64,000 bases of DNA, from positions 1,302,001 to 1,366,000 of the forward strand of contig OX337236.1 of NCBI GenBank assembly GCA_946965045.2. The letters run 5' to 3'. Below, piece after piece: positions 1-64,000 of this stretch (positions within the stretch are counted from its first letter, which is position 1; each line of letters begins with the position of its first letter). The notes under the pieces were generated by a model that was not told the origin of the DNA, did no database searches, and worked only from the letters and a program-made list of their open reading frames with translations. This DNA comes from Epithemia pelagica (taxonomy: Eukaryota; Protista; Bacillariophyta). Made by a program: the position numbers and the translations under genes.

Positions 1-1
1 T

Positions 2-1159
2 TCTAAGCTGACGACCACTCTTGTCCAGAAAAGCGTCCAACAACCGAATTTCGACAAGTTCAGGTACCAAAATCGAAATGGGTGCATTGACTCGGGTGGA
101 GGTGAAGATTTCCCACAACAGCTGGAGTGTTGGTCGTATGGCTGTTCCCAGAATTCCTGGTTCATCAATGCCGTGAACAAGAAGAACAGCGTTGTGAATT
201 GTCTCAATCTGTTCCTCCCAGCCTTTCCATAGTATTGCTTCTTGGAAAGGTGATTGTGGACAATGTTCTGTCAGCCAAACCAATGGATTGACGCAGAAAA
301 CATCCATCCAGAGAAACTCCGCAGGAGAGACGTTCTCTCGAAGTAGTTTGATAATATCATTCAGAGAAGCTTGATCTAAGTAGGTCACAAATCTTGTTGC
401 ATTTCCCACTATGGGTGTCTCCTCCTCCGCGTGTTGTTTCGTGGTCGTTGACCATTGGTCTTTCAGTGGATTCAACTGTTGTAGTAACGCACCCCGACAA
501 GGCCACCCTAAAGTATCCGGACTACTGTTGTTCGTGTCTGTCTCAGTCGAACGACGGAGCAATTCAATAGTACAAACCTTGCGAATGAACCACATGGGAC
601 AACCAAACTGCCGCAATCGTTCCATATACGGTGATTCACAAAAAGTATTGAGGAACCAACCGACATGAATTCCCTTGTTCCGAACCAACAAATGGCTCTC
701 ATCCACGGAAGACGGAAGATTGTGTAGAATTTGGTGCACCAACAAATGTGGATCTTGTGTTTCTCGTTTTCCTCCTGAAGAATTCCCTTGACCGGATTCA
801 TTGTAAAGCCGCATGGCCAATAAGAGTTGCTCTTCCAGAGAAGCCCTGTGATTGTGAGCTTCCTGCCAGAGTTCAAAGGGTGACATCTGGGATCCTCGTC
901 GGTGCTTCTCAAGGGCTTTGGAAAGCATGGGAGACCTCACAATCAGCACTATCACCACAGTAGCAAGGATTCCGACGGTGATTGCGACCAATTGGGTCTG
1001 GCAATCCTTTTCAACAAGACAGTCTTCCAGCCATATTTGTACTTCATCCCATCGCATGCCGCCTTCCGAGTGTGATGTTTCGTAGATCGCAATTGCCACT
1101 GCACTGGCGGCTGCCGCAGCCAGTGCTACACGCAACGACGGACGTTTCGATGTCGACAT
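2..1159 (-). CDS. 3'-truncated gene (runs off the left edge): N-terminal hydrophobic segments plus a HET-like domain of the kind seen in diatom TPR/kinesin-light-chain-like proteins
   Basis: Manual translation from ATG 1159 gives about 386 codons with no stop to the window edge (absent from the ORF track): MSTSKRPSLRVALAAAAASAVAIAIY...GNATRFVTYLDQASLNDIIKLL...FLWMDVFCVN...LLWEIFTS. The G-x-A-T-x-F-V / W-x-D-x-F-x-V-N / LWEI pattern resembles HET-like domains (recognised from memory). Confidence 0.55.
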   Translation of the reverse strand, partial: MSTSKRPSLRVALAAAAASAVAIAIYETSHSEGGMRWDEVQIWLEDCLVEKDCQTQLVAITVGILATVVIVLIVRSPMLSKALEKHRRGSQMSPFELWQEAHNHRASLEEQLLLAMRLYNESGQGNSSGGKRETQDPHLLVHQILHNLPSSVDESHLLVRNKGIHVGWFLNTFCESPYMERLRQFGCPMWFIRKVCTIELLRRSTETDTNNSSPDTLGWPCRGALLQQLNPLKDQWSTTTKQHAEEETPIVGNATRFVTYLDQASLNDIIKLLRENVSPAEFLWMDVFCVNPLVWLTEHCPQSPFQEAILWKGWEEQIETIHNAVLLVHGIDEPGILGTAIRPTLQLLWEIFTSTRVNAPISILVPELVEIRLLDAFLDKSGRQLR

Positions 1160-1502
1160 TACATTTCCATGTTGCTTCGATGGCTTGATTGTACGAATGG
1201 TTGCGTGTCTCTTGTCAATTGAATTGTGTCTCAACGATGGGAACTGATTGAAGCTACCCCAACGCGACTAAAGGCGTCGATTGAAAATCTGAAGCGGTCT
1301 GGGAAAAACTAATCATAATAAAGTGAACCATTATCAATTTGAAACCACTGAGGATTTCCTTCCTCCCCTGAAGATCCAATCGATCGGGAGTCGTCAGTCA
1401 AGTGATGTGTCAAAACACCTCCAACAAATCACAACCATCGAATGTTGCTGTTCTCCGTCATCGTTGTTCCATAATATCAACGAAAGAAAAGGTGTGAGGA
1501 CA

Positions 1503-3353
1503 ATGACAAAAGTCATGTTACGGCTAACCTCTGTATCTCTCCTTGTGGTATTGTGGCTACCACGCATCTCGACATTCACGTTGCGACCGGTACCGTTGCA
1601 CCAACCAGAATGTTCCACCGTGTCGCTGGTGTCACTGGAAATGGGGAAAAGCCGCAAGGCTCGAAGGTCTGTGGACAAATCGAGGCCCAAAAAGTCGTTT
1701 TTTGAAGTCATGGATGATGCCGAAGGAAAGGGCTCCAAAAAGTCGAGTCCCAGTACAGCTACGGCTACCCAACAAGAGACGAGCAACCAACCAGCCGAAG
1801 TTGTCAACGATCCAGCCGAAGCAGCGCGACAAAAACAAATGGCAGAGGCACAGAAACGAATTGATCAACGACCGGATGTGTCTACTGTCGTTGTAGATGA
1901 AGAAACAGGTGCCGAAATTGTACAACAAGGAAAAAATGTCATGGATGTGGTCACACGACAACCTGTCAAGCTTTCTTCGTTGGGCCCCGAATATCGATTA
2001 GCTCAACTCTTCCCTGGAGTGCCACCGCAGGTTCGAGAAAACTATCGAATGGATCGGGCTACGGTGCAAGTTTCTGAGTTGGTAGAGAACCTGCGAAAGG
2101 CGTGTTCCGTACGAACCAAAGACGGAACAGAAGACATTCCCCCTCATCCTTCGGTTGCGAACAAGGCCATTGACTATGTACTAGCCAATCGAGATCTTTT
2201 GGGATCCAAGATGACACGCACATTGGCTCGATTGACAATGCGAAACCTGGCCATGGGGAAAGTCGAAGAAGGTCGTGCCTACCAACAGTTGTGGAAGAAT
2301 TATGAAACTTTGGAGAACCACATTTCGGCGCCCTTTCGACAAATGATGATGGATGCCGAAGGCCGCGCGGGGCCCAATTTTGGAAATCTTGAAGTCAAGT
2401 CGTTTCTTTCGGGAGATTTGTATGAACGAACGGCAAATTACCTTGTCATCAAGGGTATGGTAGCACACTGGGAAAAGAAGGTTATTGATGCCGATTCCTT
2501 GGAAAAGCAGGCGCAAACCGATGACAACTTTGTCAGTATCACATCCGAGGGAGATCCACGTCGGTTCCTCCCGGATTCTCCTGTTTTCTTTACAGTCAAG
2601 GAATGTACTCAAGTGTGTTACATGGCACAACAAACCACCAAAGCGTTTGTTGAAACACCAGAATTGTTTGATGACTTGCCCGTGGAAGTGCGATTCCTCG
2701 AATATGCTACAAGTATTAGAGGTGGAACACCCATGCGGAAATACATGAAGGAAGAATTTTGTCCTCAGGAAGGGATTACAGTGGAAGCCTTGCTGGAGGG
2801 TATGCGGCGTTTGATGGTCCAATTGGATAATATGCAGGTGGATCCTTATGCCGACATTGTGAATTTGATGGACAAGCTCATTCGAGCAATGGCTGTGGGA
2901 ACTGACGAAGAGAGAGATCCCTACGTAAATTACATGGTCAGTAAAGATGCGAATGGACCGGGATACTTCCCAACGTATACGTTCAACCATGAACAAATTT
3001 CGTTGGTGCAATTCTTTGACAGTGCGATTACCGGCGCTGGTACGAGTGCAGGAGGCAGCTCATCGACTATGAGCAATCCCTTGGAAAATCTGTTCAACTT
3101 TGGTGGTGGTGGTTCCAAGTCTGGAGGGGCCTCCTCCAAGAAGGCTGGTGGATCCTCCTTGTTCCCCAAACAATCGCCCGAAACTCCGAGCGACGAAATG
3201 TACAATGTGCCAGCGGCACGAGCGGCGGGACGGCCACATGAATTGGGCTGGATCGAACTAATGAAGGAGTCCGAAGAAGACCTGTTTGGTTTGGGGAAAG
3301 TGCCTCCGGGTCGTATCATTATGGAAACCGAGGAGGAAGAATACACCATCTAA
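1503..3353 (+). CDS. Unknown protein with probable bipartite (signal + transit) plastid-targeting presequence
   Basis: Long ORF 1323..3353. The first ATG at 1503 gives MTKVMLRLTSVSLLVVLWLPRIST-FTLRP, a hydrophobic signal followed by F at the putative cleavage site. No family recognised. Confidence 0.7.
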   Translation: MTKVMLRLTSVSLLVVLWLPRISTFTLRPVPLHQPECSTVSLVSLEMGKSRKARRSVDKSRPKKSFFEVMDDAEGKGSKKSSPSTATATQQETSNQPAEVVNDPAEAARQKQMAEAQKRIDQRPDVSTVVVDEETGAEIVQQGKNVMDVVTRQPVKLSSLGPEYRLAQLFPGVPPQVRENYRMDRATVQVSELVENLRKACSVRTKDGTEDIPPHPSVANKAIDYVLANRDLLGSKMTRTLARLTMRNLAMGKVEEGRAYQQLWKNYETLENHISAPFRQMMMDAEGRAGPNFGNLEVKSFLSGDLYERTANYLVIKGMVAHWEKKVIDADSLEKQAQTDDNFVSITSEGDPRRFLPDSPVFFTVKECTQVCYMAQQTTKAFVETPELFDDLPVEVRFLEYATSIRGGTPMRKYMKEEFCPQEGITVEALLEGMRRLMVQLDNMQVDPYADIVNLMDKLIRAMAVGTDEERDPYVNYMVSKDANGPGYFPTYTFNHEQISLVQFFDSAITGAGTSAGGSSSTMSNPLENLFNFGGGGSKSGGASSKKAGGSSLFPKQSPETPSDEMYNVPAARAAGRPHELGWIELMKESEEDLFGLGKVPPGRIIMETEEEEYTI

Positions 3354-3675
3354 GTAGCTATTGTAGTGAGGTGTATGCAGGGTGGACCGCCACCACCCAC
3401 ACAGAATACGAGAAAATATAATAACTAGTTGTCAAAGACTATCTGCCATTTGATTATGATTGATCGAAGACAAGGACTCTAATGATGATGCGGACTTGCT
3501 AGAGGAGTAAGGACTCTTTAGGTAGTCTACTTCTTCGGCCAAACCGGACGTCGGCCAGACAGTATGACGTTGTCCGGGACTGCGATGAGACGGGAACCAA
3601 AGGATACACCCAGCCCTCATGTTCAACTCATGTAGCGAAGCACAGTACATTGTCCATCCCATCAACAAATTGACC

Positions 3676-4257
3676 ATGAAGACCTCTATCCTTCTTTCAC
3701 TTGTTGCTTCTGCATCGGCCTTTGCGCCGTCGGCTGTCCCAAAGACTGCCTCCACTCAAGTTTCCGCTTGGAAGGATGACACAGTGACAGGAATCACTGC
3801 CCCTGTTGGTTTCTGGGATCCTTTGGGTCTTTCGGAAGGCAAATCCGATGAAGTGATGGTATTTTACCGTGAGGCTGAGTTGAAGCACGGACGTGTCGCC
3901 ATGGCTGCCTGCTTGGGATGGTACCTCACTGCCGGTGGTGTACACCCTGCCTTTGACAGCTCCTTGTCGAGCAACCCCTTGGAGGCTGCCCATGAACTCC
4001 CCTTTGTCGGCTGGCTTCAATTCTTCTTGGGCTGCGGTGCCGTCGAATGGTTGACAGAAGACATCAAGAAGCGCCCCGGATACGTGCCTGGAGACGTTCT
4101 TGGAGCCGCATACTGGGTTGACAACAGCGATGAGGGTTGGGTGGACTACCAGAACAAGGAATTGAACAATGGCCGCCTTGCTATGCTTGCCATTACTGGC
4201 ATGTACACGCAAACGGTCCTTTTTGGTGAATACGGTGACATGATCTTCCGACGCTAA
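3676..4257 (+). CDS. Fucoxanthin-chlorophyll a/c binding light-harvesting protein (LHC/FCP family)
   Basis: MKTSILLSLVASASAFAP (ASAFAP motif), FWDPLGL, REAELKHGRVAMAA, KELNNGRLAMLA. Subfamily not assigned. Confidence 0.96.
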   Translation: MKTSILLSLVASASAFAPSAVPKTASTQVSAWKDDTVTGITAPVGFWDPLGLSEGKSDEVMVFYREAELKHGRVAMAACLGWYLTAGGVHPAFDSSLSSNPLEAAHELPFVGWLQFFLGCGAVEWLTEDIKKRPGYVPGDVLGAAYWVDNSDEGWVDYQNKELNNGRLAMLAITGMYTQTVLFGEYGDMIFRR

Positions 4258-5452
4258 GCGGTTTCCGATCTACTCTAGTTCCCAGTACTAGTGTATTTGG
4301 AGGAGAATGTAGCAAGTTTGGTTTGGTCTCTCTTTCTGCGCTGTATTATTCCTACATGAAGTCCGGGCATTGTTATAAGCGATGCTAATTATAGATCAAA
4401 AGTTGGTAGCAGCACTTCACTTCCATCTTTGATACATCATGGTGTCCTTGAGTTCAAAAGAGGTGTGGACTAGATCTACGCATTGTGCGTTGTGCCCCTA
4501 AAGTGCCCGGATGTGACGTAGGAGATGTCGCTAGTCGTTACCGCCAAAGGCTCGTATTGAACGCGCGTTGTTGCTCTCCAAAGGTTGCATCCTCGTCGTA
4601 GGGTGACCCTGCCTAAAGGGTTCCCTTGTCATGTCCTTCGACACTCATCGACATTTTAAGACATGTTGTTGCTTTCTCTCGAGTCTAGAGAAGTACCTCT
4701 CCTAGGTCCTAGGTACGATATGGGTTGCAAGTTCATCAGGGAGACATAGACTTTGCTATGCGCAAAGAATGCTGTAATAACGCGACTTACCAACGACTGC
4801 CATATGGAGTCACGGTCGGTGCGTCCACGCCGGCCGGTTCTCAGTCTTGCCCGACTGATGAGAGACGTAGAGTACAATACAAACAATGACACTCTCCCCA
4901 ACAACCGAGCACGCATGGTCCATGGTCCATAGTGATTCCCTCCCAGTCTTGTGGTACGGATATGTCTCTCCAGTTTGGCAACCATGCGCACTCTTGTTTC
5001 CATGGTTTGTGGTTCGGTCTGCTCTGTTGACGTTGTTGTCTCTCTCCACTCTGTTGAACGGTCCGTTGCAACGCAATATTAGAATATTCTTTCCTCGGTA
5101 TATTCGACCACGCTTTCCTTCACAACAAGGCGAAGGAAGGCTTTCTCCTTAGGAAGAAGGACGCGCTCGGTCTAAAAATCAGAGAAAAAGGTGACACACA
5201 AGACCCCAACGTGCAACTATTCTTCCTTGAGAGGTGGGCGCTGCACTCTTTGTGTGCAACAACAACAACATCCTTGGCGGCCATCGACTAGTGACAGTGG
5301 AGAGAAGCGAGGGTCCAAGAAATCAGTCAAGCCACTGTGGTTGCTGCAGCTGCTGCTTCCAAACGGAAGGAGAGGTTTTGTGAGGCGGAAAGAGCCGTCA
5401 AACTCATTGATAGGCAAGACGAACCAGTCCGATTTTCTCATTGAAAGGAACA

Positions 5453-7765
5453 ATGAATCCGTCTGGTTATCGTATTGAAGAGAAAAAGGAGACGGATGGG
5501 TATCATCACCACCATCCAGGAGCATCTCCTCAAGGAATCGCATTGGAAGAGAAATCGACTCATTCCTACAAATCCACACACAGCACTCGATCGTCTGTGT
5601 TGGAACGAGCTCGAGAATACAATCGTCGGATTGATCAACAAAACAATAATCGAAGAGCCAAATCGCTCGAGAGAAGTTCCAATGCCGGTGCCAGTGACTT
5701 TTCGGATCGATCTCGGTCGGTCGGACGGTCGCCGCAAAACAATACCTTCCTGGCCTCGGGCAATACGGTTTCCACGCATGAACGTGCCATGGCATCGGTG
5801 CGCAAAGACACGGCCAAACAACAACCATTGCAACAACAACAACAACAACCACAGGGCACTCCCACAACACCAGCGTTGGCACGTCGTTTGAAAAGCAATC
5901 AGTTGTTGCAACAACAGGCGGCCGCGGCCGCTGCGGCAGCGGAACCTCTCACCCCCGTGTCGGCACGAAATCCTTCATCGTCGTCGGCGGCTCCTTCTCG
6001 AACACCTACCGCCAGTCGTCATGCGACACCGCAACAACAACCGGTGGTGGGAGCCACAACGACGCCCCGCAAAACACCGTCGGCACAACAACAACGCGTG
6101 ACCTCGAACAACACTCATTCCAAATCACCGCAACGAAGTAGTCGATCGCAACCAAAACAACAACAACCACCACCCGCACAACAGCAACCGCCTCCTGGCG
6201 ATGGGGATCCAGAGGGACAGCAAGAACAAAACAATCACAATGCCGTGGTCACACCCGAATTATTGGTCGATGCCTTGTCGGGCCATGAAGATGGTTTGTT
6301 GGCCATTGCCGAAAAGCTCATGGAACATTACGATTCGGGTTACGATGTCATGGGCGAAGCCATTATTGATGCCTTTGCCGATGTTCAAAAACTCTTTCAA
6401 CACGTCGTGGAAGCCGCCCATATGGAAGGTGCAGCTTTTGAAGCCAGTCGTCGCGAAGCCGAAATGGCCGAATTGCGCAAACAAAATGAAGCGGCCGGTC
6501 TCCCCCTCGACACTACGGAAGAAGGTCCAGCGACACCGTCGGCCGCCACACCCGCTGGTCGACACGATGAATTTGTCGATCAAGATGTCAAGGATGTCTT
6601 GACCGAAGCGATTCGAAAGGGAACCACCATGCGCGATGCCAATCAACACGAAGATTGTTATCGCATGTACGAACAGGCCTGCCAATCCGCTTCGGCCTTG
6701 CTACCGGTCGATTCCGATCATCGAGGACGGTTGCAATTGAGTATTGCCCGCGCCGAATCCATGGGACCCGATCGGGCCTGTGCCATTTTGCGGTATGCCA
6801 TGGACGATGTCTTACGATCCGGTATGAGAGCGGGTCGAACGCCCCTCCCGGATCCCTCCAAACGAGCCGATGTTGTTCTCAGTCGACCCACACCCAGTGC
6901 AGCAGGGTCCACCACCTCACATGGGGCCAGTACTAGTACAGGCTCCAACTTTTACAAGGTGGCACAATCCCCCGATGAAGCATTGGCCTCGTTAATGGAA
7001 GAAATGAAGGAAATCATGAATGCGCCCGTCTACAATGATACACCCTTGCAATCGGTGGCGATTCGATTTTGGTCGGCCTTGACGGATTCGCAAAAATCAC
7101 AACAAAAGAACGAAGAACGATTGGAACAAGCCCTGGGGAAACTAAAGGGAGACTTTTTATTGGCAAGGGCCGAATGGGAAGAAAAACTCAACAAGTCGAA
7201 TGAAAAAGCAGACATGTACAAGGAAAAGTATGACAAACTCAAAGATGACAAACTCAAAGACTCCAAGCATTCCGGTCGGCATGCGAGCGGTGGAGCTGGC
7301 AGCAGTAGCACTTCCAGTGGTGGGTATCACGGGGACGATCTCATGGAACAAGCACGACACAATTACCGTTCGGCGGACGATGGACGACGACGCTTTCCTT
7401 CCTCACGCAATGGTGGTTCCTCCTCGGCGGCCTCTCGAACGGGTTCGGTAGCCTCCTTGGGTTCCGGTATTGCCGTGCATGCCAAAAAATTGGTCAATAC
7501 CATTCATGATTTTAACTGCAATGGGGATCACATGGCGAATGACCAAATACGAGATGAAATGCAAGACATGGCCAAAAAATCTCATGCGCAACGATCCGTG
7601 GGACAACAAGTTGCCAACAAATCACCTCATCGCAACAAACAACAACAACAAGGGACGCCCCATTCCGCTACAAGGGGTACTTCTTCCACACGAAATCAGG
7701 GAGGGGGTGCCAGCAGTCGATCGTTTCGAGAATATTCCAAATCACCCAAACGAATGGACGTATAA
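5453..7765 (+). CDS. Unknown Q/S-rich, partly coiled-coil protein
   Basis: 774-codon ORF (first ATG 5453) with a low-complexity N-terminus, ordered helical blocks (VTPELLVDALSGHEDGLLAIAEKL; AIRKG...CYRMYEQ...AILRYAMDDVL) and a coiled-coil near the C-terminus. Confidence 0.75.
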   Translation: MNPSGYRIEEKKETDGYHHHHPGASPQGIALEEKSTHSYKSTHSTRSSVLERAREYNRRIDQQNNNRRAKSLERSSNAGASDFSDRSRSVGRSPQNNTFLASGNTVSTHERAMASVRKDTAKQQPLQQQQQQPQGTPTTPALARRLKSNQLLQQQAAAAAAAAEPLTPVSARNPSSSSAAPSRTPTASRHATPQQQPVVGATTTPRKTPSAQQQRVTSNNTHSKSPQRSSRSQPKQQQPPPAQQQPPPGDGDPEGQQEQNNHNAVVTPELLVDALSGHEDGLLAIAEKLMEHYDSGYDVMGEAIIDAFADVQKLFQHVVEAAHMEGAAFEASRREAEMAELRKQNEAAGLPLDTTEEGPATPSAATPAGRHDEFVDQDVKDVLTEAIRKGTTMRDANQHEDCYRMYEQACQSASALLPVDSDHRGRLQLSIARAESMGPDRACAILRYAMDDVLRSGMRAGRTPLPDPSKRADVVLSRPTPSAAGSTTSHGASTSTGSNFYKVAQSPDEALASLMEEMKEIMNAPVYNDTPLQSVAIRFWSALTDSQKSQQKNEERLEQALGKLKGDFLLARAEWEEKLNKSNEKADMYKEKYDKLKDDKLKDSKHSGRHASGGAGSSSTSSGGYHGDDLMEQARHNYRSADDGRRRFPSSRNGGSSSAASRTGSVASLGSGIAVHAKKLVNTIHDFNCNGDHMANDQIRDEMQDMAKKSHAQRSVGQQVANKSPHRNKQQQQGTPHSATRGTSSTRNQGGGASSRSFREYSKSPKRMDV

Positions 7766-8184
7766 CAAATAATTGCGCCCACGCGGAATCACATGCAACG
7801 AAACCAACCAACCAACCAACCGAATCGTGTGACGATGGACGACCAACGACAGTGGTCCTCTCGAATCCGCTCCGTCTTTTACCGATTCACATCCTTTTAC
7901 ATTTATGCTTTCGCCAACCTTTTTTTATAAACTGTGACAAATCATTCTAGTATAGTTCCAACCATGGCAACCGTCTTCTGTCGATAGTTTGAGTATGGTA
8001 TACAAGATGCCAGTCGTATAATCCGTCAGCGATGGGACTTTCCTGTTGCTTTGCCTCTGTAGGATTAGAGGCAGGCAACACTGTCGTTTTAGTAGCAATG
8101 TAAAAAAGATCCAAGAAAAACATGATACTCCAGTCGTCGATACATTATGAATTAAACGTGCGTTATTCAAATGCAGTGTATCGC

Positions 8185-9261
8185 CTAGTAGAATGGCTTG
8201 TAAAATTCCGGATATTCCAGTTTCGATGAGTTCAACATGGGTGGCAAAACGACTTTACCGCCAGAGACGTTTCGATTGGTAAAAAACATGTTTCGCAAGT
8301 TCTCCTGCTTATGAATCCTGCTTGAATTTAGATCAAAGTTCTGTTGATCCATGTATGCTGCAGCTTCGGTCGATCGACATTCGCCTTGGCGCCATTGCAC
8401 ATTAGGTCTGTCTGAGTTGAAACATTCCATGAGGACTGTGTCAAAGCGCGCAATCTTTGAACCAGCACTCCGGATGACCATCAAATCTGCGCCCTCGGCA
8501 TCTACCTTCAAGTTGATGGACTTGATTCGTTGCGGAATCAAATCGATCAAACTTTCCAAGCGAATGACATTGGTCTTGATGGATCTTCGTGATTTGGCGC
8601 AACCGAACGTGTTGTTCTTGGCAGTCGGCAACAACGAACTGCACACGGCCACATTTGCCACGTAAAAATCAGCAATTCCTTCACTTTCTCCCACCGCCGT
8701 TCTGAGATAAAACGCTTGGTGCATATACCTCGGGTCGAGCCACTGTTTGGAGTTGTTCTTGGAGTTGGTCATGGCATATTTCGACACTCTTTGAGCCAGT
8801 GGAATAATGCTGTCTGGGAGAGGATCCACGACAATCACAGCTGTTGTTGGGAGATACTTGTCAAATTCCTTCGTCTTTCTCTTCTTTGGTGGAAGTGCCT
8901 TACCCTGTTGCTTGAGGGATGCGGATAAGTCCTCCAATGCATCAAGGTAGTCGGAATTTCGCGCCCCTACATCAATGACGACAGAGTCAATATGTGGAGG
9001 AAAGTCAATGGTTCCATTCTGGTCAATGGGAAAGAAAGCTGGTCCAAGATGCTTCATCATGTTTGTACCCGCATTTTGGTTCTCACTGGAACTAGACAGT
9101 TCGGGAATGTGCTCCTCCACAAGGGCCTCGCGATGCATGGGCGACACGACTGAGAGTTGAATCATGGCACCACCATACACCAAGGCAACCGTAGAACAGA
9201 CGCATATTACAGTGAATGCAGATGGCCTCTTTCCGGATGAAACCGAGGCTTTGTTCTCCAT
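8185..9261 (-). CDS. FkbM-family SAM-dependent methyltransferase with N-terminal membrane anchor
   Basis: VVIDVGA (motif I), IVVDPL, AVGE and LKVDAEGAD are typical FkbM motifs. Single TM segment near the N-terminus. Confidence 0.82.
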   Translation of the reverse strand: MENKASVSSGKRPSAFTVICVCSTVALVYGGAMIQLSVVSPMHREALVEEHIPELSSSSENQNAGTNMMKHLGPAFFPIDQNGTIDFPPHIDSVVIDVGARNSDYLDALEDLSASLKQQGKALPPKKRKTKEFDKYLPTTAVIVVDPLPDSIIPLAQRVSKYAMTNSKNNSKQWLDPRYMHQAFYLRTAVGESEGIADFYVANVAVCSSLLPTAKNNTFGCAKSRRSIKTNVIRLESLIDLIPQRIKSINLKVDAEGADLMVIRSAGSKIARFDTVLMECFNSDRPNVQWRQGECRSTEAAAYMDQQNFDLNSSRIHKQENLRNMFFTNRNVSGGKVVLPPMLNSSKLEYPEFYKPFY

Positions 9262-9865
9262 TATGGAATCTCTTGTTTAAGGTCTCGTAGTTGAACGCTT
9301 GTTGAAGATCTCGCAGTTGGACGCATTGAGATAGGTCCACCTTGTGTTTTGTTGGAGTACCATTTCCTTGTCTGGTTTTACCCATCCCCATTCTTGTGGT
9401 GGTCTATCGTCGATCTTGTTCTCGTTCTCGTTCCAACGGACTGTTTTGAGAAGATTTTGTTGTGATTCGCTATGTGTCGTCTTTTTTCTATGTACAGGTA
9501 GCTCTTGGGCCAGCGGAGGCGCGCGAGCGGGAGGTCCTGAATCCCGCATTGATACTTTGAAACACGACCACGACCACCCAGGGCAAACCCAAAGTTAACC
9601 GTCGTTTCGAGAGTTTCTCGACAACACGCCTCAACCTCAACTCGCAACTCTGTGCTCTGTGTACCATATCATCTTATTGCTGCCGTTCAATTCTTGTCCT
9701 CATCATTCCATACCTATAATACACTTCATCACCAATCAAGAGGTCTAGAGTCTAGAGTGCTTTTCTTTGAGATTCAGAAGACATAAAAACGGCAGGTGCT
9801 AACTTTCTCATCCTTTTTATGGAAGAATCAGCAACACAGTAAGAAACCAAGAGGAAGACTTGACA

Positions 9866-11593
9866 ATGAGAGAGTCGCTGCACCAGCCGGAAGAAGAACA
9901 TGCTGGTCATGAAGATCCTCTGGCACAGGGAAGTGTGGCGACATCCTTTCATCAACAGATTGAAATGATCACAACGCCATTTCGAAGATTGTCGCCGACG
10001 CCTGTATCCGACGCGTCGAATAGCCATTCGGCTGGAACCGCGTCCTTGTTGGCGCACGACGGCATGATGAACGGCAATGGCCGTGTTGTACAAGCTATAA
10101 CCAATAACACATTAGGAAGTGGACCAGATGAAGAAATGAACCCTCTTGTATTGGAATCTCCGTCCTCTTTTGCTTCGGACACCAGCGAATCCAAACACGA
10201 CGATGGTCATGGAGGTGGTGCTCCAGGGAGTGCCTCCAATCCACAAGTGGTGATCAACATTATTATTAGTTTTGTGGGAGCTGGATTATTGGGAGTACCG
10301 AATGCCTTTTCCAAGGCTGGATGGTTGCTCGGGTCGGTCACCTGTATTGTTATTTCAGCCTTGAATTTATATGCCATGTTGCTCTTGCCTCAAGTCAAGC
10401 GCAAACTACTGTCGAGATCAATAGCCACCACTGCGGAGGTAAACAGCAATGGCCAGCAACCACAACAACCGCCACAATCTCTGCATTCTCCCAAAGATAT
10501 AGTTTCCTATGGAGATTTGGGAAGAGTCATTTTGGGACCAACAGGAGAAGTTTTGGTCAATATTTGTTTGGGAATCAGTCAAGCGGGCTTTGCCACGGCT
10601 TATATTATTTTTATTGCGGCCAATTTATACAGTGTTGCCCGCATCCCACGATTGTTGGTTTGTATCTTGAGTGTACCCGGTCTCTCCTTTTTGGTTTCCT
10701 TGAATGAAATGAAGCAGCTTGCACCCTTTAGCCTGCTGGCCAATGCGGCCAACTTTTCGGCGCTCCTGGCTGTGTTGGTTCAAGATTTTGGAGAGTTGCG
10801 TCAACAACGCAAACAACGAAGTCTTAGTCCAAGTTACCAATTCCAAGATCCAGCAGCCAACATTTCAACTGGGGTGGATGACGATTTGTCAAATTTCACA
10901 CCCGAAAGTAACACTCAACCGCCCACGATCCATGCCGTTCGATGGGGCGGATTCCTTTACGCAATTGCCATTACCATTTACAGCATGGAAGGAATTGGCC
11001 TGATTCTGAGCTTGGAAGCTTCAGCAAAACAACCACACATGTTTTTACCCCTCTTGAAAGGAACGGTTGGCTGTATTACAATGTTCATGGCCTTCTTTGG
11101 ATCTGTTGGTTACATGGCCTTTGGGGATGATACAATGGCACCAATCACACTCAATTTAACTGGTGCAGTGGTAGGGACCTTTGTCAAGTGTGCATTGTCC
11201 TTAGGGCTCTACTTGACCTACCCCATTATGATGTTTCCCATTTGGAGTATTGCTGAGCGGATCAGTCCTAAAATCAAGGACAATGCCAAATTGAGCAAAC
11301 GATTCCGTATTGGTGTGGTTTGTGTGTCGGCGTTGGTGGCCTATGCTGTTCCTGATTTTGGCAAGTTTTTGAGTTTGGTTGGAAGCTCCATCTGTACTAT
11401 TCTTGGATTCATCTTGCCCTGTTACTTTCATTGGGTTGTGTTTGATAAAGAGCTACCCAAATGGCAATACAATTTGAACGTGTTCTTGATTTTTGGCGGA
11501 AGCTTGTTTGGAATCATTGGTACGGCTGAAAGTTTTATTGCCATGCTCAAGGGAGACCTGGAATCGGAAGTGCGGAGATTAGAAGAACTGTAG
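9866..11593 (+). CDS. Amino acid/auxin permease family transporter (Aa_trans, AVT/PAT-like)
   Basis: NIIISFVGAGLLGVPNAFSKAGW, SYGDLG, YSMEGIGLILSLE, FGSVGYMAFG, LTYPIMMFP; about 11 hydrophobic segments. Confidence 0.92.
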   Translation: MRESLHQPEEEHAGHEDPLAQGSVATSFHQQIEMITTPFRRLSPTPVSDASNSHSAGTASLLAHDGMMNGNGRVVQAITNNTLGSGPDEEMNPLVLESPSSFASDTSESKHDDGHGGGAPGSASNPQVVINIIISFVGAGLLGVPNAFSKAGWLLGSVTCIVISALNLYAMLLLPQVKRKLLSRSIATTAEVNSNGQQPQQPPQSLHSPKDIVSYGDLGRVILGPTGEVLVNICLGISQAGFATAYIIFIAANLYSVARIPRLLVCILSVPGLSFLVSLNEMKQLAPFSLLANAANFSALLAVLVQDFGELRQQRKQRSLSPSYQFQDPAANISTGVDDDLSNFTPESNTQPPTIHAVRWGGFLYAIAITIYSMEGIGLILSLEASAKQPHMFLPLLKGTVGCITMFMAFFGSVGYMAFGDDTMAPITLNLTGAVVGTFVKCALSLGLYLTYPIMMFPIWSIAERISPKIKDNAKLSKRFRIGVVCVSALVAYAVPDFGKFLSLVGSSICTILGFILPCYFHWVVFDKELPKWQYNLNVFLIFGGSLFGIIGTAESFIAMLKGDLESEVRRLEEL

Positions 11594-11993
11594 CGCCATG
11601 AGAGAGAGTTAATGGTGGTTGACGTGGCAATCATGATAGTTTGACTCCTTTGAGATTTGGGTTCATCACAGCAAATATACCACTTCTGGTATGTTCGCTA
11701 TAACGGATGGAACGATAACGTCTACGTTGGTGGTGCACTGAATCCATCGCGTCGGTATGTTTGTTTGCGAGAGACGTCAAATTGAGTTCATGCCCAGCTT
11801 AATTCCTTGTAGCTCGTGTTGTCGCGGAAACATTCAGACTTGAACAGCTAGCAACATTTTTAATGCTCATTCTAAAAGTGAGATTGTTGTCACAAACGTG
11901 TCATGTTCCTACGCACCCTATGATCACGAGGTTAACTAAATCGATGTTATTTGTCTTACGGTGTAGTCATTAGAGCCAAAACGGTCGCTTTCA

Positions 11994-13745
11994 TCACTTG
12001 AACAGATGAACAAACGTATGTATAAATGTATGTATCGTTCTCCCCAGCCAAGCCAGGACACGCGCCGCAGGTCCACCACAGGACTCCAAGAGTCCCCAGG
12101 AATTTGACAATGCCATACTAAGAGCCGCACGATGCAAGAGGTATCCGTGGGATGGATAACTGTGGATGGAGCGCGCGACATCTCGTACCGTCAAACCGTT
12201 GGTAATGGCCATTCCCATGCTATTGGCCATTTCCGCTGCGGCCGGGCCGCAACAGGTGAGCCCTAGTATTCGTCCACTGATTTTGGCCGCTCTCAGTTCG
12301 AGAAAGGAAAACGAAGTGTTGCGGGCTGTACGGTCCATGTCGGCTCGATCGGATCCATCTTCGCGCACCAAGACTGCATCAAAGCCATCGAGGCCAAACT
12401 TTTCCTCACATTCCCATTCGGTAAGTCCAACACAGGCAAGCTCAGGGTCTGTGTAAATGACTCGAGGGACGCAAGGATGCACCGAAGGATATCGTTTCCC
12501 ACCCACACGAAGAATCCAAGGCACAACTGCATTGCGAATAGCATGGAATCCTGTCCACGCAGCTTGCGATGCTGTGCGTAAGCGAGGAGGAACTGCACTG
12601 GAACAATCTCCCACTGCAAAAATGTGACCTTGTGTTGTAGACTGAAGCGTTCGTGGATGCACTGTGACACCTTGCTCCGGTGTCCATACAACGCCAGCAC
12701 GGTCCAATCGAAGTGATTCCAGAGACTCTCGGGGAGACCTTCCAACACAAATCAAAAGACCATCTACATTGGACAACAACCGAGTTTTCCCGCGTAGACG
12801 CAAGGTCTGGTTCGGAAGAATTTGGACCAGCCGACTTTGTATGCATTCAATGCCGTCAGCCTCCAAAATTCTTCGTGCTGATTCACGAAGTGACTTATCC
12901 TCCAGAGGGAGAACAGCAGGCGCAATCAGCTTCACTTTGAACAATGACTTGCCAAGCCTTGCTAGCGTCTGTCCTAACTCACACGCAGTTGCTCCGGCAC
13001 CAACAATAGCCAGAGTTTTTCGTCTGCGCATGACGCTGCTTGTGGTGGCATTGAAGATGGACCAAAATTCTCGATTCAGCTCGGGTCTCAAAACACTCTG
13101 GTAGGTGAATAAAGGAATACCAGCGACCCTTGCCTGTTCTGTCCATGCAGAAGGTAAAATGGGACCTGCACCAGTGGAAATTAGAAAGGTTTTGCCATGA
13201 ATGGACTCGACAGTGCGATTGGCGTGTACTACTTCGATTTCATGGGGATTCACAAAGCGACAGGACTGGACGTTGTTCCGAACAAGGATTTTCTTGTTCC
13301 GTTCTTCTATGGCTTTTGGATTTTCTCTTTCGCGAACTGCTTGGACCGTATCCACCAGGTAGTTTCGTGATGTTTCATCCCAGCCAAGTTGTTGAATGGC
13401 CGCCGATCGTAAGGCTTTGCTCGGTACACAAGCAGCGTTGGTGCAGTCCCCACCAAGATTCGGTCGGCTATCAATCAAGGCAACACGTTTTCCCAGCAAC
13501 GTAGCGGCTCCACCGGCAAACAAACCTGCGGCTCCTGCTCCGATGATTACAACGTCGGTGTGCAAAGATGGCAAATGAAGTGATGGTGGGAGCTTTCGGT
13601 TCTGGTTGGTCGGAGATGATTGCAGAAAAGTCTCGCCTCCCAAGCTACCACCCCCAGGTATGGCCAGCCCTGACGAATGACTTCTAATAACAGACAGAAA
13701 GAGCACCACACGTATCCATAGCTGCTCTTGGCGGTATCGCACCAT
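11994..13745 (-). CDS. Class I pyridine nucleotide-disulfide oxidoreductase (MerA/LpdA-like) with N-terminal signal peptide
   Basis: DVVIIGAGAAG (FAD), GGDCTNAACVPSKAL (redox CxxxxC), IVGAGATACELG (NAD(P)), AVGDC, PRVIYTDPELACVG, HSYPS. Confidence 0.88.
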   Translation of the reverse strand: MVRYRQEQLWIRVVLFLSVIRSHSSGLAIPGGGSLGGETFLQSSPTNQNRKLPPSLHLPSLHTDVVIIGAGAAGLFAGGAATLLGKRVALIDSRPNLGGDCTNAACVPSKALRSAAIQQLGWDETSRNYLVDTVQAVRERENPKAIEERNKKILVRNNVQSCRFVNPHEIEVVHANRTVESIHGKTFLISTGAGPILPSAWTEQARVAGIPLFTYQSVLRPELNREFWSIFNATTSSVMRRRKTLAIVGAGATACELGQTLARLGKSLFKVKLIAPAVLPLEDKSLRESARRILEADGIECIQSRLVQILPNQTLRLRGKTRLLSNVDGLLICVGRSPRESLESLRLDRAGVVWTPEQGVTVHPRTLQSTTQGHIFAVGDCSSAVPPRLRTASQAAWTGFHAIRNAVVPWILRVGGKRYPSVHPCVPRVIYTDPELACVGLTEWECEEKFGLDGFDAVLVREDGSDRADMDRTARNTSFSFLELRAAKISGRILGLTCCGPAAAEMANSMGMAITNGLTVRDVARSIHSYPSHGYLLHRAALSMALSNSWGLLESCGGPAARVLAWLGRTIHTFIHTFVHLFK

Positions 13746-14021
13746 CGTGACATGGGAACAGCGATGTTGCGATCATACATTGTGGAAGATACTGTCATTC
13801 AATATATGAGCGACTGACTGTGAATAAATACCGCTAGTGTACCGCCTCCAGTACTCAAGTAGGTAGTCTTGTTCACTCACCTTTTAGTTGTACTAGCACA
13901 GTTGGTATCCTCATCAAGGATTACAGATCATCCCATTTGGGTCTTTCAACACACACGTTGAAAGAAGGAACTACGCCTAAAATGCATTTATCTAGAAGTG
14001 GCATTCTAAGAGTCGGTCATG

Positions 14022-17000
14022 TCATGGATTCGTGTTGCCCACCAAGTCATTCACACACTTGCTGAGTTCTCCAAACACAGACTTGTAGTTCTGCTCCGCG
14101 CTCTCATCTTTCAGAAGAAACATATTATTGGCAATTGCAACGAGTGCAGCCTTTCTATTTCGATCTTGCAAAATACGGACGTAGAGAACACCAGTGCGGT
14201 GGACATATTGTCTCCCGACCGGAAGCTTGCTCCACTTGGAACCAAAGTCGAGCTCTTCTCCTCGGTCAATGCAATCCAAGAAATGTCTATTGGTGGGGAA
14301 GACCCCGTCGTGGATGAAATCAATCTCCGCCAGTTTATGGTCAAGCGATTCGACACACTTAGGGTCCATGATGGTGAATATCACAGGAGATCGGAAAGGA
14401 TTAAGGAAAAGCATTTTGGACACGGAACCCTCTGAAGATGTGATTAGGTTCAGACGGAACTGGATGCATCTTCTTTGAAGCAGCTGGACTTGAGTATCAA
14501 CTTTGCCAGAGCTCGCCACCAACTGTAAGAAGGACATGAAATGTGAGGCGAAAGCAAATCAACCACTGAATCTTCGCATAATAGTTCTTACCCAATTAAA
14601 AATGATTCGATAAGACCACGCCGTGTTGAATGTGCTATCGATGGACACTTCCAAGTATTCGAACAGTTCTCTGCCACCCTTTCGGAAAGGAACGTAGAAA
14701 CGAACCATGGAATTTCCAGCAATCCCAGGGGTGGAGAGCACAGATGGCCGTCCTTGCCCTTGTTCTTTCTTGTCTTGAGATGTCGTAATCTTGACCTTCA
14801 ATGGAGTTTTGGTTTCCTCTTTTGCCCGAAGCTTTTCGAAATAGGCCAATAGTTTTTTGAACTTGTCTACGTATGCATTTTCCGACTCGACGTCGTTGAA
14901 TCGGTCAGGCAAAATAGCAAACATGAGTCGCTTAAATCGCATTCCCTCTCGCATTTCTCTGTCTTCGTCGCCACAAATGATTCGATCAACCTTGTTCCAA
15001 TTGTAAGGCGAGGTAAACTGCTTAAACTCCTGCACCATTCTGACATAAGAGTTAGTTTCTCTGCAGTAACTCTTGTAATAGTATTTGAATGTCTCAACGT
15101 TGGTGCCCTGCGAGTTCTTCGCCATGTATGTCTTGACTTCCACTGTGTCAGACGCGGGATCGTAATGGAGGACCTGCAATCTATGACCAAGTGAGAGGTA
15201 CATACGAACGCTGTCATCCGCGGATACCCCTCTATCATTTCGAACCAGACTCCTCTGTTCCTCGTTGCTATCGTCAACTAGATAGCTGGGAACAAGCTGG
15301 TAGTCTTGAGTAATCCGCTGCCTCACCATTTCGAGTAACAGTTCTTTGTTTGACGAGAAATTATTCCTTTCGAATTCACTTAGGGTCACATTGTAAATGG
15401 AGAAAGTGTAATTGTGTTCGCGTTCTCTTTGAGGAGGGAAATAGTCAATAGAGAGAGGCAAAGTAGCTGGAGCAGCGAGACTCTTCCAATTTGGTCCGGA
15501 CATTCTTTTGAACTCAATCTCTCCCTGCGGAAACACGTGACTCCATCTACGACTGTTATGGGATTTGCGTGCGAGCACTTCCACTTCATCCTGTTGACGA
15601 AATGGATTAATCGCCTTTCGTCTCCTTGTTGTTCCACTGTTCTTGGTTCCACCGGAGGAATCTCTGTGCGCTGCAGTATGATGAGAAGATGACCTTGGTC
15701 CAATTTGCTGACCTGTAGATGAGATCCGAGGGCGGTTTCTAGATACAGGGTTCGGGCTTGGTTGTCTGCGAGGGCCGTCTGTTGTGAGCCGCGCTCCTTC
15801 ATTCTGACGTCTGTTCCTTGTCATCCTTGTCTCAGAGCTCGGGCTTCCATACCGTCGTCTAGGAACTGGGCTCGGGCTTGCTCTCCTTCGCATGTTTTCA
15901 GCCGACAAATTCTTGGCAAGAGATCCGCTCTGTTGCCTAGACGTTGTTAGCATCAAATCCGAATTCGGGCTAGCCGTTCTCCTTAGAATAGGGCTTTTAC
16001 TGGTTCTTCTCCGGGAAGCACTGGATGCCGATTGACACACGGCGACGCTTGTTCTCAATATACTCCTTGATTCAGTATTAGGACTTACAGCTTTGCGAAC
16101 ATTCTTTTCATGCGCAAGTCTCTGCCCAGTTGACGCAATGTATGAAGGGACCGATGTCACTGGTGTCGCCGAGAGGCCTCCTCCGTCAATCACAGCTCCT
16201 GGTATATCCTGTGCCCGCAAGAAGATTCGCTCAGTAGAAGAAAATGGACCTAAGCTGGGAACAAACGGTGCTTCTCCATGAAAGGGTGGAATTGGAGGCG
16301 GGAGGACCAAAGGAGATAGAGCACGAGGTGCCGTGTCAGAAATCTCTATGTGAGGGGAAACCACCCGCCCGACACTTGATGTCCGTGGAATAGTTCGTGT
16401 CCGTTCGAACGATCGTGAGAGGCCTCCAGACATCTCGTTTTCTGAACCTTCTCGTGAAAGGTTGCTAGAATACTGAGAAAGAGCTGCTCCAATTCCACTC
16501 AACGCAACCTGTGATCCGCCTGACGGAGCCGCGTGATGAACTGTTACAGGTCCAAGAACTGACGTCCCAAGCGTTGATGGGTCAGCGCTCACGGTCATAG
16601 TCGGCACGTGGGTCGAATGATGTTGATGTGAATCGTGAGTCCCAAGATCGAACTCATGCTGTTTCGAATTCAATTTCGGAGACTTGCCAGATGCATTCAT
16701 TTTGTCTTGATCATGCGCGTACATGCTTTGACTCATTAACCGTAGAAACTCGTCTTCATCGTTGTCGTGCGATCGATCTGAAGTTGATCCACATGCCGAG
16801 GCAATCGAGTTTGCTCGTTGCATTCTCGTTCTCCCAACAAATGAAGACGCATCGTGGACGAGGGGGTGTCGTTGTTCATAAGATGTTCCGAGCATTAAGT
16901 GGGGAATTTGGCTTGTAAAGCTTGACGCCTGGGTTGAAGAAGATTCTAAGCGATCCACCTCGACCATTGGTGGTGGACTGGAGGGTGCCTGGAGCTTTGA

Positions 17001-19969
17001 TTGGTCTCTTTCCAGAGCAAAGAGTAGCGTTTTTCTGTTCTTTACTTCATCGAGATCAATACCGTCCCATTCTCTTATACTAAGATCACCACTCTCTTGT
17101 CCCGCCATGGTCGCTGCCGTTTGTTCACGAGTTTCCCCTGCTTCGTACATTTCCATCAACGACTTTAACGGGGGTGGCAACAGACCCGTCCCTCGAGGCC
17201 GACATGCTTCCAAAATGTCTCGAATGTCACGGTCTTCCAAATGACGCTCCTTGTGATCCTTATCCCCAGACCGCGTCGAATGCGCCTTTCTCTGCGGAGT
17301 AAACGTTTGACTGTTGCCCCCTTCTGATTCCACTTCGACAACCTCCGGAGTGTCGTCATTGGTGACAGATCTCCCCGGTGACTGTTTTGTTGGACCCGAC
17401 TCATCCACGTTCTCCTGGGCTGTGCCCGCAGAGTCCTCGTTTTCGGCATCGTTCAATGCCAAAAGACTTTCGTCGCTTTGATAGCTAATGAAGGAAAGAT
17501 GAATCCAGTGAGGAATTTCAGATTCGACTTCATGGAACTCATTGAAATAGAGAAAGAAAGGAGCGACATGCAAGGGAGGGAGTCCCAGGCTAAGCATATC
17601 ACTACCAATACCATTGTCCATCATTCGCTGTTGTGTTATAAAGGCCAACTTTTTGTCCACTTCAAACACACCATTTCCAGCAGACACAACCACAATGCTG
17701 TTGCCGGTTCGGTGCAAATCGCGGTCTAGAAAATGATACTGCAAAAGGTTCAGAGTTACATTGACCGTTTCCAACAGATTTCCCTGACCCGCTGTTGACG
17801 GTCGTCGAGCTCCCACACCCGAGGACAAGTTCCATCCCACTTCATGAGGATAACTCAAAAAGGCTTCCTTTAAGCGCACTACAATCGTGTCCCAATCGGT
17901 CCGGGTTTCATTTTCAATAACCACTCGACAGTGATCCTCGTATTTGCGTCCATACAAATCTCTCTGAACATTGGAGTCATGGTTCCTCCCATGGGCACTA
18001 CTAGGGGCCGCCGTCAGAAAAGTTCGGCTGAAAAAGACAACGGTAAGAGAATGGGTCACTTCTGCCTGTACGTATGTGTTTCCACCCAAAATCGACACAC
18101 AAACAAATGTGAGCTCTGCTCTCTGCTGTCGAAAAGGGGTGATTCCTCTTGATGTTGTTTCGGAGTGTTGCTTACCTGTTTCCATTTCTCAAACAAGTCA
18201 TAGGCAAAGGAAATGAATCGATCAAAGTAGACTTCACAGTAACTTTCCTTTTGACCGGCCTGAAAGGGTGATGCGTAATCCCACATTTCGGCCGACAGTT
18301 GCACCAACCAAAAGATTCGAGACGACCGACTTCGATAAACGAATTTGGTGGATTCGGTCACAATGCCACTATTTGTATTGATCCCTCCATGTCGAATTTC
18401 TCGAGCATTGGCATGAATCCCTCTACTGGGTTCGTACAGCCGCTGACCTTCGTAAATCCAACTTCCTACCAAGGAATTTTGAAAAAAGTGCAGTTCTCCA
18501 CGTGATAAGAACTGATCCTTGATGGTCAAGAGAAGAAAATCAGCCGATACGGCTTGGAGGGCTTTCTCAGCCTCCATGCCGGTAAGTTTATGCACAGTGA
18601 CCATATCGTAGGTTGAGAGTTCATACAAGTCAGCAATCTGTCGGAGAATGGAAATGTGATTGCGCGACGATACCTTGAGGCCTTTGAGAGACTTTTCAGT
18701 GACCAACATGACAAAGCTTAAGCGAAGATTGTGAGAACATGCAATCTCACTGAGCGTGTCATCCACCTCACCGGCCAGGCTTCCCAGCAATGCCGTTTTG
18801 GTGGTATCCATGGAAGGTCTTCTCGACCCTACAGGAGGACCTGGGAAAAAGGTGGTATCGACGGAGATATCGGACAAATCTCGACTATGTCTCGGTTTGG
18901 GTTGCACCGAGGAGGATATTGGAGGAGATGTTCGCAGTCGAGACAAGGCTTCTGTGTTGGTCACAACTCGATTGGTGTTATTGTTGGATGATGGGTGAGA
19001 GGATCCTGGTGGTGCTGGTGAAATGACGGACTTGCTACCAATGGATCCCAAGGCAACACTATTGTTGGTAGCGGGACCAGCCGAGGATCGTACCCTTGGT
19101 ACTACAGGTGGGCGAAAACTGGAAGCCATGCTTTTTTCGACCGCAATCGAGGCAGCTGTTGAAGCTTCTGTATCACAGGTAGAAGCGGGAGGAGATGCTT
19201 GTGGTGACACGTTGTCAGGGGTTTGTAAACCACTGTCGGCAGTGGAAGAAGACTGTACCGCTGTTTCGGATCCTCCAGCACCAGTGGTGCTTGTTGTTGT
19301 CGCCACCACCAAGGGACTTTTTCTTCCAGTACCATCTCGTTGTGAATCTTTCATACTCTGCGGGAGTCTCCGTTTTCCAACGGCAGGAGGGACCAATTCT
19401 TTGTTGCTGCTTTCGGTAGTGTGTAAGGAAATGGCACCACCCAAGGGAGACGATGTACTAGTGTTGCTGCAAGTGTTGACACTTTGTGCTCGCAAAAGAT
19501 CGACGGATGGAAGTTTTCGACTCGACGACGCTGGAGTGCCCTTGATGATTCGTTCTTCGGCTGGTAAGGGATCCCAAACCCGAATCATGATCATATCACC
19601 TGCTTGCAAGAGCAAATTGTTGTTATTCGTGTTGTTGTTGTTGTTGTAAGAAGGAGCTGTCGTTGTCGTCGTTGACGGGTGTGACAACAACGACGCCTTG
19701 TTGTGGTGGTCATGACCAGCACCACCCAGTAACCGACCACTCGAAACACTGAGAGCACCTCCTGCTGCAACATAATGTGGATGATGAAGTAGATTGTTGG
19801 AAGTATTGGACGTCGAGGAAAGAGACTGACGTGTTCCACCCCCAAGTCTTCCATCGGCAATTGAGGAGGGTCCTTGACCATGAAGAAAAATGTCTGGATG
19901 AATGCAAATCTCCGTCCCTTCAAACGCCAACGGCTCATGAACATTCAAGGACAAGAGGCCGGATGACAT
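14022..19969 (-). CDS. DEPDC5: GATOR1 complex subunit DEPDC5/IML1
   Basis: Exons 19969-18176, 18065-14592 and 14522-14022, with phase-0 GT-AG introns 18175-18066 and 14591-14523. Joins read WKQ|AEVTHSLTVVFFSRTF and FNW|LVASSGKVD. Motifs GNLLETVNVTLN, IVVVSAGNGVFEVD, GIGSDMLSLGLPPLHVAPFF, WKSLAAPATLPLSIDYFP. Start codon uncertain. Confidence 0.88.
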
Positions 19970-20430
19970 TGCGACCTCTGCCTGCTGGGGGCTCTTCACG
20001 ATTGTGTCGCTATTACTATTGTGGAACAACTCTTCTCATGTTGTGGTTTTGCGCGATGTATTTTTTGTGTGGTGATGGCGGCGTGCGGGGGAAGGGGCAA
20101 GGGGCGGCGGAGAAAAATTTCAGTGCCAAAAATTGATGGCGAAAGATTCGAATTTCAAACTTGTGTCATTGCTCCCATGATGGACCGTGTCTGGACAACA
20201 CGTGCTGGTTGAAGAAGAGAATCAACTCGTGGGCAACGACTGAATCCTGATACACGCGATTCTACCGCGACGAAAAATGAGATTTCCAATGACCACCACG
20301 TACGTACTTTTGCTACCAGCTTGTAGCCACCATACTTCTCCTCTAGCCATAGAAGTCGTCCACATGCTGAATCTACTCTAGAGGAGAAACGCAGAATACG
20401 GCAAAGGGTTCTATTATTTATTGCTATGAA

Positions 20431-22029
20431 TCATATAGGAGTATACATTAGGCTGTCCGCCGTTGGCTTTTCATGTCTTTGTCGATAGTATGCGAGACAG
20501 GCCAACAAAAAGGCACACATCAAGGCGGAACAACCGGTTAACAAAAAGGCATCCCGATAACATGCCGTCCCCCAACAAATGGCTTCGCCATGATGATGAT
20601 GGGGAGAAGAAGAATCCACGACAATGGCTCGTTGTTCGTACATCCAAGCACTGGCCGAATTGAACATCATACCGGAAAAGGCAGGTCCCATGATCATCAC
20701 ACCCAGATTCTTGCCAAAGTTCTCCAAGCCAAACCAATCCGACACGAGACCGACCAGCAACACCCACGTTCCTCCGTAACAAGCAGCTACGAGACAGACG
20801 GTAAGGATCAGCGAGACATGGGCATAGTCGAGTGTGGTGCCGGCACTGAGAAACAGGGCCACTGCCATTCCAGTCAATGCCATGCGAAACAAAAACAGTT
20901 TGTCGAGGTTCGGTCGATCGGCCAAACAACCCATGAGAATGCGGCCGCCACAATTGGATATGGACAGTACCATGACCAATTGTCCCGAAAAGGCGTTACT
21001 ACCACCAATGCTTTGGACCATGGTGGAAATGTTGTTAAAGACAAATAGACCACATCCAGTACGACAGGCAAAGGCGACAAAGAGGATCCAGAATTCTGGC
21101 GTGAGCAAGGCGGCCCATTGGCTGTACAAGTCCAAGGGAGTGGATTCGGTACCCTCGTCGTCGTCGTCGTCGTCGTCATCGTCCTGATCTACCGCGTCCG
21201 ACATGCTGCTGTAGGAATCAACCGAGCTACCCGTATCCGTGACATAATCTTCAATCGCACCACCAAGCGATTTGGGTGGACCATGGACCAACAACAACAG
21301 TGTCTCGTTCTCTCCTCGACCTTCTTCTATTCGTTCCACAGTATCTGATGGCGCATCCGCCTCATTCTCGTCGTCCGTGTCTTGGTCTGTGGAGAGAAAC
21401 AGGACACCGAGAAGATTGACCAAAACCACCAGAGCCGCCCACATGACAAAGAAACGATCCAGACCAAAGGCGTCGTAACAGACGCCAATCAAGGTGGAAC
21501 AAAGAGCAAAGGTGGCAGCTACGAGACCCACGGCAAGACTTTTGTACGGTGTCGATTGAAAGCTTTTGAGTGTCGATCCCACGGCTGCCGAATAGCCCAA
21601 ACCACTTCCGAATCCCGCCAGGAAAAAGCTGCTACGCAAACACAGTAGCGAAGGAGGCACCATGCCCAACACAGAAAGCTGAATGGTTCCATAGGAGAGG
21701 GCAACAACCACGGCGCCGCTCACACACGAGACACTCGGCCCATAATGGTCGTAAATGTGCCCAATAATTGGTTGTGAAATATAGTTTCCCGTATCGAGGA
21801 GAATGCCCAAGAGCTCCAATTCAAAATGAGAGAGACCCAAGGCATCCTTCAAATCCTTGGCATATCGGCCGTAGCCATACAGGGTTCCCGAAACGAGGCC
21901 CAACAACAAGGATACGGCCAAGGTGCAATATTTCTCACGCCGTCGTTTGGCGGCTTTTCGATGTGGGTGCAACAGACATGCCGACCGTAATGAATCGGGC
22001 AAATCAGTCAGCTCCAAGTTCTCCATCAT
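20431..22029 (-). CDS. Nodulin-like MFS transporter (paralog 1)
   Basis: VSGTLYGYGRY, LLDTGNYI, GSGLGYSAA, FWILF..CRTGCGLFVFNNISTMVQSIG, DWFGLENFGKNLG. Confidence 0.88.
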   Translation of the reverse strand: MMENLELTDLPDSLRSACLLHPHRKAAKRRREKYCTLAVSLLLGLVSGTLYGYGRYAKDLKDALGLSHFELELLGILLDTGNYISQPIIGHIYDHYGPSVSCVSGAVVVALSYGTIQLSVLGMVPPSLLCLRSSFFLAGFGSGLGYSAAVGSTLKSFQSTPYKSLAVGLVAATFALCSTLIGVCYDAFGLDRFFVMWAALVVLVNLLGVLFLSTDQDTDDENEADAPSDTVERIEEGRGENETLLLLVHGPPKSLGGAIEDYVTDTGSSVDSYSSMSDAVDQDDDDDDDDDEGTESTPLDLYSQWAALLTPEFWILFVAFACRTGCGLFVFNNISTMVQSIGGSNAFSGQLVMVLSISNCGGRILMGCLADRPNLDKLFLFRMALTGMAVALFLSAGTTLDYAHVSLILTVCLVAACYGGTWVLLVGLVSDWFGLENFGKNLGVMIMGPAFSGMMFNSASAWMYEQRAIVVDSSSPHHHHGEAICWGTACYRDAFLLTGCSALMCAFLLACLAYYRQRHEKPTADSLMYTPI

Positions 22030-22427
22030 CTGTCTTGTCTCTCAGCAAACTGTGATGACATTCGAAGCAACGTTTTTCTTTGATGAGAACGATGGAGGGC
22101 GAATAATACACAAGGGTCTTTCTTTGGAAAGGACGCTTGCGTCACAGAGGCTCGAGTTGATCTTGATGGCTGCAGTTGTTGCACCAGTCGGAAGCAATAT
22201 ATTATTTGTGGTGCACCGACCAAAGCAAGGCGAAAAAGCGAAAACCGAAAAGAAGCCACGTTGTGGACCGTTGACGGTACGAGAATTTCGCGTGTGGACA
22301 CACGCCACTTGCGCGACCAAACAGCACAGCCCACGTTGGCCCTACCAGGTTCACGACTGAAACGGAGATTTGGTTGGGAGCGACTACCCTCTTTGCTACC
22401 CCTTGTGGATAGCTTGTGGCTCTCTCG

Positions 22428-24419
22428 CTAGGGGTGAGGAGATGTTGTCGCTATGGAGCATTTCCTTCGCGAGGCCAAGAATCCGAGAAGGATGAGACTG
22501 AGAAGTGACGCAAGGCCGGTAAGGAAAAAGGATCCACGATAACAAGCGGTTCCCAGACATACAGTGGCATCTTCATCCTCACTAGTTCCTGACGACGACG
22601 ACGACGATGCCTGTCGTTCGTACATCCACGCACTGGCCGAGTTGAAGAGCATGCCGGACAGAGCGGGACCCATGGCCATGATTCCATAATTCTTGCCAAA
22701 GTTGGGTGTTCCAAACCAATCGGATAAAATTCCAATCACCAACACCCAACTTCCTCCATAGGCGATTGCCACCAAAAAGACAGTCACGTCCAGACAGGAT
22801 GTTTCCCAGAGAAACCTGTCACTCGTGTCCTTGTTGTTGTTGTTGTCGTTGTTGTTGTGAAAGGAGGACCCCACAGTGGCATTCAGGAGCAAGGACCCCG
22901 CCATGGCTGCACCGGCTACGCCAAAGAGCACTAGTTTGTTCACGTTGGGTCGATCGGCCAAGGAGCCAACCAGAATGCGTCCCACACAATTGGAAATCGA
23001 AAACAAAATCACCAATCGACCCGTCATTGTATCGTTTCCTCCCAAACTTTGTACCATGGTGGAGATGTTGTTAATGACAAAGAGACCACAACCGGTGCAA
23101 CAAGCAAAAATGGCAAAGAGGATCCAGAAATCCAATAGTCGGACGGCAGCCCATCGTGGCTGGCGCAAATCCAAAGGCATTGCCATTTCGGACGCTCCTC
23201 GATCCAGGCGGTCGCCTTGTTGCTCCAACGGATCATTCTCATTTGGTCTGGAGAACAAAAGTTCTTCATTTTCTCCTTCTTGCAGAGTATCTGACCCTCC
23301 TTCCTCCGGTTCGACAGTGTCTACTAGTAGCGTGTCGCCGGAGTCGACCGTGTCCGTGACAGTGTTCTGTTGCGCCGGAAAGACCATGGCCCCCAACAGG
23401 TTGACGGAGGCGACCAAGAGGGCCCAAAACAAGAAAAAGTGGCTCAAATTGCGTCCAAGAGCTTGGTAACTCACACCGACCAAGGTGGAACAAAAGCCAT
23501 ACCCCGAAGCGACAATGCCCACACCCAAATTACGGTATTGCGGAATGGCTTGAAACTTTTTGGTGGTGGATCCCAAGGCGGCGGTATATCCCAATCCACT
23601 CCCCAAACCAACACCAAAGAAACTGGCACACAAGACGTACCACCAAATCCACCATTGCTGGTCCGAGCTCGTGTTGCTTGTGTTGGGGACGACAGTACTA
23701 CTTGGAGGCATGAACCCACCGGAAATGATCCAATGAATGGTTCCAAACGCACCAAAGACCACCACGGCACCCGTCAAGCACGAGACTCGGGGTCCATAAT
23801 GGTCGTAGATATAGCCCACCACCGGATGTCCAATGTAGTTTCCCGTATCGAGTAGAATTCCCAAAAGCTGGAGTTCAAAATGGGACAAATCCAGTGTTCG
23901 TTTCAAATCCATTGAGTATCGACCGTACCCATACAAGGTTCCCGAAACCAAGCCCAAGAGCAACGAGACTGCCAAGGTCACATAAATAGTGCGCCATTCT
24001 CGTCGTCGTGGTGCTGCCCTTGGAGATTCCAATTCAGGGCCTTCTTCCAGCAGTCTCGTCGTCGTTGTTCCGGATGTGGTATTGCTCATGCCCTGGCTGC
24101 CATTGGAGACCATAGTTGTGGTGGCGGCAATGGCACTTGATGACGACAAAAGCAAAGGAACCGATTCGCTACTGCTTCGACGAGACGAGTGGCGGTGGTT
24201 CTTGTGGTTGTGATGAGTGGTGGTAGGATCCTGCGTGCCCAACACGGGCGATGGTTGTCTCCGAAGCAAAAGGCCGTTGCTGTTATTGCTGCCGCCGCTG
24301 GTGGACATTGTATGGATGGCTATACAGAGGGATGTGGGTGCCTCTGTTGCAGCCTCTTCTTCTTGCCTCGAGATTGGGGGCCTCCTTCCCGCCATTTCCG
24401 TCGCTTTTATCAGTCGCAT
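22428..24419 (-). CDS. Nodulin-like MFS transporter (paralog 2)
   Basis: Same motifs as the neighbour (VSGTLYGYGRY, LLDTGNYI, GSGLGYTAA, NNISTMVQSLG, DWFGTPNFGKNYG). The true start could be any of several ATGs from 24419 inward. Confidence 0.88.
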   Translation of the reverse strand: MRLIKATEMAGRRPPISRQEEEAATEAPTSLCIAIHTMSTSGGSNNSNGLLLRRQPSPVLGTQDPTTTHHNHKNHRHSSRRSSSESVPLLLSSSSAIAATTTMVSNGSQGMSNTTSGTTTTRLLEEGPELESPRAAPRRREWRTIYVTLAVSLLLGLVSGTLYGYGRYSMDLKRTLDLSHFELQLLGILLDTGNYIGHPVVGYIYDHYGPRVSCLTGAVVVFGAFGTIHWIISGGFMPPSSTVVPNTSNTSSDQQWWIWWYVLCASFFGVGLGSGLGYTAALGSTTKKFQAIPQYRNLGVGIVASGYGFCSTLVGVSYQALGRNLSHFFLFWALLVASVNLLGAMVFPAQQNTVTDTVDSGDTLLVDTVEPEEGGSDTLQEGENEELLFSRPNENDPLEQQGDRLDRGASEMAMPLDLRQPRWAAVRLLDFWILFAIFACCTGCGLFVINNISTMVQSLGGNDTMTGRLVILFSISNCVGRILVGSLADRPNVNKLVLFGVAGAAMAGSLLLNATVGSSFHNNNDNNNNKDTSDRFLWETSCLDVTVFLVAIAYGGSWVLVIGILSDWFGTPNFGKNYGIMAMGPALSGMLFNSASAWMYERQASSSSSSGTSEDEDATVCLGTACYRGSFFLTGLASLLSLILLGFLASRRKCSIATTSPHP

Positions 24420-24577
24420 ATCTATCCATCCCCCCGCCGTAAAAGCTCGTGACGTTCCGCGACCACATCGTCTCTTTTATGCGACCCCCAAACTTTCTTT
24501 TTCGTCGGGTGCCACTTTCTTTTGTTGGTCTCCATGTAATCACCGGATGGTTGCTGTCTCCTTGTTCTCCATCCAGC

Positions 24578-25669
24578 ATGCGAGGTTGCCGTGTTCCTTG
24601 GGATTGTTGGACGATCCTGATGATGTGTTTACTGATGCAGGGAAACTTGTGGAGCGTCGTCTCGGACGCATTTCTTGTTCCACTCCAGCATGCCTACTAC
24701 CAACAACGAGGACAACAACAAGGACCCATGTCGAGCTCGACGACGGTATCGCCAGGGACAACCTCTCGACACGCTGCTGCGGCAATGAAAACCACACGAA
24801 AATGTTCTACATGCACAGCCAAGTCGAACAACAACAATGACGATGACGATACACGAGTTATTCTGGATCCCAAAATAGTGCAACGCAACAAATGTTGGAT
24901 TATTCTGGTGGACGATGAAGAATCGATTCGTCAATCGGTGGGAGATTTCTTGTACGACGAAGGGTACGAGGTCACAGCCTGCGATGGTGCCAATGCACTC
25001 TTGGAAGTTTTGGGAGGCGGGACCCTGCCGGAACCAAACAACAATCGATTCTACGACGACACTGGTTCGATCCACCAATCACCTGTGGTGACTCCCCGAC
25101 GGCTTCTTCAACAAGAAAAGGCGTTGCCAGACGCCATTGTGAGTGATGTTCGCATGCCTGGAACGGATGGGATTGAATTGTTGGAGATTCTTCGTCAAGA
25201 TGCCAGGTATCAACGGATTCCAGTCATATTGTTAACCGCCAAAGCCTTGACCATGGATCGGATTGCTGGTTTCAAGGCTGGAGCGGATGCCTATCTCCCC
25301 AAACCATTTCATCCCGAGGAATTGTTGAGCATTCTAGACAATGCCATATTGCGACGACAACAAATGAAGAGTGCACGCAGCAGCCTAGCCAATCTCAAGG
25401 AAGAAATGGCGAATATCAAATCCATTATGCAACAAAACAGTGCCAACACGGTCAAGCAAACCAATGTGTACCTGACCCCGGGAGAGAGAGATGTCCTCGA
25501 ACTGGTCTGTCTTGGCTACACTAACAAAGAAATTGCTCAAGAACGTGGGGTATCGACGGATCGGATCATTAAAATTGTTCAAAAACTATTTCAAGAAACT
25601 CAAACCACCAAACGAACTGAGCTGGTACGGTGGGCCTTTCAAACTGGATATGTTTCGCCTCGACAATAG
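24578..25669 (+). CDS. NarL/FixJ-type response regulator (REC + LuxR HTH; Ycf29-like), probably plastid-targeted
   Basis: ILVDDEESIR, PDAIVSDVRMP (phospho-acceptor D), ILLTAK, GADAYLPKPFHPEEL, LTPGERDVLELVCLGYTNKEIA. N-terminal hydrophobic signal ending VSDA-FLVP from ATG 24578. Confidence 0.88.
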   Translation: MRGCRVPWDCWTILMMCLLMQGNLWSVVSDAFLVPLQHAYYQQRGQQQGPMSSSTTVSPGTTSRHAAAAMKTTRKCSTCTAKSNNNNDDDDTRVILDPKIVQRNKCWIILVDDEESIRQSVGDFLYDEGYEVTACDGANALLEVLGGGTLPEPNNNRFYDDTGSIHQSPVVTPRRLLQQEKALPDAIVSDVRMPGTDGIELLEILRQDARYQRIPVILLTAKALTMDRIAGFKAGADAYLPKPFHPEELLSILDNAILRRQQMKSARSSLANLKEEMANIKSIMQQNSANTVKQTNVYLTPGERDVLELVCLGYTNKEIAQERGVSTDRIIKIVQKLFQETQTTKRTELVRWAFQTGYVSPRQ

Positions 25670-26348
25670 GATCGTGGTATGCAACAAAACCTGCCAGAAA
25701 GAGTTTTCGTCTTGGTGAATAGATACACGAGGAGAGAATGGATCTATTTGTGTGCAATTGAATCTAAAAGGCAAAAGAGCAACCATGTAGGGATAGGACC
25801 GATGAAGACTGACACTACCGTGCCGGATTCGGTTAAGTTTGGCTGGAGCTTCAGTCGTTTTGCCATCTTGCTTTTCTGCCCTGGATGTCGTGTTGGAACC
25901 CAGGACAAAACACGATGGAGTGCTGCTGCAACTTGTCCAAAATGGCACATGGCACAAATCTAGCCATGACTGGTTGAATCCTTCCTTCTCGACCATGGGG
26001 AACCATAAAGAATATTTGTCATGCGTCTTGTGGACTGCAGCTCACCTCTACTAGAGTATGATTTTGCCATGGTCTAGAGTTCCACTGGAAATCGATAGAG
26101 GCTTACCTACCTACTCATTGCCACTACTACTACCTACCGTATCCGTAGAGAGAGAAGAGAGAACATAGTACACATAGTCGAAAGCCGCAAAAAGATCCAG
26201 GAGTCGCAGATCTTTCCACTGACACATTAATTGTGACTCGAACATGATGTTGTGACCCATACCAAACCTGGAACCTCAAATACCAGTGGTGATCAGAAGG
26301 ATCAAGGAGTCCATAGATAGGATATTCAGAAAGCGGAGGCAAAGGATC

Positions 26349-27743
26349 ATGTGTAATACAACGAAAGACGCCGCAAAGGGTGACAGTCAGAGCGATGACA
26401 AAGCCACTCTTCCAGGAACGAAGGAATCTGGTCCGGGCAAGCTGAAACAAGCAACTCGTCTGGGTGCCCTATCTATGGGCTTGAATACATTGGCCGCGTC
26501 CCTTACAATACCCTACCTCCAATCGCGACGTGATGAATTGGGATGTGATTCCGTATGTTATGGATCCATGACATCCACGAGATCCACCCTGGCGTTGATT
26601 GGGGCAGCGCTGGTCGGGCGAATATCGGACATTCCGTACAAGGGTGGCAACTCACGTCGACTGTGCCTCTTTCTGGGAGTGGCGGCCGCCATGACGGCAC
26701 TGGCGACTGCCAATCGTGCTCGCACTTTGGTGGAGTTGTGGTGGAGTCTCTTTCCCAACATGTTTCAGCAAAACATGAGTGTCATGAAGGCACTCTTTAG
26801 CGAATATCACTCCATGTACGACGATACTGAGAATTCAAAAGGTTCGCCGAAATCGGCTACCAACACTGGGGCCGATCGAGCTTCCTCGGCTGGGACTTTG
26901 GGGATGGTCGCAGGATTGTCGTTTATGGTGGGACCTATGATGGGATCCATACTGCTCGCAAACTACGACCAGGCAACAATGGTCTCCATGGTTTTGTTAC
27001 TTCTCTCGGCTGTCGTCATCGCTCTCTTGCCGTCAGTTGACCATAAAGACAAGAAGGATGATCCAGAACCCAAAAACAAGAGCCTCTTGGCGTTCCTGGA
27101 CGTTCCGTCGGCGCGATCGCCTGCGGCAATCTTTGTTCTGGTGAATCGGTTGCTCATGTCCATGTCGGACCAAATTTTTAGCGTGATTTGTCCGTCTTCT
27201 CTCAAAGAAAGGTTTGAATTTGGACCTAAACTGCTTATGTTCTTTTCCATGATTGGCTTGTTCTACGCCTTTGCCCAAGGGTTCGCGGCCAAGCGTGCTC
27301 TTCAACGATTTGGGGGTCACACATCACAAGGAAGATCCCGACTTTTCGTTGTTTGTCTCGTTACCGTCTCGGTCGCCCGATACTGGGCCTTTTATAGTTA
27401 CAACTTGAGGCTGGTGTACATGTTGTATGCCATCATGGTAACGGCCTTTGGTATATCGGCGACCATGGTCACGGCGGATGCATCCCGGATTCCAGCCGTC
27501 GAGGAAGTGGGCAGCTTTTTTGGGATCATGGCGGCGGTGGAAAGTGGGGCTGGAGTGATTGGGCCATTGATTGCGAGTGCTCTGGTATCTACCATGGATC
27601 TCAAAGAGGCACCACTCTACGCCTCGGTCGGTTTCAATATTGCGTCTGCCGTGTTAACGTTCTTTGCCTATGACCAGTGTGTCTTCCAGCACATGGAACG
27701 GCAGAAGCAAAAGGAAGAGGTTGCACACAAGAAAACAGAGTAA
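26349..27743 (+). CDS. MFS_1 transporter (TetA/DHA1-like)
   Basis: LIGAALVGRISD (motif A), GLSFMVGPMMGSIL, FFGIMAAVESGAGVIGP; about 12 TM segments. First ATG 26349. Confidence 0.85.
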   Translation: MCNTTKDAAKGDSQSDDKATLPGTKESGPGKLKQATRLGALSMGLNTLAASLTIPYLQSRRDELGCDSVCYGSMTSTRSTLALIGAALVGRISDIPYKGGNSRRLCLFLGVAAAMTALATANRARTLVELWWSLFPNMFQQNMSVMKALFSEYHSMYDDTENSKGSPKSATNTGADRASSAGTLGMVAGLSFMVGPMMGSILLANYDQATMVSMVLLLLSAVVIALLPSVDHKDKKDDPEPKNKSLLAFLDVPSARSPAAIFVLVNRLLMSMSDQIFSVICPSSLKERFEFGPKLLMFFSMIGLFYAFAQGFAAKRALQRFGGHTSQGRSRLFVVCLVTVSVARYWAFYSYNLRLVYMLYAIMVTAFGISATMVTADASRIPAVEEVGSFFGIMAAVESGAGVIGPLIASALVSTMDLKEAPLYASVGFNIASAVLTFFAYDQCVFQHMERQKQKEEVAHKKTE

Positions 27744-27960
27744 AATCCATTCCGATCTGGCCTATTCGTTTAACTCTAGAAACGCACTACGTTTAACTCT
27801 AGAAACGCACTACGAAATCGGTGAAAAGGGTAAATCTTCACAACACAAACATAGGGTACTTTTAAAAAGTGCATTAGAACTACTGCCGAAAGAGAATGAG
27901 TGTCACATGAGGGACTGATCGGTCCCTTTCCCAAATATCGAGATCCATGGTCGCAACTGC

Positions 27961-28617
27961 TTAACGGCTCATCTCTTCTTTGAGTGCCTTTTGCTTAATG
28001 CAGCATCCAACCTGTGACAATAAAAGACAAAGTTAGAGTATTCGGGAAACATGTTCAATCTCCGAATCCAATGATGGGACGTACCCTGGGGTAGACAGTC
28101 AAACCCAAAACGGTACAGGCAACAGGGACCTCTTCGTTGCAGGGGATGGCACAGCTCTGGACGAGGCAGCAAACTGAACGAGAAAAAAAATGTCAGAACG
28201 GCCAATTCAAAGGAAAAAGGGATTTCTCCGTACTTCTCTAACTGTCGTTGGGTTCTCTCTTCCTTCTTTTCTTCTTCCGACATGGTCTCACTTACGTTGG
28301 CATTGACCGTTGATGACACTGCATCCGTCGTTTTCGCACTTGCATCCCAAACAGCAGAAAGGCAACAAACAGGGTGCTCCAGGTTTGCAGCAGCATTCAG
28401 CATTGGCGCAGCAAATACCGCACTGTTGTTTCATGAAACAAAATCAAAAGTTAGTAGGATGTGATGGGCAATGACACACACGTCGCAACCGTCGCGAAAC
28501 ATTTACCTTTCCGCTGACACCAATGGCATCCGCGCGAGGATAAAGGGAGCAGTTGGAGCAGCAGCAAGCACTACAGAGGATGAGTTCCTCCTCGTCGACA
28601 GCGTCTTCCATGCACAT
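27961..28617 (-). CDS. Small cysteine-rich protein (125 aa, 26 Cys), 4 exons
   Basis: Exons 28617-28507, 28422-28296, 28173-28085 and 28011-27961 are joined by three GT-AG introns (84, 122 and 73 bp). They give an uninterrupted frame: MCMEDAVDEEELILCSACCCSNCSLYPRADAIGVSGK|CGICCANAECCCKPGAPCLLPFCCLGCKCENDGCSVINGQCQ|LCCLVQSCAIPCNEEVPVACTVLGLTVYPR|VGCCIKQKALKEEMSR*. Confidence 0.85.
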
Positions 28618-29151
28618 CTTGGCGGATTCGTTGATGTATCAGATTTGAAACAACCGACAAAGCGACTCTCTTCGTTCGATTTCAAAGAATTATGATCCGG
28701 TGTTGGTGCCAAGTGGGCCGAACAAACAAAGTACACAACGGACTATAGTCAATCGCTAAACTTCTCCAACCGTCGTTTCCTGTAACTACCCATGTGTACT
28801 AAAAACATAGAGATAGTACATTCTCTACCATACTACATTGTCCAACGCACGCATGGGCAGTGAGATGCGGAAGGCGGGACCAGCCAAGAAAGAGAGACCT
28901 CGTTTTCTGATGATTGTTGACGGCGGGACAACAGGACCAGACAACTTGCTTCCACAGGACAACCTGCTTCCACATGACAACCTGTATACAGCTTGTAGTA
29001 TCGTTACGATCGTCACATAATGGCTTCCACAACGATGATGTGAAATACAGGAAAGCCATTATGAATGTTTTTGCGTTGGTTGGCATCCGATTCGAATGTT
29101 ATTGCGTTGAATTGACATCCGATTCGTTGTAATGGCATGGATGCGTTTGTA

Positions 29152-30794
29152 TCAGTCGTCCCTGTGTCTGTTCGCTTGAGAAGGAGATGATGTCCGCTCA
29201 GACACGGAATCGACATGGGCCTCGTGCAACGAGAGCCCATGTCCATTGAGTTCCACTTCCGGCCGGAATCCTAGGTTTCTGTCGCTGTTTCCTTCACTTT
29301 CTCCGAGATCCGGATCATGGACCTGTATCAGTCTGTGCACGTCCACCACAGGAGATGGAGTCATCTCATACAATATGGTCCCTCCAATGATAAAAGCCAA
29401 GGAGGGGTAGAACAAGGGTAACGGGCGAATGTGCTCCGCGACGACTGAAAAGCCGACCGACCAAAAGTCGCCCGTCAACAAACTTAGATTCAAAAACACG
29501 GCTGTTCGAAAACCAAACAACAAGAAGCCAGTGTCGTAACATTAGATATGCATGACTCTTGAAAGTTACACACGAAACACATACCTTCTGATATTTGTAG
29601 AAATCGAGCATTACCAATGTAGAGAAACAGGCCACACGAACTGAATCCCATCCACAACCCAAATACTTTTCCAGGTGAACAACTGTTGGCTGCCATTTCA
29701 GACCCCATGAAAAAGAAAAAGTGTTTCACTTCACTTCTTTCCAACAAGGCAACATGTAACGCACAGAAAATAATCGCAAAAAATCCCAACATGGACAAGT
29801 ATTCCAGTTTTGCCCTCGATTCGCTCGTGCGCCGATCCCGGACTAGATACTCCGCCGCAGTATTACTGACGCCAAACAAAATGCCACCGACAAGACCCAG
29901 CATGTCGCCGAGTGCTTTGTGAGGATATTCATCATTCACATTTCTCAAGAGTCGGTCCCCTTTTCGATCCTTTTCATAATCTTGAAACACGTTCAGGGCA
30001 ATTCCAAGCATGCAGACGAAGATACCCACAAAGTGGAGTTTCGAGTACCTTCGACGGAACCAACAACAAGCCAACAACATTGCACTGGGTATTGCCAAGG
30101 CATCCGTCAAAGCGACTGATGTAATGGTGGTGTATCGAAAAGCCATAACTGTGCAATAATTGGCGTAGAAATCAGCCAACGCCACAAGCAAGAAAACACA
30201 AACAGGTCGCGACAGCGGTATCAGTCTCAAAAAGGTGTACGATAAAACCCCTGGAGTGGCAGAATCATGAGTCTGCCAGAGACCCGATGTGCTGTTCTCA
30301 AGGTTTTTGTCGTCCACCTCCGAAACACTTTTGCTAAATGTCAGATGATCATCTCCACCAATGGATTGACCTTCTTCCAAAAATACAGAGTCATTTTGCT
30401 GCGCTGACTCAACAGTTGATTCATGGTATGCATTTGGCTCTTCGTCGTTGAATGCAGAAAGACTTTGACCTCGCTCGTTCTTTCGTTGGAAGAAGTACAG
30501 AGGGATCAAGCCAAGAGCCAAGCATAGATAGAACGGTGCAACGGAAAGGGATGGTGCAGACAGATGACAATCCAGCTCTAATGTGCCTTGCGCCGCTCCT
30601 GCCGACGCCATCACGAAGGAGAGGACCTGGCCGAACAGTAGGACCGCAAGAACTGGAAATTCGCCGGATTCATTCCGCCTGCAGCAGTGGCCAAAAAGGG
30701 AGCACGTTCTCGAAAAACAATTCTGCAAAGATGCAGATCGGCTGGCAAGGGGCAAGGGACATTCATCATCTGGCTCGTTCTCCAAACCAACCAT
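29152..30794 (-). CDS. SLC35F-family (drug/metabolite superfamily) transporter
   Basis: Exons about 30794-29585 and 29501-29152, with GT-AG intron 29584-29502 joining LQISE-AVFLNLSLLTGDFWSV. Motifs LLFGQVLSF, AFRYTTITSVALTDALAIP, GDMLGL. Start uncertain. Confidence 0.85.
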
Positions 30795-32800
30795 GAGGCG
30801 GACCGAATTGAATTGGTCTCTTCTACCAATTGAGACAGCAAGAAGATCTATATCAGTCTCTCCCTCCCTTTTCCACCAATTGATGAAATCATCCCCACAC
30901 GAAGAAAAATGGGACCCATTACCCCAATGTGAGCGCACGCCGAGCCCAAATAATCCCTCAGAAGAAGAGCGACCGATTTAGCAGCGCATAGCGCATCGCT
31001 ATCTGCATCAGACAAAACCCATGCAACGAACTCATAGGAGTAGGAGTATCCTAGAGGAGTAGGAGCAGGATCAATTGCATCAACCAACGTGAAATAACAA
31101 ACTGAAGATCGCCACTTGCGGTAGTGGTCAATACAATACATCCAGACTTCTCGGCCCGAACGGCTTACCTGACCAGTTCAATTGTGTCTGCTTGATCTTG
31201 TTATGCACTTGGTCGAACTATGTGTCGATGATAAGATATGCCCCTACTCCATTCCAAAAAATCACCCTACTCTCCTCTATTCACTCCTCCTGCCCTCCTG
31301 ATCGATTCGAATGGATGCGTAGACTATGTAAGTCTAGAGCACAAGCCCTTCCTTGTGGCACAAAGAGAGGAACAGGATAAGTCTGCATATTCAGTTTATT
31401 CCTTCCTAGTAGTAGGAAGACATCTTGCTAATCTCGCCTTTGCGAGGTGGATCCACGTAAAGATCTTGTTACTCATCCAAACTGTCTCATGTCTTTTCCA
31501 TACCACTCTTCTGATTAGAGCAAGAACTTCAAACTAGATGATACGGTTCCTTGTTGCTTGGACGTGAAAGAGAACAAATATTCTAGGCATTGCCATGAAT
31601 CTCGCTCATGTCTCATGTCCCAGGGGAATCTGACGTCTCTAGTCTCTAACGCCGGTATACGTACCCAGCAGGCAATCTCTGGAACCTGGAAGCTGCTCCA
31701 TGATCCATAAAATGAATAATGACTGTATCCTTCTTTTAGGAGGAGCAAGGAGGAGGTAAGAGGTAAGTGGTGTAATGATTAATGATAGCGTAGAGAGTTG
31801 CTCGAGTACTAGGAGTAGCCTTCGAGCTCGTAGGTAGTACTCCTCTACTCGTAGTACTCCTAGCACTAGCAAATAGCAACAGCGCGGATTGATCCAAACG
31901 CAACAGCTGGCACGAAGAACGAAGACACGAGACACGAGACACCCAAGACCCCATGCAAAGATGAATGTCTTTCAGCAAACTTTCTGGATTCTCTGCCCTT
32001 TGAACAAGGCACGAATTTAGAAGGGAATGATGTGGGGCTTCTTCGATGGAGCGAAAGAATGTGGTGTTCAAGGAATATTATGAAGCATCGAGCATCGAGC
32101 GTCCTTTTTTGCCATGTAAAGATTCTGACTGGGACAGGAGACAAAGGTTGGTGGTAAAAAAGGTCATAACTCCTACTCCTTCACTGCTACTCGTACCACG
32201 GTTTGGAAGTTGTAAATATTAAAATCTGAATTGAATTACCGAAAATAATTCACAAGCGAAATCTCCTGAAATTAACTTAATTCAACCAACTCATTTCTAT
32301 ATATATCTGAATGAAATAAGAATATTAATTCGTATTTTGACATAAGACGAATTAAGTTTGAAATACAATTCATATACTGTACTATCACGAATTAAATTAT
32401 GAAACAAAACTCGTATATCGACACACACAAATTAACTTCAATTCGAAACTCATATATTACCTAGCTATGAATTGAATTCCCATATGAATTCGTCGCCCAT
32501 TCTGTAATGAATTGAATTCACACTCCCCTACCACGAATTCAGAGAAAATTGAATTTGCCAAATTCCGAATTCAATTCATGAATTACCCGTGTCACAACTC
32601 AATTCCACCCAACACCCCGATCCTTTCTGATTCCATTCACCTACAATCTACGCCATTCTACTCCAATATGCAATACAGTGTCAACAATGTCCACTTCTTA
32701 TTCCACACTCCCCACCAAAACCCAACCCCCTTTGTTTGCTGTAACACCGACACCGAACTGAACACTGAACACTTGTCCTCCTAGGGAGCCACAAATCAGC

Positions 32801-33790
32801 ATGTCTCAGATCATCATAGTCAAATGTTCATGTCGAATTGAACACCGACTTGCAACAAATCAATCTCTTGTCTCTTTTGTCCTGGATCAAGTTCAACATC
32901 AACCCCCCCCCCCCCCCCCCCCCAAGACAGAAGATGCAATATCCCAGTGTATCTCCAAGGCTGTACTTTGCTGGCTCTGCCGCTTCGATGCTACCATTGT
33001 TCCTCATGTCCAATTCATCCCAAGCTCCATATCTTTCGGAACAAAGAATCTATCCTTCCTCCGAATGTTTATTGATACCAAGTTTTCCTCCCTTCTTCAC
33101 CACGTTGTTCAAGAATTACAAAATCAAATACGTCACGACAACATTCCTTATGCCTCCAACAACTCACCACCAATCAACAATTCAACACAACTTGTTTCCA
33201 ACCTTCAAATCACCTGCCAACCCTCCTTCTACATTCAACCCAATGAAACCTATCTCAAGATTGTTGATTTCATCCAGAGTCACTTGGAGAACTGTGCAAG
33301 AAAAAACCAAGACCGTCGAATCTCGTCATTGCTGTTATCCTGGTTATCACAACACGACACCCCTTTCCTGCTTCATAACACATCACAACAGACCTATGGC
33401 TGCCCACCTGACATGTCTCTCCTCATCAACCTTGTTATAGAAGATGTTCTCCATCGACTCAAAAAGAACATTCCTCCGAACTACAGTGTCAATATCACGG
33501 ACAGCCCCATCATTCCCCTGTCGCCTACTCCATCACCAGGTCCTATTCACATATCTAATCGTCCTACCCTCCCACCTACCTCATCACCCAGTCCACCTTC
33601 CAATGCCAGTGAAACCCCTATATCCAATTGTCCTCCACATCTTTCACCTACAGAAAAGAACCACCATCATCTAGAACCCAAAACCCAACAACATGCTCCG
33701 TATCCTATCTTTGGATTCCGAAAGAGAAATGTCTTTAAGGGAGTCCTCTTACCCGAGCACGTCTTGACAAGTTCAAGCAGTCTTTATTGA
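32801..33790 (+). CDS. Unknown P/S-rich ORF inside the hAT element; possibly the 5' part of the glycosylase gene
   Basis: 329-codon ORF containing a 21-C homopolymer (32903-32923). Its stop overlaps the start of the next frame. Confidence 0.45.
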   Translation: MSQIIIVKCSCRIEHRLATNQSLVSFVLDQVQHQPPPPPPPKTEDAISQCISKAVLCWLCRFDATIVPHVQFIPSSISFGTKNLSFLRMFIDTKFSSLLHHVVQELQNQIRHDNIPYASNNSPPINNSTQLVSNLQITCQPSFYIQPNETYLKIVDFIQSHLENCARKNQDRRISSLLLSWLSQHDTPFLLHNTSQQTYGCPPDMSLLINLVIEDVLHRLKKNIPPNYSVNITDSPIIPLSPTPSPGPIHISNRPTLPPTSSPSPPSNASETPISNCPPHLSPTEKNHHHLEPKTQQHAPYPIFGFRKRNVFKGVLLPEHVLTSSSSLY

Positions 33791-33843
33791 AAAGGACTGG
33801 CATCAATCAATACAACAATTCAATTCAGCATCTTCCAGGAACA

Positions 33844-34644
33844 ATGCCCAAATTGACAATTGGCTATTGTCGACCAGACCCCCCACTAAAATGGAATCAT
33901 CCAACACCCAAGGAGGAAAGGTTGAGATGCTTGAACGATCTCCTCTCTCTTCACCAGTACATCACAAACACATACAATCTACTGGCACCCCGGGACACAT
34001 GGGAACAATGGATCGATGAATATGCCGATTCACCCGATGCTGACCGTGGTTTTATGTGCCTAGTGGTCATTCTTATGAGCAGCAGTACTTCCAACAAGCA
34101 ATTAGCATTGTTGGTACCAAGGCTGTTCTCAATGGGATTCATCAATGCCCAATCTACAATTGACATTGCCACCACTTATGGCATGAATGTTGTCTGTAGC
34201 CTCATGTCAGAATCAGGCAAATACTATGTGAATGGAGAACGAATAGTCAATGCTGCCGACTATTTCATCGTCCGCCATAATGGCCGACTCCCCTCATCAA
34301 TTACCATCGAAGAATTAACCACTCTTCCTGGTGTTGGGTACAAGACGGCAACTTTGGTGATTTCGTATTCATTCCGGAGAAATGATGGCATTCCAAGCGA
34401 CATCCACGTCCTCAAATGGGCAAGACATCTCAAATGGATTCCCCCATATTGCCAAGATGGATCGCAATGCTCTAATTTACTCGAGTGCTGGATCCCCAAA
34501 CAACAATGGCAAGAAGTAAACCCGCTGTTTGGTTCACTTGGACAATTACTTGGGTCGAAGGGTACAAAACAACAGGTGAGACGATGTGTTGGAGACTTCA
34601 TGTTGAAATACCCTACAGTCACAGATCTTAACAAGATCGTTTGA
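33844..34644 (+). CDS. HhH-GPD DNA glycosylase (endonuclease III/NTH-like) carried by the hAT element
   Basis: LVVILMSSSTSNKQL, HhH motif LTTLPGVGYKTATLV with catalytic Lys, PSDIHV with catalytic Asp, and LECWIPKQQWQEVNPLFGSLGQL. No C-terminal 4Fe-4S Cys cluster. Frame open from 33739; first ATG 33844. Confidence 0.88.
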   Translation: MPKLTIGYCRPDPPLKWNHPTPKEERLRCLNDLLSLHQYITNTYNLLAPRDTWEQWIDEYADSPDADRGFMCLVVILMSSSTSNKQLALLVPRLFSMGFINAQSTIDIATTYGMNVVCSLMSESGKYYVNGERIVNAADYFIVRHNGRLPSSITIEELTTLPGVGYKTATLVISYSFRRNDGIPSDIHVLKWARHLKWIPPYCQDGSQCSNLLECWIPKQQWQEVNPLFGSLGQLLGSKGTKQQVRRCVGDFMLKYPTVTDLNKIV

Positions 34645-34676
34645 TCAATAAACTACTAATCACTAAGTACTTGTCC

Positions 34677-36338
34677 CTAATCTTCCGTATCATCGTTGCC
34701 ATCCTCGTCGTCATCATCACTGTATGAGCCCTCCTCCTCCTCCTCCTCTTCTTCATTGTCTTCCTCTTCAGTGTCCTCGACTTCATACACTATTGCCTTT
34801 TGTGCACGGGATTTTGACTGCTGCTTCCTTTTCTTATTGCGTGGAGAACGTCTTACCGCCTTTTTTCCTTTTGACCCTTGCCTATTAGGCGATGGAGTCC
34901 TTGTATTGCGGCGTAAGGGAAGACTCGTCACAGTTGCTCGTTTCTTTCCATCTTTATTTCCATCCTTCTTTTTGGCTCTCAATCGTTCTTCAGGAGATGG
35001 CTTCTTACCCGCTACGGATCGTTTCTGTTTCTTGGCAGTTCCTCCCTTGTCAGAGGACACCGACGATGTCTTTGAGGCAGCCCTCTTCTTCGATGACGAA
35101 TCCAAAGAGGTTTTCCCTCCAGCACTCGACCGGGCAGTGTCCTGCCCCTTAGTTTGGACAGTAGATAAGGAAACAACCGTCATGTCTCCCTCGTGTTCAA
35201 CTTCGTCCTTTTGTTCTTTCAAATATTCTAACAGATAGGCATCCCCTAAGTCCCCATCACTTTCGTCATCAGATTCATTCATTTGATGTTGATCGGTCAC
35301 TGTTGATGTCAATGCTTGGGTAGCAGGTGCCTGGTTTTCAGTGGGAACTTCACCTTCACCTTCACCATTACCTTCGACTTCACCTTTGCTTGGTTCAGGG
35401 ACATCATCTCTGGTAATGTCGACTATGTCGATGGAGTCTGCTTCGTATGTCTTGCCATCGTCCCCAATATAGGAGAATTTTTGGGGACCATCATCATCTT
35501 CCACCACCAAAGATTCGGACGCTTTGTCATTGTAGTCCATGTGGTCTGGGAGACCATTGATCATCTGATGGTATCTACGCACATCTCCTTGACGAGACTG
35601 CTCAGAGAGAAGTAGTACATCCTGGTTGTTGACTGATTCACGACCGTGCTCATCCGATACAGTCAAAACAGTCTTGCCTTCTACAATCTCTTGTTCAACC
35701 AACTCTTGTTCGGCAACCCAAATGCTTTCCAAAACTTTCCTGTTGATGCAATCCAGGGTTCTCATCTCAAAAACCTTGCTGCCCTGTCGATTCATTCGTC
35801 GGTTCGATGCAAACCAGGAAGCCATGGAAAACACCCTCTCAGCAAACGCATTGGTGGAGGGTTTACTCAACCAGAGCATGGCTGTTTCGTAGCACTGAAT
35901 GAGTCCAGGGTATTGATTTTTCTTCAGTTTGCTCTTATCAAAGATATTCTCTCGATAACGTGCCACCCTGTCCCAATCAAGATGCTCGACACTACCCCAA
36001 AGAGTGGTAAGGTTCTTGAAGTGTTTCCTGGGAGGTGGACGGAAAAAGATGGCTTCTTTTTCTTCCTTGACTAAGGCTCGTGCTTCTTCCGAGAGGGGTG
36101 GGATCTTTTTATTGATTGAGGCATTGTTATGGTTGGATGCGTTGTTCTCATTCTCATTCGAAGGAGGAGCTTCGTCTGCTTGTCCTTGTTCTTGTTCTTG
36201 TTGAATATTGTCGTCGTCTGCAGAGGTGCCTTGCACCGCTCCTGCTGTGGAAGACATAGAGAAAGAAGTATTGGGAGACAGGGAAGATGTGGCTGTGGTT
36301 GGGGAGTCAGATATCTGTATGAGATAGTTGCAATGCAT
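34677..36338 (-). CDS. Truncated hAT transposase: C-terminal dimerisation (hATC) domain plus long acidic/basic tail
   Basis: YPGLIQCYETAMLWLSKPSTNAFAERVFSMAS matches the hATC signature. No upstream DDE catalytic core is visible before the right TIR. Confidence 0.75.
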   Translation of the reverse strand: MHCNYLIQISDSPTTATSSLSPNTSFSMSSTAGAVQGTSADDDNIQQEQEQGQADEAPPSNENENNASNHNNASINKKIPPLSEEARALVKEEKEAIFFRPPPRKHFKNLTTLWGSVEHLDWDRVARYRENIFDKSKLKKNQYPGLIQCYETAMLWLSKPSTNAFAERVFSMASWFASNRRMNRQGSKVFEMRTLDCINRKVLESIWVAEQELVEQEIVEGKTVLTVSDEHGRESVNNQDVLLLSEQSRQGDVRRYHQMINGLPDHMDYNDKASESLVVEDDDGPQKFSYIGDDGKTYEADSIDIVDITRDDVPEPSKGEVEGNGEGEGEVPTENQAPATQALTSTVTDQHQMNESDDESDGDLGDAYLLEYLKEQKDEVEHEGDMTVVSLSTVQTKGQDTARSSAGGKTSLDSSSKKRAASKTSSVSSDKGGTAKKQKRSVAGKKPSPEERLRAKKKDGNKDGKKRATVTSLPLRRNTRTPSPNRQGSKGKKAVRRSPRNKKRKQQSKSRAQKAIVYEVEDTEEEDNEEEEEEEEGSYSDDDDEDGNDDTED

Positions 36339-37736
36339 CGAATGGAGAATTGTAGTAAGAAGATAGGAGGTAACAAGAAGACAAGAAAAGGTAAAGAGAT
36401 ATGTTAAGTTTCAAGTATGTTATGGTCACTGAAATACAATAGAGTACCGTGTATCGTGTGATATAATAATGTTGAATATGATGGTTAAATTTGTGAATTC
36501 GAATTTTGTCTTAGAAGACAACGAGTTGAGTTGGTGATAGAATTCGTATAATAAAGAACGGTGAATTGAGTTTGAAGTTAAAATTCATTTTTAAATCTCT
36601 GCGAATCAACTTACGTATTTAATTTGGAATTAGAATAGTACAAAATTGAATGTGACATGGAAATTTGATTGAAAAAGAGAGAAAATGGAGTTTTTGGAGT
36701 CAATTTGCGTTGAAAAATAAAGAAAATTGAGTTCATTTTGGCCAAATTGGCTAATTTGTGCTTAAATTCGTACAAATTGGAAAAAAGTGAATTTACAACT
36801 TCCAAACCCTGACTCGTACATCGTACTCCCACAACAGACTAGGAGTAGGTAGGTGTAGTATTAACTATCGTAATGGGCTTGGGTTGATAGAAATCAGAAA
36901 GTGATCTCTTCTCTCTTCTCTACTCTAGCCAGTAGAGTAGCATACTATAGAGTATCTCCTACTAGCTACTCCTAGCTGCCATTTGGACTTAAACCATATG
37001 CCAATTTATAGGTAGTTCGTAGGACTACCTAGTGAGTACTTCAAGGACTTCTACTGCCTACAACTCGATGCTCGATGAGCTAAACCTGCTAGAAACACTA
37101 AGATTCTACGAAAACCTAGCTACTACTCCTAGAGAATACTCCTACGTAGATATTAGTGGCATTCTTGGTGCTTAGTGTTTGGCACTTACTTCTAGATTTT
37201 GACTCCAACACTACGAGTACAAGCTTGTATGCAGAATGCAGATTCCCACAGTCGCCGGAATCACAAGCAAGACATCAAAACTCAAAACCGATTGCGGGAC
37301 GAACGTCATTCAGAAGGTTGGTGAGGTGATAGGTGATAGGTGATGGCCAGTTGGGACAATTTCGATGAAGTGGGGCCATTTTAAACATTCATCTTGAAGA
37401 GCGGTCTGGTGTCCAAAAATATGTCAACAATGTCCAGATTCAACTCCCCAGATTCGTGAGTGGGATTCTACTGTAAAACATATACTTAAAATCTTAAATT
37501 AAAAACGCACTTAAACGTGCGCTCATAACCCATTTTATTTTAGGTTTGAGGCCAAAATTTGTCCGAGCCAACCCCTCGTCTCACGAACACTTCTCGTAAA
37601 CATAAACCTAGTCGTAGAGTATATATATATATGAACGTATATCATATAAGCCTTCCCCCCCTAAGAAATCGTCCGTTCGACTGCCGCGCTCTTTGGAAAT
37701 TTCAATGGACCCCCCCAACAAGAGCAACATCCCACC

Positions 37737-39037
37737 ATGACGCCTTCCTCCGCTACGAAGGACCTTTCCAAGACATTCGAGAAACACAGATCGAATGCAA
37801 TGGAGTCTGAGGTCCCCACTCAGCGTCCAAGTCAACCCTTCCCAGGGCTGGGCCACATCCAACCTGAGGAAAAACAACAGTCAGATGAAGACGATTGGGA
37901 GCCAGTGGCAGATGAGCCAGTGGCAGATTCTGATCAAGAATCAAACACTATCGAGGTGGAAGCTACTGCGATTGAACAAAATCACAAACAACAGACGAAG
38001 GTGAAGAAAACAGCGGCAGTGACGCCATTTGAGCGGCGCGAATCACCTCGTCTCAAGAAACAACGGGCGACAAAACGGCAAAGGAGAAAGCAACCAAAGC
38101 AGTGAAGACGAAGAAGAAACAAGCCCAACCCAAGAACGCAACCTCTTCGAACGCAACCTCTTCGAACGCAACCTCTTCGAAACCCCCTAAACCCGCAGCG
38201 ACTAAACCCAGCAAAGGAAATGGTGGAATGGGACGTGTTTGCGGCAAGAACTTCTCTACGGACGAGACGATGTTTCTTTTGAAACTCGTCCGTGATAAAC
38301 TCCCAAGTGGAGGAGAGGATTGGGAGTGGGTTACGCAACAATACAACGATGTATTCGGCAAAAAGGGAAGGTTCCGTGACAAGGAATCCCTCAAGCGCCG
38401 TTTTGCAGCCTTGCACAATCGTCGAACCCCAACAGGGGACCCTGACTGCCCGGATGAAGTGAAGGAGGCAAAGCACCTCATTGCCATCCAGCAAAAGTGC
38501 GATGCTGGCGAATTATACGAGGACAAGGACATTGGTTTCTCGTCTTCATCATCATCCTCTTCTTCAGAAGACGAGGAACAAGAAGATGATGAAGCTGATC
38601 ACGACAAGAAACCTGCAGCCGAAGCAAAAACTCCCAAGACGAAACTAGAAATTGGAGCAGCAACGATAAGCCTGCGTTCGTCCACGAAGAAAAGGAGAAA
38701 GAAGCACCATAAGAATGACAACGACATCCTGGAGTACATGTTAATGTCCCAGGCCAAAAGACAAGAGAACGAGGATGCAGAAAAGGCAGAGCGACGAGAA
38801 CGCGAACAAGAACGACGAGAGCGAGAGCAGCGCCGCTACAAAGAGCTGCAGGCCGAGAAGGCGTCCAACCGGTTGAAGGCGGATCAGATGCAGCAGCAAA
38901 TGATCCAGATGCAACATCAAATGATGATGCAGCAGCAGAATTTTATGATGTTGCTGATGCCGGACCGGTTCCCCAAGACAATGGACACTAAGGACTCAAA
39001 GGAGAATGAAAACAAAGAGCAGAACAAAGAGCACTAA
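37737..39037 (+). pseudogene. PIF/Harbinger Myb/SANT-like DNA-binding accessory gene with a 1-bp frameshift
   Basis: ORFs 37737..38105 and 38102..39037 join if one A is restored at about 38058-38060 (RLKK-TTGDKTAKEKATKAVK). Myb-like GKNFSTDETMFLLKLV...WEWVTQQY...RDKESLKRRF. It converges on a Harbinger transposase. Confidence 0.72.
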
Positions 39038-39072
39038 GAACAATAATGATCGTAGTACCAGAGAATTAATAG

Positions 39073-40266
39073 TTACAAATCTTGCAAAGTAAAACCATTC
39101 TTTCTAGTTGCGTTGAGAGAAGGGAAGAAGGTCGTAGAGATTTGATTGAATCCAACATTCGTAGCACAAAAGTTATACAAAAGGACAATCAAAGACATAA
39201 TCAATTTACGCTCTCCGACTTCCTCGTACCGGAGACGATCTTTCAGACGGGGGAATGATGCTTGCAATCCATTCATCCCCCATTCTGATAGTTGTCTCAC
39301 TGCCGTAGCAGCTCGAAACAGCTCAGTCTTCTGTCGAATTTGTCCCTCTTGATCAGTGTTGTTCTGATAGGACTTAAATAGGGACTTTCTTCGTTCCGAA
39401 CCAAACGCGGAATCAACAACAACTCGTGCGCCTCCTCTCTTGCGTTCGCGATGATCGATGGCATCTATCTTGTTGTAAGTGTTCGAGTAGATAGCAAGCG
39501 TTGAATCATGCCATGACCCGGGCGCATTGATATACGACGCCCGGATCCTCCCATCAGGTGAAAACAAAAAGAGGTTGGATATGAAGTGGTCACACTTCCA
39601 CCCATTATAAAATAGGTTTTGATGTTTCGCACTGGCTTCTATGGGAACCTTCATACCATCCATGGCCCCCCACACGTTTTGTAGAATTGGATACTTCCTC
39701 CTGATTGTCTTCTTGAAACTTCGGACTTCTTCCTTGGTAGGGAGCCTAACTTCTGCATCGGGATGCCGGTTGAGGACCTTGACAAGAATCCGTCGACCAA
39801 ACCGCAACCAAACAGACAACGGGTTAGCGGTGAGGCCGAATACTAGCTGAAGTAACATCGTTGATCCACGTGTTCGTGTCCAAGCCAATACTAGACCAAG
39901 GCATATTTTTGCATCAATCAACCGTCGGCCTCTCCTCTTCCCTTTTGCAGTCAATCGTCGCATGGGCCGACGGTTTTTGGCGGATTGAGGGTAAGGCGTC
40001 CAATTATCGAAATAAGGCGCAAACAGGTCAAGTAGCTTGTGGAATGAACTAAAGTCGAATCCACACAAGGCTATGAGGGATGCATCCTTCCCACTGTTAT
40101 ACAGTTTCATAAAAGCGGAATGCATTGGATGGTGGAGAGACGCTCGAGAGATTCCAGCTGAACGCAGACGACGACGCAGACGCTCTAAGTTCGATTGCCG
40201 CTCTTCCTCTTCTTGCCTTCTACGATGGAGCAATAGCAGCAACAAGTCCTCCTCGTCGTCGTTCAT
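39073..40266 (-). CDS. PIF/Harbinger transposase (DDE_Tnp_4)
   Basis: VWGAMDGMKVP, NGWKCDHF, PGSWHDS, VVVDSAF and RQLSEWG carry the DDE residues. First ATG 40266. Confidence 0.9.
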   Translation of the reverse strand: MNDDEEDLLLLLLHRRRQEEEERQSNLERLRRRLRSAGISRASLHHPMHSAFMKLYNSGKDASLIALCGFDFSSFHKLLDLFAPYFDNWTPYPQSAKNRRPMRRLTAKGKRRGRRLIDAKICLGLVLAWTRTRGSTMLLQLVFGLTANPLSVWLRFGRRILVKVLNRHPDAEVRLPTKEEVRSFKKTIRRKYPILQNVWGAMDGMKVPIEASAKHQNLFYNGWKCDHFISNLFLFSPDGRIRASYINAPGSWHDSTLAIYSNTYNKIDAIDHRERKRGGARVVVDSAFGSERRKSLFKSYQNNTDQEGQIRQKTELFRAATAVRQLSEWGMNGLQASFPRLKDRLRYEEVGERKLIMSLIVLLYNFCATNVGFNQISTTFFPSLNATRKNGFTLQDL

Positions 40267-40392
40267 GGTTCTTACAAACAACGCCCTACTCAAACAAGGA
40301 AAGAAAGGCGAAACAACGATACCCTGTATTCGACACGGAGAGAGGTACGTTCAACGCCAAAGGTGCAGGTGGAGCCCCAACTAGGTAGCCAT

Positions 40393-40577
40393 TGCAATGT
40401 GAAACATGCTCTAATGCGAGACGTGCGCAGACCTGCGCCTCAGACATGCGCAGACCTGCACCTCGAACATGCGCAGACCTGCACTTCAGACATGCGTCAA
40501 ACCCGTATCACGTCTCACACTTCACTTTAGACCTAAGCTCATAATGTTATCATCGACATCTTTAGCAAGCTACTGCA
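40393..40577 (+). repeat. 5' LTR (185 bp)
   Basis: TG..CA ends, three internal 23-bp GCGCAGACCTGC..ACAT units. Followed by TTCTGATCAGAGC, which partly resembles the tRNAi-Met PBS TGGTATCAGAGC. Confidence 0.93.
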
Positions 40578-40625
40578 TTCTGATCAGAGCTTCTCCCTTG
40601 CTTTGGATCAACAAAAGAAAACACC

Positions 40626-42251
40626 ATGAGCTCATCCCATACCTGCACCTTCCCGTTTAAGGTGGAAGATGACGACTCCATCATGGAGGCAATCAAGTGG
40701 ACCCAAGGGACATCACGATATGAGATCTACATTTCACATCTTCGTGAGTTGGAACTCGGGCAGTTGCTTCCACATTGTTTGACTTTCAAGTCCAAGATTG
40801 AAGCTGCCATTGGTACTCCTGCCCATGTTGGGCCATCATTGTTTCGTGTTTTTCCACGCACCATCTCTCCGATTCTCCGTTCAGTTTGGGATCTGGTCCT
40901 TGAAGCGGGTGATGATGAAGTTTTGGTGGACACCATTGAAGGCTTCACAGAAGCATTGAAAATGTTTATTGCTGTGCATGCCACGGCAGATGATCGCCAT
41001 GATCTCCTTCAGCAACTTTGCAATCCAAAGAAACCTCGCGACCATCATGTGCAGTCTTTCTGGTATCGCATGAGAGAATTGAATGGGTACGTAGATTGGT
41101 TGCCTGGAAATGAAAGTGCTCTCGATGATGCACAACTCAAACAAGCATTCTATGATGCAATGCCACAAGCATGGCAAGACCGCTTTGTTCAAGCAGGTCA
41201 TTCCAACATTCACATGACCATGGCTGAAGTTGTGCGTTATTTCCGCAAACAGGAAAATCTTGCCTTGCGCAAACAAGCTGAGAATTCCTTGGCTCAGAAG
41301 AAATCTTCTAGCACTCAACGTCATTCAAAGTCTAATTCTGGAAAGCCTTATGCTTCAAAGAACAAAAGTTGGAAACGATCTTCTAAAGAGGATGGAAAAG
41401 ATTCTAGCAATCGCAAACGCACAGTCATTGATAATGATGCTGCCTGTCCAGTCCATCCGGACATGAATCATACTTGGGGTGAATGCTACAGCAACCCTGC
41501 TAACAAAAGCAAAAGCAAACGCAAAAACACTGATTCGTCGTCTAAGACATCAGACAAGAAGCGCCAGAAAACTAGCGCATCATCTGGAGAGCATGCCAAT
41601 GTCGCTGCTGATCTCACCTCTGCTCCTCTTGGAGATGAAAATGATCAGGCCATCAATGATGGTACTTTTTCTGAGGATCTTGAATCCAATGGTACGTTTT
41701 CCCTTGTCTGCTATGCAGATGAATGTGAAATACTCCATACCTCTCATCACTTGGACGACTTGTCCTTCCTTGCCTCTTCACAGGTGAAGAGTAGTTTGTC
41801 CCAACCAAACCATGATGTGCTCGTTGCATACGCATCCTTCTGTGAAGACTCGTACTCCCATGGAGAATACAAAAGTGATAATGAGATAACCCAAAACCTT
41901 GATGTTACGAAGTCCTTGCGTCTTAGATCTGTTGGCCTTATGACAGCCAGGCATGTGCAAAAACATAAATGCCGCAGGCCTTTCAAAGTGCTTTTTGATA
42001 CTGGATCTGACAAGACCCTTATCAGCCAACGTGCCCTTCCAATTGGGGCAAATCCAAAAACCATAGACGCCAGACAGGTCACTGGCATTCATGGAACCCA
42101 AAAACTCAATCAAGAAGTCTTGCTCACAGACATTGCCTTCCCTGAGTTCTCGCCCACTCAACGAGTGCCTGGCCCTATACGGGCAACAGTGTTCAACAAT
42201 GCTGACTCACCATACGATGTCATTGTCGGAATGGATGTAATGCAAGCCTAA
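40626..42251 (+). CDS. Gag + aspartic protease, ending at a premature TAA near the protease C-terminus
   Basis: Knuckle-like CPVHPDMNHTWGEC, protease VLFDTGSD, and YDVIVGMDVMQA*GIDV, where homology-like text continues past the stop. Confidence 0.8.
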   Translation: MSSSHTCTFPFKVEDDDSIMEAIKWTQGTSRYEIYISHLRELELGQLLPHCLTFKSKIEAAIGTPAHVGPSLFRVFPRTISPILRSVWDLVLEAGDDEVLVDTIEGFTEALKMFIAVHATADDRHDLLQQLCNPKKPRDHHVQSFWYRMRELNGYVDWLPGNESALDDAQLKQAFYDAMPQAWQDRFVQAGHSNIHMTMAEVVRYFRKQENLALRKQAENSLAQKKSSSTQRHSKSNSGKPYASKNKSWKRSSKEDGKDSSNRKRTVIDNDAACPVHPDMNHTWGECYSNPANKSKSKRKNTDSSSKTSDKKRQKTSASSGEHANVAADLTSAPLGDENDQAINDGTFSEDLESNGTFSLVCYADECEILHTSHHLDDLSFLASSQVKSSLSQPNHDVLVAYASFCEDSYSHGEYKSDNEITQNLDVTKSLRLRSVGLMTARHVQKHKCRRPFKVLFDTGSDKTLISQRALPIGANPKTIDARQVTGIHGTQKLNQEVLLTDIAFPEFSPTQRVPGPIRATVFNNADSPYDVIVGMDVMQA

Positions 42252-42356
42252 GGCATTGATGTCCAATGCTCGACACAAACCGTGTCTTGGAACAACAACA
42301 TGATTCCTTTTCGGCCTCCAAACTATTTCAATGATTCCGCCTTGGTGGAGACCCAA

Positions 42357-43238
42357 TGCAGTAGCTTGCTAAAGATGTCGATGATAACATTATGAGCTTA
42401 GGTCTAAAGTGAAGTGTGAGACGTGATACGGGTTTGACGCATGTCTGAAGTGCAGGTCTGCGCATGTTCGAGGTGCAGGTCTGCGCATGTCTGAGGCGCA
42501 GGTCTGCGCACGTCTCGCATTAGAGCATGTTTCACATTGCATTCTGCCTCTCAAGGTGGCACGATGTGGAAAACAGAGGGGAACCTTGTCGAGTAGGATA
42601 AAAACCCTCAGCACAGAGTTAGCGATGGTAGGGCTTCACTCTGCGTATGGAAATGCGCTCAATGGTCGTAGCATTGAGTCGGATGGTGACTTTTCCATTA
42701 GTATGGACTGATTCTACGCGGTAGGGTCCATCCGCACGAGCCTCAAGTTTGCTCGGTTTGTAGCGAAGTTTCAAAACTTCATCACCAATGTGATAATCAT
42801 AGGCAAACCATTTGCGGTTAGCGGCAATCAACCTTGTGTCGATAAGTTGTTGTCTCCTCTCACGAAGGAGGAGGTGTAAGTCAGCAATGACAGGGATATC
42901 AAGAATCATATCTCGATGAAAGGCCAGGGCACCTGGGGTTGTTTGCAATGTGCCATGAACTGCTGAACGAGCAGCAAAGAGAACATTTGCTAGAGCAGTG
43001 TCCAACAACTGAGTTGCTGTGGCTATCCCATCAGGGGGATTCATGGTTGTAAGAGCGCGGAGGCTATTACCAACTGCTTGGTGCATGCGTTCACAAATTG
43101 CATTGGCCTGGGGATTTTTGGAAGAAATTGGATGGCCTTTGATGCCATGTCTCTGCAAGAGACGTTGAAAATGGTAGCCTGTAAATTCTCCTCCTTGATC
43201 ATAGATGCAATGGAGTGGCCTTGGATAGCGTGATAGCC
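42357..43238 (-). repeat. Inverted 882-bp copy of the element's 3' end (full LTR 42357-42541, 3' UTR, integrase C-terminal part)
   Basis: Reverse complement of 45319-46182 plus the 18 bp missing from the 3' LTR. ORF 42619..43245(-) duplicates the last about 200 aa of pol. Confidence 0.95.
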
Positions 43239-45938
43239 GCAACAACTACAGAGGCAGTTGCTCAACAGCAGCAGCATCTCACGACATCACAACAGCGTGA
43301 TCTGGCCAATCTCCTGAAGGACTTTCCAAAACTATTCTCTGGCAAACTCCGTTGTTTCCATAGAAAAATTCATCTTGAATTGAAAGATGGCACTGTTCCA
43401 CAGAATTGCCGACCATATCCGGTTCCCAAGCATCATGAACAAGTCTTCAAAGATGAACTTCAGCGACTTGTCGACGTTGGTGTCCTCAAGAAGTGTGGTG
43501 CCTCTGAATGGCTATCTCCAAGCTTCATTGTTCCTAAAACGGACGGACGCGTTCGCTGGATCTCTGACTTCCGGATGCTCAACAAATACATCAAACGCAG
43601 AGTCTTCAACCTGCCAAAGATACAGGATATCTTGACCAAACGCAATGGATATGCCTTTTTCACGAAGCTCGACATCTCCATGCAATACTACACCTTTGAA
43701 CTTGATCCTGCCAGCCAGGAGCTGTGCACTATCTGCACCCCATACGGCAACTATCGCTATCAACGTCTCCCCATGGGAGTTAGTCAGTCTCCTGACTTGG
43801 CACAAGAAATAATGGAGGACCTCCTCCGTCACCTTGATGAAGTCGATTGCTACATTGACGATGTTGGTGTTTTCAATAATACATGGGATTCCCATCTTGT
43901 TTCCCTGCGCAAAGTTCTGGCAATCCTTGAAAACAACAATTTTATTGTTAACCCAGCCAAATGCGAATGGGGTGTCCAGGAAACTGACTTCCTCGGATAT
44001 TGGTTAACACCAACTGGTTTGAAACCCAACAAACGCAAAATTGCGCCCATTTTGGCTCTCCAGCCACCCAAAACGGTCAAACAACTCCGGTCTTTCCTTG
44101 GTGCCGTCAACTATTACCGTGACATGTACCCCAAGAGGGCACACATTCTAGCACCCCTTACCAAACTCACTGGAAATGGCCGTGGCCCCATACAATGGAC
44201 ACCAGAATGTCAAAAGTCTTTTGACCATATGAATGCTCTTCTCGCCAAAGATTCCTTTCTACGCTATCCTGACCACAACAAACCCTTTCACATCTACTGT
44301 GATGCAAGTGATTTGCAACTTGGTGCCGCTATTCTTCAGGATGGCTCCCCTGTTGCCTTTTACTCACGCAAACTCACCCCTCCACAACGTAACTATACTG
44401 TTGGAGAAAAGGAACTTCTTTCCATTGTGGAAACTCTCAAAGAGTTTCGCACCATGCTTTATGGATGTCCAAACATTCATGTGTACACGGATCACAAAAA
44501 CAACACATTCCATCGCCTTCAGACCCAGCGTGTGTTGCGATGGCGACTCTTCCTTGAAGATTATGGTGTGCATTTCCACTACATCAAAGGCAAATCCAAT
44601 TCCCTTGCTGATGCACTCTCTCGTCTTCCCTTTGATGAGAGGCAGAATTCCCCTGATGGAAAACCTATGATCGATCAACAACAACAAAGTTTTTACTCAA
44701 TGGCCATCGACAATGATGATCTTCTTGATTGCTTTGTCAACCTCCCTTCTTCTGAAGGCATTCCGTTTGTACTTGATTACAACACTATTGCTGAGGCTCA
44801 GTCTCGGGACGCCAGACTAGAGCAACTCCGGCAGGAAAATGCACAACAGTTTGTGCAACAATTGCTTGCTCCGAACACATACGTGTGGAGTTATATTCCC
44901 AAACCAGACAATCCATGGAAGATCTATCTTCCCACTGAATTACTTGAACAAACCACTCGTTGGTATCATTTGGCCCTTAGCCACCAGGGACAAAATTGTT
45001 TGTACGATACCATGGCAATGCATTTGTATCATCCTGATCTACGCCGTCAAGTCAAGGCTGTGGTTTCCCGTTGCGACACTTGTCAACGTTACAAACAAGT
45101 CCTCCGAGGACATGGCCACACTGCACCTTGTGAGGCTTCATTGCATCCATGGCGTGAAATTGCTGTCGACTTAATTGGCCCCTGGACATTTAAAATGGCA
45201 GGACAAAAGGTCCAATTTCATGCACTCACTGCAATCGACACAGTTACCAATTTGGTCGAACTCATTAGAGTCGACAATAAAACTGCCGCACACGTTGCGC
45301 AACAACTTGAAAATGTATGGCTATCACGCTATCCAAGGCCACTCCATTGCATCTATGATCAAGGAGGAGAATTTACAGGCTACCATTTTCAACGTCTCTT
45401 GCAGAGACATGGCATCAAAGGCCATCCAATTTCTTCCAAAAATCCCCAGGCCAATGCAATTTGTGAACGCATGCACCAAGCAGTTGGTAATAGCCTCCGC
45501 GCTCTTACAACCATGAATCCCCCTGATGGGATAGCCACAGCAACTCAGTTGTTGGACACTGCTCTAGCAAATGTTCTCTTTGCTGCTCGTTCAGCAGTTC
45601 ATGGCACATTGCAAACAACCCCAGGTGCCCTGGCCTTTCATCGAGATATGATTCTTGATATCCCTGTCATTGCTGACTTACACCTCCTCCTTCGTGAGAG
45701 GAGACAACAACTTATCGACACAAGGTTGATTGCCGCTAACCGCAAACGGTTTGCCTATGATTATCACATTGGTGATGAAGTTTTGAAACTTCGCTACAAA
45801 CCGAGCAAACTTGAGGCTCGTGCGGATGGACCCTACCGCGTAGAATCAGTCCATACTAATGGAAAAGTCACCATCCGACTCAATGCTACGACCATTGAGC
45901 GCATTTCCATACGCAGAGTGAAGCCCTACCATTGCTAA
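43239..45938 (+). pseudogene. Pol fragment: RT - RNase H - integrase (cut off from gag-PR)
   Basis: SPSFIVPKTDGRVRWISDFR, KLDISMQYY, YQRLPMG, YIDDVGVF, CDASDLQLGA, EKELLSI, VYTDHKN, integrase H..LSH..C..C, AVDLIGP, IYDQGGEF, NAICERMHQ, GPYRV. Confidence 0.9.
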
Positions 45939-46015
45939 CTCTGTGCTGAGGGTTTTTATCCTACTCGACAAGGTTCCCCTCTGTTTTCCACATCGTGCCA
46001 CCTTGAGAGGCAGAA

Positions 46016-46182
46016 TGCAATGTGAAACATGCTCTAATGCGAGACGTGCGCAGACCAGACCTGCACCTCGAACATGCGCAGACCTGCACTTCAGACATGC
46101 GTCAAACCCGTATCACGTCTCACACTTCACTTTAGACCTAAGCTCATAATGTTATCATCGACATCTTTAGCAAGCTACTGCA
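46016..46182 (+). repeat. 3' LTR (167 bp; 18-bp deletion relative to the other two LTR copies)
   Basis: Lacks TGCGCCTCAGACATGCGC within the 23-bp repeat region. Preceded by purine-rich GAGAGGCAGAA. Confidence 0.93.
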
Positions 46183-46834
46183 GCCATTGGCTTCTTGGGG
46201 GAACAGTACCCTTCGGGATGGAACGGCTGAGTTCAGTGATCACGCAAAACGCAACCAGAGTGTTGAGTGTTGAAGTTCTACCTGACTGTTTTACACTTTT
46301 AAGCTAAAATTAACAACTTTTAACTTTTTTCATGAAAGTCAAGTCAATTTCCAGCCGAGATCCCATGACTTTTCTCTTTTCTCAGTGAAATCAAGTTGGA
46401 CAGCACCACATTTTCAACTTTGACTTAACGTTTTTCATGAAGTCAAGTTCTGAACTATGACCTTCCAACGTCAGCGTGAGCTGCGACTTCTACCATTACT
46501 CGTATCTCGAATCGTGGAAGTCAATAATATCAGAAAACCGAAACAGCAAAGAGTGTGAAGGTTAGTTTAGTTTCCATCTATCAACCTAGGTTTTCGGAAG
46601 TATTCTACTTTCGTTCGCTAACGCGCCGGCCTGGTGTAGTCTAAACTCCCTCCACTCGCACCTGGTCGCTCGTATCAACCTCATCAGTAGTCAAGGTGTC
46701 GGTTGGGGTTAGTTCCTCTAGGTCGTTTTCGCCATGGACCACCACTGGAGGCGTGTCCTTTGGTGTGCTAAAGCCGAACCTAGCGCGGAGTCCTTCGATC
46801 CGTCGTTCTTGGTAGGTCATGGGGGGCACAGTAT

Positions 46835-47760
46835 CTAGGATACTGTGCTCCTCCCATCCAATCCTTGATCAAAGTCATCATTTGAGGTTGAAAGTCGAGC
46901 GGTAGGCGACTGGGAGGAGGTCCACGAGAAAAACGAGGTGTTTGACTGGGACGACGAGGTAGACACTGGGCGGCAGACTAAGACTCTTTCGTCGTTCGTC
47001 GACTCATCAGTGCTGGGGGCGTTGTTGTTGGGTGGGAACCGGTGAAACCGCGGTTTGTGGCGGCATGCTCCGTAGATTTCGTTGCATTTGTTGATTGCTA
47101 GGTTGGGGTGTTTGCTCGTGAATTTGAGGATTTCCAAGCGTTCTCGTGCGCAGAGTTTGCAGGACTTTGTCCCAAAGGTTTTTACAGTGGAAAGCGGTTT
47201 GCCTTGCCAAAGTATGTCCACTTTGAGTCGGACGTGGTTCTTGCTTTCCTTCTTCTCGGTTTCTCTGGGAATGAAACAGGCGAAGTGGCTAGCAAACGAA
47301 TCAGAGCTCTTGTTCTTGAGAACCAGTTGCTTCACGTCTTGGACATGTTGTTGGATCCTTTTCTTTACGTGTTGTTGAGTATTGCCAATGTACTGCTTAC
47401 CGGTTTTGAGGCAGGTGGCTTTATAGACCACGATGGAACGTCTGCAGAAGCCTCCGTAGGGGCAGGCTTCACGGTTCCGGCAGTTACAGTCCAGATCTTC
47501 AAAATCCAAGGATCGTAGTCCGTCATTTAACTTGGAGTTGAGATCTCCTTGAAAATGCTCCCGGATGTTGGTGAACCGGTGATAGGACATCGAGATCCTC
47601 AACCAGGACAACGACGGGAACCGGCTTTTGATTTCTTTGAGCGTCTTGTGGATTGGTTTTTTCCAAAAGTCGGAATACCCAATCTTGAAATAAATAGCTC
47701 GTTTGCGGTCTCTCTCGCGTCGTTTTTTGAGAGCTTGTGAAACAGTGTCCAGTTTTTCGT
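46835..47760 (-). mobile_element. 5'-truncated Penelope-like element fragment (GIY-YIG endonuclease)
   Basis: Frame extends upstream of the listed ORF (KNWTLFHKLSKK...IYFKIGYSDFWKKPIH...LSWLRISMSYHRF). CNCR...CPYGGFCRRSIVVYKATCLKTGKQYIGNTQQHVKKRIQQH...SDSFASHF...C.LC..ER is the PLE-type GIY-YIG. No RT domain. Boundaries approximate. Confidence 0.75.
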
Positions 47761-48912
47761 TATCCTAGTTTCTGACTTCTGACTTTAAGACGACTTTTCT
47801 TTCTTAAAAAGTAAAAAAGTCAATTTGCAGAACTTTTGTGGCAATTGAATTGGAACTCCATTGTTCCTTTTTCAAGAATTTGTTGAGTTTGTGTGTTCCA
47901 AGATCTCTAGTAGAGGTCGGTCCCGCAACAGCTCATCTCTGCTAGAGTGCGCTGGAGAGGTCTCTGCTGGAACTAGGTATGCGCATCCGCTGGAGATAAG
48001 ACTACCTGTGCTACCATGATAAAAATGCCTAGCTAGGGGAGTACTCCTAGTAACTAGAGCACTTATCTTGGTGAGAGCTTTCCTTTCCAGTGGTGGAATA
48101 GTTGCTTGGTCTCCAGCAGAATCTTTTTGTTTTGTTGCCATGTCAATATTATCTCCTTTCAAGAATACACTGATAGGTGTCCTCTTACAGAACCTTCATT
48201 TTGGGGGTGTGCTTTGGACTGCTATCCATATTGCACTCTTCCACAGTTGAAGAGTCATCATTGTTATTGCAATCAGACACTTTGGAAGGCTGTGTAAAGC
48301 AAATGAATGATACAGAGTGACCAGTATGAAACAAACAAATGAGAAAGGATAAAAGTGACCAGTGCAGAGAAAAGAGTACGGTGACTAACGTATACACGCA
48401 ACAGAAAATCTTTGCTGGGGATTCTCTAGCGCTGGATCTCCAGCGCTGAAGATGCGTGACTGCTTACTGCTTACCGCAGAACCAAGAACTGACTTCAAAG
48501 TTAAAAGCTGAGTTGACTTCATTTATGGGCTGCCAACCCGTAATTTGCAAATTCCTGACCCCCCATAGCCCTGGACCCCCCATTTAACTTCAGCGTACAT
48601 CGCTCCTTCAATTTTTATCTGTAGGCTCTTGACCAACTATAGGGTTACCCCCACATTCCTCACTCCTCACGTTCAAGCCTTTCTATCGCAATGGCTCACA
48701 TCTCACATAAGACGGGAGAGAATCAAAGAGGAGAAACAAGAGATACCACATGATGGATATTGTAATTAGGGTTAAGGCTGCGCTTCGAAGCATAGCCTTT
48801 CTGGATTCTAGTTCATCCAACCCTTCTTTACACCCCCGATGCTGAACATGAACGTTACTATGAAATTTAATGATTGAAAATTGCCGGCCCCCAAAGTCGA
48901 TTGTTTTGCTTT

Positions 48913-49496
48913 GGATGATGGGCAGACGACTATGTCATTCATGACTGAATCCAAGACTCAGATCCAATTTGCGATGGATACTCCAATGGAGTCGACTTGG
49001 ACTCCAGAGATACTAGGGGTAGCTATGATGGCAACCAAACTGGAGTCGACATGGATTCTACTTGATGCAATCAAGTACTCCTAGGAACCTAATAGATGCG
49101 TGGGACCTATTGTACTCAATCCTAGCTACCAAGAGATTGCTGCTTTCCTACCAAAACCAATTGGTGACAGAATCACCAGCATTTAGGTCCGGATCTACTC
49201 CTACCTCTTCTGAGTGTAGCTAGCGGTCTACTAGATAGCATAGCTACTCACTTCTCATACAACCACCCGAATGTGATTCGGATGATGGGCAGACGACTAT
49301 GTCATTCATGACTGAATCCAAGACTCAGATCCAATTTGCGATGGATACTCCAATGGAGTCGACTTGGACTCCAGAGATACTAGGGGTAGCTATGATGGCA
49401 ACCAAACTGGAGTCGACATGGATTATACTTGATGCAATCAAGTACTCCTAGGAACCTAATAGATGCGTGGGACCTATTGTACTCAATCCTAGCTAC
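48913..49496. repeat. 217-bp direct repeat pair (48913-49129 and 49280-49496) separated by 150 bp
   Basis: Copies are 367 bp apart. One mismatch noticed (ATTCTACTT vs ATTATACTT). Confidence 0.9.
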
Positions 49497-49556
49497 TGAG
49501 AGATAGCACAACTATGTTTGGCTAGGTGTTAGTGACATAGCTGCTACTCTCACTAG

Positions 49557-50183
49557 TGCCGCGCCGGGTGAGGCGGCCAAAACCTCGAAAATAGCGGCCA
49601 AATGACCATGATGGACATCTAGCGTAACTCACTCAATATAGGACGCCCATGCCCCAATATCGAGCGACGTCTTCTTCAAACAATGCTCTCGGCCCCTGCG
49701 GGCCACTTTTGCTATAGCGGCCATGGTTATCGAGTTCTAACTCACCATTGTAGGGTCATTTTTTTTTGTCCACGTAATGGCCGCTAGATTGCCCTTTGGC
49801 CGCTACATTGATGGTACTATAAGTCGACCACTACGTGCCCTACCATCAAATGGTGCCTACGATGTGTCTATCGTAGTGTAAGGAAGAGCACTTTCAGGTC
49901 ATATGGGCTATCGGTGGGCGTGATAGCGCAAACAAACCCCTGCTCGATTTGGCTCGTTTTTGTTGGAACGAGATTTTCATCCGTAACTCGATGTACTGCC
50001 GAAGCTCCAATATGGTAGTTCTACAGTTCATACTTGAAGGGCTTTTACTTTAGGGTCTACCTTCGTGAAACCAACTATCATAACTATCGTAGGTGCCATG
50101 GTTATCGCAAAATAGTCGTCCATCGATGAGAATTTTCATCTCTCGCGACACGAACCACAATCGATCCTCATCGTCAGTTTCCG
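49557..50183 (+). repeat. Left long terminal inverted repeat (unique part)
   Basis: Reverse complement of about 63247-63875, with a few substitutions and small indels. Confidence 0.95.
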
Positions 50184-52030
50184 CTACTCGTCTCGTTCAA
50201 TCTTGATTCTCTGCCCCTCCTACTTTGTAGCATTTTAGTTTAGGACCTACTTGAGCGTAACGAGGTATCAGATTGACCGTAGGCGCCATGGTCATTGAGA
50301 ATGGGCCATCCATTGATGGAGGCATTTTTCTCGATGTAGCACGTAGCACACAACATTTCGAGACCGAAGGACGTTGCTAATCGTCTCGTTCAATATTGAC
50401 TCGCTTGCCTTCCTACTTTGTAGCATTTTAGTTTAGAACCTACTTGAGCGTAACGAGGTATCAGATTGACCGTAGGCGCCATGGTCATTGAGAAGGTGCC
50501 ATCCATTGATGGAGGCAATTTTCTCGATGTAGCACGTAGCACACAACATTTCGAGACCGAAGGACGTTGCTACTCGTCTCGTTCAATATTGACTCGCTTG
50601 CCTTCCTACTTTGTAGCATTTTAGTTTAGGACATACTTGAGCGTAACGAGGTATCAGATTGACCGTAGGTGCCATGGTCATTGAGAATGGGCCATCCATT
50701 GATGGAGGCATTTTTCTCGATGTAGCACGTAGCACACAACATTTCGAGACCGAAGGACGTTGCTAATCGTCTCGTTCAAAATTGACTCGCTTGCCCTCCT
50801 ACTTTGTAGCATTTTAGTTTAGGACATACTTGAGCGTACCCAAGTCTCAGATTGACCGTAGGCGCCATGGTTATTGAGAAGGTGCCATCCATTGATGGAG
50901 GCATTTTTCCCGATGTAGCACGTAGCACACAACATTTCGAGACCGAAGGACGTTGCTAATCGTCTCGTTTAATATTGACTCGCTTGCCTTCCTACTTTGT
51001 AGCTTTTTAGTTTAGAATTTACTTGAGCGTACCCAAGTCTCAGATTGACCGTAGGCGCCATGGTTATTGAGAATGGGCCATCCATTGATGGAGGCATTTT
51101 TCCCGATGTAGCACGTAGCACACAACATTTCGAGACCGAAGGACGTTGCTACTCGTCTCGTTCCATATTGACTCTCTGCCCCTCCTACTTTGTCGCGTTT
51201 TAGTTTAGAACCTACTTGAGCGTAACGAGGTATCAGATTGACCGTAGGCGCCATGGTCATTGAGAAGGTGCCATCCATTGATGGAGGCATTTTTCTCGAT
51301 GTAGCACGTCGCACACAACATTTCGAGACCGAAGGACGTTACTACTCGTCTCGTTCAATATTGACTCGCTTGCCTTCCTACTTTGTAGCATTTTAGTTTA
51401 GAACCTACTTGAGCGTAACGAGGTATCAGATTGACCGTAGGCGCCATGGTCATTGAGAAGGTGCCATCCATTGATGGAGGCATTTTTCCCGATGTAGCAC
51501 GTAGCACACAACATTTCGAGACCGAAGGACGTTGCTAATCGTCTCGTTCAAAATTGACTCGCTGCCCCTCCTGCTTTGTAGCATTTTAGTTTAGAACCTA
51601 CTTGAGCGTAACGAGGTATCAGATTGACCGTAGGCGCCATGGTCATTGAGAATGGGCCATCCATTGATGGAGGCATTTTTCCCGATGTAGCACGTAGCAC
51701 ACAACATTTCGAGACCGAAGGACGTTGCTACTCGTCTCGTTCCATATTGACTCTCTGCCCCTCCTACTTTGTAGCATTTTAGTTTAGAACCTACTTGATC
51801 GTAACGAGGTATCAGATTGACCGTAGGCGCCATGGTCATTGAGAAGGTGCCATCCATTGATGGAGGCATTTTTTTCTCGATGTAGCACGTTGCACACAAC
51901 ATTTCGAGACCGAAGGACGTTGCGATTTGCTCCTTCAATTTGGACTCGCTGCCCCTCCTACTTTGTAGCATTTTAGTTTAGGACATACTTGAGCGTACCC
52001 AGGTCTCAGATTGACCGTAGGTGCCATGGT
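50184..52030 (-). repeat. Left subterminal tandem array, 193-bp unit, about 9.6 copies
   Basis: Marker CATTTCGAGACCGAAGG recurs at 50354, 50547, 50740 ... 51900 (period 193; last interval 195). Confidence 0.95.
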
Positions 52031-52195
52031 GTTTATTATCCTAGTAGCGACCATCAACGGAAGTGGTGTTTCCATTTGGTAGTTTGCCCTTTGAATCCGT
52101 AAGTTTCTATGACTTCTGTATGACTTCTGAGTGATGATTCAAGGAAGTTGAAGAATAGTCAATGCTATTTTGATTTATATCTAGTTCAACGTTGT

Positions 52196-52717
52196 TTAGG
52201 ACTGCATGTAGTTGTCGTAAAGATTCTCGCAGTCATCTTGTTGGGTCTCGGCAAAGTCGAAAGAAAGATCGCTATCAACAGCAGTTCCACGGGAGGATAC
52301 AGTCTGAGCACTACGCATCGAGATGCTGCTCATGATTGAGAAACGTGATGCAGGCTTTTCGATCTCCTCGTTGACTGGGCTAAGGTCGTCGGCAAACTTG
52401 ATTTTCAGGTGGCGTACTGGAGTCTTGTCTCCACCATTCAATCCTTCTTCCTCTAAATTGTCGCGAATCTTGGTGATTGATTCTTGAACGGTTCCAAGAA
52501 CAACTACGGTTTTGTCCCCACATTCTTGATCCAATCCTTCCGAGAGCAATTCTGCCTTTCCAATGGTTGCTGTCTCTGCCTTGATTTTTGTTTTCTTGAG
52601 GGCACCTTGTTCAGTTGGGCGCACGGCAGATTTTGACACACTGGTTCGAACAACACTTGTGTGTGTGCGGTTTTGAAGGCGCGCACTAACACGGCGCTTG
52701 TCGATATAGAGTGACAT
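52196..52717 (-). CDS. Unknown ORF inside the piggyBac-like element
   Basis: 173-codon ATG-initiated ORF, S/T/K/E-rich; no family recognised. Confidence 0.4.
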   Translation of the reverse strand: MSLYIDKRRVSARLQNRTHTSVVRTSVSKSAVRPTEQGALKKTKIKAETATIGKAELLSEGLDQECGDKTVVVLGTVQESITKIRDNLEEEGLNGGDKTPVRHLKIKFADDLSPVNEEIEKPASRFSIMSSISMRSAQTVSSRGTAVDSDLSFDFAETQQDDCENLYDNYMQS

Positions 52718-53195
52718 TGTGTTGTTGCTTTTGTTGTTGTAGTTGCAGTTGTTCTTGATGTGTTTCTCGTTGACGCCGTTTTATGAAGGTCGCTGTCGGC
52801 TCTGTCTCTCGTTGATGTTTGATTGATGTGACGTCTCACCATAAAATCGGATCTCGTATGGGAAGCCGGCTTGCGGCTCAACGCTCAACGGAAGAAAATT
52901 TTCTTAAGTAACTTGTCACACTTTCGTAATTGCTCCCGAGTGGCAATAGTAGGAAGTCCCCAACCGTTCCCCCAAATCAAATGAAGTTTACTACATGTCG
53001 TCTGAGAAATCGATTTTACGACGTAAGAGCTTTTCCGAAGGAGAGGAGAGAATCGATAGGCCACCTGAATGAAGTGCTCACCTGAGGAAAGAGCTTTTGT
53101 TTGCAAATCAAAACGAGCGTAGAAGTAAGTGGTTCCGCGGCATCTTAATCATTGCTTACAATGGTGGCAATAACCTCGACTCATTGATTCTCTCT

Positions 53196-53756
53196 ATGCT
53201 TAGGACGGATCGAAGTACAATGTCCGAACACGAGAATGAATCGCGCAATCGGATTCTCCTTCCTAACGGCTTTCACCTCGTACAAGATACGGGGAGCAAC
53301 ATCGAGCTCCAAGGAAGCCGCTTAACCATCTACGGTGAAGCGGGTGTGAACGTACACCTTCAAGACGCCACTCTCGGGGAGAAAGGAGAAAAGGGGACAC
53401 TTGTTGTGGATCGAGGCGTGATTCTTTTACAGCGCTCCAGGTATGGTACCAACGGTGGAATGCTATCAATTTGCGCGTTTGGCCGTGACAAGAAGGACGA
53501 TTCGATGCCTGACATCGTCATCCCAGTCGGATCGGTTCACAACAAAATTCGCTCCAAGAAGTTCCGTTCCAAAAATGGGTCCCTTGTCAAAGGAGAACTC
53601 ACCATTGAGACCTCTCACTCCTTGGATACCAAGGTGACAATGGGACCCATGATCATTACTGTGCGAATGAGTCTTACTGGGATGAATGCATTCATGTCGC
53701 TCTATGACAAAGCAACGGAGACGTGGCCCAACCAGGAAAGTGTTAAAATCACGTAA
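53196..53756 (+). CDS. Unknown beta-rich ORF inside the piggyBac-like element
   Basis: Part of ORF 53097..53756, with first ATGs near 53196 and 53220. Alternating hydrophobic pattern ending in a likely helix; no confident family. Confidence 0.5.
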   Translation: MLRTDRSTMSEHENESRNRILLPNGFHLVQDTGSNIELQGSRLTIYGEAGVNVHLQDATLGEKGEKGTLVVDRGVILLQRSRYGTNGGMLSICAFGRDKKDDSMPDIVIPVGSVHNKIRSKKFRSKNGSLVKGELTIETSHSLDTKVTMGPMIITVRMSLTGMNAFMSLYDKATETWPNQESVKIT

Positions 53757-53871
53757 GCGGGTAACAAATGATAGTTAGTATTCTTATTCATGGTGGTTTC
53801 CTAATTTCATAATATGTAGAGAGGCGCAAACATGTAGAATGAGTGTAGTTCTTGTGCACACAGAAGTTTCA

Positions 53872-56800
53872 TTAAGTCGCATTTCCTCCTTTCGCCGCAG
53901 CAAAGTTCATGGCGTGCTGCTCGATACAAGTTCGTTGTTTCCCATATCGAATGCCCACAGATGGCTTGCACACTGGTGTTCCCACGTAGGTTATCGAGCG
54001 CCAAGTCTTGGTGAACATGCGGCATTGTGGATGGCCACACATGGCTCGCGTGTCATTCTTACAAATAACACATTTACGCTTCATGCCTCTTTGGTCTGAT
54101 GAAGAAACGTTGTCCTGTTCAACAACGCTGTGACAAACGACCGAATCAATTGTAAGCTCAGAAAATACGGACGCGGGTGATATACTGCTTGAACAGGTAT
54201 GGCCAACACTTGATGGCACAGTTACGGAGGCATCCGTACACACCGAAAGGTTGTTTGTCACTGGCAAGCTTTCAAGCACACCCGCTCTTCGTTCAACTGA
54301 ACTGCGTTCGGAATATGGATTGTTGATTAAGTCATAAGCCAGCATATCCGCAAAGTCGTGGATTGAGGTATTCAGGAAAGGTTCCACTTGCATGTGAAAA
54401 CGCAGTGCAAGATAACAATCAACCACCGTCATACCGAAGACTGTCGTCACAATCCGAAACCACCGATTTTTAGTTAACCATAGTTCTTCGAGGCGTAGAA
54501 GACCCTGACGGATGTGATTGTGCCGGTCAATTGCATTGGCGTGCCGAAAGTATTTTGAAATACAGTCGGGACGCTCGACTCTCCGCTGCTTGATATTTCC
54601 AAACACATCTGTGAAGCGAGCAATGTATGGTGCGCCCGGTTGAGTATGCCCGGCATCTTTGGTCATGACAAAGAGAAGAACCTTCCTTGTATTGTACTTG
54701 TACCCAACCGCTACGAGCTTCACTCCAGTGACAGGGGCAGTACACTCCATGACAAGGTAGGCTCCGGATGGAAAAGACTTCATCTGCTTCTCGATCTGTT
54801 TCTTGGGAAACCATGAGTGCGCTGTCTTCACAGCACCAATGAACTCATGTCCATCCGTGTTCAGCCCTTTCTCTTTGTCCACGTAGAACGGAAAGGAAGT
54901 GCGATTGCGTCGATCGTCCTGTTCCCTCCACGAACACTTGAGGCATTCAGCGACCTGGACACTTCCAAACCAGGAGTCGCCTAAATACAGGTAGCGCTTG
55001 GAGGCCTTTCCAGCTTCGTGGCGTGCGCTTGACAGCTGTCCACTGTATTGTGAACCTTCGACAAGCCGCAGTGTGCAGCCGCCCGATGGACCAGACTTCG
55101 CGACAAACTTCTTACGCCGCATTGGGACTCTTCCTTCTTGGATTTCAAGATGGGTCAGACACCCTGTCGTGGTGTCGGCGACCACCTGTGAATGAAATAA
55201 GGTAGTAAGGTCAGACACATTAAGTCTTCAAAACATTGTCTGTCTGGTGTTAGCTTACCTTGAACTCCGTCCCAAGAGGTTTGGGCTTGCGGGCAATAAA
55301 TGAGATATGCGGCAACAAAGATTGCTTGGTCGTTCGTGGTCGAAACGCACTCATCGACTCGTCAAGCACTTGAACCACGGACGACGCAATTATTTGTCGG
55401 CGGTTCTCATTGAACCTATCAATCAGGGGACGGATTTCATTCCATTTGTCATTCGGATCCGTCCCCCTGAAGGCATGATAGAGATGCGTCTTAATGTCGT
55501 TGAACCTACTCTCTGCCATGATGTTTTCGCCTTTCGTTCCAAAATTTACATGTGGTGATAACCGACGAGTGCTAGGATCCTGGAAAAGAGCCTTTCCTCC
55601 TACACCAAGGGGACTTGCCGCGACGATAATCCCCCAAACTTTCCACCACTCGCCTTCCGTAACCATTCGAATTTTCTTCTTTGTATCACGCTTTTGATTC
55701 AATCGATCTAAACTAAGATTAAGGACTCTCAACTGATTTTGCCAGTTCCCTGTACAGAGGCCGATTGCAAGAAAGTGAGACTGTTGAACTTCTGCGATGT
55801 AGAAACAAAGAGTAGTGCTGACTTACCTGGCCAGAAGTGCATCAACAAGTCAAGAAATGGAAAGGAGTATTTTTCATTCTCGTGGCTTATTTCACTTTTA
55901 CTCATCCTTTTGCCGAAGTTGTAGCCAACGATTGCATTCTTCTCATAGTCCGACACTTGATGATCCGGCGATGAATCCTCGACTATCTTCCACTCAAATC
56001 TTCTTTTGTCCTCTTTCCTTCGTAGCTGTTGACCCGTTAAATCGGTCGTTGGCTCACTCTCTCCGTCAAAAAGCACAGTCCATAGGTTTCCTTTTGCCAC
56101 TGGATTCTTCTTCCCGTCGACAACTGTTCCCCATTGAGCATTGTTGCCATTCTTGTGAACTCGATCTCCAATGTCGATTCCTTTTTTCTTGGGAGGCTTG
56201 ACGACTACGGTCCAGTTGCTTTCAATAAGATGGTCTTTGGTAAGCTTGTATTGCTCCATTTTATGCCTGTGACGATCTTCGTCTCTTTCAACCAAAGCCC
56301 CGAAAGCCAATTGGCGTGCTTGTGCTTGTTCTTGTTCAGCTCCGTCATCCTCGTCATCATAGACAAGTTCCACGGGTACATCTTCTTCGAGTTCTTCATC
56401 GGCAGCTGCATCTTCATCCTGATCTTCATGTTCGTTGTCACTATCTTCATCATCATTTTGCCTGGTCGTTGGTGGGTTGTTCTGATTGTTCGGAGGTGCA
56501 TCTTGACCTTGAGCGTTGTCCAGGATCGCCGCTTGTGCCAAAACTTCAATTTCTTCATCGTCGCTTACATCTGTTAATATCACTCCACCAACAGTGCGAG
56601 GAGCCTCTGAAGTCGTTGTCGTTGCTGCGGTCGTTGCAGTGGTCGTTGCAGTGGTCGTTGCCGTGGTCGTTGGTGCAGCAGTCGTTGTCATTACCGATTG
56701 CATTGGTGTGGTTGTTCCTGCTGTCGATGCCGCTGCCGTCGGCCTTGCTGTCGTCTCGACTGGGGTGTTCGTTGTCGTTGTCGCGCTCGTTGTCGCGCTC

Positions 56801-57207
56801 GTTGTCGCGCTCGTTGTCGCGCTCGTTGTCGTTGTCGTGGTTGCCGTTGGCATTGACGTGGATGTTGCTGTCCTCGATGCCGTTGTCATTGTCCTTGCTA
56901 CGGTTTCGGCTGGAACTGGAGTATTTGATACTGTGGTTGTTGTTGAGATCGTAGGTCGAGGTCCGGTTGCTGCAACTGGATCTGGTTGTCCAGGAAAACC
57001 TTCATCTTGCTTGGGGAATCGAAGCTGTGGGGAAGAGCGTTCATTTCTTAGCTCTGTTAGATTTCCTCTTTCGTCCACTCCAGCGACCATCCACTTATGA
57101 AATTCGACTGCTTCAACAATAATGCATGGGATGTCTCCACGCCTCATGAAACATCTCGATCCAATCCCCAAACCACATGATTTAGGCCTCGGCGGCAGTG
57201 GTTCCAT
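53872..57207 (-). CDS. piggyBac-like (DDE_Tnp_1_7/PGBD-type) transposase, 3 exons, 1061 aa, apparently intact
   Basis: Exons 57207-55827, 55749-55259 and 55185-53872 sum to 3186 nt. GT-AG introns 55826-55750 and 55258-55186 give joins FWP-GNWQNQL and GTEFK|VVADTTTG. Catalytic triad VLDES / LGDSWF / AIDRHN, plus RKPKPLG and a C-terminal Cys-rich CVIC..C...C tail. Confidence 0.9.
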
Positions 57208-57645
57208 TGCTGTATCGTTCTCGTGCGTTTTGGTCTTCTCAAGTTTCTAAGAGGTTATTGAGAATTGCTGTTTGTGTGTCCAATCTCCATTAGCGGTCAA
57301 AAGCAACTTTTCGACTTGCAAGCAAGCACATGGTTGATTGTTGAATGAACTGTGGAACGATGTTGGAGGGAAGATGTAGTTTTTGTGGAGCAGTCGCTAC
57401 AAAAGCGCGTGTTCCGCATGCCCGCCCGCCTTAATTAAACGACAAGAATGTTCTAAACATAATGAAATATGTAACAAAATTTAACGTTTTAACCGTATTC
57501 CCGTTGAATCGAAAGATTTTTTCCAAGTGTGGTCTGATTTGTTTTTTTGTCAAGTGGTCTGCAGACCAGGCAATGACGAACGCTCTCTGTCTGAGAAACG
57601 CTTGAAAACCCAAGACTCTCTGAGAAACCCCTACTCTACAAAAAG

Positions 57646-60426
57646 ATGGAGAGGAGAACAATGAAAACACGAAGTCAATCTGAATCGCGTCTCAAGGCGC
57701 TTGCTCATGTTGCAGTTGCTGCCTCGGAGGCGGAGTCGGAGCCACATTCACCATCACCTATGGCAGCAGCAGACGAAGCAACAATGGCAGCAACAGAAGA
57801 AGCGAGAGCAAGCCATCGGTTTCTTACAGACGAAGACCTCCATAAAGTCAACGAGAAAAAGCATGCAGACAGTCGTCGCGGCAAGCTAAAGGACGACAAT
57901 GCATACACGGACTCGGCGTCGGCTTTGAAACAGCGCCTCAGCGAGCAACGGAAAAAGGATTATGCGGAGGCTGTCGCTGCAGTAAAGAAAGTCAAGGCCC
58001 ATGGACGGGATCCATGGGACAATTTCATCCGAGGACTGAAGTTTCTGTCCACTTCGATCAAGGATGGCACTGTGCTGATCAACGCATACGGAGTGTTTGT
58101 GGCAAAGAAGATTGGCGTCACATTTTCGGTGACAGATGCGCCCATTCGCAAATCAGGCACAGGCATCAAGAACTCTAATACGGCCCCCAAGAAAAATGAC
58201 TACGGACTGGAAGTTGGGGAAGTTGTGCCCAAGTCCGTTGGGATTGGGATCCCAACCAAGCAAACTCGAAACAACTCGTGCCTCAAGTTTCGACAGTTCA
58301 GCTTCTCCCTCAAGAATGATCCGATCTTCAAGATTATGCTGGGGACAAAACACATCTTCACAGTCAAGAAGTCGGGCCTCAAGGCTGAAGAGGGAAAAGA
58401 AGGCCCCGGGTTTGGTCTTTTTTCTGTACAAGAGCACAAAGTAGGTGAGGTGATTGGTGTGTATGCAGGGTTGGATATCACCTCTCGGACCGTCGGTCGG
58501 ACCGAGTACGCAATTCAGTTTGGAGAGCACGGAGAACGCATCGTTCAAGCCGACAACGAGGATTTCTTTTTCATGGGGTTTCATTTGATGAATGATCCCC
58601 AGTATCACCTCTACGATACAGAAGAAGGACCTGACGAAGCACACCAGGACTACAACGTGCGTATCGACAAGAATCTGCTAGTTCGTGTGATCAAGGACAT
58701 CGCGGAGGGGGACGAGCTGTTTTTATTCTACAACCTTAGCTCGGACACCAAGACGATCGCAGCCTCAAAGGAAGGCGGTGAGGAGCCTGATGAGGATGTG
58801 CAGAAGAAGCGAGGTCGATCCAGCCAGGATGATTCTCCGAAGAAGGTGAAGAAGATGAAGATGGGTGGTTCTGGTGGTAATGCTCCTGCTCCTGATGTTG
58901 CCATTCAACAGCACTACCAACCGCACGACCTTCAACTGCACCATCCTGTTCCCGCCGCTGCTGCTCCTGATGTTGCCATTCAACAGCACTACCAACCGCA
59001 CGACCTTCAACTGCACCATCCTGTTCCCGCTGCTGCTGTTCCTCATGATGTTGCCACTCAACAGCACTACCAACCGCACGACCTTCAACTGCACCATCCT
59101 GTTCCCGCCGCTGCTGCTCCTGATGTTGCCATTCAACAGCACTACCAACCGCACGACCTTCAACTGCACCATCCTGTTCCCGTCGCTGCTGTTCCTCATG
59201 ATGTTGCCACTCAACAGCACCACTACAATTCTCCGCAAATACACCACCTTCAACCACACCATCATCCTCAGTACCACAGTCCACCATACCATCATCCTCC
59301 ACATTCCCACTACACGCCCGGGCATTTCTATGATGAGCATCATCGGCCCCATGTCTTGGTGGCTCAGGGGCAGCTCCCTTATGAAGGATACGGGCAGGTT
59401 CAGCCACAACCAAGCATTCCATATGACGCCCCGATACTCAATGAAAACCCCAGTCCGGAGGACTCTCACCAGGTGGAAGCGGTTGAGGAGGAACCAAATC
59501 CGGCAGAGAAAGCAAAAGAACTGAATAAAAACTATGGCCACTTGTTGATCAATTATGAGGGTGATCCACGAGGACGTTTTTTGGTCGCTCCGACAGAGCT
59601 TCTTGGATTGTTGCGTGATGTCTGGTCTCTCGGAACGGAGAAGCATGGGGACGACAAGATTTCGAAGAGAATGCGGGGTGTGCAACAATACACCCCACAA
59701 ATCCAAATGCGCATGTTTGACGGTGAAGGATTAGTGGCACATGACGAATTCACACCCTGGGGGAAGAAGCGGGTAGCTGAAATTGTGGCAACATTCAAGA
59801 AGACTCTTGCTCAAGCCCTTGTGGACATGGAGTACGCAGAGGATGACTCCTTTGCTGAAGGTATCCAGATCCACCTGTCGCTCCTCAAGACCACATTTGA
59901 AAAGGTGCAAGAGCCACATCTGGATTTCAAATGGGATGTGGTCACGCCAAGTCCGGACGAGGAACAGGGTTCGACTGAACAGAAAGGGACACCCCAAGGC
60001 AACGTCAAGACTCGTGGAAAGGGACGAAAAAAAGCGCCGTTCCGAGAACGTGTCCCATTTGCTGTTTTTGTGCCCCTGACGGAGGACGGAATGACTTTAG
60101 AATTGTGGCGGCACCGCAAGGACCACAAGAAGAATAGGCATCAGTTGGGTGAGGTGGTCGACGTTCCCTATGGAACGTTCCTCATGATGCAAGGCAATAC
60201 TGTTCACGCCGGAGGCTTCTTGACCAGTGCCCAAGGCAATCCACGTGCCCATTTCTACATGTATCAAGGGCGTGATCAAACCATTCATCCATATCTTCCC
60301 AAAAACGAGTACCAGTTACCACCCTACTACAACTCAGAAGATCGTCTCGCAACATATTACCGGCACAGTCAGCATGTCCACTATAAATCTCCAAAGAAAG
60401 TTCGTGGCGCACTTCTTCTAAAATAA
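57646..60426 (+). CDS. Cargo protein: SET domain + His/Gln-rich repeat + 2OG-Fe(II) dioxygenase-like domain
   Basis: SET at about 58351-58734: TVKKSG..GPGFGLF..GEVIGVYAG..YAI..FHLMNDP..YNV..VRVIKDIAEGDELFLFYN. Dioxygenase-like: QEPHLDF (H 59917, D 59923), AVFVPL, VDVPYGTFLMMQGNTVHAGG (H 60205), GNPRAHFY (R 60244). Confidence 0.8.
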   Translation: MERRTMKTRSQSESRLKALAHVAVAASEAESEPHSPSPMAAADEATMAATEEARASHRFLTDEDLHKVNEKKHADSRRGKLKDDNAYTDSASALKQRLSEQRKKDYAEAVAAVKKVKAHGRDPWDNFIRGLKFLSTSIKDGTVLINAYGVFVAKKIGVTFSVTDAPIRKSGTGIKNSNTAPKKNDYGLEVGEVVPKSVGIGIPTKQTRNNSCLKFRQFSFSLKNDPIFKIMLGTKHIFTVKKSGLKAEEGKEGPGFGLFSVQEHKVGEVIGVYAGLDITSRTVGRTEYAIQFGEHGERIVQADNEDFFFMGFHLMNDPQYHLYDTEEGPDEAHQDYNVRIDKNLLVRVIKDIAEGDELFLFYNLSSDTKTIAASKEGGEEPDEDVQKKRGRSSQDDSPKKVKKMKMGGSGGNAPAPDVAIQQHYQPHDLQLHHPVPAAAAPDVAIQQHYQPHDLQLHHPVPAAAVPHDVATQQHYQPHDLQLHHPVPAAAAPDVAIQQHYQPHDLQLHHPVPVAAVPHDVATQQHHYNSPQIHHLQPHHHPQYHSPPYHHPPHSHYTPGHFYDEHHRPHVLVAQGQLPYEGYGQVQPQPSIPYDAPILNENPSPEDSHQVEAVEEEPNPAEKAKELNKNYGHLLINYEGDPRGRFLVAPTELLGLLRDVWSLGTEKHGDDKISKRMRGVQQYTPQIQMRMFDGEGLVAHDEFTPWGKKRVAEIVATFKKTLAQALVDMEYAEDDSFAEGIQIHLSLLKTTFEKVQEPHLDFKWDVVTPSPDEEQGSTEQKGTPQGNVKTRGKGRKKAPFRERVPFAVFVPLTEDGMTLELWRHRKDHKKNRHQLGEVVDVPYGTFLMMQGNTVHAGGFLTSAQGNPRAHFYMYQGRDQTIHPYLPKNEYQLPPYYNSEDRLATYYRHSQHVHYKSPKKVRGALLLK
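58885..59225 (+). repeat. Coding minisatellite (75/78-bp units, about 4.4 copies) in the SET gene
   Basis: PDVAIQQHYQPHDLQLHHPVPAAAA-type unit, arranged as a 153-bp dimer repeated twice. Confidence 0.92.
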
Positions 60427-60582
60427 AAAACTATAAGTTTATGCTTGCGTGATAGACTTTCGTCTGTTGTTGTAATCCATGACCTCCCCAATTCCATTTC
60501 TCGTCTCAATCGTCCCCTGTCTCCGACATCTTCAGACAACACTTAAAAATTGATTTGAAGCTTGCCCAATCTCGTGTGCTTT

Positions 60583-63246
60583 GTGCTACATCGGGAAAAA
60601 TGCCTCCATCAATGGATGGCCCATTCTCAATGACCATGGCGCCTACGGTCAATCTGAGACCTGGGTACACTCAGGTAGGTCCTAACCTAAAAAGCTACAA
60701 AGTAGGAAGGTAAGCGAGTCAATATGGAACGAGACGAGTAGCAACGTCCTTCGGTCTCGAAATGTTGTGTGCTACGTGCTACATCGAGAAAAATGCCTCC
60801 ATCAATGGATGGCACCTTCTCAATAACCATGGCGCCTACGGTCAATCTGAGACCTGGGTACGCTCAGGTAGGTCCTAACCTAAAATGCTACTAAGTAGGA
60901 GGGGCAGCGAGTCAATATTGAACGAGACGAGTAGCAACGTCCTTCGGTCTCGAAATGTTGTGTGCTACGTGCTACATCGAGAAAAATGCCTCCATCAATG
61001 GATGGCCCATTCTCAATGACCATGGCGCCTACGGTCATTCTGACACTTGGGTACGCTCAAGTAGGTTCTAAACTAAAATGCTACAAAGTAGGAAGGCAAG
61101 CGAGTCAATATTAAACGAGACGAGTAGCAACGTCCTTCGGTCTCGAAATGTTGTGTGCTACGTGCTACATCGGGAAAAATGCCTCCATCAATGGATGGCA
61201 CCTTCTCAATAACCATGGCGCCTACGGTCAATCTGAGACTTGGGTACGCTCAAGTAGATTCTAAACTAAAATGCGACAAAGTAGGAGGGGCAGAGAGTCA
61301 ATATGGAACGAGACAAGTAGCAACGTCCTTCGGTCTCGAAATGTTGTGTGCTACGTGCTACATCGAGAAAAATGCCTCTATCAATGGATGGCACCTTCTC
61401 AATGACCATGGCGCCTACGGTCAATCTGATACCTCGTTACGCTCAAGTAGGTTCTAAACTAAAAAGCTACAAAGTAGGAAGGTAAGCGAGTCAATATTGA
61501 ACGAGACGAGTAGCAACGTCCTTCGGTCTCGAAATGTTGTGTGCTACGTGCTACATCGAGAAAAATGCCTCCATCAATGGATGGCCCATTCTCAATGACC
61601 ATGGCGCCTACGGTCAATCTGAGACTTGGGTACGCTCAACTAGGTTCTAAACTAAAATGCTACAAAGTAGGAAGGCAAGCGAGTCAATATTAAACGAGAC
61701 GAGTAGCAACGTCCTTCGGTCTCGAAATGTTGTGTGCTATGTGCTACATCGGGAAAAATGCCTCCATCAATGGATGGCACCTTCTCAATAACCATGGCGC
61801 CTACGGTCAATCTGAGACTTGGGTACGCTCAAGTAGATGCTAAACTAAAATGCGACAAAGTAGGAGGGGCAGAGAGTCAATATGGAACGAGACAAGTAGC
61901 AACGTCCTTCGGTCTCGAAATGTTGTGTGCTACGTGCTACATCGAGAAAAATGCCTCTATCAATGGATGGCACCTTCTCAATGACCATGGCGCCTACGGT
62001 CAATCTGATACCTCGTTACGCTCAAGTAGGTTCTAAACTAAAATGCTACAAAGCAGGAAGGTAAGCGAGTCAATATTGAACGAGACGAGTAGCAACGTCC
62101 TTCGGTCTCGAAATGTTGTGTGCTACGTGCTACATCGAGAAAAATGCCTCCATCAATGGATGGCCCATTCTCAATGACCATGGCGCCTACGGTCAATCTG
62201 AGACTTGGGTACGCTCAACTAGGTTCTAAACTAAAATGCTACAAAGTAGGAAGGCAAGCGAGTCAATATTAAACGAGACGAGTAGCAACGTCCTTCGGTC
62301 TCGAAATGTTGTGTGCTACGTGCTACATCGGGAAAAATGCCTCCATCAATGGATGGCACCTTCTCAATGACCATGGCGCCTACGGTCAATCTGAGACTTG
62401 GGTACGCTCAAGTAGGTTCTAAACTAAAATGCTACAAAGTAGGAAGGCAAGCGAGTCAATATTAAACGAGACGAGTAGCAACGTCCTTCGGTCTCGAAAT
62501 GTTGTGTGCTACGTACTACATCGAGAAAAATGCCTCCATCAATGGATGGCACCTTCTCAATGACCATGGCGCCTACGGTCAATCTGATACCTCGTTACGC
62601 TCAAGTAGGTTCTAAACTAAAATGCTACAAAGCAGGAGGGGCAGCGAGTCAATTTTGAACGAGACGATTAGCAACGTCCTTCGGTCTCGAAATGTTGTGT
62701 GCTACGTGCTACATCGAGAAAAATGCTTCCATCAATGGATGGCCCATTCTCAATGACCATGGCGCCTACGGTCAATCTGAGACTTGGGTACGCTCAAGTA
62801 GGTTCTAAACTAAAATGCGACAAAGTAGGAGGGGCAGAGAGTCAATATGGAACGAGACGAGTAGCAACGTCCTTCGGTCTCGAAATGTTGTGTGCTACGT
62901 GCTACATCGAGAAAAATGCCTCCATCAATGGATGGCACCTTCTCAATGACCATGGCGCCTACGGTCAATCTGATACCTCGTTACGCTCAAGTAGGTTCTA
63001 AACTAAAATGCTACAAAGTAGGAAGGCAAGCGAGTCAATATTGAACGAGACGAGTAGCAACGTCCTTCGGTCTCGAAATGTTGTGTGCTACGTGCTACAT
63101 CGAGAAAAATGCCTCCATCAATGGATGGCCCATTCTCAATGACCATGGCGCCTACGGTCAATCTGAGACTTGGGTACGCTCAAGTAGGTTCTAAACTAAA
63201 ATGCTACAAAGTAGGAGGGGCAGAGAATCAAGATTGAACGAGAGTA
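60583..63246 (+). repeat. Right subterminal tandem array, 193-bp unit, about 13.8 copies, inverted relative to the left array
   Basis: Marker CCTTCGGTCTCGAAATG recurs every 193 bp from 60748 to 63064 (13 copies) plus partial units. Confidence 0.95.
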
Positions 63247-63875
63247 GCGGAAACTGACGATGAGGATCGATTGTGGTTCGTGTCGCGAGAGATGAAAATC
63301 CTCATCGATGGACGACTATTTTGCGATAACCGTGGCACCTACGATAGTTATGATAGTTGGTTTCACGAAGGTAGACCCTAAAGTAAAAGCCCTTCAAGTA
63401 TGAACTGTAGAACTACCATATTGGAGCTTCGGCAGTACATCGAGTTACGGATGAAAATCTCGTTCCAACAAAAACGAGCCAAATCGAGCAGGGGTTTGTT
63501 TGCGCTATCACGCCCACCGATAGCCCATATGACCTGAAAGTGCTCTTCCTTACACTACAATAGACACATCGTAGGCACCATTTGATGGTAGGGCACGTAG
63601 TGGTCGACTTATAGTACCATCAATGTAGCGGCCAAAGGGCAATCTAGCGGCCATTACGTGGACAAAAAAAAAATGACCCTACAATGGTGAGTTAGAACTC
63701 GATAACCATGGCCGCTATAGCAAAAGTGGCCCGCAGGGGCCGAGAGCATTGTTTGAAGAAGACGTCGCTCGATATTGGGGCATGGGCGTCCTATATTGAG
63801 TGAGTTACGCTAGATGTCCATCATGGTCATTTGGCCGCTATTTTCGAGGTTTTGGCCGCCTCACCCGGCGCGGCA
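63247..63875 (-). repeat. Right long terminal inverted repeat (unique part)
   Basis: Reverse complement of 49557-50183. Confidence 0.95.
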
Positions 63876-64000
63876 CTAGAGAACGTGGGGAGATGTTTCG
63901 TGGGTTGGTTCGTTGGGCGTGATTCTGACGTGGAACAGCGTGGTGAAATGGTTTTTATTTAATGGATTGATAAAACAATGGATGACCGTTCTTCGATCAT

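Follow-up and report, generated by a model that had tools for sequence, protein, structure and literature searches.

Accessory genes for SET and 2-oxoglutarate (2OG) oxygenase proteins have been described aboard red-algal Plavaka elements, Helitrons, HarbingerS and fungal TET/JBP-carrying transposons (10.1101/2025.02.11.637652; PMC12730594), and the concept of such transposon-borne genes is already known elsewhere and is not new here. The red-algal Plavaka cassette comprises PAG2, which joins an adenine methylase to a SET domain, and PAG3, which joins a ParB-like domain to a 2OG oxygenase and has 2OPW_A as its best HHpred match (10.1101/2025.02.11.637652). Phytophthora HarbingerS and MuDR elements encode a SET protein (Kojima and Jurka 2014, as cited in PMC12730594), and fungal Kyakuja, Zisupton, Plavaka and other DNA transposons encode TET/JBP dioxygenases, proposed to counter silencing, with accessory genes moving between lineages (PMC12730594). 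The window, the 64,000-nt stretch of Epithemia pelagica DNA analysed here, contains at 49557-63875 a piggyBac-superfamily transposon of 14,319 bp with the ends TGCC...GGCA. Like Plavaka, it is a DNA transposon with conserved SET and 2OG-oxygenase-like accessory functions and tandem repeats beside the oxygenase gene, but the red-algal transposase is of the EnSpm/Plavaka type and, compared by description, the diatom SET and oxygenase domains are fused in one protein in which no DNA methylase or ParB domain was detected. With the Phytophthora elements it shares a SET accessory gene on a stramenopile DNA transposon, whereas these, as described in the citing paper, belong to another superfamily and are reported there without a dioxygenase fusion; with the fungal transposons it shares a probable Fe(II)/2OG dioxygenase on board, although the diatom domain has PhyH-like rather than TET/JBP-like affinities. 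Drosophila FB and Galileo have similarly long inverted arms of tandem subrepeats but belong to other superfamilies, and in Teratorn, a piggyBac-herpesvirus fusion, a piggyBac transposase likewise moves far larger cargo than usual, although that cargo is a viral genome and the terminal inverted repeats (TIRs) measure 18 bp (PMC6431247).

An earlier sequence-only reading had described the element as complete, of piggyBac type, with arms resembling those of foldback elements and with a SET/dioxygenase-like cargo, and our analysis confirms it, every reported part having been found and some corrected (Table 1). The span then given, 49553-63879, does enclose the complete element, but the outer CTAG on either side is the target-site duplication and the element proper is therefore 49557-63875. 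Each copy in the assembly is bordered by a 4-bp direct duplication whose sequence varies by copy, being CTAG/CTAG, as at the window copy, or the non-palindromic CTAT/CTAT, as in two others. Contigs from public DNA reads represent the empty site, joining a single CTAG to the right flank, and CTAG adjoins TGCC in two sister families too. The 14-kb element is a real, recently active transposon. It shares with Trichoplusia ni piggyBac the DDE_Tnp_1_7 domain, three invariant Asp residues, a C-terminal Cys-rich domain and a 4-bp target duplication with central TA, and presumably also cut-and-paste movement. It differs from piggyBac in its target (CTAG or CTAT rather than TTAA), its ends (TGCC...GGCA versus CCC...GGG), its terminal structure (TIRs of ~630 bp plus kilobase arrays versus 13-19 bp), its four genes versus one, and a transposase with a 460-aa N-terminal extension and two introns.

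Table 1 Features of the Epithemia pelagica element, in window coordinates.
Feature	Position	Strand	Details
Left target-site duplication CTAG	49553..49556	.	Direct 4-bp repeats flanking every copy; empty-site contigs, loose end 49556
Left unique TIR	49557..50182	+	Starts TGCC; two copies of 13-nt motif GCCATGGTYATYG
Left subterminal array	50183..52030	+	9.6 units x 193 bp; one 13-nt motif per unit
Conserved ORF, 173 aa, no known family	52196..52717	-	54-55% identical in two sister families; dN/dS 0.30
Conserved ORF, 178 aa, convergent with transposase, no known family	53220..53756	+	70-75% identical across three families; dN/dS 0.19
Transposase exon 3, aa 625-1061 including stop	53872..55185	-	Catalytic D694, D844; C-terminal Cys-rich domain
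Transposase exon 2, aa 461-624	55259..55749	-	Catalytic D590; Pfam DDE_Tnp_1_7, E 2.5e-9; splice sites
Transposase exon 1, aa 1-460	55827..57207	-	N-terminal extension; Thr/Ala-rich and acidic low-complexity stretches; conserved blocks aa 7-80, 300-461
Spacer between divergent transposase and cargo genes, 438 bp	57208..57645	.	Gene arrangement; 96-99% identical between copies
Cargo gene, 926 aa, one exon	57646..60426	+	Open ORF
Cargo SET domain, aa 255-363	58408-58734	+	
Cargo His/Pro/Gln-rich repeats	58882-59220	+	
Cargo C-terminal dioxygenase-like domain, about aa 625 to 926			H758, D760, H854, R867
Right subterminal array	60574..63243	-	13.8 units x 193 bp; inverted relative to left array
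Right unique TIR	63244..63875	-	Ends GGCA
Right target-site duplication CTAG	63876..63879	.	Pairs with left CTAG

The three transposase exons are separated by GT-AG introns, both in positions kept in a sister family, and encode 1061 aa with no internal stop. The catalytic residues D590, D694 and D844 are invariant among homologues, the Cys-rich tail is conserved, many exon-3 homologues contain PF13843, and the between-family dN/dS of exon 3 is 0.18. The transposase had been called an intact, spliced DDD enzyme; the three exons and the open frame stand, but intact can be said of the frame only, as the window copy has 8 private amino-acid changes relative to its family. The spacer separating this gene from the cargo is presumed to act as a bidirectional promoter. 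Two further conserved ORFs had been overlooked when the gene content was given as transposase and cargo only. The 178-aa ORF, whose TTG-initiated extension upstream runs into a stop codon in the family consensus, is the element's most conserved protein. A Pfam search of both ORFs returned no match, and comparison of the 178-aa ORF with the Atlas gave matches at chance level only.

Both motifs previously noticed in the cargo withstand closer analysis. In the window copy the Pfam SET match (21.3 bits, E 4e-4) is slightly below the 22.4 cut-off, and in the sister family L009 it passes the threshold (28.0 bits, E 3e-6); in the Atlas, the SET domain has a feature score of 0.96, with 73 of 100 matches in the SET set. 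The C-terminal domain belongs to a family that numbers at least 285 representatives at E<=1e-3 and in which HxD...H...R is invariant; Q755, H758, D760, H854, R867 and H869 show no variation in 36 sequences that are 20-58% identical to the window domain. No Pfam family covers this domain in the 65 members checked, and its Atlas neighbours fall mostly into PhyH/2OG clusters. Similarity to the PhyH-type enzyme FtmOx1 is weak, the profile match improving from E 0.7 to 0.019 with a deeper profile and still lying above the usual significance level, and the alignment sets H854 on the VVHAGG histidine of FtmOx1. 2OPW_A is a PhyH-family structure, the same kind as the Atlas suggests for the diatom domain. 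The C-terminal domain is thus probably a PhyH-like Fe(II)/2-oxoglutarate dioxygenase. Homologues in ordinary gene neighbourhoods occur in other diatoms and microeukaryotes, among them one on a metagenome scaffold and, in Epithemia clementina, one beside a PP2C gene; one such homologue carries a fused Med26/TFIIS N-terminal domain, hinting at a nuclear function. With the closest of those found no more than about 31-35% identical to it in the C-terminal domain, the cargo is not a recent capture.

The assembly holds five full or near-full copies (one without its right end) and one fragment, 98.3-99.5% identical and star-like in their relationships, with 192 private versus 3 shared substitutions. 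Far from being confined to the window copy, the cargo is present in all five copies and the fragment, and also in two diverged sister families that retain the layout at about 65% DNA identity; one of these, L009, has an identical gene order, inverted 188-190-bp arrays and an intact 891-aa cargo (52-53% identical). The family to which the window element belongs is young and forms part of a diatom lineage of large foldback-like piggyBac transposons. Between families, at dS of about 1, the cargo has a dN/dS not near 1 but of 0.34 overall, with 0.14 in the SET domain, the lowest of the protein, and 0.30 in the C-terminal domain, indicating purifying selection. Within the family, pN/pS is 1.02 for the cargo and 0.71 for the transposase; an among-copy ratio of ~1 is expected for any gene of dead transposon copies. 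The window cargo, described earlier as an intact, divergently oriented 926-aa gene, is open, but openness is all that intact can mean here, since it carries 7 private amino-acid changes, two of which, R849Q and D851N, fall in the motif that the family conserves best. The window copy has drifted neutrally since its insertion and is probably no longer fully functional.

We consider it fairly probable that the locus as a whole is best explained as a member of a young family of foldback-like piggyBac elements with an accessory fusion acting on chromatin or transcription, most plausibly against silencing. CpG transitions make up 30% of private substitutions versus 10.9% of positions in CpG (p 3e-13), which suggests that inserted copies are CG-methylated; as this decay is the signature expected of methylated copies, any protection would be incomplete or confined to active copies. 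The public run listing contained no RNA run, and the three runs with element sequence behave as DNA. The same decay, read as a failure to escape methylation, fits an accessory fusion that serves transposition instead, modifying the transposase, a host cofactor or target-site chromatin so that excision or integration is promoted or integration is steered. SET and PhyH-like enzymes also have non-histone substrates, and the cargo is conserved alongside the transposase in three families at a similar divergence rate; we nevertheless hold this alternative to be unlikely.

A further question is whether the fusion is enzymatic at all. Canonical SET enzymes have an N-H-S/C motif, in place of which, in our own reading of the sequence, the cargo carries N-D-P in all three families, and the catalytic competence of the SET domain is therefore uncertain. 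Together with the sub-threshold SET score in the window and two structure predictions that gave no confident fold (mean pLDDT 33), including no double-stranded beta-helix, this might indicate that one or both domains are catalytically dead and serve as binding or reader modules or in another non-enzymatic role. However, a deep family preserves HxD...H...R without exception, which would hardly be expected if the domain did not bind metal and 2OG, ELFLFY retains its Tyr, and the SET domain has the strongest constraint in the protein, making dead domains a distinctly improbable explanation.

Inverted-repeat pairs 49550-49767/63665-63882 (100%) and 49759-50189/63242-63672 (99%) reproduce the TIRs of ~630 bp reported earlier, and the inverted kilobase satellite arms are likewise recovered as 193-bp arrays (93% matches) of 1.8 kb and 2.7 kb. 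All 27 of the 27 window occurrences of the 13-nt motif lie inside the element and are oriented relative to the nearer end. The motif present in each unit recurs at two places in the unique repeat, as if the 193-bp unit had arisen by amplification of a subterminal segment, and the motif is more simply read as a candidate transposase-binding site than as a landing pad for the cargo. If the arrays were instead landing pads to which the cargo protein attaches, and not transposase-binding or structural repeats, they would resemble the tandem motifs on which the element-encoded VANC of Arabidopsis VANDAL (MuDR) elements acts, an analogy only, as VANC has no sequence relationship to the diatom cargo, or those proposed for the red-algal ParB-2OG protein PAG3. 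The right array begins 148 bp past the cargo stop codon, L009 keeps arrays of similar period despite array sequence divergence to about 65%, and red-algal tandem repeats also adjoin a 2OG accessory gene (10.1101/2025.02.11.637652). Yet end-oriented motifs shared with the unique TIR are typical of transposase sites, array length varies widely (about 9 and 14 units in the window copy versus about 2 and 4 in copy L004, the left array ranging from roughly 2 to 9), and domain searches of the cargo, including Pfam, found no DNA-binding domain, so that we give the landing-pad proposal of the earlier reading little credence. Chance capture of a host gene that then rides along passively, without benefit to the element, is already disfavoured as an origin of the cargo and very improbable, for although C-terminal homologues sit in ordinary neighbourhoods and the cargo pN/pS among copies is near 1, a value that dead copies would show for any transposon gene, the gene is in every copy, those homologues are distant, and its frame has stayed open over 891-926 codons between families with both domains constrained.

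The earlier interpretation of a self-protecting, anti-silencing element is thus partly supported, and a cargo role in chromatin or silencing is unproven. In the mechanism we favour, the DDD transposase would move the element by cut-and-paste, generating the CTAG or CTAT duplication, and the 13-nt motifs would bind the transposase. The SET and dioxygenase-like fusion may have chromatin or transcription-associated proteins as its nuclear targets, raising the element's chance of expression or movement, most plausibly by countering host silencing. Judged by the between-family substitution ratios, this diatom lineage maintains three accessory genes besides its transposase under purifying selection.

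An empty site fixes the boundaries of the element at window positions 49557-63875, whether this site is paralogous or allelic. Contigs from three public DNA runs leave the window at 49556 and resume, after a single CTAG, with the sequence following the right CTAG at 63880, with one mismatch in 30 letters. Because the flanks are several-fold deeper than the element interior in the DNA runs, the empty site is more likely a paralogous copy of the flanking repeat than the other allele. The termini read TGCC...GGCA, and the short TIRs (terminal inverted repeats) with CCC...GGG of piggyBac are absent. Outside these termini, we observe 4-bp direct repeats that vary by copy: CTAG/CTAG in the window and in L005, and CTAT/CTAT in L001 and L003 (three other copies of the family), while the left flank of a further copy, L004, is GTAG. 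Since CTAT is non-palindromic, it cannot belong to the inverted repeat. CTAG also adjoins TGCC in two sister families. The target is 4 bp with a central TA, like that of piggyBac, yet it is CTAG or CTAT and not the TTAA duplicated by the superfamily. The left flank (window 47000-49552) reaches a contig depth of ~1,400-5,900 in the DNA runs, compared with ~470 in the element interior, an excess that places the element within another, more abundant repeat. At window 52108, in the non-coding left part of the element, lies a private 11-bp insertion that is missing from the four other copies and from read-derived contigs.

Coordinates and properties of the element's features in the window
Feature	Position	Strand	Properties
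Outer inverted repeat	49550-49767/63665-63882		100% identity
Second inverted repeat	49759-50189/63242-63672		99% identity
Left 193-bp array	50183-52030		9.6 units, 1.85 kb
Right 193-bp array	60574-63243		13.8 units, 2.67 kb, inverted relative to the left array
ORF173	52196-52717	minus	173 aa
ORF178	53220-53756	plus	178 aa, convergent with the transposase
Transposase gene	exons 57207-55827, 55749-55259, 55185-53872	minus	GT-AG introns of 77 and 73 nt
Transposase exon 1	55827-57207	minus	460-aa extension
Cargo ORF	57646-60426	plus	926 aa, divergent, 438 bp from the transposase start

The complete element with TIRs of about 630 bp and kilobase inverted satellite arms, described in the sequence-only reading, is borne out by the empty site and by the repeats themselves. 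The unique TIR of ~630 bp in the window is the sum of the two inverted-repeat pairs, and inside the unique TIRs lie long inverted arms of tandem 193-bp subrepeats, a foldback-type trait with the same layout in the diverged sister family L009. These structural claims are firm. Differences in length between copies are mostly differences in array unit number, with ~9 and ~14 units in the window and ~2 and ~4 in L004. The arrays also carry most occurrences of a 13-nt motif, GCCATGGTYATYG, which is found 27 times in the window where chance predicts 0.35. Every occurrence falls within the element, two per unique TIR and one per 193-bp unit, and is oriented toward the nearer end. The inner TIR motif lies 190 bp from the first motif of the array, suggesting that the array is an amplified subterminal segment. 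From this distribution we infer that the motif is a candidate binding site of the transposase; binding of the arrays by the cargo protein is possible, if unsupported.

The transposase gene of the window translates, across its three exons, into 1061 aa free of stops, and both GT-AG introns lie at the same codon positions in L009. The sequencing runs listed include none of RNA, and in the three that hold the sequence, contigs cross both introns uninterrupted, as expected of DNA. Exon 2 has a match to Pfam DDE_Tnp_1_7 (PF13843; E 2.5e-9, 37.3 bits, cut-off 22.4); exon 3 alone gives no Pfam match, and its 78 homologues, many with PF13843, include MMETSP transcripts and an entry from the diatom Attheya. 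In alignments of 11-20 family members, D590 (LDESMS), D694 (GDSWFGS) and D844 (AIDRHNH) are invariant, and by motif comparison with T. ni piggyBac we take them to be the DDD triad. A C-terminal cysteine-rich domain is also present, with five Cys and one His close to the C-terminus that hardly vary. The proposed intact, spliced DDD transposase thus stands as regards gene structure and the three aspartates, but with eight private replacements in the window copy, "intact" describes its open frame only. Within the N-terminal extension encoded by exon 1, two blocks (aa 7-80 and 300-461) are 50-55% conserved between families and lie around non-conserved Thr/Ala-rich and acidic low-complexity stretches. 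Pfam recognised no domain in these N-terminal blocks, and the extension could be a targeting module. Single-sequence PDB searches with both transposase pieces returned nothing meaningful.

Of the two motifs read from sequence in the cargo, the first marks a probable SET domain. The window protein aligns with the whole SET profile (positions 1-105 of 105) at 21.3 bits (E 4e-4), just under the Pfam cut-off of 22.4, whereas the orthologous cargo of L009 matches the full profile above the cut-off at 28.0 bits (E 3e-6). In Atlas, a comparison of protein language-model features, the SET region falls among SET clusters (score 0.96); no SET chain was recovered from the PDB with a four-sequence profile of the SET region. 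By inspection, with no structural alignment, N316-D-P stands in three of three families where canonical SET domains have N-H-S/C, and the motif D-E-L-F-L-F-Y, likewise placed by inspection, keeps its Tyr (Y362) in all three. None of 149 representatives of the C-terminal domain family matches a profile of the cargo N-terminal/SET part, so the fusion is not seen outside the Epithemia pelagica genome. A Med26/TFIIS-N assignment for the helical N-terminal region was rejected (hhalign probability 0.4% against the domain of one homologue), and a Pfam search of the N-terminus was blank. Searching the PDB with the single cargo sequence gave nothing meaningful, and a word-index search for homologues of the whole cargo returned its own cluster only, the repeat region having probably swamped the words. 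Within the repeat-rich linker of the cargo, contigs of two DNA runs join both ends of window 58921-59622 with three other letters between them, skipping 700 bp, apparently from a deletion variant carried by unassembled copies.

The C-terminal domain, read as 2OG-Fe(II)-like from sequence, has the residues of such an enzyme but lacks a named family: no Pfam domain covers it in any of the 65 members scanned. Searched with a profile, a set of 1.84 billion representatives yields 285 relatives at E<=1e-3. Across 36 sequences with 20-58% identity to the window domain, Q755, H758, D760, P810, H854, G856, R867, H869 and Y871 are invariant, and the H, D and H of HxD...H are invariant in 65. The HxD/E...H metal triad and the basic 2OG-binding residue after the distal His are accordingly present as H758, D760, H854 and R867. 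Against the PDB, the only consistent match of the profile is FtmOx1/verruculogen synthase, a PhyH-type Fe(II)/2OG enzyme, at E 0.019 (17.5 bits), improved from E 0.7 with the deeper profile. The alignment takes in the PLTE...G motif, and in it H854 pairs with the histidine of VVHAGG, the distal iron ligand of FtmOx1. Atlas neighbours of the domain are mostly PhyH/2OG clusters (score 0.93-0.94), and AlphaFold2 models of both cargo domains, built from four-sequence alignments, were too poor (pLDDT 33) to judge any fold, the double-stranded beta-helix of such dioxygenases included. We consider the enzymatic assignments of the cargo probable, and for the C-terminal domain the conserved residues and profile match make a PhyH-like dioxygenase the likely reading.

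Judged from these sequences, the domain defines an unannotated gene family, marked by an invariant HxD...H...R signature and conserved in microeukaryotes and other diatoms. Among its members are MMETSP transcripts and, from the diatom Epithemia clementina, a hypothetical protein. Two relatives, at L010 10001-11212 and L011 10001-11572 (one in Epithemia clementina, one on a metagenome scaffold), lie beside a PP2C phosphatase gene in an ordinary genic setting, and one of them is fused to a Med26/TFIIS N-terminal domain; a third relative is also found among ordinary genes. These three share only ~31-35% identity with the cargo, which indicates that the transposon version is an old acquisition and argues against recent passive capture of a host gene.

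The cargo protein and the transposase pieces each fall into 90%-identity clusters, and the members of these clusters map to one set of five contigs in assembly ERZ21939226, the window's own locus among them, with one fragment on a sixth. The copies are 98.3-99.5% identical over the internal 8.5 kb and differ by 192 private against 3 shared substitutions, pointing to a star-like burst from one source. The cargo gene is carried by all five copies and by the fragment, and its frame is open in the window copy alone: L001 has a nonsense change, L003 deletions of 41 bp and 153 bp, L004 a 19-bp deletion and L005 1-bp deletions. Private changes are neutral in pattern (pN/pS 1.02 for the cargo and 0.71 for the transposase). 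The 926-aa divergent cargo proposed from sequence is thus open in frame, but it carries seven private replacements, two of which, R849Q and D851N, hit the RGDxVHAGG motif, where the other copies, and no fewer than 90% of sequences in the wider family, keep R and D. "Intact" accordingly refers to the open frames and not to any proven function.

Over longer divergence the pattern is different. L009 shares ~65% DNA identity with the window and has homologues of both small ORFs and the transposase, together with an intact, divergent 891-aa cargo that is 52-53% identical to the window cargo in both domains. Across the terminal 257 bp, its TIR and that of the window are 75% identical; its inverted arrays have units of 188-190 bp, and it lacks the right end of the element. 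Between the window and L009, where dS of ~1-2 is near saturation and the ratios are correspondingly rough, dN/dS is 0.34 for the cargo overall (0.14 in the SET region, 0.30 in the C-terminal domain, 0.59 in the linker), 0.18 for transposase exon 3, 0.19 for ORF178 and 0.30 for ORF173. These values indicate that the cargo and both small ORFs were kept by selection as the lineage diversified, and a cargo confined to this copy with dN/dS near 1 does not fit the data. No protein of the element is more conserved than ORF178 (70-75% identity across three families), which has no recognisable family, with a blank Pfam search and Atlas matches at chance level; the Pfam search with ORF173 was also blank. 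In L008, a third family, the cargo is degraded and partly duplicated: at 3286-6667, its 3' part (aa 626-718 and 833-923) occurs three times, ~1.25 kb apart, beside a degraded full copy. L007 (9227-10687) holds an old cargo pseudogene relic in which a short linker joins the SET part to the dioxygenase-like part. Frameshifts and an in-frame stop are present in the relic, and a C-terminal 240-aa ORF is still open; no transposase or TIR was found near it.

The decay of the inserted copies bears on silencing. Deamination of 5-methylcytosine would give an excess of C>T and G>A changes at CpG, and 58 of the 192 private substitutions (30%) are of this kind, although CpG holds 10.9% of positions (p 3e-13). 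The family consensus is not CpG-depleted (observed/expected 0.93). Together, these data suggest that inserted copies are methylated, whereas the source lineage is young or protected. As an indirect hint, the CpG-biased decay argues against full protection of the kind expected of VANC-type sequence-specific systems, in which the element's own protein attaches to its tandem motifs and takes DNA methylation off them; it neither proves nor excludes an anti-silencing role. We put forward such a mechanism as a hypothesis, and one that we hold to be improbable in its full form: a SET writer and a PhyH-like dioxygenase would make a bifunctional chromatin enzyme that, with the two small proteins, would be recruited to the 193-bp arrays and shield active copies from repressive marks, in a diatom-specific lineage that would have switched from TTAA to CTAG, the module perhaps having been exchanged between transposon superfamilies in the genome.

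Parts of this arrangement have precedents. SET genes are carried by HarbingerS and MuDR transposons of Phytophthora, as cited in PMC12730594, and 2OG oxygenases by fungal transposons with TET/JBP genes (PMC12730594). Red-algal Plavaka elements encode PAG2 (methylase and SET) and PAG3 (ParB and 2OG), with tandem repeats beside PAG3 (10.1101/2025.02.11.637652), and giant piggyBac derivatives are known from Teratorn (PMC6431247). In contrast to known SET- or 2OG-carrying transposons, the carrier here is a piggyBac element and both domains are fused in one protein. The literature searched describes neither piggyBac elements that target CTAG nor a SET-dioxygenase cargo in diatoms; on that basis, four features appear to be new: the piggyBac carrier, the SET-dioxygenase fusion, the CTAG/CTAT target and the two additional conserved ORFs.

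The C-terminal domain brings to light a hitherto unannotated protein family, at least 285 representatives strong, whose metal-binding signature is invariant. Strict targeting of TTAA defines piggyBac, which is a mainstay among the tools of genome engineering; a recently active natural lineage that duplicates CTAG or CTAT offers a comparison for how the piggyBac transposase reads its target. The element also illustrates clearly how a eukaryotic DNA transposon can retain chromatin-type accessory genes by selection, in this instance with SET and dioxygenase domains fused in one protein. Because diatoms are amenable to transformation and to profiling of methylation and histone marks, they allow the long-standing idea of counter-silencing enzymes carried by transposons to be put to the test beyond plants and fungi.

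What the first reader, a model, noticed from the sequence alone, without database searches (positions are those of the whole stretch)
50184..63246. Inverted 193-bp satellite arrays form the arms of the transposon
About 9.6 units on the left and about 13.8 on the right, in opposite orientation, extend the TIR into 2.5-kb and 3.3-kb arms, like Foldback/Galileo-type elements. The units are CpG-rich and contain a short palindrome (CCATC-CATT-GATGG). The 193-bp length is close to one nucleosome repeat. Inference: the arrays could phase nucleosomes, bind transposase or the cargo protein, produce hairpin dsRNA/siRNA, or seed new satellite or centromere-like DNA.
Basis: partly seen in the sequence, partly recalled or inferred. 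Interest (0 to 1): 0.75.

Follow-up and report, generated by a model that had tools for sequence, protein, structure and literature searches.

The report
Repeat-built arms of a piggyBac transposon
The two inverted 193-bp repeat arrays are real and are built-in, evolutionarily conserved end-pieces of a recently active 14.3-kb piggyBac-type jumping gene, not a free satellite; their unit number changes quickly, their sequence changes slowly, and their function is untested.

Summary
The left array is 50183-52030 (9.6 units). The right array is 60574-63243 (13.8 units, inverted). With about 630 bp of unique inverted repeat outside each, they form arms of 2,478 and 3,306 bp.

Genome-wide, the unit occurs only in the arms of five copies of this element, plus one deleted derivative and one solo unit. 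There is no free array, so the stated refutation test fails.

Sister subfamilies carry homologous 190- and 188-bp arrays in the same place. In one of them a true unit lies where this family keeps only a decayed "unit 0", so the arrays predate the split.

Unit number varies from 3 to 14 per arm, while the unique inverted repeats are 98-99% identical between copies. Edge units are fixed and multi-unit blocks have recently duplicated in place.

The unit consensus is 69% identical between families, against 48% at four-fold degenerate sites, so the sequence is constrained.

My best reading is a platform of extra binding sites for the transposase or an accessory protein, as shown for Galileo. That step is inferred.

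The nucleosome, palindrome, hairpin-RNA and satellite-seeding ideas gained no support. The unit is only mildly CpG-rich.

The scan had already noted these repeat-built ends on other copies of this family.

The parts
49553..49556 (.). Left 4-bp target-site duplication (CTAG)
   Evidence: The 4-mers flanking the ends are direct repeats that differ between copies: CTAG/CTAG (C9, C1), ATAG/ATAG (C8), CTAT/CTAT (C11). They are therefore target duplications, not part of the element.
49557..50182 (+). Left unique part of the terminal inverted repeat (starts TGCCGCGCC). It holds five copies of the 7-mer GCGGCCA (three direct, two inverted) in the outer ~260 bp.
   Evidence: 99% match to the right end. 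(98.4-99.4% identical to the ends of the other four copies). (outer ~257 bp 74-75% identical to the sister family, with the GCGGCCA words kept).
50027..50159 (+). Decayed 'unit 0': a degenerate, in-register copy of the repeat unit just outside the array
   Evidence: 64% identity to unit positions 35-168 over 135 nt, E 2e-10; it aligns with the first true unit of the 190-bp family.
50183..52030 (+). Left (transposase-side) array, 9.6 units of 193 bp
   Evidence: The outermost and innermost units are conserved in all copies. 'A-type' unit variants are enriched on this side.
52196..52717 (-). Conserved accessory coding region next to the left array (173-aa ORF; strand and gene model uncertain)
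   Evidence: 52% amino-acid identity to the sister family. tblastx also gives plus-strand frames with equal or better identity, so the strand is not settled.
53220..53756 (+). Orphan accessory gene (178 aa from Met42 of the 219-aa ORF), the best conserved protein of the element
   Evidence: 75% amino-acid identity between families, dN/dS 0.19. No Pfam hit. AlphaFold2 model unusable, pLDDT 35.
53872..57207 (-). piggyBac-type transposase gene in three consecutive ORFs (55729-57207, 55250-55732, 53872-55218) with a Cys-rich C-terminus. The splits are conserved in the sister family, so they are probably short introns. The ORFs were not joined.
   Evidence: PF13843 DDE_Tnp_1_7, E 2.5e-9. (relatives carry PF13843). 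(sequence). (63-70% amino-acid identity to the sister family, dN/dS ~0.2).
57646..60426 (+). 926-aa cargo ORF with a weak SET-domain match. Its stop codon lies 147 bp before the right array.
   Evidence: dN/dS ~0.3 against the sister family.
60574..63243 (-). Right (cargo-side) array, 13.8 units of 193 bp, inverted relative to the left array
   Evidence: 'C-type' unit variants are enriched on this side.
60928..62278 (-). Recent higher-order duplication inside the right array: units 6-8 repeated as units 9-11, then unit 12 (579-bp period)
   Evidence: units 6/9 differ at 0 positions, 7/10 at 2, 8/11 at 2. The typical difference between units of one arm is about 10.
63244..63875 (-). Right unique part of the terminal inverted repeat
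63876..63879 (.). Right 4-bp target-site duplication (CTAG)

Best explanation
What it is (shown): the two arrays are the subterminal parts of the inverted ends of a 14.3-kb cut-and-paste transposon of the piggyBac superfamily. Each arm is about 630 bp of unique end sequence, then a decayed unit, then 3-14 tandem units of 193 bp. The arrays move with the element. They are inherited side by side, each side keeping its own mix of unit variants. They have been kept since before this family split from its 190/188-bp sisters.

Two processes act on them:
- Fast turnover of unit number, by unequal exchange, slippage or repeat mis-alignment during repair. This spares the fixed edge units and duplicates blocks of 1-4 units in place.
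- Purifying selection on the unit sequence.

How it most likely works (inferred): the units offer many extra binding sites for the element's own transposase, through its Cys-rich C-terminal domain, or for one of its accessory proteins. That would raise local protein concentration and specificity and help the two ends pair. The same has been shown by footprinting for the repeat-built ends of Galileo.
For: Intrinsic and mobile:
- The unit is found only as inverted pairs about 10 kb apart at five loci, plus two fragments.
- The arrays lie inside 4-bp target duplications that differ between copies.
- The unique ends differ between copies by 1-15 mismatches in about 630 bp.
- Three copies have an uninterrupted transposase ORF.

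Old:
- The 193-, 190- and 188-bp units align over their whole length with only 2-3 small indels.
- The decayed unit 0 of this family aligns with the first true unit of the 190 family.
- All 13 elements of the clade found by search (transposase at least 63% identical) have such arrays in the same orientation to their ends.

Constrained:
- Unit consensus identity between families is 69%, and the outer end sequence is 74-75%.
- End positions 264-454 are 25-53% identical.
- Pooled four-fold degenerate sites of the element's genes are 48% identical (n=453), with dS 0.74-1.5.

Dynamic:
- Unit counts per arm are 10/14, 12/8, 3/10, 4/3 and 5/3.
- Identical or near-identical units lie 1-3 units apart within one arm.
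- Outermost and innermost units are conserved.
- Unit variants are side-specific: 32:8 against 9:23, Fisher p 1e-5.

Link to end sequences: 193-bp units share 11 8-mers with the unique end sequence, against 2.8 +/- 2.0 for shuffled units. Each 190-bp unit holds an exact copy of the subterminal word GCGGCCA.

Precedent: the Galileo THAP domain binds sites in the tandem repeats of its long ends (PMC3688188), and Galileo repeat number also varies between arms (PMC3573991).
Against: - No binding, footprint or transposition data exist.
- The word shared between units and end sequence differs between the 193 and 190 families, and the enrichment is weak in the 190 family (6 against 2.6 +/- 2.1). No single conserved site can be named.
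- Unit number varies four-fold among seemingly competent copies, so no particular number is required.
- Units are not independent samples, because of shared descent and duplication. The Fisher test overstates significance.
- Comparing consensus sequences slightly lowers apparent divergence.
- Only one genome could be examined.
Confidence: 0.55

Rival explanations
1. Neutral passenger. The arrays arose once by duplication of a subterminal segment and persist only because tandem repeats breed more repeats and piggyBac tolerates large size. They do nothing for the element.
For: - Unit number varies from 3 to 14 per arm among copies.
- The two copies with stop codons in the transposase carry the shortest arrays, as expected from deletion bias.
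- A 1.08-kb derivative keeps under one unit per arm.
Against: - The unit sequence is far better conserved between families (69%) than four-fold sites (48%) or the neighbouring end segment 264-454 (25-53%).
- No arm that could be examined has lost its array: 10 arms of the 193 family and the arms of the sister families seen.
- Period and phase of the array edges are kept.
Confidence: 0.22
2. Chromatin device. The nucleosome-sized units position nucleosomes or recruit a chromatin state, possibly through the element's own SET-type cargo, or yield small RNAs. This would shield the element from silencing or mark it for silencing.
For: - The period is kept at 188-193 bp over deep divergence.
- CpG is not depleted in the arms.
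- The arms could pair over at least 1.7 kb at 94%.
- Other notes of this scan report 176-bp and other arrays inside unrelated transposons of the same genome (unchecked lead).
Against: - There is no 10-bp WW periodicity in the unit.
- A single unit does not fold better than shuffles, z -1.2 and -0.75, and there is no Rfam match.
- On the ORF strands, the flanking genes point outward, so read-through gives same-sense RNA from both arms (inference).
- No chromatin, methylation or small-RNA data are at hand.
Confidence: 0.13
3. Gene-regulatory end-pieces. The inner ends of the arrays serve as terminators, or as a promoter, for the outermost genes and buffer them from flanking chromosomal transcription.
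For: - The cargo ORF stops 147 bp before the right array, and the leftmost conserved coding region lies 166 bp from the left array.
- tblastx suggests a possible plus-strand multi-exon gene starting right at the left array.
Against: - One or two units would be enough, so this does not explain tandem repetition or the symmetry of the two arms.
- No transcript data exist.
Confidence: 0.08
4. Assembly artefact or ordinary chromosomal satellite that happens to flank the element.
For: None found. Read-level data could not be inspected.
Against: - Five loci on five contigs show the same layout, each with its own order of unit variants.
- The arrays lie inside the target duplications.
- No hit lies outside the elements.
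Confidence: 0.02

Closest known systems
Galileo (P superfamily, Drosophila) with long, internally repetitive inverted ends
   Same: - Autonomous cut-and-paste element whose ends are lengthened by direct tandem repeats of about 210 bp.
- Repeat number differs between copies and between the two arms of one copy.
- The repeats hold secondary transposase-binding sites (PMC3573991, PMC3688188).
   Different: - Different superfamily: P/THAP against piggyBac DDE_Tnp_1_7.
- Galileo has 0-3 repeats and ends up to about 1.3 kb. Here there are 3-14 units and arms up to 3.3 kb.
- This element carries three extra conserved genes.
- Binding is shown for Galileo but not here.
Tetris / Foldback elements of Drosophila
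   Same: Foldback layout with about 220-bp tandem repeats inside the inverted ends (PMC4079207).
   Different: - Tetris is non-autonomous, and its TIR-220 repeats have escaped to form kb-size satellite arrays.
- Here the element is autonomous and no free array exists in the genome.
Canonical piggyBac elements
   Same: Transposase of the DDE_Tnp_1_7 family with a Cys-rich C-terminus, and a 4-bp target duplication.
   Different: - piggyBac elements generally have 12-19-bp inverted ends and TTAA duplications (PMC2872659).
- This one has about 630 bp of unique inverted end plus kb arrays, ends in TGCC...GGCA, and duplicates CTAG, ATAG or CTAT.
Subterminal repeat motifs of Ac/Ds, En/Spm (CACTA) and P elements
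   Same: Many short protein-binding motifs in the subterminal regions. Here GCGGCCA occurs five times in the outer 260 bp. The comparison itself rests on my own knowledge of those families.
   Different: Those motifs are 6-12 bp and scattered over 100-300 bp. They are not 190-bp units in long regular tandem arrays.

Membership tests
piggyBac superfamily | Transposase with the DDE_Tnp_1_7 (PF13843) catalytic domain | tested here: met
   PF13843, E 2.5e-9, 37.3 bits (cut-off 22.4) on ORF 55250-55732; relatives of ORF 53872-55218 carry PF13843. ORF 53872-55218 itself gives no direct Pfam hit.
piggyBac superfamily | TTAA target-site duplication | tested here: not met
   the duplication is 4 bp, but it reads CTAG, ATAG or CTAT.
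piggyBac superfamily | Short (12-19 bp) terminal inverted repeats with a CC[C/T]T terminus (PMC2872659) | tested here: not met
   about 630 bp of unique inverted end plus arrays, with terminus TGCCGCGCC.
piggyBac superfamily | C-terminal Cys-rich DNA-binding domain | tested here: inconclusive
   a Cys/His-rich tail is visible in the last ~60 residues of ORF 53872-55218. No profile or structure test was done.
Foldback-like elements (structural class) | Long inverted ends made largely of tandem sub-repeats, with arm length variable between copies | tested here: met
Foldback-like elements (structural class) | Arms make up most of the element, with little or no coding middle | tested here: not met
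   The arms are 40% of 14,327 bp. The 8.5-kb middle holds four conserved coding regions.
Satellite DNA | Long arrays at chromosomal sites of their own, independent of a mobile element | tested here: not met
   about 72 units (some 14 kb in 60.5 Mb), all in transposon arms apart from one solo unit.
Galileo-type multi-site ends (functional analogy) | Transposase binds sites inside the tandem repeats | not testable with these tools
   Only indirect evidence: sequence constraint and words shared with the end sequence.

The most novel reading that the evidence does not exclude
The ~190-bp units are a selected, nucleosome-length landing pad that the element's own proteins (the SET-type cargo enzyme or the orphan 178-aa protein) read or write. 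The transposon would then carry both a chromatin enzyme and its cis target and set its own chromatin state. This would be a self-contained epigenetic module of a kind not described for DNA transposons.
Probability: 0.08. Interest if true: 0.85.

Novelty: new variant of a known kind. Interest (0 to 1): 0.5.

Why it matters
Repeat-built foldback ends are known in the P, Mutator and Foldback groups. The literature searches run here found no piggyBac-type element with kilobase arms made of about 190-bp tandem units.

The useful new point is evolutionary. The arrays are very unstable in unit number, yet their unit sequence and period are conserved beyond the synonymous rate across three subfamilies. 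That argues they are a working part of the element rather than debris.

This gives a clean test system. There are five young copies carrying 3-14 units per arm. They can be used to ask what long repetitive transposon ends do, and whether extra binding sites improve end recognition.

The result also shows that, in this genome, a "satellite-like" repeat of about 14 kb in total is entirely transposon-borne.

Tried and rejected
1. Palindrome as key feature: rejected. A 5-bp stem is expected by chance. The larger 45-nt dyad is significant only in the 193 family and is not kept in the 190/188 units.
2. Intrinsic nucleosome-positioning signal: no 10-bp WW periodicity. I found no paper with nucleosome spacing for this group.
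3. Structured RNA: no Rfam match at E up to 1. A unit folds no better than shuffles on either strand.
4. Strong CpG excess or methylation-driven decay: CpG observed/expected is only 1.02-1.09. CpG sites carry only slightly more variants than other sites, 15 per 24 sites against 75 per 169.
5. Relatives outside this genome:
   - Two metagenome scans with unit patterns found nothing.
As a result, the third subfamily on contig C1 and the ~20 more distant piggyBac copies could not be read, and I cannot say whether the distant ones carry unrelated arrays.
6. Function of the orphan accessory protein:
   - No Pfam hit.
   - Only five close relatives.
   - The AlphaFold2 model has pLDDT 35 and is unusable.
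   - The protein atlas gave no usable hit.
7. A single shared binding word between units and end sequence: the shared words differ between families, so no site is named.
I recomputed the consensus from files instead.
9. The organism was not identified here. Other notes of the scan call it a diatom. The transposase exons were not joined.
Full report
**1. Observation**

Tandem Repeats Finder reports a 193-bp period at 50183-52030 (9.6 copies) and at 60574-63243 (13.8 copies). Both arrays show 93% matches and no indels. The inverted-repeat scan pairs the two arrays at 92-95% complementarity over up to 1,694 nt, in many registers. It also finds a further, non-repetitive inverted repeat outside them, at 49550-50189 and 63242-63882, 99-100% complementary.

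The arms are therefore 2,478 bp and 3,306 bp, which is 40% of a 14,327-bp unit. Laying the arrays out in 193-nt rows shows clean register throughout.

**2. What the element is**

Between the arms lie the following coding regions:
- On the minus strand, three consecutive ORFs: 55729-57207, 55250-55732 and 53872-55218. The middle one matches the piggyBac transposase family PF13843 (E 2.5e-9). The last ends in a Cys/His-rich tail. Database relatives of the last ORF carry PF13843.
- A 926-aa ORF at 57646-60426 with a weak SET match, on the plus strand.
- Two further conserved coding regions next to the left arm.

The ORF splits in the transposase recur in the sister family, so they are probably introns.

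The 4-mers flanking the ends are direct repeats that differ between copies: CTAG (contigs C9 and C1), ATAG (C8) and CTAT (C11). This is a 4-bp target duplication that is not TTAA, and the element proper ends in TGCC...GGCA.

**3.

The window is C9:1302001-1366000 of a 60.5-Mb, 23-contig assembly.
- A two-unit query finds matches of 87-100% identity only as inverted pairs about 10 kb apart on C9, C1, C8, C13 and C11, plus small pieces on C16 and C17.
- A 27-nt core of the unit, allowed three mismatches, hits 68 times. Of these, 67 hits lie in the arms of the five elements and one in the C17 piece. The reversed control hits 0 times.
- C17 is a 1.08-kb internally deleted derivative with both ends and less than one unit per arm. 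C16 is a solo unit of about 210 bp.

There is no free array. The roughly 72 units in the genome (about 14 kb) are all transposon-borne, so the unit has not seeded a satellite in this genome.

**4. Fast turnover of unit number**

Unit counts per arm are as follows:

| Copy | Left arm | Right arm |
|---|---|---|
| C9 | 10 | 14 |
| C1 | 12 | 8 |
| C8 | 3 | 10 |
| C13 | 4 | 3 |
| C11 | 5 | 3 |

Meanwhile the unique ends of different copies differ at only 1-15 of about 630 positions.

- The outermost unit has its own signature in nine of ten arms. The innermost, partial unit and its junction with the interior are specific to each side and identical in all copies. Gains and losses therefore happen inside the arrays.
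- Some neighbours are identical or nearly so at a lag of one or three units. In the right arm of this copy, units 6/9, 7/10 and 8/11 differ at 0, 2 and 2 positions. C1_L units 4/7 and C13_L units 2/3 differ at 0. The typical difference between units is about 10. These are recent multi-unit duplications in place.
- Other units have their nearest relative in another copy, so much of the variant diversity (5-7%) is older than the copies.
- The two sides keep different variant mixes in all copies. The transposase side has 32 A-type to 8 C-type units. The cargo side has 9 to 23. Units are not independent samples, so the Fisher p of 1e-5 is only indicative.
- The left and right unique ends of one copy share copy-specific variants, four of them in C11. 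This requires exchange between arms at some point in each lineage.
- The two copies whose transposase carries stop codons (C13 and C11) have the shortest arrays. With five copies this is an anecdote.

**5. The arrays are old**

Other elements in the genome carry arrays with 190- and 188-bp periods. These units align with the 193-bp unit over their full length, with two or three small indels. Identity to the 193-bp consensus is 69% for the 190-bp unit and 58-64% for the 188-bp units.

They too occur only as inverted pairs around a transposase that is 63-66% identical to this one:
- on C3, C2 (twice), C5 and C18;
- as a third subfamily at three sites on C1 between 643 and 713 kb.

The last 135 nt of the "unique" end in this family form a decayed unit, in register, 64% identical to the unit. 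This decayed unit aligns with the first true unit of the 190 family. Tandem units at this position therefore predate the split of the families.

About 20 more distant piggyBac copies (48-53% amino-acid identity) have no hit of these units near them. I could not read their flanks, so they may carry unrelated arrays.

**6. The unit sequence is constrained**

Comparison of the 193 and 190 families gives these identities:

| Compared region | Identity |
|---|---|
| Pooled four-fold degenerate sites of transposase, orphan gene and cargo (n=453; dS 0.74-1.5) | 48% |
| End positions 264-454 | 25-53% |
| Unit consensus | 69% |
| Outer 257 bp of the end | 74-75% |

All four genes are under purifying selection, with dN/dS between 0.19 and 0.36.

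By Jukes-Cantor distance (my own calculation from these identities, not a tool run), the units diverge at roughly 45% of the four-fold-site rate. The conserved positions form short blocks spread over the unit. The 5' third of the unit is the variable part both within and between families.

Two caveats apply. Consensus sequences hide copy-specific changes. Only one genome contributes.

**7.

- *Palindrome.* It is present in 21 units, but a 5-bp stem is expected by chance. It belongs to a 45-nt dyad that stands out in the 193 family (z -4.4) and is not kept in the 190/188 units (z -1.4 to -2.3, with different pairings). It is probably not the conserved function.
- *Nucleosomes.* The period of 188-193 bp is conserved, but the unit has no 10-bp WW periodicity. 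I found no measured nucleosome spacing for this group.
- *RNA.* There is no Rfam match. Single-unit folds are no better than shuffles.
- *Hairpin RNA.* If the leftmost coding region is read on the minus strand of its ORF, the two outermost genes point outward. Read-through would then give the same repeat strand from both arms, and a hairpin would need one transcript across the whole 14 kb. This is an inference from the ORF strands. The strand of the leftmost gene is not settled.
- *CpG.* Observed/expected is 1.02-1.09, against 0.87 for the window.

**8. Link to the end sequence**

The outer 260 bp hold five copies of GCGGCCA, three direct and two inverted. These are kept in the sister family. 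I estimate about 0.03 such copies by chance in 240 bp on both strands; this is my arithmetic, not a tool run.

The 193-bp unit shares 11 8-mers with the unique end sequence, against 2.8 +/- 2.0 for shuffled units. The shared words cluster at unit positions 103-110, 129-132 and 148-152. The 190-bp unit shares fewer (6 against 2.6 +/- 2.1) but holds an exact GCGGCCA. The shared words differ between families, so I name no binding site.

**9. Mechanism**

Shown:
- The arrays are inherited, side-specific parts of the mobile unit.
- They are old.
- Their sequence is constrained.
- Their unit number is unstable.

Inferred:
- They act in cis as a platform of extra binding sites for the transposase or an accessory protein. 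This would aid end recognition and pairing. It has been shown by footprinting for the THAP domain of Galileo on the tandem repeats of its long ends (PMC3688188), and Galileo repeat number also differs between arms (PMC3573991).
- Unit number changes through unequal exchange, slippage or mis-aligned repair. This is inferred from the pattern in section 4.

Rivals:
- a neutral passenger;
- a chromatin or small-RNA device;
- terminator or promoter pieces for the outermost genes;
- an assembly artefact, which is very unlikely because five loci each show their own order of unit variants.

**10. Comparison and novelty**

The closest known systems are Galileo and Tetris/Foldback. Tetris has 220-bp units in its ends, and those units did escape to form satellites (PMC4079207).

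piggyBac elements are described as having 12-19-bp inverted ends and TTAA duplications (PMC2872659). This element meets the transposase criterion but fails both end criteria. Four literature searches found no piggyBac-type element with such arms. I class it as a new variant of a known kind.

Other reports of this scan had already noted the repeat-built ends on other copies of the family. This report adds the distribution, turnover, age and constraint of the arrays. The same notes mention arrays of 176 bp and other sizes inside unrelated transposons of this genome. That is an unchecked lead that could point to a host-level cause.

**11. Limits**

- Two metagenome scans found nothing.
- The orphan protein could not be modelled or placed.
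- The organism was not identified here.

Noticed in passing
window 49553-49556 and 63876-63879; also L001/L002, L003/L004, L007/L008: The 4-bp target duplication is CTAG in two copies, ATAG in one and CTAT in one. The non-palindromic cases are direct repeats. This shows a true duplication with consensus (C/A)TA(G/T) rather than TTAA.
   Followed up: partly
window 53220-53756 (+): An orphan 178-aa protein is the best conserved gene of the element (75% amino-acid identity between families, dN/dS 0.19). It has only five close relatives in the big protein collection, no Pfam hit and no usable fold model.
   Followed up: partly
window 52221-53756: tblastx against the sister family gives a chain of plus-strand frames (about 52221-52481, 52595-52753, 52876-52977, 53043-53129, 53211-53747). 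Their identity equals or exceeds that of the minus-strand 173-aa ORF. The orphan gene may therefore be multi-exon and start right at the inner edge of the left array.
   Followed up: no
L010:4997-6076 (C17:1755997-1757076): A 1.08-kb internally deleted, MITE-like derivative of the element. Both ends are present (82-89% identity) and less than one repeat unit per arm remains.
   Followed up: partly
L009:4874-5084 (C16:2092874-2093084): A solo repeat unit of about 210 bp. It is 92% identical to the innermost left unit and has no end sequence beside it.
   Followed up: no
window 58882-59220: A coding tandem repeat of 75/153 bp inside the SET-type cargo ORF gives 4.4 copies of a Pro/His/Gln-rich 25-residue motif. 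It is present in four of the five copies.
   Followed up: no
window 56618-56838: 6- and 12-bp microsatellites lie inside the first transposase ORF and encode long Thr/Ala runs.
   Followed up: no
G000:C1:643898-713351: Three copies of a third subfamily (units 80-83% identical to the 190-bp unit) are clustered within 70 kb. The first appears to be interrupted by a more distant piggyBac at 658153-659088. The sequence could not be fetched.
   Followed up: no
L013 and L014 (C2:3833954-3846792), L019 and L020 (C18): In the sister family each arm is composite: an outer 190-bp array followed inward by a 188-bp array of a diverged unit type.
   Followed up: partly
window 40419-40496, 42438-42515, 46056-46101: Short 23-bp tandem repeats recur in both orientations inside the region that another note calls a gypsy element.
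   Followed up: no

Follow-up and report, generated by a model that had tools for sequence, protein, structure and literature searches.

An intact open reading frame (ORF) in the 64,000-nucleotide stretch of Epithemia pelagica DNA analysed here (the window) probably encodes a two-enzyme cargo of a piggyBac-like DNA transposon, in which a SET/PR-like lysine methyltransferase is joined to an Fe(II)/2-oxoglutarate (2OG) dioxygenase. From the N-terminus, the protein comprises a conserved region, the SET domain, a basic patch, a His/Pro/Gln-rich linker, and the dioxygenase (Table 1).

Table 1. The SET-2OG gene and its carrier element, in window positions
Feature	Positions	Strand	Basis or remark
SET-2OG ORF	57646..60426	+	ORF list; intact, 926 aa + stop, uninterrupted
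N-terminal region, residues ~38-214	57757..58287	+	alignment and tblastn; 50-55% identity to paralogues
Minimal SET/PR-like domain	58288..58740	+	Pfam envelope residues 255-363
Basic patch KKRGR-x10-KKVKKMK, residues 387-405	58804..58860	+	from sequence
His/Pro/Gln-rich low-complexity linker, ~215 aa	58861..59502	+	composition
Fe(II)/2OG dioxygenase domain, residues 620-926	59503..60423	+	homologues, AF2, Foldseek, VIA
Whole element, piggyBac-like, 14.3 kb	49553..63879	.	repeat and copy comparison
piggyBac-like transposase, three ORF pieces (492, 160, 448 aa)	53872..57207	-	
438-bp spacer between the divergent transposase and SET-2OG genes	57208..57645	.	ORF coordinates

The ORF lies inside a recently mobile element of the piggyBac superfamily. 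A sequence-only reading of the window had already placed the gene in a transposon, and the terminal inverted repeats, the target duplications, and a second copy bear this out. A perfect terminal inverted repeat, beginning TGCCGCGCCGGG, delimits the element. The identical repeat is found on the second copy, which occupies a different contig (locus L001, 740-12904), has different flanks, and is ~98% identical to window positions 49553-63879. The 4-bp target duplication is CTAG in the window copy and CTAT in L001, and neither insertion used the canonical TTAA target. The inner arms of the element consist of a 193-bp satellite in inverted arrays. The middle transposase piece matches DDE_Tnp_1_7 (E = 2.5e-9), and L001 has the same three pieces. 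The spacer that separates the two divergent genes presumably serves as a bidirectional promoter.

The SET motifs GFGLF (residues 255-259; nt 58408-58422), IGVYAG (270-275), HLMNDP (313-318), and GDELFLFY (355-362) all lie where the sequence-only reading had put them. The GxG SAM-binding motif and the YxG are present, and the I-G-x-Y-x-G columns are invariant across the family. The ELxF/YxY box is likewise present, with the catalytic Tyr (Y362) at its canonical last position; this Tyr is lost in the paralogue P0155. The NH(S/C)xxPN box reads MNDPQ: each of the five family members retains the Asn but has Asp in place of the His. Since the His is missing from some active PR/SET enzymes too, the ND box does not exclude activity. 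A 12-residue insert that follows the box is absent from P0155. Pre- and post-SET Cys clusters, which the earlier reading had also found missing, are absent because the whole protein contains a single Cys (C212).

The Pfam SET model (PF00856) matched the domain piece with E = 6e-4 (20.6 bits) and the whole protein with 17.9 bits, both below the gathering threshold of 22.4 bits. The paralogues pass it, with 27.9 bits for the ORF at locus L005 and a best E of 4.4e-7 among the A2 members, and L005 additionally gave a weak PRDM2_PR match. When the family profile (A3) was compared with the PDB, 27 of the 28 matches at E ≤ 1 were SET/PR methyltransferases, among them PRDM3, 5, 12, 16, and 2; the best was EZH2 (8.3e-5), and MLL1 matched at 1.2e-3, covering profile positions 37-147. 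The atlas features of the SET domain scored 0.96, with 171 shared. The AF2 model of the N-terminal 363 residues, built on a 7-sequence alignment, had a pLDDT of 31. At the level of sequence profiles, the predicted SET assignment holds.

For the N-terminal region no known domain was found, and the best atlas score for residues 38-250 was only 0.77. The basic patch resembles a bipartite nuclear localisation signal (NLS), as judged by the classical bipartite consensus, and the cargo protein is probably nuclear. The linker contains a tandem repeat of 75 bp (25 aa) in 4.4 copies (58882-59220, TRF), and its counterpart in L005 is equally His/Pro-rich and differs in sequence; within the explanation that we favour as probable overall, the linker would be disordered.

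The C-terminal third had been credited with an HxD...H arrangement and a downstream Arg at nt 59917, 59923, 60205, and 60244. These residues correspond to the iron triad H758 (59917-59919), D760 (59923-59925), and H854 (60205-60207), and to R867 (60244-60246), in the contexts QEPHLDF, TVHAGG, and NPRAHFYMY. The alignment of 34 homologues shows no variation at Q755, H758, D760, H854, or H869 and at least 90% conservation of R867, and because their columns are invariant or near-invariant, the motifs are not a product of chance. R867 lies 13 residues past H854, where model strand 248-254 begins, and aligns with the GKPR Arg of FtmOx1; if the favoured explanation is correct as a whole, which we think probable, it would be placed on the putative last core strand to hold the C5 carboxylate of 2OG. 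H854 aligns with FtmOx1 chain residue 205 (counted from the alignment), which we take to be the distal iron ligand of that enzyme.

Homology searches with the dioxygenase returned 219 sequences at E ≤ 1e-3, of which 57 reached E ≤ 1e-10. The AF2 model of the domain (pLDDT 87.9, pTM 0.87) has the double-stranded beta-helix (DSBH) fold, with a poorly modelled basic insert at model residues 160-172, and both Foldseek and VIA match it to 2OG oxygenases; a single-sequence PDB search gave nothing useful. The superfamily placement made from the letters agrees with the structure searches, and the dioxygenase assignment holds at the level of the predicted fold. Five and three residues before the iron-binding H854, at positions where at least 90% of the family has R and D, the window copy carries Q849 and N851; R and D are present in L001 and in the sequencing runs. 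Because Q849 and N851 replace near-invariant residues, the window ORF may encode a weakened oxygenase.

No Pfam model matched the dioxygenase at E ≤ 1 in the window protein or at E ≤ 0.01 in the 34 homologues. This includes PhyH (PF05721), to which the resemblance is only structural and by language model. The family motifs QxPHxDF and RGDxVHAGGx9GNPRxH resemble those of FtmOx1 and PhyH-type enzymes. An identity as JmjC, TET/JBP, or AlkB was rejected, there being no Pfam match to any of them and no entry so named among the 50 best matches of either PDB list. A phage origin was rejected likewise, as tblastn against 50,697 phage records gave no match. In the BFVD search, a giant-virus 'DNA repair protein' appeared at rank 10, with similarity at the superfamily level only. 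The dioxygenase belongs to an undescribed algal family with relatives from diatoms and marine samples, for which Pfam offers no model and of which no member has been studied.

In the host, the paralogues of the dioxygenase are unremarkable diatom genes. One of them, P0014, encodes a TFIIS N-terminal domain followed by the 2OG domain and adjoins a PP2C gene amid housekeeping genes, as does its Epithemia homologue. The SET-linked 2OG domains form one clade beside the host genes (SH-aLRT 99), a topology that indicates a single origin within the stramenopile host family; a TFIIS-N–oxygenase gene of the P0014 type is the likely source of the transposon's domain. The same domain pair was also sought outside the transposon loci and did not recur: the SET region was found in none of the best 150 representatives of the oxygenase family, and Pfam SET was absent from 20 long members. 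A scan of JGI metagenomes for the SET family gave no match, and 14 metagenome loci with the oxygenase family had no SET or transposase nearby.

These relatives bear on another reading, in which the oxygenase is a metabolic enzyme for small molecules and the link to SET either is incidental or has a purpose outside chromatin, such as modifying a non-histone protein or a metabolite by methylation and hydroxylation. We regard this as very improbable. The top structural neighbours, AsqJ, OkaE, AndA, AusE, FtmOx1, and KanJ, all have secondary metabolites as substrates, and lineage-specific expansions of phage-like dioxygenases in diatoms have been proposed to serve secondary metabolism (PMC2938197). 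However, the fusion partners are of a nuclear type (SET, TFIIS-N in P0014, and C2H2 zinc fingers in the oomycete structural relatives), the protein carries the NLS-like patch, the gene sits on a transposon beside the transposase, and tblastn detected no phage homologue.

The fusion recurs in two diverged paralogous loci at 45-55% identity. L005 encodes SET, a His/Pro linker, and the 2OG domain with 45% identity to the window protein, and L004 encodes a SET fragment and the 2OG domain with 51-59% identity; L003, a related element, has a SET gene without the oxygenase. A word-indexed protein search with the full protein recovered, through the C-terminal region, only the second copy (P0001) and nothing through the SET region, while the SET piece alone recovered five paralogues. 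The iron triad and Arg are retained in all three SET-linked lineages, and dN/dS between lineages is 0.25-0.45 for both domains. These values point to long-term protein-level constraint on both halves of the fusion.

Recent copies, by comparison of their sequences, appear to evolve neutrally and to decay. The window and L001 genes differ at 17 positions, 13 nonsynonymous and 4 synonymous, and one of these differences makes codon 391 of L001 a stop. Truncations or frameshifts affect several other copies (P0153, P0154, and P0156 being truncated), and the window copy is altered at the two near-invariant positions described above. The three sequencing runs that contain the sequence are all genomic, as judged from contigs that reach 509 kb. 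Such decay would be expected if a captured host-gene fusion were now functionless and decaying, with no effect on element or host. We nevertheless consider this unlikely, since single transposon copies are expected to decay even where master copies are under selection, and since the dN/dS values across diverged lineages, the retention of triad and Arg, and the persistence of the fusion with its His/Pro linker in L005 all argue against it.

The sequence-only reading had further suggested a writer and an eraser in one protein. This interpretation is supported in part: the SET-2OG fusion is real and conserved, and a demethylase role for the oxygenase is conjectural. In a true writer–eraser, the oxygenase would remove a repressive mark by demethylating methyl-lysine, or 5mC/6mA in DNA, and the SET domain would write an activating one. 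Classical 2OG oxygenases, e.g., AlkB, are chemically able to hydroxylate N-methyl groups. Fungal transposons encode TET/JBP enzymes (PMC12730594), JMJD2-SET fusions are known (PMC2938197), and 4 of the 17 L001 differences are C>T changes at CpG, consistent with a cytosine-methylated element. Set against the absent matches and the FtmOx1/PhyH-like character of the family motifs, we judge this reading improbable. The oxygenase chemistry most consistent with the structural neighbours of the model is hydroxylation of the PhyH/prolyl-hydroxylase type rather than demethylation of the JmjC type.

Returning to the two-enzyme cargo, we propose a nuclear role for the protein, whose targets would be chromatin or the transcription machinery, at the element or close to it. 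A lysine would be methylated by the SET half, and the oxygenase half would act as a hydroxylase of a protein side chain, with oxidative removal of an N-methyl group being less likely. The element might thereby gain escape from silencing or a chromatin state that favours transposition. It is the domain context, and not the closest solved structures, that suggests a chromatin substrate, because the enzymes in those structures act mostly on small molecules. A bolder proposal, to which we attach a low probability, is that the protein is the transposon's own bifunctional chromatin editor: the SET domain would write lysine methylation and a nuclear 2OG oxygenase would hydroxylate or demethylate a histone or transcription factor, so that the element stays transcribed and escapes heterochromatin, or so that chromatin is marked for its integration. 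If this were true, a transposon would have led to a new class of eukaryotic hydroxylases acting on chromatin or transcription, namely the oxygenase family, whose host members would be linked to the Pol II elongation machinery by the TFIIS N-terminal domain. Because the family includes conserved host genes, one of them with TFIIS-N, its substrate could bring to light a new modification in the chromatin or transcription of diatoms. Since each half is compact and has clear catalytic residues, the function is directly testable in vitro.

Transposons that carry enzymes for epigenetic marks are rare and offer a direct view of mobile elements fighting silencing. At the level of its parts, the protein resembles viral vSET and the PRDM PR/SET domains in its short SET core, which lacks pre-SET and post-SET Cys clusters, but differs in its family-specific N-terminal region of ~180 aa, the ND in place of NH, and the 12-residue insert. 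The PhyH-like AsqJ, OkaE, AndA, AusE, PrhA, FtmOx1, and KanJ are only 8-16% identical to the dioxygenase, with TM-scores of 0.35-0.48. They are free-standing metabolic enzymes, whereas the window domain is fused, lacks a PF05721 match, and has the basic insert. Prolyl 4-hydroxylases and PHD2/EGLN gave no sequence-level match, and no substrate-binding elements shared with them were detected. JMJD2/KDM4-SET fusions (Iyer et al. 2010, PMC2938197) also combine a DSBH oxygenase and SET in one polypeptide; these are host chromatin proteins of the JmjC type (HxE, jumonji clade), whereas the window protein has a classical 2OGFeDO domain and is borne on a transposon.

Among mobile elements, fungal DNA transposons (KDZ, hAT, Harbinger, EnSpm, Helitron, and others) have similarly captured a 2OG-Fe(II) dioxygenase, of the TET/JBP type, for which a role in countering epigenetic silencing has been proposed (PMC12730594). 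The dioxygenase described here is not TET/JBP; its nearest structures are PhyH-like and prolyl-hydroxylase enzymes, and it is fused to SET. The HarbingerS and MuDR transposons of the oomycete Phytophthora are described as carrying SET histone methyltransferase genes (Kojima and Jurka, Repbase Reports 2014, as related in PMC12730594), and they too are stramenopile DNA transposons with a SET cargo gene beside the transposase. As far as these published descriptions can be compared, our element differs in its piggyBac-like carrier and in the fusion of SET to 2OG in one ORF. Each of the known cases has one of the two enzyme types, SET in the oomycete HarbingerS and MuDR elements and TET/JBP in those of fungi, and the present element would unite both types of enzyme in one polypeptide on a piggyBac-like backbone.

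The SET-2OG gene (57646-60426(+)) consists of an uninterrupted ORF of 926 codons, in which all of the SET motifs and dioxygenase residues named in the sequence-only reading were found at the coordinates listed in the table. The encoded protein contains a single cysteine, C212, and therefore lacks pre- or post-SET zinc clusters, as had been proposed. A basic patch between the two domains appears to match the classical bipartite nuclear localisation consensus. On contigs of the sequencing runs X1 and X2, we observed a form that skips 700 bases (window 58921-59622, TGC between), corresponding to a copy in which the oxygenase domain has lost its start and the His/Pro linker is largely missing.

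Features of the SET-2OG protein and of the transposon copies (L001, second copy at another locus)
Feature	Position	Description
GFGLF	residues 255-259	SET motif
IGVYAG	residues 270-275	SET motif
HLMNDP	residues 313-318	SET motif
GDELFLFY	residues 355-362	SET motif
KKRGR-x10-KKVKKMK	residues 387-405	basic patch between SET and oxygenase
Inter-domain linker		about 215 residues; His-, Pro-, Gln-rich
75-bp repeat, 4.4 copies	58882-59220	inside the His/Pro/Gln-rich linker
H758	nt 59917	dioxygenase residue
D760	nt 59923	dioxygenase residue
H854	nt 60205	dioxygenase residue
R867	nt 60244	dioxygenase residue
4-bp target duplication, window copy	49553-49556 and 63876-63879	CTAG
4-bp target duplication, L001 copy	740-743 and 12901-12904	CTAT
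Arms of element	window 50183-52030 and 60568-63243	inverted arrays of 193-bp satellite, inner arms

Pfam SET aligned end to end with residues 255-363, scoring 20.6 bits when the piece was searched and 17.9 bits with the full-length protein, both below the gathering cut-off of 22.4. A search with the SET piece alone retrieved five paralogues. The paralogue at locus L005, 45-50% identical, exceeded the cut-off at 27.9 bits. A profile built from five family members matched 28 PDB sequences at E ≤ 1, 27 of which were SET or PR-domain methyltransferases, with EZH2 (8.3e-5), MECOM (1.2e-4), and MLL1 (1.2e-3, across the domain) as the best matches, followed by PRDM16, 12, 5, and 2 and SETD8. The language-model features of the region corresponded to SET/PR clusters at 0.96, with 171 features shared. 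Among the family members GxG and YxG are invariant, while the NH box retains its Asn and has Asp in place of His in every member. The catalytic Tyr, Y362, is present in the window protein and missing from the paralogue P0155. The AlphaFold model of the SET half, built on an alignment of seven sequences, failed (pLDDT 31), and the SET fold and SAM pocket are therefore deduced rather than seen. A SET fold is very likely for this half of the protein, which may be catalytically active.

A Pfam search of the oxygenase region of the window protein gave no match, and the only match in a word-indexed protein search was a second copy. Residues 620-926 were compared exhaustively with 1.84 billion representatives by phmmer, which detected 57 relatives at E ≤ 1e-10 and 219 at E ≤ 1e-3. 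When 34 of these were aligned, Q755, H758, D760, H854, G856, and H869 were among the invariant columns, and R867, R849, and D851 are conserved at ≥90%, giving the signature QxPHxDF ... RGDxVHAGG-x9-GNPRxH. None of the 34 had a Pfam dioxygenase match, indicating a family without a Pfam model.

The AlphaFold2 model derived from this alignment was confident (pLDDT 87.9, pTM 0.87). Foldseek matched it to 401 PDB entries at E ≤ 1e-3, and the best 50 were all Fe(II)/2OG oxygenases, including AndA, SnoN/SnoK, FtmOx1, KanJ, OkaE, AusE, P4H, and DAOCS; Swiss-Prot AlphaFold models, ESM Atlas, BFVD, and AFDB clusters gave the same verdict. The predicted structure places H854 and R867 on the two final core strands, the arrangement typical of a DSBH enzyme. 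When PDB sequences were searched with the family profile, FtmOx1 gave a borderline match (E 0.06), aligning FtmOx1 VVHAGG...GKPR with VHAGG...GNPR. Counted on this alignment, the VHAGG His corresponds to FtmOx1 residue 205, which we take to be the distal iron ligand of that enzyme. The structure searches thus kept the domain within the DSBH/2OG superfamily, and the fold assigned from the sequence stands. The best AFDB cluster matches either had no name or bore the automatic label "Fe2OG dioxygenase domain-containing", and the next were named C2H2-type domain-containing; the source list gives no organism for the latter, which we take as oomycete from their accession numbers.

The TM-scores to PDB entries (0.35-0.48) mark the oxygenase as a diverged branch. 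It is roughly as close to PhyH-like enzymes acting on small molecules as to prolyl hydroxylases acting on proteins, and the substrate cannot be read from the fold. The proposed "writer + eraser" protein holds as a domain fusion on a transposon, but the "eraser" label is unsupported. No entry named JmjC, AlkB, or TET/JBP was among the 50 best of either PDB list. Of the two chemistries, hydroxylation is more probable for this oxygenase than demethylation.

Among the host relatives, P0006 (KAL7564762.1; L006 10001-11212), annotated as hypothetical in the diatom Epithemia clementina, is surrounded by ordinary genes and adjoins a PP2C gene. P0014 (L007 8001-9572), on a metagenome scaffold, has UGGT, MutS, and PP2C genes as neighbours, and its oxygenase is preceded by a TFIIS N-terminal domain of the Med26 type (E 3e-12). 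A PP2C gene adjoins these host-gene members in two different diatom-like genomes, an apparent synteny. P0009 is an MMETSP transcript, which shows that one or more members of the family are transcribed. The partner domains (SET, TFIIS-N, and C2H2), together with the NLS-like patch, suggest that the protein acts in the nucleus, on the transcription machinery or on chromatin, judged from domain context rather than a demonstrated substrate.

The transposon setting was supported by two copies with different flanks and their own target duplications. A copy about 98% identical to window 49553-63879 is present in ctg1336l of ENA assembly ERZ21939226 (L001 740-12904), where the flanks are unrelated to those of the window, and the two copies share one perfect terminal inverted repeat beginning TGCCGCGCCGGG. 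The two target duplications indicate that the element uses neither TTAA nor a strict CTAG specificity. The satellite arrays are of unequal length between the copies. The transposase is of the piggyBac type (DDE_Tnp_1_7, E 2.5e-9), and a 438-bp spacer separates its gene from the divergently oriented SET-2OG gene. The transposase gene is split into three ORF pieces, as it is in L001, and the L003 element (65% identical) shows a similar split; short introns are thus a likelier cause than decay. In the N-terminal piece (55729-57207(-), 492 aa), no domain was recognised, and low-complexity tracts, Thr/Ala-rich or acidic, extend over long stretches.

The two ORF copies (57646-60426 and L001 8792-11572) differ at 17 sites, 13 nonsynonymous and 4 synonymous. 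Four of the 17 are C>T changes at CpG in L001 (R77C, R78C, S137L, and R391stop), the last being a CGA>TGA stop that separates SET from the oxygenase. This signature of methylated-cytosine deamination suggests that the L001 copy is, or formerly was, DNA-methylated. Truncated or frameshifted copies (P0153, P0154, P0156, and P0002) occur on other contigs. The window copy carries Q849 (60191) and N851 (60196) shortly ahead of the iron ligand H854, at positions where the consensus of 34 homologues is R and D (≥90%). L001 and contigs of three genomic runs have R849 and D851, and the three runs are without the stop at codon 391. Because these near-invariant residues are replaced, the window ORF, though intact, may encode a weakened oxygenase; better SET-2OG copies probably exist.

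Diverged lineages in the same assembly retain parts of this arrangement. L005 has the order SET, His/Pro-rich linker of different sequence, and oxygenase at 45% identity, with a frameshift at the oxygenase start, and in L004 the oxygenase comes after a SET fragment (51-59% identity). Related SET genes without an oxygenase occur at L003 (9623-10804), inside a related piggyBac element with a 65% identical transposase, and at L002 (10001-11215, P0155), with no transposase within 10 kb. Directly upstream of the L005 gene, in the place of the window transposase, is a 1113-aa ORF (4126-7467) without a Pfam match, possibly a further cargo gene or a transposase that escaped recognition.

Pairwise dN/dS between these lineages was 0.25-0.45 for both domains, values that are rough because dS is 0.8-1.8. 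All three oxygenases linked to SET retain the iron triad and the Arg. A maximum-likelihood tree with 40 members of the oxygenase family grouped these three domains in one clade (SH-aLRT 99), beside a weakly supported group (SH-aLRT 80) containing host genes. The fusion therefore had a single origin and has since been maintained by selection on the protein across considerable divergence.

The SET region was absent from all 150 best oxygenase representatives, no Pfam SET was detected in twenty long family members, and no relatives of the SET family were found in JGI metagenomes. Fourteen metagenome loci with the oxygenase family had neither SET nor transposase nearby. Within the data searched, the fusion is limited to element lineages of the organism studied. 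Most likely, the SET-2OG protein is cargo with two enzymes that works in the nucleus and favours the element by modifying transcription proteins or chromatin.

Our literature search found no report of a transposon with both enzyme types in one ORF, of a classical non-JmjC, non-TET oxygenase from a family without a Pfam model as such cargo, or of a piggyBac-like carrier of such enzymes. The nearest known systems are the SET genes reported on HarbingerS and MuDR transposons of Phytophthora (PMC12730594), the TET/JBP dioxygenases reported on several fungal DNA transposon superfamilies (PMC12730594), and JMJD2/KDM4 proteins with a SET fusion (PMC2938197).
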